A stretch of 24,840 bases of DNA from Thermoflexus sp. (GTDB lineage Bacteria > Chloroflexota > Anaerolineae > B4-G1 > DUEL01), in contig JAPYWT010000001.1 of NCBI GenBank assembly GCA_028276215.1, forward strand, positions 1 to 24,840, read 5' to 3'. Below the pieces are notes generated by a model. It was not told the DNA's origin. It did no database searches and saw only the letters and a list, made by a program, of their open reading frames with translations. Shown one piece after another: positions 1 through 24,840 of the stretch (positions within the stretch are counted from its first letter, which is position 1; each line of letters begins with the position of its first letter). A program made the translations under genes and the position numbers.

Positions 1-52
1 AGGGTTCTCTCAGGCGGGATGAAATATGGGAGATGCTCTGTTTGGGTTCCAT
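1..52 (-). CDS. 5' end of an unidentified CDS running off the window (MEPKQSISHISSRLREP...)
   Basis: ATG at 52-50 is preceded by a purine-rich SD-like AAGGGGG, and the frame is open to the window edge. Only 17 codons are visible. Confidence 0.3.
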   Translation of the reverse strand, partial: MEPKQSISHISSRLREP

Positions 53-83
53 TTGTCCCCCTTTGCTATCTGCCGTTCGCCTC

Positions 84-392
84 TCATACCGGGATGCTCT
101 CTGCCAGGATTCGCTTCCCGATTCTGGGACGCAGCGCACTCTTCATGACCAGGTCCACTTTAACCCCCAGAATCTCGCTCAGATAGTCCTCCAGTTCAAT
201 GAATTGGAAGAAGTCCGGGGGGGTCTCGTATTCCACCAGGATGTCCAGGTCACTATCTGCTTCCTGTTCGCCCCGGACGTAGGAGCCAAACAGGGAAAGG
301 GAGCGGATGCCGTAGCGCGCCTGCAAATCGGGCAGGTGTTCTTTCAGAGCCCGCTGAATCTCTTCCAGGTTGCGCACCGAACGCATGGCCAT
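84..392 (-). CDS. Minimal nucleotidyltransferase (MNT, MntA-type antitoxin family)
   Basis: 102 aa with the GS-x10-DxD motif (FGSYVRGEQEADSDLD) and the typical 'LSEILGVKVDLV...LRPRI..RIL.E' C-terminus. Alternative start at ATG 386. Confidence 0.85.
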   Translation of the reverse strand: MAMRSVRNLEEIQRALKEHLPDLQARYGIRSLSLFGSYVRGEQEADSDLDILVEYETPPDFFQFIELEDYLSEILGVKVDLVMKSALRPRIGKRILAESIPV

Positions 393-395
393 TCC

Positions 396-1685
396 CTACA
401 ACTCCACAAAATACGCCGACGCGGCCCGGTCTATCAGGTCCGGGGAGAGGGTCGGCGGGACGTTGAGGTAGCGGGCGATGTCGCAGAGTTGCTCTACCAG
501 GTCGCGCGGATGACAGGCCCGCAGGGGCCGCTTCGGCTTGATGTAGTGCTCCTGCAGCAGGTAGGCCAGCCCCCGGTCGTCGTAGGGCACCCCCTTGGCC
601 TGACAGACCCGGCGGAAAATCTCCCGGTACTCGTCAAAGGTAGGATTCTTGATCTCAATCTTGTGCCGGATGCGGCGCAGGAACGCCTCGTCCACCAGGT
701 CCTTCGGGGCCAGGTTGGTCGCAAAGACGATGAGGACGTCAAAGGGGACCTCTATCTTCCGCCCCGTGTGCAGGGTCAGGAAGTCCACCCGTTTCTCCAG
801 CGGAACGATCCACCGGTTCAGGAGGTCGCGCGGGCGGACCTGTTGCCGTCCGAAGTCGTCAATCAGGAGCATCCCACCGTTGGCCTTCATCTGGAACGGG
901 GCCTCGTAGTACTTGTTGGTCTCGTCGTAGACCAGGTCCAGGGTCTCCAGCGTCAGTTCGCCCCCCACCATAATCATCGGACGACGGATGCAGACCCAAC
1001 GGGGGTCCACGTTTCGCCCCCCCGCCGGGGCCTCCGCCCGGACGTGATTGACGCTGTCAAAGACTTTGATGACCTGCCCGTCCACCTCCACCGCGTACGG
1101 GATGTAGATGGTGCCGCTCATAATCATCTTGCCGATGGCCTCAGCGATGACCGTCTTGCCGTTGCCCGGAGGGCCGAAGAGGAAAATGGACTTGCCGGAG
1201 TTGACGGCGGGGCCCAGTTGGGCGAAGACCTCCTCGCTGATGACCAGGTGAGAAAGGGCCTGGCGCATCGTCCGCTGGTGGACGACGATCTGCCCCAGCG
1301 ACTGCTGACGGATGGCATCGCTGTACACCGCCAGGGGGACAGGCGCCGGGCCCGCGTAGTGACTGCGGTCCAGCGCCTCGCGGGCCATCAGCCGCCCCTT
1401 GTCGGAGATAGCATACTGGTAGGCCGCCTCGGCGAACCCTCCGGCCCCCTTGACCTCGCAGAGTTTCTCCCGCTTGAGAAACTCCAGGACCTGGTCCACC
1501 ACTCCGGCATAGGGGAGTTTCATCCGCTCCGCCAGTTCGTAGCCGGAGAGGAAGCCTTCAAAGTATAGCACTTTGAGGGCCAGGTCTATCAGAAAACCCA
1601 GATTCAGCCCCGTCTCTTCTACGGAACGCGGCGCGCGGGGGAGAAAACCGGTCGGTACCACTTCACTGGCAGACGCCTGAGCCAT
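396..1685 (-). CDS. AAA+ family ATPase with a probable N-terminal winged-helix-like domain (429 aa)
   Basis: Walker A GPPGNGKT, Walker B LLIDD, and sensor/Arg-finger region ATN...DEAFLRR. Start moved to ATG 1685, which has GGAGG upstream; the ORF-track extension overlaps the upstream gene. Confidence 0.85.
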   Translation of the reverse strand: MAQASASEVVPTGFLPRAPRSVEETGLNLGFLIDLALKVLYFEGFLSGYELAERMKLPYAGVVDQVLEFLKREKLCEVKGAGGFAEAAYQYAISDKGRLMAREALDRSHYAGPAPVPLAVYSDAIRQQSLGQIVVHQRTMRQALSHLVISEEVFAQLGPAVNSGKSIFLFGPPGNGKTVIAEAIGKMIMSGTIYIPYAVEVDGQVIKVFDSVNHVRAEAPAGGRNVDPRWVCIRRPMIMVGGELTLETLDLVYDETNKYYEAPFQMKANGGMLLIDDFGRQQVRPRDLLNRWIVPLEKRVDFLTLHTGRKIEVPFDVLIVFATNLAPKDLVDEAFLRRIRHKIEIKNPTFDEYREIFRRVCQAKGVPYDDRGLAYLLQEHYIKPKRPLRACHPRDLVEQLCDIARYLNVPPTLSPDLIDRAASAYFVEL

Positions 1686-1731
1686 CGGTCCTCCTGAAAA
1701 AGCCATGAATTGCACGAATTTGCACGAAAAA

Positions 1732-2880
1732 TTAGAAATTATTACCCAACACTTCTCCGACGCGCAGCACCTCGTCTTCCGTGTTGTAGCCGTGGGGGCT
1801 GACGCGGATGTAGGACTCGCGCAGGGAGACGGCGACTTTCGCCTCCCGCAGGCGGGCGTGGGCCGCCCGCACGTCCCCCGGCACGGCGAAGGAGACAATC
1901 GCCGAGCGGTGGGCCGGGTCCAGATTGCTCACCACTTCGTATCCCCGCCGCTGCAGGTCCGCGATCAACATATCGGTCAGGTGGAGCGTGTGGCGGTGGA
2001 TGTTCTCTATGCCCGTCTCCAACAGCAACTCTATCGCCGCCATCAGTCCGGTCATCCCCACCAGGTTGGGGCCGCCCAGGTCAAAGCGGCGGGCGTCGGG
2101 CAGAAAGGTCAGGTTGTAATCCCGCCAGTCCTCCCAGCCGACGACGCTGATGCATCCGGCCATCGGCGGCGACATCCCCTCCAGCAACTCCCGGCGGCAG
2201 TAGAGGAAACCCACCCCCACCGGCCCCATCAGCCACTTGGGGCCACCGGCCGCCAGAAAGTCTATGCCGTACGCGCGCACGTCCATCGGAATCGCGCCCA
2301 GGGACTGGATGCCGTCCACAATGAAGTACGCGCCGTGGGCCCGGCACCACTCCCCAATGGCGGCCAGGTCGGTCCGGAAGCCGGTGAGGAACTCCACCGA
2401 ACTGACCGCGACGGCGCGGGTGTGCCGGTCGGCGTGGGCCTCCAGCGCCTCCACCGTCAGGCCGCCGCCGTCGTGGGGGATGCAGCGGGCCTCCACCCCC
2501 TTCTGCCGCTCCAGCAGCATCCAGGGGTAGACGTTGGAGGGGAACTCCATATCGCAGAAGATGATGTTGTCGCCGGGGCGGAAGGGCAGGGACTGGGCCA
2601 CCAGGTTGAGACCGTGGCTGGTGTTCTGCACCAGGGCAATCTCCTCGGGCGTGGCGTTGATCAGACGGGCCACCGCCTTCCGCAGGCGCGCGGGGATGCC
2701 CTCCTCGTCCCGGTCTATCGTCCCGAAGGTCACCCGGCGGTCATCCAAGTAGCGGACCATCGCGTCCCGCACCCGGCGGGGGAGCGGGGAAATGGCCGCG
2801 TGGTCCAGAAACGTACAGGCCGAGGTCGCGGCCTCCATTTCATCTCGCAGGCGCTGGAGCGGAGAGATGAAGGTTTCCAC
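1732..2880 (-). CDS. Class V aminotransferase-fold PLP-dependent enzyme
   Basis: FLDHAAISP, EFPSN, VDGIQSLG and the PLP-lysine motif DFLAAGGPKWLMGP; C-terminal IRVSPHGYN. GTG start with GGAGG. Confidence 0.9.
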   Translation of the reverse strand: METFISPLQRLRDEMEAATSACTFLDHAAISPLPRRVRDAMVRYLDDRRVTFGTIDRDEEGIPARLRKAVARLINATPEEIALVQNTSHGLNLVAQSLPFRPGDNIIFCDMEFPSNVYPWMLLERQKGVEARCIPHDGGGLTVEALEAHADRHTRAVAVSSVEFLTGFRTDLAAIGEWCRAHGAYFIVDGIQSLGAIPMDVRAYGIDFLAAGGPKWLMGPVGVGFLYCRRELLEGMSPPMAGCISVVGWEDWRDYNLTFLPDARRFDLGGPNLVGMTGLMAAIELLLETGIENIHRHTLHLTDMLIADLQRRGYEVVSNLDPAHRSAIVSFAVPGDVRAAHARLREAKVAVSLRESYIRVSPHGYNTEDEVLRVGEVLGNNF

Positions 2881-2898
2881 TGAAATTCCTCCCGAACT

Positions 2899-2983
2899 TC
2901 AATCCTCTACATACGGAATCCCGTTATGACGAAAAATTGTCCATCGCTGCAACAATATCGCTGAGTTTTACAGGCAATGGCAC
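2899..2983 (-). pseudogene. Probable internally deleted remnant of a UPF0158-like gene
   Basis: GGAGG + GTG opens MPLPVKLSDIVAAMD (stop TAA at 2924-2926). The +1 frame then reads FRHNGIPYVED-stop. These resemble, from memory, the N- and C-termini of UPF0158 proteins. Confidence 0.4.
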
Positions 2984-3005
2984 ATCTCCTCCCCTTCCTG
3001 TCAGT

Positions 3006-3359
3006 TCACCGACGGACACGATATTTGTTACGGTCAATGATGACCAACGTTTTCTCCATCGCCTCCTGATCCACAATGTCCAGAAAGCGAATCAATACAT
3101 CGTGTACCTGTTCCAGAGTGCGAGGTCTTATTTTCAGTACAACGACTCCCAAATGCCGCTCCGTAGGGAAAAGCAGCGTGTTGCTGAAATGCATATCGTT
3201 AGTTATGAGGATGCGACCTTCAGCCACCGCGTGCGCCAGAACTTCATCGTCAGATTTTCCTGCAAACCCGGCTTCCTGTACGGTAAGCACATCATGGCCG
3301 TAAGCCCGGAGCATCTGAACCGTTATGCGGTAAACGCACTCATCAGCCAGGAATTTCAT
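3006..3359 (-). CDS. DUF5615 family PIN-like protein (VapC45-type toxin)
   Basis: MKFLADECV...GHDV...G.SDDEVLAHA..EGRILITNDMHF pattern with the acidic PIN residues. Its start overlaps the DUF433 stop (ATGA). Confidence 0.85.
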   Translation of the reverse strand: MKFLADECVYRITVQMLRAYGHDVLTVQEAGFAGKSDDEVLAHAVAEGRILITNDMHFSNTLLFPTERHLGVVVLKIRPRTLEQVHDVLIRFLDIVDQEAMEKTLVIIDRNKYRVRR

Positions 3360-3595
3360 ACGGCTACTGCTTCCTCGGCAAAGTAAACCTCTTCACCCTC
3401 AATTAGCGACCTGGCATATTCTATACAAGCCCGAATATCTGCTACGGTCAGGGTGGGATAATAATCCCTCAGAATCTCATCAAAGGAGAGCCCATCTTCC
3501 AGCAGTTCCAGTACCATCGTTACCGGTATTCTCGTGCCCTTAATGCAGGGCTTTCCCCCACAGATTTTCGGGTCAACGGAAATTCTTTCAAACAT
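3356..3595 (-). CDS. DUF433 family protein (VapB45-type antitoxin), 79 aa
   Basis: RISVDPKICGGKPCIKGTRIPV..VLELL..G.S..EIL..YPTL...DIRAC..YA signature. ATG at 3595 overlaps the flavodoxin stop. Confidence 0.9.
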   Translation of the reverse strand: MFERISVDPKICGGKPCIKGTRIPVTMVLELLEDGLSFDEILRDYYPTLTVADIRACIEYARSLIEGEEVYFAEEAVAV

Positions 3596-4119
3596 CACTC
3601 CTCCTCCGCCATACGATCCCTCAGCACCCCCGCCACCTCCCGCGCCCAGGCGCGAATGGCCTCCCAGTCGCGGTGGTCTCCCTCCGGCACCTTCATCCTC
3701 TGGATGATGAACCGTTCCCCGAACGACAACCGGCTGTAGTCCATCTTCCCGGCGAAAAGGCCCACGCGGACCGGTTCCAGCAGGGCCAGCGCGGGCTCCA
3801 TCCACGATTCCACCAACCGGCGATTCTCCTCCGTATCCTCCATCAGGGCTATACAGACTGCGAAGTACGCGACGGGGATGCGTCTCAGCGCTTCGCGGTG
3901 CCGCCGAAGAAACCTCACCGCCTCCGGCATCCAGCGAAAGGCCCGAATCGGAGCCCCCAGGACCACCGCCCAGTAGGGGTTCACATCGGCCACTTCTCGG
4001 GCCCGGCGAAGGTCCACATCCAGACCTTCCTGGCGGAGCGTCTCCGCAACGGCCTGCGCCACCTCGCCGGTAGACCCGGCCCGGGTCGCGTAGGCAACCA
4101 GAACTTTCTCACTCATCAT
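3595..4119 (-). CDS. Flavodoxin-domain protein (Flavodoxin_5/HemG-like fold)
   Basis: VLVAYATRAGSTGEVA FMN-phosphate loop, VVLGAPI, VAYFAV, FAGKMD and a C-terminal DHRDWEAIRAWA. ATGA overlap with the coaBC stop. Confidence 0.85.
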   Translation of the reverse strand: MMSEKVLVAYATRAGSTGEVAQAVAETLRQEGLDVDLRRAREVADVNPYWAVVLGAPIRAFRWMPEAVRFLRRHREALRRIPVAYFAVCIALMEDTEENRRLVESWMEPALALLEPVRVGLFAGKMDYSRLSFGERFIIQRMKVPEGDHRDWEAIRAWAREVAGVLRDRMAEEE

Positions 4120-5354
4120 CCCTCCTTCTTCACCAGCATCCGCGTGACCCGGTCCAGCACCGTCTCGGCGACGGCGGCCTTGCTCATCAGCGGCAACTCC
4201 TCCACCCCACCCTCCCGGTCCAGGAGCACCACCCGGTTGGTCTCGGCGGCGAAGCCCGCGTCGGCCGCGGTGATGTCGTTGGCGACGATGAGGTCCAGTC
4301 GCTTGGCCTCCAACTTGGCGCGGGCGTTTTCCAGCAGGTCCTGGCTCTCGGCGGCGAACCCCACCACCACCTGCGGCCTTCCTGTGTCGGCCCGCTGCCG
4401 GGCCACCGCCGCCAGAATGTCCGGCGTCCGTTCCAGGCGCAGGGTCAGGTCGGCCGTCTTCTTGATCTTGTGTTCGGAGACGGTCGCCGGACGGTAGTCG
4501 CCGACGGCGGCGGCCATCAGCAGGGCATCAGCGTCGGCGGCATCTTCCAGGACCGCATCCAGCATCTGCTGGACCGTGGTGACGTCCACCCGGCGGGCCC
4601 CCACGGGAGTGGGCAGGGAGACCGGGCCGGTAATCAGGGTGACCTCCGCCCCCCGGTCCAGCGCCGCCTGGGCCAGAGCGAAGCCCTGTTTGCCCGAAGA
4701 GGGGTTGGAGATGAAGCGGACGGGGTCCAGAAACTCGCGCGTCGGCCCGGCGGTGACCACGACCTTCCGCCCGGCGAGGGGGCCCTGGCGGCCCAGTACC
4801 CACCGGATGTGGCCCAGAATCTCCTCCGGCTCCATCATCCGCCCCTCCCCCTCCAGGCCGGAAGCCATCCGGCCCCGGACGGGTCCGGCGAAGTGGACCC
4901 CGCGCGCCCGCAGGGTGGCGACGTTGGCCTGAGTGGCCGGGTGGCCACACATCCCGGCGTCCATAGCCGGTGCCAGCAGAACCGGACAGGTCGCCGCCAG
5001 GGCCAGGGTGGAGAGGAGATTGTCCGCCAGGCCCCCGGCCAGTTTGGCCATCGTGTTGGCCGTCGCCGGGGCGATGACCAGCAGGTCGGCGGCGTGGGCC
5101 AGCCCGACGTGCGCGATGTGGGTGGGCAATCCAGCCCCGCCGGTATGCCAGAGGTCGGTGTAGACCGGTCGGCCCGTCAGCGCCTCAAAGGTCAGGGGGG
5201 AGACGAAGCGGGTCGCCGCCTCGGTCATCACCACGTCCACCTCCGCCCCCATCTGGGTCAGGTGGCTGGCCAGGGTGCAGACTTTGTAGACGGCGATGCC
5301 GCCGGTGACGCCCAGGAGAATGCGCTTCCCGCGCAGCAGAGGGACGAGTTCCAT
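4116..5354 (-). CDS. coaBC: Bifunctional phosphopantothenoylcysteine decarboxylase / phosphopantothenate-cysteine ligase (412 aa)
   Basis: CoaC domain: [33 protein letters not shown]. CoaB domain: [57 protein letters not shown] 5354 has an AAAGGGA SD. Confidence 0.95.
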
Positions 5355-5384
5355 GTTGCTCCCTTTACCAACAGGGCTCAAATA

Positions 5385-5798
5385 CCGGCCTGACGGCCGA
5401 CGCTAAATGCGCCGACTGAAGTCGCCCTCCCAGGGCCTTTGGCCGACGGTCGGCCTGCGCCGACCGCCATCCGCAAACCGGCCTGGCGGCCGGCGCTACA
5501 CGTGGCGTAGGCTGTCAGCCTGCGACAGGCCCGGCGGCCGGCGCTGAGTGCGCCGACTGAAGTCGCCCTCCCAGGGCCTTTGGCCGACGGTCGGCCTTCG
5601 CCGACCGTCGTTTTCAACCGGCCCTGTAGCGGAGGCGGTCAGCCTGCAACCAGCCTGACGGCCGGCGCTCGTGCCGACTGAAGTCGCCCTTCCAGGGCCT
5701 TTGGCCAACGGTCGGCCTGCGCCGACCGTCGTTTTCAACCGGCCCTGTAGCACAGGCAGTCAGCCTGCAACCGGCCTGACGGCCAGCGCTACACGGCC
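5385..5798. repeat. Modular palindromic (REP/BIME-like) repeat array
   Basis: Three ~56-bp near-identical cores GCCGACTGAAGTCGCCCT(C/T)CCAGGGCCTTTGGCC(G/A)ACGGTCGGCCT(G/T)CGCCGACCG start at 5411, 5552 and 5673. Five degenerate CCGGCC-N4-GGCCGG-CGCT units start near 5385, 5478, 5526, 5649 and 5771. Three AGGC-NGTCA-GCCTGC units occur, two of them preceded by TGTAGC. Confidence 0.9.
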
Positions 5799-5808
5799 TT
5801 CCCGTAGA

Positions 5809-5836
5809 ATTGTATCGCAAATTGAGCAAATGGCAA
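5809..5836 (-). promoter_or_regulatory. Putative sigma70 promoter for the coaBC operon
   Basis: Minus strand reads TTGCCA (5836-5831), 16 nt, TACAAT (5814-5809), pointing through the repeat array toward coaBC. Confidence 0.55.
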
Positions 5837-6000
5837 CTGCTGCCGATAAATCGTGTAAATCCTGTCACTCACTGGAAACGGGACAGTAACCAAAGCGAAA
5901 CCTACGGAAAGGTTGTATGTGATATTATCATGGCGAAAAAAATCCCTCGGGGTAGTAAGGCATCTCTTGCCCAATCGGACTTTCACCATCAGGAGGGAAT

Positions 6001-6240
6001 ATGGTCTCTACCGTTACTACATCTACCGTTATGACCGTGACAACTGTGGCGGTCGCCAGTTCGCTGGCCCTGATCGTTGTGATGACGATGTTCACCCTGC
6101 TGGTTCAGAAGGAAGTTGCTATCAATGCCCGGGAGCGCTGGATGCGTGCCCTGGACCGGGCATTGAACGTCGGCGTTATTCCCTTGCTGATAGCATTTCT
6201 GGCACTGGTCGCGATGCGAATCGCAGAGCTTCTCAAATAA
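6001..6240 (+). CDS. Small (79 aa) Ser/Thr-rich two-TM membrane protein of unknown function
   Basis: AGGAGG SD at 5991-5996. Nine of the first 15 residues are S/T. Two hydrophobic segments flank a basic loop. It sits alone in an otherwise non-coding gap and is followed by a hairpin. Confidence 0.8.
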   Translation: MVSTVTTSTVMTVTTVAVASSLALIVVMTMFTLLVQKEVAINARERWMRALDRALNVGVIPLLIAFLALVAMRIAELLK

Positions 6241-6254
6241 CCCGTCAGGGCAAG

Positions 6255-6288
6255 ATTCCTGTTGCGGCGGAACCGCTGCAACAGGAAT
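6255..6288. terminator. Hairpin between convergent genes (probable terminator or 3'-end stabiliser)
   Basis: ATTCCTGTTGCGGCGG-AA-CCGCTGCAACAGGAAT forms a 16-bp stem with one G.U pair. No clear U-tract on either strand. Confidence 0.45.
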
Positions 6289-6354
6289 TGGCTTCGCTGG
6301 CAGCCCCACCATCTCTTGCGGATTGCCGCGGACACTTCTTCTCTTCTATCAGGC

Positions 6355-7398
6355 TCACAGAAACGGTGCTATCAGAAAAAGCCAGATATTGATGAAGCCG
6401 TGGGTCAGCGAGACCCCCACAATGGACCGGGTGCGCTGGACGAGCCAGCCAAATAACAGCGCCACGCCGAAGACGAAGAAGACATCGGTCAGGGAGCGGT
6501 GGCCAGTGTGCAGGGCAGCGAAGATTGCCGAAACGTAAACCAACCCCCATTTCCCCATTGTCTCTATTGCCACCTGCTGCATAACTCCCCGAAAAATCAA
6601 CTCCTCAACCAGACCAGTAGAAACCAGTAAAATCAAAGCCGCCGTTAGAAATTCCCCCAGATTCCACCCCGAAATCAGCGGCACCGGCCGCAGAATCCAG
6701 TATTCCAGCATCCCCAATGGCAAGCCCAGAAATGGCATCATTATCTGCAGCGTGAGTCCCCGCCCGTGGAGGCCCACCTGATCCCAGGGCATTCGCAATA
6801 TCAGGCGTCTCACAATGAAAGTGGCGACATAGAGAGGTACACTGATGATGAGATACCAGTACATCAAGGGAACGGATCGCAGTGGAAGAGAAAGGCTTAC
6901 CAGACGGATCAGTGGTGCCAGACTCACTCCCGTCCAGAAACGATAGGCAGGTCGGTCACAACATCGAGCGCCGTACACCAGAGCACCAGTTAGAAGAAGG
7001 CTGTGCAAGAGCAAACCCAACCGGGGCTCTACCAGAGCAGTCAGGATCTCCGCCACCATTAGCAAAAGTAGATACCCCAGGGCAGGGAGCCAGAAGGTTT
7101 CCCATCTTTCCTTATCTATGGAAGTTGCCCTTTCCAGCGGAGACCAGGAAGGCCCCTGCCCCAACGCCTCCAGTTCCCGCCGGGCCAGCGCGTTGCGGCG
7201 GTTGAGGCTCAGCGTCTGATAAAGACAGAACCGCCGTTCCTCCACTGTTTCCACCGCCTGAGCCAGCCAGTACCATGCCCGCTCTGAATCCGAATGAGCC
7301 CGGACCACCCCCTCAAGAAGCCCGCGGGCCCGGTCCCGCTGACCGGACCGAAGGGCCCTCACTGCTTTTTGGATTCGCCAGTCTGGACCGCCCTTCAT
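6355..7398 (-). CDS. CPBP (CAAX/Abi, Rce1-like) intramembrane glutamic protease with N-terminal TPR-like domain (347 aa)
   Basis: EELIFRG (EExxxR), FAALH (FxxxH) and HGFIN (HxxxN) motifs. The N-terminal helical module reads ALRSGQRDRARGLL...AWYWLA...RFCL. ATG 7398 overlaps the DUF1616 stop. Confidence 0.9.
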   Translation of the reverse strand: MKGGPDWRIQKAVRALRSGQRDRARGLLEGVVRAHSDSERAWYWLAQAVETVEERRFCLYQTLSLNRRNALARRELEALGQGPSWSPLERATSIDKERWETFWLPALGYLLLLMVAEILTALVEPRLGLLLHSLLLTGALVYGARCCDRPAYRFWTGVSLAPLIRLVSLSLPLRSVPLMYWYLIISVPLYVATFIVRRLILRMPWDQVGLHGRGLTLQIMMPFLGLPLGMLEYWILRPVPLISGWNLGEFLTAALILLVSTGLVEELIFRGVMQQVAIETMGKWGLVYVSAIFAALHTGHRSLTDVFFVFGVALLFGWLVQRTRSIVGVSLTHGFINIWLFLIAPFL

Positions 7399-8240
7399 TC
7401 TTCCACCCTCAGCCACAGCCACAGTGTCCGGTAGGGAACAGGCAGACCGTTCCGATACAGGAAAAACTGCACTCGAACGGGGTCGCCAGGCCGAGCCGGA
7501 GTGAAGGAGACAGGACCTTCGTAGGCTGCACCCGGACCCAAACGGACCGGTCCGGCCTGGCCCAGCAGATGATCATCGTCCACTACCTCCAGACGATAAT
7601 CCACCGTTGTCTCTTCTCCGTTCACAATCCCGACGGTAACGGTCATTGGTTCACCCACTACGCTCCAGTGGGGATAGCCCACCGCCAGTCCCCCAGGGCC
7701 TGAAAGGTAAAACTCGGTGACCGGTTCGCCCGTTCCAGCAAGACGGATGACCATCAGCAAAAGGAGCAGGTCCAGAGCCAGAATCCCCATCAGCCCCCCG
7801 TATAGCCAGGAGCGACGACGAAACCCGAACGGGTTCGCGAAGTCAGCCCAGGGTATGGCCCACTCCCAACGGTCTTCCGGTGGCAAGGAGTACCAGCGCA
7901 CCCAGGCCAAAACGGTTGCCAGAAGAGTTATCCCAACCACTGCACCAACGACAGATGCCAGGTGAATCCCCCAAGGCAGTTGGTCCAGAATCAATGCCAG
8001 CAGAGGGACCAATGCCAGACTGATGCCTAACGAAAGGGCCAGCCGCTCAGCGCCGTCTAAGGCGTTCCGCCGGGGGAAAAGGGCAGCCTGCAGCACATAT
8101 CCGGGGCAGAAAAGAATCAGCGTCATCCCCAGCAACAGGCGCACCGCAGCCAGCGGAATCGGCAGCGCTTCGCCCGGTACCGTCAAAAGGATCAGCAATA
8201 CAGACAACAGAACAATTAAAATAAAAGAGTTCCGAACCAC
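7395..8240 (-). CDS. DUF1616 domain membrane protein
   Basis: LFCPGY.L.AALFP....LD..ERLALSLG.S.A..PL TM block, followed by an EFYL.G..G....YP....G....V.VGIVN.E soluble domain. GTG start with an AGGAG SD. Confidence 0.75.
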   Translation of the reverse strand: MVRNSFILIVLLSVLLILLTVPGEALPIPLAAVRLLLGMTLILFCPGYVLQAALFPRRNALDGAERLALSLGISLALVPLLALILDQLPWGIHLASVVGAVVGITLLATVLAWVRWYSLPPEDRWEWAIPWADFANPFGFRRRSWLYGGLMGILALDLLLLLMVIRLAGTGEPVTEFYLSGPGGLAVGYPHWSVVGEPMTVTVGIVNGEETTVDYRLEVVDDDHLLGQAGPVRLGPGAAYEGPVSFTPARPGDPVRVQFFLYRNGLPVPYRTLWLWLRVEE

Positions 8241-8258
8241 CCTTGCTCCTGTTTCTGG

Positions 8259-9425
8259 CTACGCAAAGCAGGCGAATTTCGGCCCATCCCCACCATCATG
8301 GCCGCGCTGCGAAATCTCCCGATACACCTCTACAGTCTCCTCCGCTGTCCGCTCCCAGGTAAAGGCACGGGCCCGCTCCAGGCCCCGGGCCCGCAGTTCC
8401 TCCCGCAGACGAGCGTCGGTTAGGGCCCGGTACATCGCTTCCGCCCATCCCTCCTCATCCAAGGGGGACACCCGCAGGGCCGCGTCTCCGGCAACCTCCG
8501 GCAGGGATGCCGCGTCCGAGCAGACGACGGGCGTCCCGCAGGCCATTGCCTCCAGAACGGGCAGGCCAAACCCCTCGTAGAGCGAAGGGAAGACAAAGAG
8601 CGCCGCGCGGTTGTAGAAGAGAACCAGGTCCCCGTCCGGGATGGCGGAGAGATGGAGCACGGCGTCCCCCAGGCCCAGTTCCTGAATCTGTTGCTCAAGA
8701 ACACAAGCCTGGGAAAGATACTGAACCGCGCCGACCCGGATGAGCCGGACATCGGGCATATCTTGGTGCAGGCGTGCAAAGGCCCGCAGCAGAAAGGGCA
8801 GGTTCTTACGTGGGTTCTCCGAACCCACATATAACACATACCGGTAGCGGCTATCCAGACCATAACGGGCATCAAAATCAGGCGGGACCGGGCGGGGATG
8901 GAAAACAGCATGATCCACGCCCAGAGGGATCACCCATATCCGCTCCACCGGATACCCAAGAGCCTGGACAACCATCTCCCGCGTACAGGCTGAATCGGCA
9001 ATCAGAGCATCCGCCAGACAAAGCGCGCGCGTCGCCAGTACATCCAACCACTCCTCCCAGCGGCTCCTGTATGCCCGCATACCCCGGTCGCGACGGGTCA
9101 GGTAGGGAACGATGTCGTGGACGGTCACCACGACCGGATGCAGGTCCGGTCGGAACCACAGGAGCATTGCCATCTGCTGGGCGGTCAGATGGGCCAGGAC
9201 ACCGGGTTTCAGTTCCGCCGCCAGCGGATAGGTGGTGAAGAACGTCCGGACGTCCCGCCCCAGGGGCCGCAACAGGCAGTGAGCGACCTGCACAGGCCAG
9301 GGATAGCGCGGAGTCACCAGGCGGAACAGAACGCCCACCCGCTCCAGAGCCTTACAGAGCGAAGCAGTGTAGCGGGCCAGGCCTATCTGATGGCCATACG
9401 GGCGCACCAGCAACTGGACTCTCAA
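8259..9425 (-). CDS. GT4 family glycosyltransferase (388 aa)
   Basis: VTVHD, LYVGSENPRKN, and FPSLYEGFGLPVLEAMACG (EX7E). TTG start at 9425 follows AAAGGAGG. Confidence 0.92.
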   Translation of the reverse strand: MRVQLLVRPYGHQIGLARYTASLCKALERVGVLFRLVTPRYPWPVQVAHCLLRPLGRDVRTFFTTYPLAAELKPGVLAHLTAQQMAMLLWFRPDLHPVVVTVHDIVPYLTRRDRGMRAYRSRWEEWLDVLATRALCLADALIADSACTREMVVQALGYPVERIWVIPLGVDHAVFHPRPVPPDFDARYGLDSRYRYVLYVGSENPRKNLPFLLRAFARLHQDMPDVRLIRVGAVQYLSQACVLEQQIQELGLGDAVLHLSAIPDGDLVLFYNRAALFVFPSLYEGFGLPVLEAMACGTPVVCSDAASLPEVAGDAALRVSPLDEEGWAEAMYRALTDARLREELRARGLERARAFTWERTAEETVEVYREISQRGHDGGDGPKFACFA

Positions 9426-9507
9426 ATCTCCTCCTTTGCGGAACGCAAGAGAAATGTTTCCACATAGCACATAGCACTTCGCAGTGCTGTATTTGCTGTC
9501 CCTTTCG

Positions 9508-10575
9508 TCAAGAAACTTTTGACGACTTACCTAACAGGGTCATGGCCACATGCCAGTTTAGGCAGAAGAGGGCCTCGCAGAGCGCCACCAACTGCCGCCC
9601 CCCCCGTCCGCCGGTTATGACGCGGGGCGACAGGCGCCACTCCCGGGCGGCCAGGATGGTCGCGTCCCCCACCCTGCTTCCCCGCCGAGCCCTGGCGCGG
9701 AGTCGGGAGAGCGCCCGGCCGTGGGCCAGCAGCCAGATCCCCGCGCTGATTTTGGCGGAGAGCCCGGGCCACCCCCGGCCCAGCGCCAGCCCCCACTCCA
9801 TCAAGTCTGCCAGGAGCAAGCCCGGCCAAAGAAGCAGCAGAGCCTGCCAGCCCCAGTTGCACCACACCATCAGAATGCGGTTGCGGAAGGAACAGTACAG
9901 GGCCAGCGGCGATGGACGGTCCAGGCGGCCCGCGTGGTAAACGACCGACGCCGGAACATGCAAGCACCGGTATCCGGCCCGTCCGGCCCGCCAAGAGAGG
10001 TCTGTTTCTTCGTAGTACATATAGAACATATCGGTAAAGCCGCCCAGTTCCTCCCACACCTTCTGGCGGATGGCGAAGGCGGCGCCGGAGACGGCAGCGA
10101 CATCGGCGAAGGGCGCTCCAGTAACTGCCGCCCGCGAGGCGCCGAAGTTCCGGGCAAAGACCAGCCCCGTGTAGTGGACGTCCTGACCGCAGGACTGAAT
10201 CCGCTCCGGGTCGTCCATCCAGAGAATCGTGGGTGTGGTCAGACCCACTGTTGGGTCCCGGAACGGCTCCAGCAAGGCCTCCAGCCAGCCCGGTTCGGCG
10301 CGCACATCCTGGTTGAGGAACACCAGGAATTCTCCTCGCGCCTGATCCGCCCCCTGACGGCACGCGGCCGCGAAGCCCCGATTGGTCTCGTTGACCAGCA
10401 GGCGGGCCTCCGGCATCCGTGCCCGAACCAGGGCCGCGCTCCCGTCGGTGGAGCCGTTATCCACAACAATGACCTCAGTGGCGGCTGGAAGTGTCCGACG
10501 CAGGGAATCCAGACAGCCATCCAGGTAGGGCCGTCCGTTATAGACCACGATGATCAGGCTAACTATCGGCTCCAT
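9508..10575 (-). CDS. GT2 family glycosyltransferase (WbbL/RfbF-like)
   Basis: SLIIVVYN, VVDNGSTDGS, NRGFAAAC, VFLNQD, VSGAAFAIR and YYEETDLSWR motifs. Confidence 0.92.
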   Translation of the reverse strand: MEPIVSLIIVVYNGRPYLDGCLDSLRRTLPAATEVIVVDNGSTDGSAALVRARMPEARLLVNETNRGFAAACRQGADQARGEFLVFLNQDVRAEPGWLEALLEPFRDPTVGLTTPTILWMDDPERIQSCGQDVHYTGLVFARNFGASRAAVTGAPFADVAAVSGAAFAIRQKVWEELGGFTDMFYMYYEETDLSWRAGRAGYRCLHVPASVVYHAGRLDRPSPLALYCSFRNRILMVWCNWGWQALLLLWPGLLLADLMEWGLALGRGWPGLSAKISAGIWLLAHGRALSRLRARARRGSRVGDATILAAREWRLSPRVITGGRGGRQLVALCEALFCLNWHVAMTLLGKSSKVS

Positions 10576-10579
10576 ATCA

Positions 10580-12154
10580 CTACCGGCGATAAGGACTCCC
10601 AGACCGGGTGCGGTAGATGGCTGTGAAGCGATTGTCGTAAATCCGATTGCACGAAAAGACGTCCGGCAATTCGGCCCCCGTCCTCCAGGCCCGCAGGGTC
10701 ATGGTCTCGGAGAGAACGAAGTAGACAGTCTGGTCGTCAGGACGGCCCCACTTTGCCTGCAGGCGGCGGGCCTTCCAGAGGCTATCGGCCTCCGCCAGCG
10801 CTACCAGCCGCTCATCCACCCCCGTCCAGACCCACGCGGTTTCTCCGTGTTTCCCAAGCCACTCTATCGCCCGGCGCTCCTGGTCCGTATGAAAGACCCA
10901 GTTATGGCTCAGGAGCGGCTCGTTGGTTGCCTTCAGCAGAGAGGCCAGCGAGAAGACCATCGTCAGAATCACTATCCCGCCAGAGAGCAGAGAGCGCAGG
11001 GCCAGAGGCCCCCCGGAGACCCGGCGGGCCAGTCTCACCAGGGTTTCCGCTGCCAGGGGGATGGCCACTACCATCAGGTGGGGAAAAATCCGCACCTGCA
11101 TATTCGCTGAAAGCACCCCAGCCAAGTCCATGACCACGGAGATCGCCAGAAACAGACCGAAGCCCCCGTATAGCAACCACAGGAACAGTTGATTGGGAGA
11201 TATCTCCTCCCGTCCTTCCAGAATCCGCTTCGCCCGCAGAAGCCAGAAGCCGAAGGAGAGCAGAAGGACCAGCCAGTTGAAGAAAGTCAGCGCGATGTAG
11301 ACCCCCTCGCTGATCCACGCGGCCTGGACATATCGGTACGGGTTAGTCGCTACTTCCACTCCCAAAAGCAGCATCGCGATCTGGTCCGCGATGGAGCGCA
11401 GGATAGTAAGTTGACCTCCGGCTGGGGGATAGACGTGGTAGATAACCACATACAGAAGAACGGAACAGGAGAGGGTCACATAGAGCAAGCGCATCAGGGG
11501 AGACCATCTCCCCGCCTGCTGACGGCCCCACCGCCGCCACAGCCGCCACCCCAGGAACGAGCAGGCAATGGCGAAGAGATAACTGGACGCGAAGAAGGCA
11601 CTGCTGGTGGCCAGCCCGAAGGCAAAGAGGTAACTGAGGACTACCCATTTGCCGATGGGCCGTCCGGCTTCGGCTTCGCGGAAACTGACGGCAAGGGCAT
11701 GGAGCAGGCTCAATGCCAGCGCCCAGGTCAGTTTGGCGTGGCTGCTGCGCGCGGACTCAAAGAGAAACTCTGGCTGCAGAAACAGCATCAGAGAGGCTAT
11801 AATCGCTGTCTCCGGGCGTCCTGTCAGGTTTTGATAGGCGATGAAGGCCAGTGGGACCAGCAGGACCACCAGGAATGGCTGTACATAGACCTGCAGGGTG
11901 CGAATAGAGAGCCCGGTCAGGTGGGAAAGGAACGTATTGAGGGCCGGATAGCCGTAGCCGAAGGGATACGTCTCTGAGGGCACGATGGTCCCCTCAGCGT
12001 AGATAGCCTCCGCCGCGACGGTCAGCCGGGCATCGTCGGTGGACGTCCAGTTCCAGAGGAAACGCGCGCCGATGTACCCTGCCGCCAGAAGAACATACCC
12101 CGCCAGCAGGAAAAGGTACCAGCCTGTTGAATACCGGTTTGGGGCGTTCTTCAT
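10580..12154 (-). CDS. Polytopic membrane protein, GT-C-like glycosyltransferase candidate (524 aa)
   Basis: About 12 hydrophobic segments. An acidic STDD follows TM1, then YPFGYGYP. The soluble C-terminal domain starts 'QERRAIEWL' and ends 'NRIYDN...IY'. ATG 12154 overlaps the upstream stop. Confidence 0.65.
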   Translation of the reverse strand: MKNAPNRYSTGWYLFLLAGYVLLAAGYIGARFLWNWTSTDDARLTVAAEAIYAEGTIVPSETYPFGYGYPALNTFLSHLTGLSIRTLQVYVQPFLVVLLVPLAFIAYQNLTGRPETAIIASLMLFLQPEFLFESARSSHAKLTWALALSLLHALAVSFREAEAGRPIGKWVVLSYLFAFGLATSSAFFASSYLFAIACSFLGWRLWRRWGRQQAGRWSPLMRLLYVTLSCSVLLYVVIYHVYPPAGGQLTILRSIADQIAMLLLGVEVATNPYRYVQAAWISEGVYIALTFFNWLVLLLSFGFWLLRAKRILEGREEISPNQLFLWLLYGGFGLFLAISVVMDLAGVLSANMQVRIFPHLMVVAIPLAAETLVRLARRVSGGPLALRSLLSGGIVILTMVFSLASLLKATNEPLLSHNWVFHTDQERRAIEWLGKHGETAWVWTGVDERLVALAEADSLWKARRLQAKWGRPDDQTVYFVLSETMTLRAWRTGAELPDVFSCNRIYDNRFTAIYRTRSGSPYRR

Positions 12155-14715
12155 GAAGTCTCCCGCCACCAGAGGACAGTCAACCCGCCCGCCAGCAGGA
12201 TAATTCCAGCCAGCAGGCTCGCCACCACGGCCCGGACGCGAGGAGCAAGGGCCAGAAACGAGTAAACGTAGAGGGACGGCCTATGGGCGACATTCGCCTT
12301 GGTCATTCCCAGCAGGACCGGCCCTGTTTTCTCCTCCCCACAGCGGGCCATCACGGCGACGTTCCAGGTCCCCGCCGTGGACGGACGCCATCCCCAGAGG
12401 AGTTCCCGCTCTCCCTCTCCAGGGAGAACCGAGAGGGTCGTTGTCAGGACCCGCCGGGCGCCTCGCGGCCCTTCCAAGAGCACGCAGAGGGGAACCTGAC
12501 GGGCATCGTCCAGGCCGAAGTTGCGGAGAAGGGCCCGGATGGTGGCCTCCTCTCCCTCCCGCGTTGCCTCCACTTCCAGGGAGACCAACCCCAGCGCGGC
12601 CGGCGTCAGCGGGCGCACCGACCAGCGCCCATCCTCCCAGACAACCCGGTAGGCTCCCGGGGCCCTGGGGGGCGCAAAGCCCTCCACGCCGCTGGAAACC
12701 ACCTGCGCGCCCGGCCCGACATGCAGAATCAACCGGAACCCCCGACTGGTCACCTGCAGGTTCTGTACCACCGCACCGGTCATCCGCGTTTCGGGACCCT
12801 CCCAGCGGGCCAGAATCCCCCGCAGGTCATCGGCGGGCGCTGGAGCCGGAAACGACTCCAGCCGATCCTTCAGTGCCTGCCACTCGGCGAAGTTTCGGGG
12901 CGGAAGGGTGGAAAAGACCGCCAGGGCCACGTCCGCCCGCTTCAGAACCACCTCCCCGTCTCCGGCGTAGAGGAGAAACCCGGGCAACACGTTCAGTTGC
13001 CGCACGCGCCCATCGGGCGCCACGTACTCCCACTGGTCCAGATACCCATCCCGGTTCCGGTCCGCGTAACGGACGACAGCCCGCCCGTCCACGTTCCAGA
13101 CGCCGCCCTGCGCGCCAAAGAGGTGAAGGCGACCATCCACCGGGCTCCAGTAGAGCGTCGGGCGCCCCACCTGCTCTGTGGCATATTCACCCCGCATCCC
13201 CCGGCGGATGTCGGCGTAGTTCTCCAGCGGAGGCTCCTCTATCAGGCCGGTCAAATAGAGGTCCCGCAGGCCTGAGGGTTCTACCAGATGCCCATCCCGA
13301 AACCCCCGGTTGACGTTCCAATCTCCCATTCCCTCACTACTCCAGTACCCGCCGTTCTCTGCCACAACGAACGTCGCGATTGCCCAATCCCGGCCCATCA
13401 CCCAGTCTGGTATCCTGTCGTAGGGCACCGTCTGAACAGCGAAGTTCGGGAAAGCCACCACGTCGGTGACGGGATGGAAACCGGCCACGCTCACCTCATA
13501 ATCCCAGCGCCCGTCGTTGTTCTGATCCCAGGAGTAATCCGCCTGGACAAAAGGCCGGGTGAGCCCTCCCTGTTGCGCCACCTCGTGGGAAAAAGCGGAA
13601 TCCCCGGCTGCGAAGACCTCAAACCGGACCATCAGTTCGGGACGACCGTCGGAATCCCCGGCCAGGTCGTAATAGGCCATCGGGTTCTCAAAGTTGGCGT
13701 AGTTGACTTCCCCCTTCCGCCAGCGGGCCCAACTGTTGATATGGTATCCCTGCTCTGTGGGATAACCCAGTACCCCCACCCGGTCTATCTGGGCCCGGCC
13801 CCAATCTACGGCAATGACCGGTGGACGGTCAAAGTAGTTGTACGCCTCGTAGTCATGTTTTCCCACCAGCAGAGGCCAGAAAAGGGCATCCGCATATGGC
13901 TCCGGGTGGCGGGGCTTCCGGTTCACGTAGAGGGTGGACCGAAAGATGTTGGCATCCGGTGGGGAAAGGGCCAGCAGCCGCTGGAGTTGATAATCGGCGA
14001 TGCCGTCGCCATCCGCATCCACGACCTCCAGTTCCCAGTCTACCCCGCCGTCGGTTGTCGCGCCCTTGCGAGCCCACTCGGGAGCCGGAGCGGCCTCCCC
14101 CCACTCCAAGTAGCGCAGGATGTAGCCGTCTATGTGGAAGACCAGGGCCGGATTGACCCGACCGTTGGGCAGGAACCAGTCGGAGCGGGCCATCACCCGG
14201 ACGTGCCAGTGGGAGGATTCGGTTATCTCCACGGACCGGGGACGGGCCCGATAGGAGACCTGACCGTCGCCGTTCCGGTCATCGTAGAGGTAGGCGACCC
14301 GGTGCTCTCCTTCCTGAGCGAACACCAGGATCAGTTGCGCTGTCCCATCAGCGCCCACATCAAAAATCCAGACGTCGTCGCGGAAATCAGTAACAGCCAG
14401 GACATCTGACCCGGTCCCCATATTCCCGGCGCGATCCACGATCAGGATACGGTCGTGGGCCGAGGCGAAGGCACAGTCCACAACGGTCAGGTCCGGACGA
14501 CCGTCGCCGTCCAGGTCGGACTGGGTGACGCCGAAGACGGTGATGTCCGTCTGGGCCTGGACGGGCTCCGTGGGCAGGATCAGCGGGCCGAACAGCCCCA
14601 ACAGGGCCATCAGCCCTCCGAGTAACACCCGCACAGGAAATGGCGTTACTTTCATGGCTCGTCGTCGGCGAGAAAAGACGCGACTCCGCTTTGCTCCGTT
14701 GCCCATTGCCAGCAA
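12151..14715 (-). CDS. Large secreted, C-terminally membrane-anchored protein with multiple DxDxDG-type Ca-binding loops and a probable CARDB-like Ig domain (~854 aa)
   Basis: Signal peptide ends ...PVQA|Q. Loops include DLDGDG, DVGADG, DRNGDG, DADGDG, DSDG, DQNNDG and DRNRDG. C-terminal TM is followed by RETS. Start taken as TTG 14715 (AGGAG 8 nt upstream); alternatives are ATG 14706 and 14655. Confidence 0.8.
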   Translation of the reverse strand: MLAMGNGAKRSRVFSRRRRAMKVTPFPVRVLLGGLMALLGLFGPLILPTEPVQAQTDITVFGVTQSDLDGDGRPDLTVVDCAFASAHDRILIVDRAGNMGTGSDVLAVTDFRDDVWIFDVGADGTAQLILVFAQEGEHRVAYLYDDRNGDGQVSYRARPRSVEITESSHWHVRVMARSDWFLPNGRVNPALVFHIDGYILRYLEWGEAAPAPEWARKGATTDGGVDWELEVVDADGDGIADYQLQRLLALSPPDANIFRSTLYVNRKPRHPEPYADALFWPLLVGKHDYEAYNYFDRPPVIAVDWGRAQIDRVGVLGYPTEQGYHINSWARWRKGEVNYANFENPMAYYDLAGDSDGRPELMVRFEVFAAGDSAFSHEVAQQGGLTRPFVQADYSWDQNNDGRWDYEVSVAGFHPVTDVVAFPNFAVQTVPYDRIPDWVMGRDWAIATFVVAENGGYWSSEGMGDWNVNRGFRDGHLVEPSGLRDLYLTGLIEEPPLENYADIRRGMRGEYATEQVGRPTLYWSPVDGRLHLFGAQGGVWNVDGRAVVRYADRNRDGYLDQWEYVAPDGRVRQLNVLPGFLLYAGDGEVVLKRADVALAVFSTLPPRNFAEWQALKDRLESFPAPAPADDLRGILARWEGPETRMTGAVVQNLQVTSRGFRLILHVGPGAQVVSSGVEGFAPPRAPGAYRVVWEDGRWSVRPLTPAALGLVSLEVEATREGEEATIRALLRNFGLDDARQVPLCVLLEGPRGARRVLTTTLSVLPGEGERELLWGWRPSTAGTWNVAVMARCGEEKTGPVLLGMTKANVAHRPSLYVYSFLALAPRVRAVVASLLAGIILLAGGLTVLWWRETS

Positions 14716-14726
14716 AAATCCCTCTC

Positions 14727-16169
14727 CTAGCGCAAGAAAGGCGCCCGTGCTCCCTGACGTAATCCTTTCACAGGAATGATCCGGCTCTCTGTCAGGACGA
14801 CCAAGTAGGCAACCAGCGCGGGGGCCAGATAGGCAAGGGCAACAAGGCCTGTTGCCTCTCGGGCAGGCCAGAGGGCCAGCACCATCACCCCCACTGCCCC
14901 CAGGAAGGGAACCCAGAATCTCCGCCGCAGGGTAAGGGGCGGTTGTCCCAGGACGCGCTGGCTTAGCAGGGCTGATTGGACCACCTCCCGCGCCAGTACG
15001 GCTCCGGCGGCCCCAAAGGCTCCCCAACGGGGAACCAAGATAGTAGCGAGAGCAAAGGAAAGGATCAAAGACGCCGCTGTCGTGCGGGCAATTGTTCCCT
15101 GTTCTCCTCGCGCAATCAATACCTGCCAGAAATAGGCGTTCAGAAACACGGCTATGGTTCCCACGCCCAGTACTCGCAGAATGGGCGCTGCGGACAGAAA
15201 GGAAGTGCCATAGAGCAAAGCCATTAGGAAAGGGGAGAGCAGGCTCATCGTCACTCCGATTCCGATTCCGGGGACAAGCATCCATAGCAATCCCTGGTCA
15301 CGCAGGCGTGCAAATGCTGCCTCATCCCGTTGTGCCAGGGAGGAAAGACGGGGCAGAAAAGCCGCTGCCATCAGGCTGACAGACCGGGAGAGCATCACCA
15401 GGCTGACAGCAGCGTTATACAATCCCACCTCCCGCGCGGGCTGGAAGAGAGAAAGGACCAGGGTATCCACCCGCATGTTCAGGCCGACAAGGGTGAAGGT
15501 TAACCCCAGAGGGAGGGCAGCGACGACCATATCTCGCGCCAGGTGAGCTTCCCAGCCGATGGGGCGGGCCAGCCGCCCCACCCATATTCCGGCGAGAATC
15601 AACGATAGAGCCTCGGCGCTCAGCATTGCCCACAGCGCCTTCTGGACCGAGGGGGAGAGAAGCAGGGCCAACCCCACCGCGATCAGCGCCAAGCCAGTCT
15701 CCAGCCCCTGGACGGCCGCGTCCAGTTCCATCCGCTCCAGGCCGCGCAGGACCGATCTGAAGAGACCGACCAGTCCCCGGATACCTGTGATGAGGGCTGC
15801 CGGAAGCAGGAGCGCGCGGACCTCCCGCGAATACCCCATGGCTGTGCCTGCGCCGAGGATCAGCAGGACCAGAACCGGGAGCCAGAGCAGAGCGGGGATC
15901 AGAGCACTGAGAGTTACGCGCCCGGCCCAGCCAGGATTCCGGGCAACCTCCCTGGGAACGATGCTATCCAGGCCCATAAGGGCCGTGTAGGTGAATGCCA
16001 TAGCCAGGGAAAAGGCGATCGCGTAGAGGCCGTATTCGTGCGGTCCGACCACCCGGGCCAGCAACAGCCCCGTCGCTGCCGCCAGGACCTGGGCCACCAG
16101 GTTTCCCACCAGGAGCCAGAGCATGTTGCGCAACAACCCTTGCTGGCCCACAACTGGCGCACTCTCCAC
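14727..16169 (-). CDS. wzx: Wzx-type polysaccharide/oligosaccharide flippase (PST/MOP family, 480 aa)
   Basis: RNMLWLL...LARVVGPHEYGLY, GLD..VPREVA, RVDTLVLS....EVGLYNAA, FLPRLS and LYG..F..AAPILRVL patterns over about 12-14 TM segments. GTG start at 16169. Confidence 0.9.
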   Translation of the reverse strand: MESAPVVGQQGLLRNMLWLLVGNLVAQVLAAATGLLLARVVGPHEYGLYAIAFSLAMAFTYTALMGLDSIVPREVARNPGWAGRVTLSALIPALLWLPVLVLLILGAGTAMGYSREVRALLLPAALITGIRGLVGLFRSVLRGLERMELDAAVQGLETGLALIAVGLALLLSPSVQKALWAMLSAEALSLILAGIWVGRLARPIGWEAHLARDMVVAALPLGLTFTLVGLNMRVDTLVLSLFQPAREVGLYNAAVSLVMLSRSVSLMAAAFLPRLSSLAQRDEAAFARLRDQGLLWMLVPGIGIGVTMSLLSPFLMALLYGTSFLSAAPILRVLGVGTIAVFLNAYFWQVLIARGEQGTIARTTAASLILSFALATILVPRWGAFGAAGAVLAREVVQSALLSQRVLGQPPLTLRRRFWVPFLGAVGVMVLALWPAREATGLVALAYLAPALVAYLVVLTESRIIPVKGLRQGARAPFLR

Positions 16170-16170
16170 C

Positions 16171-17388
16171 TCACCACCTCCACCGTCGCCCGGGGAGCAG
16201 GGACTCCAGCAGTCCCCATACGTTCGCGGCCCAGCCAGCAACCATATAGGGAAGGAACAGACCGTACTGCCACCAGTGGGAAAGACGGGCCGCGCCCTGG
16301 GCCCAGGCTGCCCCGGTGAAACGAGCCTGACTGAAGACCAGGTGGGCCAGCGAGGCCAGCCAGAGGGCCCAGAGAAGACGGCTCCCCAGACCGCCCACCA
16401 GCGGGATTGCCAGCATACCCAACGAGGTCAGCGCAGCCCAGAGGTGCCCGCCGACTTCTCGCCAGCGCTGGTGCCGAAAGCCATAGAGAAAGCGGTTGCG
16501 GAACCACCGGGAACGCTGGCGCAGGTATTCTCCCAACGTGGTGCAGTACGCCGTCCGCACGCGGCTTTCCGGGATGAAGTGGATCCGGTATCCGGCATCC
16601 CGCAACTGCCGGGAGAGCGCGTAGTCGGTGCCGATGGGGGCCGGCACGGACACCCCTCCTACCCTCTCCAGCACATCCCGCCGGACCACCGCGTTGACGC
16701 CGTCCAGCGTATCCACGTACACCGGCGCAACGGCCTGCATCCAGAGGTGGTGGGACCACTGGAACGCGACCAGAGGGTGGGATTTCTGCCTGTCCAGAGG
16801 CTGGCGGGTTCCCGTTGTCGCCACCTCTTCCCCCTCCAGGATGGGCCGGAGCGTCTGCTCAAAAGTCTCATCGTCCAGCACACAGTCGGCATCGGTCAGG
16901 AAGATGACGGAGCCGGTAGCATGCTCCAGACATCGCTGGAGCGCGCGCTGTTTCCCTTCGCCGGACCGCTGTTCCAAGATGACCGCGCCGGGGGGCGCAA
17001 AGCACCGGGCCAGTTCCAGCGTCTCGTCTGTGCCCCCCGCGCAGATAACCAGTTCCAGGTCCGGGTAGCGCAGGTTGCCGATCGCCGTCAGGCAATCCCC
17101 GATGTACTCCGCTTCGTCCCAGGCCGGGAGCAGGATGCTTACCCGGGGCAGGTTCCCCTTCGTGAATGAGGGAGACTGATCTCCCTGATGACTACACGAA
17201 ACAACCTGGGGTGAGAAGACATCCGCAACGTGCCAGGCCCTTTGAGAGGTGCCTGACACGTTGCCTCGCCACCGTCGCCACAGATAGAGGTTCAGCAGCG
17301 CGGCCAGGCAGACCCCGCCCGCCAGAACCCACCCAGCGTGGGCCTCCCCCCAGAGCCACAGGACGCGCAGTACGGCGATCACAGGCAT
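16171..17388 (-). CDS. Membrane-embedded GT2 glycosyltransferase with QxxRW motif (405 aa)
   Basis: N-terminal TM, VSILLPAWDE, FLTDAD (DxD), GTDY, QRSRW and C-terminal TMs. ATG 17388 with a GAGG SD. Confidence 0.88.
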   Translation of the reverse strand: MPVIAVLRVLWLWGEAHAGWVLAGGVCLAALLNLYLWRRWRGNVSGTSQRAWHVADVFSPQVVSCSHQGDQSPSFTKGNLPRVSILLPAWDEAEYIGDCLTAIGNLRYPDLELVICAGGTDETLELARCFAPPGAVILEQRSGEGKQRALQRCLEHATGSVIFLTDADCVLDDETFEQTLRPILEGEEVATTGTRQPLDRQKSHPLVAFQWSHHLWMQAVAPVYVDTLDGVNAVVRRDVLERVGGVSVPAPIGTDYALSRQLRDAGYRIHFIPESRVRTAYCTTLGEYLRQRSRWFRNRFLYGFRHQRWREVGGHLWAALTSLGMLAIPLVGGLGSRLLWALWLASLAHLVFSQARFTGAAWAQGAARLSHWWQYGLFLPYMVAGWAANVWGLLESLLPGRRWRW

Positions 17389-18731
17389 GAAACACCTCTC
17401 TGTTGCCCACTGCTGGGAATAAGTCTCGCCCAGGGAGCTCCCTTTTCCCACCAGTAGCGCCACCCACTTTCCCAGCGAATCTCCAGCGCCGTCGCCGTCT
17501 CCCGGTAGAGGCACCGCTCACCCCGAAAGAGGCAGTCCATCTCCAACTCCGGCGGCATCTGGGCGATGGGGAGATGGTCGCCAGCCTGAACCGCTCCAGC
17601 AAGGTAGCGGAACGCTTTGTCGGCCCAACCGCAGACCGGCAGCAGGTCCCGCAAATCCGGGCCGCACGTGGGGCGCCAGGTCTCCATCGCTCCGAATCCA
17701 TGAGCCGTCGCGATCCCCCCGTGGAGTTGCCGCCCCCTTAATAGCCACGACTGAGTGGGCTCCAAATTCACGTCCATCCCGCACCTGCGGACCTCTTCCA
17801 TCGCCCGCAGAATGTCCCCCACGCCAGCAATCCACCGGGGATAACCGCTCACCCGCCCGTTTCGGTAGACGACCTGCGGGAAGGAACCATCAGGAAGGCG
17901 AAAACGCAGGATGAAAGCCACGGCCCGGAACGCCGCATCCCGGTATGTCTTCTGCCCGGTCTGCTCGCATCCCCGGAGAAGGGCCGGAACGCAGCGGGCG
18001 ATGTAAAAGGGGAAATACCGGCCCGATGCCTTCTGACCCAGCACGCCCTGCTCAATCGCCCCATCCAGCGGAGAGCCAGAAGCCTGGACCTGAGCCTCCA
18101 GAATGGCGTCCAGAGACGGGAGAACGTACCGGTCCACCACGTCCCTCTCCCCGGTCAGGTCAGCCCAGGCCAGCAGCGCCTCGGCAATCGTCGCCGCTTT
18201 GTTGGGGACGAAGGTCGGGTCCGCCGGAAGGTTGCGGAACCGCCGGGCGCTCTCATCCCAGAGGACGGAGAGGATGTAGCCCCAGAGGTTGCGCCGGGCC
18301 GCCTCCGCCATCGTTTCCCAGATCGGGTCTCCCCGCTCCCGCAGGATCTGCGCCAGACGCAGCAGTGCCAGATCGCAGGCTGCCTCGTGGGGGGTGCCGC
18401 CGGTTCCCGGATTGGCCTCAAAACAGGAATGGCGGAAATTCCCGGAAGGGAGTTGCCCCTGGAGCAGGTCTATGCCGGCCCGACGGGCCCGGTCCAGCCA
18501 GCGCTCGTCGCCAGTGTTCCGGTACAGTTTCAGGTACCCCAGGATAATCCCCTCGTAGCGCCAGTCCAGACCGGGGCCAGTGTAGAGGAGATTGTCCTGC
18601 CACCAGTGGACCACTGGTCCTCCGTAGCCGCCGGGGCCGCGCATAGTTTCCAGCCAGGCCTCCAGCCGGAGCGCCGCAAAGGCCAGGACCTGCCGGGAAA
18701 CACCCCCGTCTTCGGGATAGCCCCCCTTCAT
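17379..18731 (-). CDS. Cytoplasmic (alpha/alpha)6-barrel-like protein (six-hairpin glycosidase / prenyltransferase-repeat-like, 450 aa)
   Basis: Repeated helix + QxxxG motifs (DERWLDRARRAG..LLQGQLPSGNF; YRDAAFRAVAFILRFRLPDGSF). No signal peptide. ATG 18731 overlaps the upstream stop and has GGAGG. Confidence 0.6.
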   Translation of the reverse strand: MKGGYPEDGGVSRQVLAFAALRLEAWLETMRGPGGYGGPVVHWWQDNLLYTGPGLDWRYEGIILGYLKLYRNTGDERWLDRARRAGIDLLQGQLPSGNFRHSCFEANPGTGGTPHEAACDLALLRLAQILRERGDPIWETMAEAARRNLWGYILSVLWDESARRFRNLPADPTFVPNKAATIAEALLAWADLTGERDVVDRYVLPSLDAILEAQVQASGSPLDGAIEQGVLGQKASGRYFPFYIARCVPALLRGCEQTGQKTYRDAAFRAVAFILRFRLPDGSFPQVVYRNGRVSGYPRWIAGVGDILRAMEEVRRCGMDVNLEPTQSWLLRGRQLHGGIATAHGFGAMETWRPTCGPDLRDLLPVCGWADKAFRYLAGAVQAGDHLPIAQMPPELEMDCLFRGERCLYRETATALEIRWESGWRYWWEKGAPWARLIPSSGQQRGVSCL

Positions 18732-19390
18732 CCGTTCCTCCGGACGGTCAGGAGCAGGGCCAGGATGGCCGAAGCGGCCCCATCGCCTTTCACCAGAAGC
18801 GCCGCGCGGGCTCGCGCGCGGAACCGGTCGGCCCAGTCCGCCCACCCCAGCCGCTCCACTAAATACGCCAGGCGGCTCCAGAAACGGTACTCCGGTCCAC
18901 CGATGCCATAGCAGGCCTCTTCATAGAATCCCCGCGCGGCCAGCCAGTCCAGGATTGCCTCCTGCCCAGCAGTTCGCCAGTAGATTTCAGCCTGGACTGC
19001 ACCATCCATAGCGCAAGATAAATCTTGGGGAATGTGTCGGGCACTTCTGAAAATGCCCGGCCTGTCAGGGACAAAGGCTCTCGTTCGTTGCCGGGCGAAA
19101 AGGAGCAGGACGGCGCTTTCCGGCGGGAACGCGTCCAGAAGGCCCGCGACCTCCGGCAGGTCTGCCAGGGAGGGGCCCGCCCAGAGCAGCAGCGGGCGAT
19201 GCCTGTGCTTTCCGGCCTGGGGGAGGGTTTCCAGCCGCAGGGTCAGTTCGGCAGCATAGAATGAGTTCTCCGAGCGGAGAGCAACCGGACCGCCCCACGA
19301 GCACGCCAACGTCGCGCAGAGGTTGAAGGCCGTCTGGTGGAGCAGGTCAGGCATGGTGCCCGGCGGAGGGAAAGCCGAAGCAGAATTCAC
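18728..19390 (-). CDS. Hypothetical protein (220 aa), possibly a degenerate methyltransferase-like fold
   Basis: Fills the gap exactly, with GTGA and ATGA overlaps at its two ends. The C-terminal half (LDWLAARGF..EACYG) loosely resembles class I MTase C-termini; no GxGxG motif is visible. Confidence 0.6.
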   Translation of the reverse strand: MNSASAFPPPGTMPDLLHQTAFNLCATLACSWGGPVALRSENSFYAAELTLRLETLPQAGKHRHRPLLLWAGPSLADLPEVAGLLDAFPPESAVLLLFARQRTRAFVPDRPGIFRSARHIPQDLSCAMDGAVQAEIYWRTAGQEAILDWLAARGFYEEACYGIGGPEYRFWSRLAYLVERLGWADWADRFRARARAALLVKGDGAASAILALLLTVRRNG

Positions 19391-20523
19391 CGCACGACCT
19401 CCTCGTAAACTTTCAGCAAGCGGGGGACAATCCGGGACCAGGCATACCGCTCTTCCACTTTCGCTCGCCCCCGCTGCCCCATCTCGCGCCGCCGCTGGGG
19501 GGCGTCCAGCAGCGCCCGCATCTTCTCCACCAGGTCGTCCATATCCCCCGGTCGGACCAGAAGCCCGTCCTCTCCATTGCAGACAACGGTCCGGACTCCA
19601 GGGATGTCGTGGGCCAGGACCGGGCGCCCGCAGGCCATCGCCTCTATAAGAACCACCCCGAAGGATTCCGGTGGGAAGGACGGCAGCACTACCAGGTCAG
19701 ATGCGGCGTAGAAGGGCGGCAAATCCCAATGGGGAACCGTGCCCACGAACCGAACCCGGTGCCCGACGCCCAGTTCCGCAGCCAGAGCCACCAGCGAGAG
19801 CCTCATGTCCCCGTCCCCAACCAGCAACAGCCAGGTCTCCCCATCCCCCATCCGGGCAAAGGCCCGCAGCAGGTATCCGGCCCCCTTGAAATGATGAGCC
19901 CGGTCCAGAGAGCCAACGAACAGTAGAACGCGAGCCGAGTCCGGTATACCATACCGATGCCGCACTGACGTCCCATCCAAATCCGGACAGAAGCAGTCTA
20001 CATCCACTCCGTTAGGGATTTCTATCACATCGGCCCAACGGCGGCGGAAAAGCGGCGTCAGGCGACACGAGGCAGCATAGTCCAGTGAAACCACCAGCCA
20101 TTTGCGTGCTCTCTCAAAGACAAACGGGGCAACAACAGCGGTGTACGCATCAAACAGATATCGCCGTCCCCCATCACCGATCAGGTCATTGTGATGAGTC
20201 AGCACATACGGGATGTCACGGACAGCAGAAACCATCCGGACCATCTCCGCCCCAAAGATGAACGGATAATGAAGATGAACGACATCAAAATCTCGCAACC
20301 CCAACAGCCCCGGCAGGAACGGGGCATTTCCGATGCGAAAGAGGGCCGGCAGACGGTACACCGCAATCCCTTCCGGAGAGGGGCCGTCGCCGAAAGAGCA
20401 GGCGGCGGTGAACACGGCAACCGAATGGCCCAGTCGGGCCAGTCCTTCTGCCTGATGATAACAGACCAGCCCGGTACCGGCGTAGTAGGGCGGAAATGTA
20501 GCGGTCACATGGGCAATTCGCAT
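19387..20523 (-). CDS. GT4 family glycosyltransferase
   Basis: MRIAHVT..FPP..AG, IPNGVD, LLFVGSL, and PSFPPESFGVVLIEAMACGRPV (EX7E). Confidence 0.93.
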   Translation of the reverse strand: MRIAHVTATFPPYYAGTGLVCYHQAEGLARLGHSVAVFTAACSFGDGPSPEGIAVYRLPALFRIGNAPFLPGLLGLRDFDVVHLHYPFIFGAEMVRMVSAVRDIPYVLTHHNDLIGDGGRRYLFDAYTAVVAPFVFERARKWLVVSLDYAASCRLTPLFRRRWADVIEIPNGVDVDCFCPDLDGTSVRHRYGIPDSARVLLFVGSLDRAHHFKGAGYLLRAFARMGDGETWLLLVGDGDMRLSLVALAAELGVGHRVRFVGTVPHWDLPPFYAASDLVVLPSFPPESFGVVLIEAMACGRPVLAHDIPGVRTVVCNGEDGLLVRPGDMDDLVEKMRALLDAPQRRREMGQRGRAKVEERYAWSRIVPRLLKVYEEVVR

Positions 20524-20527
20524 CCTC

Positions 20528-21565
20528 TCACCACCGGATCAGGTACATGGTTATCCGGTACAGCAGCCGGAAGAGCGGGTCCAGCAACCGATGGGCCCAT
20601 CGGGCCGCAGTGACATGCCCGGTCTGTTCGTAGGCCAGGTGAGGCGTACAGCAGGCCAACAAGTCCCGGTCGCGAGCACGGCGGACAGCCTGAACGGCCC
20701 GTCTATGCGCCCGAACTTCTCGCCAATTCCGGGCTACCCAGAGATATGCCTGTACTTTCTCCCTCCACCGGCGCGGATGGTACATCATCAAGAATCCCCA
20801 GGTGATCATTTCCGCCAGCAGAAGGAACGGGAACAGGAGCAACAGCGTTCGCCAACGCAAGTTCTTCAGGAGTAGAAGATACCGGTTGCGCTCCTGGAAG
20901 AAAAATTTCCTTTCCCCAAAGCGAAGGGCATAATCGTGATATACCACCGAGTTCGGCACATAGAGACAACGGTATCCGACCAGCCGCGCCCGCCAGGAAA
21001 GGTCAGTGTCCTCCACATAGAGGAAAAAGGACCCGTCCATTCCACCCAGGACATCCCATACATCCCGCCGGATGCTGAAGGCAGCCCCGGAGATCGCTGC
21101 CACCTCCGAAGGTTCCATACACGCTGTCACAGGCATCCCACCCCCCCGACAGAAAGCCAGTCCGCTCGGATGGACCTCGTTCCCGGCGGCATTGATCCGC
21201 GTTGGCTCATTCATTTGCAGGATACAAGGAGTGGTCAGGGCAATCTGCGGATTGGCCAGAGGAGCCAGAAGTTCGTCCAGCCAGCCCGGACACACTGTGG
21301 TATCCGGGTTCAGGAAAACCAGATAAGTCCCCCGCGCATGATTTGCGCCCAGATTGCACCCGTATCCGAACCCCCCGTTCACCCGCGATTGGACCAGACG
21401 GATGGCAGGGAATTCCTCTGCTACCCAGTCGGCGCTGCCGTCGGTGGAACCGTTATCCACGATGATCACCTCATCCTCCGGGGTCACCGTGGAGAGCACC
21501 GAAGGAAGACAGCGCTCCAGATGTGCCCGTCCATTGCAATTCACAAGGATTACGCTGGCTCGCAT
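20528..21565 (-). CDS. GT2 family glycosyltransferase (WbbL/RfbF-like), paralog of 9508-10575
   Basis: SVILVNCN, IVDNGSTDGS, NGGFGYGCN, VFLNPD, ISGAAFSIR and YVEDTDLSWR motifs. GGAGG SD. Confidence 0.92.
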   Translation of the reverse strand: MRASVILVNCNGRAHLERCLPSVLSTVTPEDEVIIVDNGSTDGSADWVAEEFPAIRLVQSRVNGGFGYGCNLGANHARGTYLVFLNPDTTVCPGWLDELLAPLANPQIALTTPCILQMNEPTRINAAGNEVHPSGLAFCRGGGMPVTACMEPSEVAAISGAAFSIRRDVWDVLGGMDGSFFLYVEDTDLSWRARLVGYRCLYVPNSVVYHDYALRFGERKFFFQERNRYLLLLKNLRWRTLLLLFPFLLLAEMITWGFLMMYHPRRWREKVQAYLWVARNWREVRAHRRAVQAVRRARDRDLLACCTPHLAYEQTGHVTAARWAHRLLDPLFRLLYRITMYLIRW

Positions 21566-21586
21566 ATCCCTCCCAGGGAAGGATTC

Positions 21587-21611
21587 GGGCGGGCAGCAAA
21601 GCCGCCCGCCC
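21587..21611. repeat. Intergenic GC-rich hairpin sharing its core with the 22844-22876 hairpin
   Basis: GGGCGGGCAGC-AAA-GCCGCCCGCCC. The single A.C mismatch becomes a G.U pair in the minus-strand transcript. Confidence 0.6.
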
Positions 21612-21649
21612 TTACATGTTCAACCTCCCCTGCGTCGTTAAAGTATCCA

Positions 21650-22555
21650 TCAGCGTGTATTGTGGGTCAGGCTCAAGATCAACCCACGCAGCGAGTGGAT
21701 AATGAAACCTGTAGAGATGCAGATGGAACCCAGAATGGTCAACATAACACAGAGCAAGGCGTAGCCGATAGCCAGCAATTGGGTTCGGCGATAGATTTCC
21801 ACCACACAAAACCCCCAGCCCATCCCCGTCAAAAGTAGGATAGAACCCATCAGGGTGAACGTCAGCAGGGGGCGATGCTGACCGATAAACCGCAGAATAC
21901 CGTCCAGGACCATCAGACCCTGGAGGAGAGCGGACCGTTTCGGTTTCTCAGCATAGAGGACAGTCACTGGAACCTCTTTCACCCGCCAGCCATATTGTTG
22001 GGCCAACAATTGCATTTCCGATTCCACGGAAAAGCCGTTTGAGTGGAAGTTAAGGGTGTCCAAGACACGGGCCGAGAAAGCGCGAAACCCGTTCTGAGAA
22101 TCGGTCAAGTAGACGCCGGAGGTGCGGTGAGTCAGGAAATTAAACACTCTATGGCCCCAGACGCGCGAGCGCGGTACCTGCGAGTGGCCATTCAGATACC
22201 GTGAACCCACCACCATATCCGCTTCGCCCGCCAAGACAGGGGCCAGAACGGCGGGGATTTCCGACGGCAAGTGCTGACCATCGCCATCCAAGAGGACAAC
22301 CGCCTCGGGGTAGAGTTGACGCGCTGCCCACAAGCCAGTGTGCAGAGCCTTCCCCTTGCCCTGGTTTTGCTCATGACGGAGAACCATTGCGCCAGCAGCG
22401 CGGGCAATCTCTGCGGTGTTATCAGTAGAACCGTCATCCACCACAATCACCATATCCACCAGCGATCGGGTCTGGAGAACTACACTGCCGATGAACCGCT
22501 CCTCGTTGTACGCTGGTATAATGGCGACGGTCCTTACCCCGTTACTGACTCTCAT
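21650..22555 (-). CDS. DPM1/GtrB-like GT2 (polyprenol-phosphate glycosyltransferase) with two C-terminal TMs (301 aa)
   Basis: AIIPAYNEE, VVDDGSTD, NQGKG, LLDGDGQH, VGSR, TDSQNGFRA and FSVESEM motifs. ATG 22555 follows GGAGGAGG. Confidence 0.9.
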   Translation of the reverse strand: MRVSNGVRTVAIIPAYNEERFIGSVVLQTRSLVDMVIVVDDGSTDNTAEIARAAGAMVLRHEQNQGKGKALHTGLWAARQLYPEAVVLLDGDGQHLPSEIPAVLAPVLAGEADMVVGSRYLNGHSQVPRSRVWGHRVFNFLTHRTSGVYLTDSQNGFRAFSARVLDTLNFHSNGFSVESEMQLLAQQYGWRVKEVPVTVLYAEKPKRSALLQGLMVLDGILRFIGQHRPLLTFTLMGSILLLTGMGWGFCVVEIYRRTQLLAIGYALLCVMLTILGSICISTGFIIHSLRGLILSLTHNTR

Positions 22556-22779
22556 CGTCAAACCTCCTCCCCGCCCATCTCTCAACATTTTATGGATCTC
22601 TGGAAATTCCTGTGGTGGTGGAGCAAATACCTCATATCTCAACTGGCGCAGGGTGACAAGCCCGGCACTTCCAGAAATATCCCGCACGTTTCCGCTGTTT
22701 CGGGGAACGGCGGGTTAGACGACCACGCAAATTCCCAAAGAGCCAATTTTATTTTCAACGTCTATGCAGCTTTAACTAC

Positions 22780-22797
22780 AGGGTTGCATTCAACCCT
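22780..22797. other. Perfect short inverted repeat in the operon leader
   Basis: AGGGTTG-CATT-CAACCCT. Confidence 0.5.
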
Positions 22798-22829
22798 CCT
22801 GTCCAAAACACCAAAGTTCAGAGAAGCGG

Positions 22830-23056
22830 AGAAAAAGTGGGGGTTTGCGGCGGGCGGCTTTGCCGCCCGCCGCAAATCCCCAACTCCTTCCCATCATCCC
22901 CGCCCTGCGAAATGGCAAAAGCCCGCCCGGAATGAGACAAGGAGAGGAGGGGAGGATGGCAGGAGGGGGAGAGGGAATCTGATAGCAACTGACGAACAAA
23001 ATGGTGACAACGCCTCCAGAAAATCAAGCAACTTATGACATTTTAAGAATTTTTCA
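22830..23056 (-). ncRNA. Candidate ~225-nt leader RNA / sRNA
   Basis: Bounded by a near-consensus promoter and an intrinsic terminator, with no convincing ORF inside. Existence is inferred only. Confidence 0.3.
22832..22882 (-). terminator. Intrinsic (Rho-independent) terminator inside the glycan-operon leader
   Basis: Perfect 15-bp stem (22844-22858 / 22862-22876) with a 3-nt loop, extendable by further pairs. On the minus strand it is followed by a TTTTT tract (22836-22832). Confidence 0.75.
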
Positions 23057-23062
23057 ACCCAG

Positions 23063-23091
23063 ATTATACCAACTCCCAAATGGGGAGTCAA
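23063..23091 (-). promoter_or_regulatory. sigma70-type promoter with extended -10, driving the glycan operon leader
   Basis: Minus strand reads TTGACT (23091-23086), 17 nt, TATAAT (23068-23063), with TGn directly before the -10. Confidence 0.8.
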
Positions 23092-23234
23092 TAGTAAAAA
23101 TGTAACTATCATGCTTCCGTAACTGACCTGTAACACACTTGAGGTCTGGAAGAGGAGAAATGCAAGAGGGAAGAAAATTTGGGGCAGTCGGTAAGATTAT
23201 CCGTTCCCAATCCTTGTCGCGAGGAAATCTCATT

Positions 23235-24122
23235 TTATGAAAAACCGAACAGGCGCAGAACGGCGTCCGGCACCCAGAAGCCGCCCACCCGCAGCAGGGT
23301 GCGGACCAGGATAGAGCCCACCAGCAACGCGGCGCTGACCGCGATGAGCACGTAATCGCGCGGCGCGTACCGGAGTTCGTGCAGCCAGGTCCGGGGACGC
23401 AACCCGAAACAGCGCAGGTCCATCGCGTTCACGATGTCCTCCGCGCCGACAATGGCGTTGATAGTCACCGGAACAATCAGCGGGGCCATCTTGCGAATCT
23501 GGGCCAACAACCCGCCCTCCAGTTTCTCCACCTCATACCCGCGCGCCCGCTGAGCATCCAGCGTCAGGCTGAAATCGCGGGCCAGGGTCGGCACGAACCG
23601 GAAGGCCAGGTCCATAGAAAAGGCCACCTTGTCCGGAAGGCCCAGACGGCGGAACGTGACGCCGTAGTGGTTGGGGTTGAAGGTAAAGGCCACCGGGATG
23701 AAGAGGATGGCAATCGTCAGCATCCGCATCATCTGGGCCAGGGCGAAGACGATTTTCTCCACCGTGATGATGGGATGGATGGTCCAACCCACCCCCGGCA
23801 CCGCCCACCGCGCCTCCCAGAGAACGTGACCGGCGCCCCGCAGAATCTCGGTAGACCCCCCGCGCCCGGTGATAACCGCGTTGATCCCGATGATGACGAC
23901 CACCAGAATCAGGACAAACGTCCAGACCCGCCGGGTCTCCTTCCATGTCAGCCGGGCCAGGAAATAGTACATCAGCGACAGCCCCATGAAAAAGGCCAGG
24001 AAGCGGAGATCCCAGAACTGGATGACGGAGAACATGACCGCCAGGAGAAAAATCCACCGCGCCCGGGGGTCCAGTTTCTGGATCAGGGTATTCCGTTCCC
24101 GGTATCGCCAGGCAATTAACAT
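23235..24122 (-). CDS. ecfT: Energy-coupling factor transporter transmembrane component T
   Basis: LIQKLDPRAR N-terminus, LAFRFVPTL, and the two Arg motifs AQRARG and AMDLRCF. AGGAG SD. Confidence 0.92.
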   Translation of the reverse strand: MLIAWRYRERNTLIQKLDPRARWIFLLAVMFSVIQFWDLRFLAFFMGLSLMYYFLARLTWKETRRVWTFVLILVVVIIGINAVITGRGGSTEILRGAGHVLWEARWAVPGVGWTIHPIITVEKIVFALAQMMRMLTIAILFIPVAFTFNPNHYGVTFRRLGLPDKVAFSMDLAFRFVPTLARDFSLTLDAQRARGYEVEKLEGGLLAQIRKMAPLIVPVTINAIVGAEDIVNAMDLRCFGLRPRTWLHELRYAPRDYVLIAVSAALLVGSILVRTLLRVGGFWVPDAVLRLFGFS

Positions 24123-24135
24123 CCCGCGCTCCTGG

Positions 24136-24172
24136 GAAGGTGACAGTCACCTTTCCGGTGACTGTCACCTTC
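24136..24172. repeat. REPIN-like nested palindrome between the S-component gene and ecfT
   Basis: GAAGGTGACAGTCACC-TTTCC-GGTGACTGTCACCTTC has perfect 16-bp arms, and each arm is itself a GGTGAC-N-GTCACC palindrome. Confidence 0.8.
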
Positions 24173-24177
24173 AACTC

Positions 24178-24726
24178 TCAGCGGCCCGTTCGGCCCACAA
24201 TGGCAGCATAGGCGACCATCAGGATGGGCACCAGGATGATCCCGTTGACGATGTTGGTGAGGGCGGCGGGCGCGAAGTAGCCGACAATGGCGGTATTCAG
24301 GTCAATCCCAGAGACCCACATCTCCGAAAGCGAGGCCAGCCCCATGCCGACGATGACGCCCAGAATGGAAAACAGGTCAGCAATGATGAAAGAGCGGGTG
24401 GCCCGATAGTCAGCGATCATAGAGGCGGCGAAGCCCGGGATCAACCCCATCAGGCCGTTGCCCAGGTCCCACCAGAACCAGAAGCCGAAGCCGGAGATGG
24501 CATCTCCAATGATGTTGCCCAGGAAGCCGCTGATGAAGCCGACCCAGGGGCCGAAGGCCACGCCGAAAAACATGGGGATACAGACGGCGGGCCGAAGGGC
24601 CAGATTGCCCGCCGCGGGCAGCGCAATCATGTTGGTGGCGAAGGAGAGGACGCCGTACAGCGCCGCGCCCAGGGCGGAGTAGACGACCTCGCGGGTGCCG
24701 AAGGCATACCACTTTTTGCGCTCCAT
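24178..24726 (-). CDS. ECF transporter S-component (UPF0397-like), substrate unknown
   Basis: 182 aa hydrophobic protein with TREVV..ALGAALY.VL, LRPA, FGPWVGFISGFLGN..GD and W.W..GNGLMG patterns. Adjacent to ecfT; AAAAGGAGG SD. Confidence 0.88.
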   Translation of the reverse strand: MERKKWYAFGTREVVYSALGAALYGVLSFATNMIALPAAGNLALRPAVCIPMFFGVAFGPWVGFISGFLGNIIGDAISGFGFWFWWDLGNGLMGLIPGFAASMIADYRATRSFIIADLFSILGVIVGMGLASLSEMWVSGIDLNTAIVGYFAPAALTNIVNGIILVPILMVAYAAIVGRTGR

Positions 24727-24840
24727 GGGAACCTCCTTTTGTCAGTTTGTGGATGAGCCGATACGATTGGGGAGCAGTAGACGGTCCACTTTTGTTCCCG
24801 CTATCACCTCCTTCCCGCAGGATGGGTTCAGCGGCGGCGG

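Follow-up and report, generated by a model that had tools for sequence, protein, structure and literature searches.

A Thr-rich, two-helix microprotein of the Chloroflexota is paired with a CPBP-family protease and is most likely its dedicated substrate or plug

Introduction

What is the role of a 79-residue, Thr-rich membrane microprotein that is encoded tail-to-tail with a CPBP/Rce1-like protease in a hot-spring Chloroflexota MAG (Anaerolineae / Thermoflexales)? The window, i.e., the whole stretch of DNA analysed (24,840 nucleotides), carries both genes next to a long run of glycan-related genes, and a preliminary description of the locus proposed that the microprotein is an abundant pilin-like or sheath subunit that is glycosylated by a neighbouring GT-C enzyme and matured by the protease. 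The evidence points to a different answer: the microprotein is most likely the dedicated substrate or plug of the CPBP protease rather than a pilin or sheath subunit. CPBP/Rce1-like proteases abound in prokaryotes, although substrates have been established for just a handful of them (PMC11980579). Dedicated targets encoded beside a CPBP protease are already known; the microprotein-CPBP pair itself is undescribed in the literature searched.

The microprotein gene and its family

The microprotein gene and its flanks include:

5991..5996, + strand: Shine-Dalgarno sequence AGGAGG, 4 nt before the ATG (direct reading; a GGAGG-type site is at the same place in orthologues)
6001..6240, + strand: microprotein CDS P0001, 79 aa (in-frame conservation, dominance of third-position substitutions, family membership)
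6001..6048, + strand: uncharged Thr/Val-rich N-terminal tail, residues 1-16 (alignments A1, A3 and A5; codon differences; predicted interface)
6046..6105, + strand: hydrophobic helix 1, residues ~16-35, then a conserved QKE (hydropathy; alignment A3)
6106..6168, + strand: basic loop, residues 36-56, probably cytoplasmic (sequence and positive-inside rule)
6169..6216, + strand: hydrophobic helix 2, residues ~57-72, with a conserved P61-L-L-x-A-F66 (alignments A3 and A5; interface list)
6255..6288, no strand assigned: 16-bp perfect-stem hairpin (inverted repeat I4; 94% complementary, 2-nt loop) between the convergent genes

The reading frame opens with the ATG at 6001, has no other in-frame start upstream and closes with a stop codon that ends at 6240. 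Its first 15 residues (MVSTVTTSTVMTVTT) include seven Thr, two Ser and no charged residue, and are followed by two hydrophobic helices (Kyte-Doolittle maxima near residues 20-30 and 62-68) that surround a loop with the basic residues K37, R44, R46, R49 and R53. No Cys is present. The strong Shine-Dalgarno site, the Thr/Ser content of the N-terminus, its lack of basic residues and the two-helix architecture were all reported in the preliminary description and are borne out by the sequence and hydropathy.

The microprotein is a real gene under purifying selection. The frame is found with its Shine-Dalgarno site in 11 of 60 relatives, where the unique ATG and the GGAGG site are kept, and the differences among 10 orthologues fall mainly at third codon positions (644, 216 and 1591 for positions 1, 2 and 3). 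In codons 1-16, the same 10 orthologues have 341 synonymous versus 56 non-synonymous codon differences; thus, the Thr-rich tail is under the strongest protein-level constraint in the microprotein. Two overlapping frames, 5989-6312 (- strand) and 5913-6392 (+ strand), are rejected as genes, as their lengths vary in relatives and the substitutions fit the 6001 frame.

Within the tail-coding region, TCTACCGTTA is found exactly at both 6007-6016 and 6022-6031, and an exact 10-nt repeat within 30 nt is rare by chance, with just 18 of 2000 codon shuffles producing one. In nine relatives, the copies agree at 6-9 of 10 positions, and the exact 10-nt form is restricted to this genome; thus, it is the peptide periodicity (STVTT/STVxT) that is conserved, not a DNA duplication. 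The 15-bp-period duplication noted earlier is, therefore, real as an exact repeat in this genome but does not hold as a conserved DNA event.

Contigs of four hot-spring-mat metatranscriptome libraries cover the microprotein gene, although such contigs prove neither transcription nor its level. Two of these RNA-library contigs extend from ~5920 and 5937 to 6319 and 6369, with ends just beyond the hairpin at 6255-6288, which is likely a bidirectional terminator for both convergent genes. No Rfam match is detected in positions 5300-6500.

The microprotein belongs to a large family, with 1394 clusters at 50% identity that match its profile at E<=1e-3 (382 at E<=1e-10) among 1.84 billion representatives searched. 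The length is 74-86 aa in almost all of the 150 clusters listed of the 1394, and a separate word-indexed search finds 78 clusters, the majority of exactly 79 aa. No model of Pfam-A, NCBIfam or PADLOC matches the microprotein. The best-conserved part of the family is M[VI]STVTT[ST]TV (residues 1-10), which is near-invariant even at ~40% overall identity, as are the QKE after helix 1 and the P-L-L-x-A-F of helix 2. The microprotein is found in one copy per genome, and the motif [ST]T[VIL]TT[STA]T[VIL] has no second site in the six-frame translation of the genome analysed here (72.6% complete).

The partner CPBP protease

The gene that converges on the microprotein encodes a protein of two parts:

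6355..7422, - strand: CPBP/Rce1-like glutamic intramembrane protease, 355 aa (Pfam PF02517), convergent with the microprotein gene
7252-7377, - strand: N-terminal TPR of the CPBP protein, residues 16-57
6358-7110, - strand: nine-helix CPBP core, residues 105-355

The match to PF02517 scores 57.5 bits against a cut-off of 22.4, and the CPBP motif residues are present as E240, E273-E274-LIF-R278 (EExxxR), F301-AAL-H305 (FxxxH) and H341-GFI-N345 (HxxxN). The EExxxR, FxxxH and HxxxN motifs are invariant in alignment A2 and invariant or nearly so in alignment A4, which argues that this CPBP subfamily is under selection for activity. An AF2 model of the core has a pLDDT of 95. Foldseek places SpdC (6u0o_A) at the top (probability 1.00, TM 0.51), followed by MmRce1 (4cad; probability 0.94-0.97, TM 0.44-0.48), with all matches at E>0.001. 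The protein falls below the cut-offs of the Mrt equivalog models (MrtJ, 43.6 bits against 75; Mrt_core, 32.9 against 100) and represents a distinct CPBP/Rce1-like subfamily with subfamily-specific N-terminal helices.

Pairing across the Chloroflexota

An identical set of 12 of 61 related genomes carries both the CPBP core and the microprotein, and the remaining CPBP matches cover the TPR part only. Among 301 genomes sampled from the class, 21 match the microprotein profile, 20 match the CPBP-subfamily profile and 19 match both; the three mismatched genomes all rest on weak matches. In 17 of the 19 shared genomes the two genes are at most ~1 kb apart and mostly convergent; exceptions in orientation or contig are G204 (same strand), G132 (divergent) and G186 (separate small contigs). 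A natural microprotein-CPBP fusion considered for G204 is rejected, as the genes are in separate frames and overlap as an operon.

The pairing extends to distant members of the family. In the metagenomic contexts of four of these (L015, L018, L024 and L025), CPBP adjoins the microprotein and the other neighbours vary; the two genes share a strand in L024 and L025, as in G204. All five further genomes of the phylum that were tested and have the microprotein also carry CPBP. The pair reaches other classes, including Dehalococcoides mccartyi (CAI82905.1 / WP_011309256.1), in which the genes converge with overlapping 3' ends and CPBP comes after an M50 protease in one operon. Streamlined Dehalococcoides genomes of 1.4 Mb retain the pair. 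On one 3-kb contig (L021/L022, P0344) no CPBP is found, and a downstream 131-aa fragment has no match to the CPBP profile; this case is either uninformative or a true exception. The microprotein and CPBP are thus paired one-to-one and are adjacent in almost every lineage with enough flanking sequence.

Convergent genes for a small hydrophobic peptide and a CPBP protein could also signify a membrane-active, bacteriocin- or toxin-like peptide for which the CPBP/Abi protein is the immunity or neutralising factor. CPBP/Abi proteins encoded beside small hydrophobic peptides are known to serve in immunity or processing, and the convergent arrangement could permit antisense control. This explanation is very improbable, however, as the microprotein has no double-glycine or other leader, no C39/ABC exporter is detected among the window ORFs tested by Pfam, and PADLOC returns no matches. 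The single copy per genome, the retention of the pair in the streamlined Dehalococcoides and a sequence that is near-invariant phylum-wide, especially at the N-terminus, rather than diversifying also speak against a toxin.

Predicted complex and membrane topology

When the CPBP core (from alignment A4) and the microprotein (from alignment A3) are modelled together, the predicted complex has an ipSAE of 0.83 (0.82-0.84 in three runs), compared to 0.00 for the best of three controls. The score of the pair may lean on memory of SpdC-type complexes. Among solved complexes, 58 of 80 attain this mark, as do 2 of 110 mismatched pairs, counts that are only approximate here as custom alignments were used.

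On the microprotein side, the confident part of the predicted interface takes in every one of residues 1-11 plus a single face of each helix; residues 37-46 make no predicted contact. On the CPBP side, the model involves the subfamily-specific helices 2-4 and, in fragment numbering, E136, T165, G166, E169, F197, L200-R205, D209, H237, N241 and F244. Of these, E136, E169, H237 and N241, together with H201 of the L200-R205 segment, correspond to E240, E273, H341, N345 and H305 of the full-length protein, respectively. No residue of the cytoplasmic core loops (170-196 and 214-236 in the fragment) appears in the modelled interface list. Read from these residue lists, the tail appears to sit in the catalytic pocket of CPBP.

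With the TPR taken as cytoplasmic, application of the positive-inside rule places the N-terminus of the nine-helix CPBP inside; thus, the positive loops of both proteins would be on the same side of the membrane, and the tail would enter from the outer face. The orientation of both proteins is deduced from the interface residues and the positive-inside rule. For the microprotein, the data fit best with the topology first described, in which the basic loop is inside and the N-terminus outside. The tail is, by contrast, predicted to be enclosed by the protease and not exposed, and the earlier notion of a surface subunit is not upheld by the model.

Co-variation of the tail with catalytic residues

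The tail and the active site can be compared in 28 tabulated microprotein-CPBP pairs. Of these, 22 have intact E240 (GxxEYxIL) and H305 (FxxLH), and every one of the 22 has a Thr/Val-rich tail, including the Dehalococcoides variant MIVTVTSVTTAT; this tail is uncharged in 21, the exception being L024 with one Asp at residue 11. Where E240 is replaced (G204, G132, G186, G233, G603 and G358), the tail is degenerate in all six pairs and includes charged residues in five; H305 is also replaced in five of the six (by M, Q, Q, F or Y). The four E240-loss pairs of the class sample span at least three families. As the genomes are related and the cases are not all independent, this is regarded as a strong pattern to which no formal statistic is attached. 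On the evidence of the aligned sequences, changes in the tail motif go together with changes in the catalytic residues, and both co-varying CPBP positions, E240 and H305, fall in the predicted interface. Two distant microprotein-like genes that are found without CPBP (G075 and G161) are also without the tail motif. The functional link to the convergent CPBP protease that was postulated in the preliminary description is strongly upheld by co-occurrence, phylum-wide adjacency, co-variation and a predicted complex whose controls are clean.

The degenerate pairs retain the hairpin and the remainder of an inactive CPBP, which implies that the complex has some role that is independent of catalysis. 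This observation bears on an alternative in which the microprotein is a stable, uncleaved regulatory subunit, with the tail as a pseudo-substrate plug or gate or as a shaper of the binding site, and the real CPBP substrates are other molecules (e.g., envelope proteins or lipid-linked intermediates). Besides the survival of the hairpin next to CPBPs without catalytic residues, a subunit would suit the extensive predicted helix-helix interface with the subfamily-specific helices, the 1:1 genomic stoichiometry, the strict length of 74-86 aa among the clusters listed, and a near-invariant 10-residue stretch from Met1 that exceeds the usual need of a cleavage site. Non-catalytic complexes of CPBP proteins with partners also exist (e.g., SagB-SpdC, 6u0o). 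Yet no alternative candidate substrate is identified, the decay of the tail upon loss of catalysis equally suits a substrate, and the known dedicated pairs of CPBP proteins and their neighbours are enzyme-substrate pairs (PMC11980579). An uncleaved plug or subunit fits the same data and is the less likely reading, though the one to which most of the remaining credence is given.

Gene neighbourhood of the pair

Further same-strand genes extend upstream of CPBP:

7395..8240, - strand: DUF1616 membrane protein (PF07760), five TM helices and a C-terminal beta-sandwich
8259..22687, - strand: upstream same-strand genes (Pfam; ESM-atlas features for p529; neighbour survey)

The DUF1616 protein matches PF07760 with 176.1 bits against a cut-off of 31.6; its helices and beta-sandwich are those of a structural model, and a fold search with DUF1616 gives generic Ig-like beta-sandwich matches only. 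The presence of DUF1616 first hinted at an archaeal source for this DNA, a reading rejected in favour of the Chloroflexota. A full-length DUF1616 is found in 17 of the 19 pair-positive genomes of the class (directly upstream of CPBP in 12 genomes) and in none of the other class genomes, in which DUF1616 matches are N-terminal fragments within much larger proteins only. The co-occurrence with DUF1616 that was anticipated earlier thus holds within the class Anaerolineae and, judged from sequence and gene content, DUF1616 is a third member of the module there. The single paper found on the DUF1616 family includes a Haloferax member in a list of N-glycoproteins (PMC8241124).

The genes at 8259..22687 are, in order, a GT4, a GT2, the GT-C-like p529, p1044, a Wzx-like flippase, a GT2, two unknowns, a GT4 and two GT2. 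Of these, p1044 is a 1044-aa ORF that is secreted and C-terminally anchored. The protein p529 (10580-12169, - strand) has no Pfam match even at E<=5 and owes its GT-C-like label to ESM-atlas features alone (0.99 to clusters labelled RgtA/B/C/D-like, PMT_2 and DUF2206). In G075, a membrane protein of 616 aa is encoded next to the distant microprotein-like gene, but it has no similarity to p529.

Parts of this glycan gene set recur beside the pair in G242, G191, L024 and L012 but are absent around the pair in L015, Dehalococcoides and several other lineages; within ~5 kb of the pair, no glycosyltransferase is present in Dehalococcoides mccartyi and other lineages. The neighbour surveys therefore reveal a hierarchical linkage: CPBP is linked to the microprotein phylum-wide, DUF1616 in most Anaerolineae and the glycan genes in some lineages. 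The proposed linkage to glycosyltransferases is accordingly correct for some lineages only.

This distribution weighs on the original proposal of an abundant pilin- or sheath-like surface polymer with a tail that is O-glycosylated by the GT-C-like enzyme and matured by CPBP. A Ser/Thr-rich tail that is probably on the outer face, a pair that ends a glycan operon (GT2, GT4, Wzx, GT-C-like) in this genus and some Anaerolineae, and the coverage of the gene by RNA-library contigs are in line with such a polymer. The lineages that have the pair without glycosyltransferases are not, nor is the single copy per genome. In addition, neither Pfam nor NCBIfam provides a pilin-family match, and the window ORFs tested by Pfam include none for a pilus, a sortase or type IV secretion. 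The tail is enclosed by the protease in the model, with no room for a glycan, and its near-invariance speaks for recognition by a specific protein pocket and against a loose tract for glycosylation. The identification as a pilin or sheath subunit is thus abandoned, and a surface polymer is regarded as very improbable.

Proposed mechanism and significance

The preferred reading is that the hairpin microprotein is a dedicated 1:1 partner of CPBP and that its tail is a substrate-type ligand of the protease, to which a probability of about 0.5 is assigned. In this mechanism, both microprotein helices would dock onto the subfamily-specific N-terminal helices of CPBP, and the beta-prone, uncharged tail (M-V-S-T-V-T-T-S-T-V) would enter the membrane-embedded catalytic cavity from the outer face to rest against E240, E273, H305, H341 and N345. 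Rce1 cuts a terminal tripeptide off its substrate. In a similar manner, the tail would most likely be clipped near its N-terminus, while the hairpin would remain bound after clipping. Cleavage of the tail is favoured on two grounds: selection acts on the catalytic residues, and their loss is accompanied by decay of the tail. The strongest conservation is, however, at residues 1-10 and not at a membrane-boundary site, which suits a bound plug as well as a substrate.

A broader and more tentative proposal, with odds well short of even, is that the pair represents a new type of CPBP system for protein N-termini, in which the tail of a cargo-less microprotein enters the active site and is either clipped or acts as a gate. 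If such an N-terminus-acting system exists and the tail is clipped, the outcome would be the release of a short uncharged peptide or the priming of the remaining hairpin. DUF1616 would then complete a three-part envelope module with ties to glycan assembly in the Anaerolineae, and the Dehalococcoides operon with the M50 protease could mark CPBP as the first step of a two-protease cascade.

Whichever role the tail has, a whole CPBP subfamily gains an obvious, genetically hard-wired partner, and a large microprotein family without a Pfam or NCBIfam model is brought to light. The co-variation signature points to the enzyme residues involved in recognition and to the part of the partner that they recognise. 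Dehalococcoides mccartyi is extensively studied by proteomics. As this organism is cultured and carries the pair, N-terminal processing or stable binding of the microprotein is directly testable. The family also adds a documented case of a conserved microprotein of the type that annotation pipelines label 'hypothetical'.

Comparison with known systems

The closest parallels in gene arrangement are MrtJ/JDVT-CTERM, a CPBP protease and single target in a two-gene neighbourhood, and the myxosortases MrtX, MrtC and MrtP, which, as here, are CPBP proteins beside a single dedicated target; cleavage by MrtX is demonstrated experimentally (PMC11980579). The Mrt targets have a motif, a hydrophobic helix and basic residues, and the microprotein has the same order with its Thr-rich motif, helix 1 and basic loop. 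Mrt targets, however, have a C-terminal signal, a secreted cargo and an invariant Cys, whereas the microprotein carries its signal at the extreme N-terminus, is a cargo-less 79 aa with a second helix to follow, and has no Cys and, thus, no lipidation handle. Compared to the Mrt proteases, the CPBP described here adds five N-terminal helices that form the predicted docking surface.

A parallel in the use of the N-terminus is MroQ-AgrD of Staphylococcus aureus. MroQ is cited as a protease suspected of processing the autoinducing peptide (PMC7387801), and a CPBP-family protease is implicated there in taking off the N-terminal part of a small membrane-associated peptide precursor (cited in PMC7387801; bioRxiv 10.1101/516906). 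The Chloroflexota pair differs in that it has no AgrB-like partner and no thiolactone chemistry, and the microprotein, unlike AgrD, is a two-helix integral protein with a sequence that is invariant rather than allelic.

In SagB-SpdC and Abx1/CflP-CovS, the CPBP fold holds a partner protein, and the degenerate pairs described above may work likewise. By contrast, the CPBP of the microprotein pair keeps all catalytic motifs in most lineages, and its partner is a dedicated microprotein and not an enzyme or kinase. Rce1 shares the catalytic motifs and fold with the CPBP described here and trims a short peptide from a protein terminus within a membrane-embedded cavity. The substrate of Rce1 is a prenylated C-terminus, whereas an N-terminus is proposed to enter the cavity here, on a protein with no Cys for prenylation.

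The conjugative pilins TraA, TrbC and VirB2 are similar to the microprotein in size and two-hydrophobic-helix architecture. Unlike these pilins, the microprotein has no family match and no transfer genes nearby and is chromosomal and single-copy, and its sole conserved partner is CPBP.

The DUF1616 gene and two genes further upstream

In the class Anaerolineae, the pair formed by the two-helix microprotein and its partner, the convergent CPBP protease, is joined by a third conserved member, DUF1616; the minus-strand genes further upstream in the window include p529 and p1044:

7395-8240 (-), DUF1616
10580-12169 (-), p529, a polytopic membrane protein of 529 aa
12151-15285 (-), p1044, an ORF of 1044 aa

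DUF1616 is present in 17 of the 19 pair-positive Anaerolineae genomes and lies immediately upstream of CPBP in 12. Its predicted structure, examined by model and fold search, has five TM helices and, at the C-terminus, an Ig-like beta-sandwich. The remaining Anaerolineae have no more than the first ~120 residues of DUF1616, fused to proteins of 650-1100 aa.

p529 has no Pfam match with the cut-off relaxed to E<=5. The ESM-atlas clusters beside it (by features, 0.99) are labelled RgtA/B/C/D-like, PMT_2 and DUF2206 and are in the majority archaeal, and on these features p529 is a candidate GT-C-like protein. Homologues of p1044 are found alongside the pair in another genome (G242). The p1044 domain matches are limited to FG-GAP and EF-hand, both weak, and its C-terminus consists of a hydrophobic anchor followed by RETS. 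The real start of p1044 is probably internal, near residue 211, at MKVTPFPVRVLLGG..., a stretch that looks like a signal peptide.

Base composition and flanking sequence

The microprotein and CPBP (6001-7422) have GC contents of 0.54 and 0.57, both below the window overall (0.62) and coaBC (0.70; GC3 0.89, against 0.65). Upstream of the microprotein, within 5384-5800, a ~120-nt repeat occurs three times in tandem:

5411-5528, first copy
5552-5669, second copy
5673-5790, third copy

Each copy contains a palindrome that is rich in GC and has the form CGACGGTCGGCC...GGCCGACCGTCG. By BLAST, the unit has 56 matches on 44 contigs of the same fragmented genome; it is the most deeply covered sequence in the RNA-library contigs, where it connects to other loci. 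The repeat looks like a dispersed element, REP-like or MITE-like.

Two ORFs further upstream, as listed, have 210 nt in common on the same strand:

3356-3805 (-), DUF433
3595-4119 (-), flavodoxin-like

Since the DUF433 domain begins only at residue 75, the true start of its ORF probably lies further downstream than listed.

The partner CPBP in other genomes

Three relatives carry an interrupted partner CPBP, which could reflect decay or assembly errors:

G245:C11:170622-171364, match divided between two frames
G564:C75:1168-1968, match divided between two frames
G012:C117:561-1625, in-frame TGA

The Dehalococcoides mccartyi genome G380 encodes M50 (site-2 protease family), CPBP and the microprotein in one region (L045, 3875-7138), in which M50 and the partner CPBP share an operon and CPBP overlaps the M50 gene at its end. 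A geranylgeranyl-reductase-like FAD oxidoreductase adjoins the microprotein there in divergent orientation; in L025, too, an oxidoreductase of similar type comes after the microprotein.
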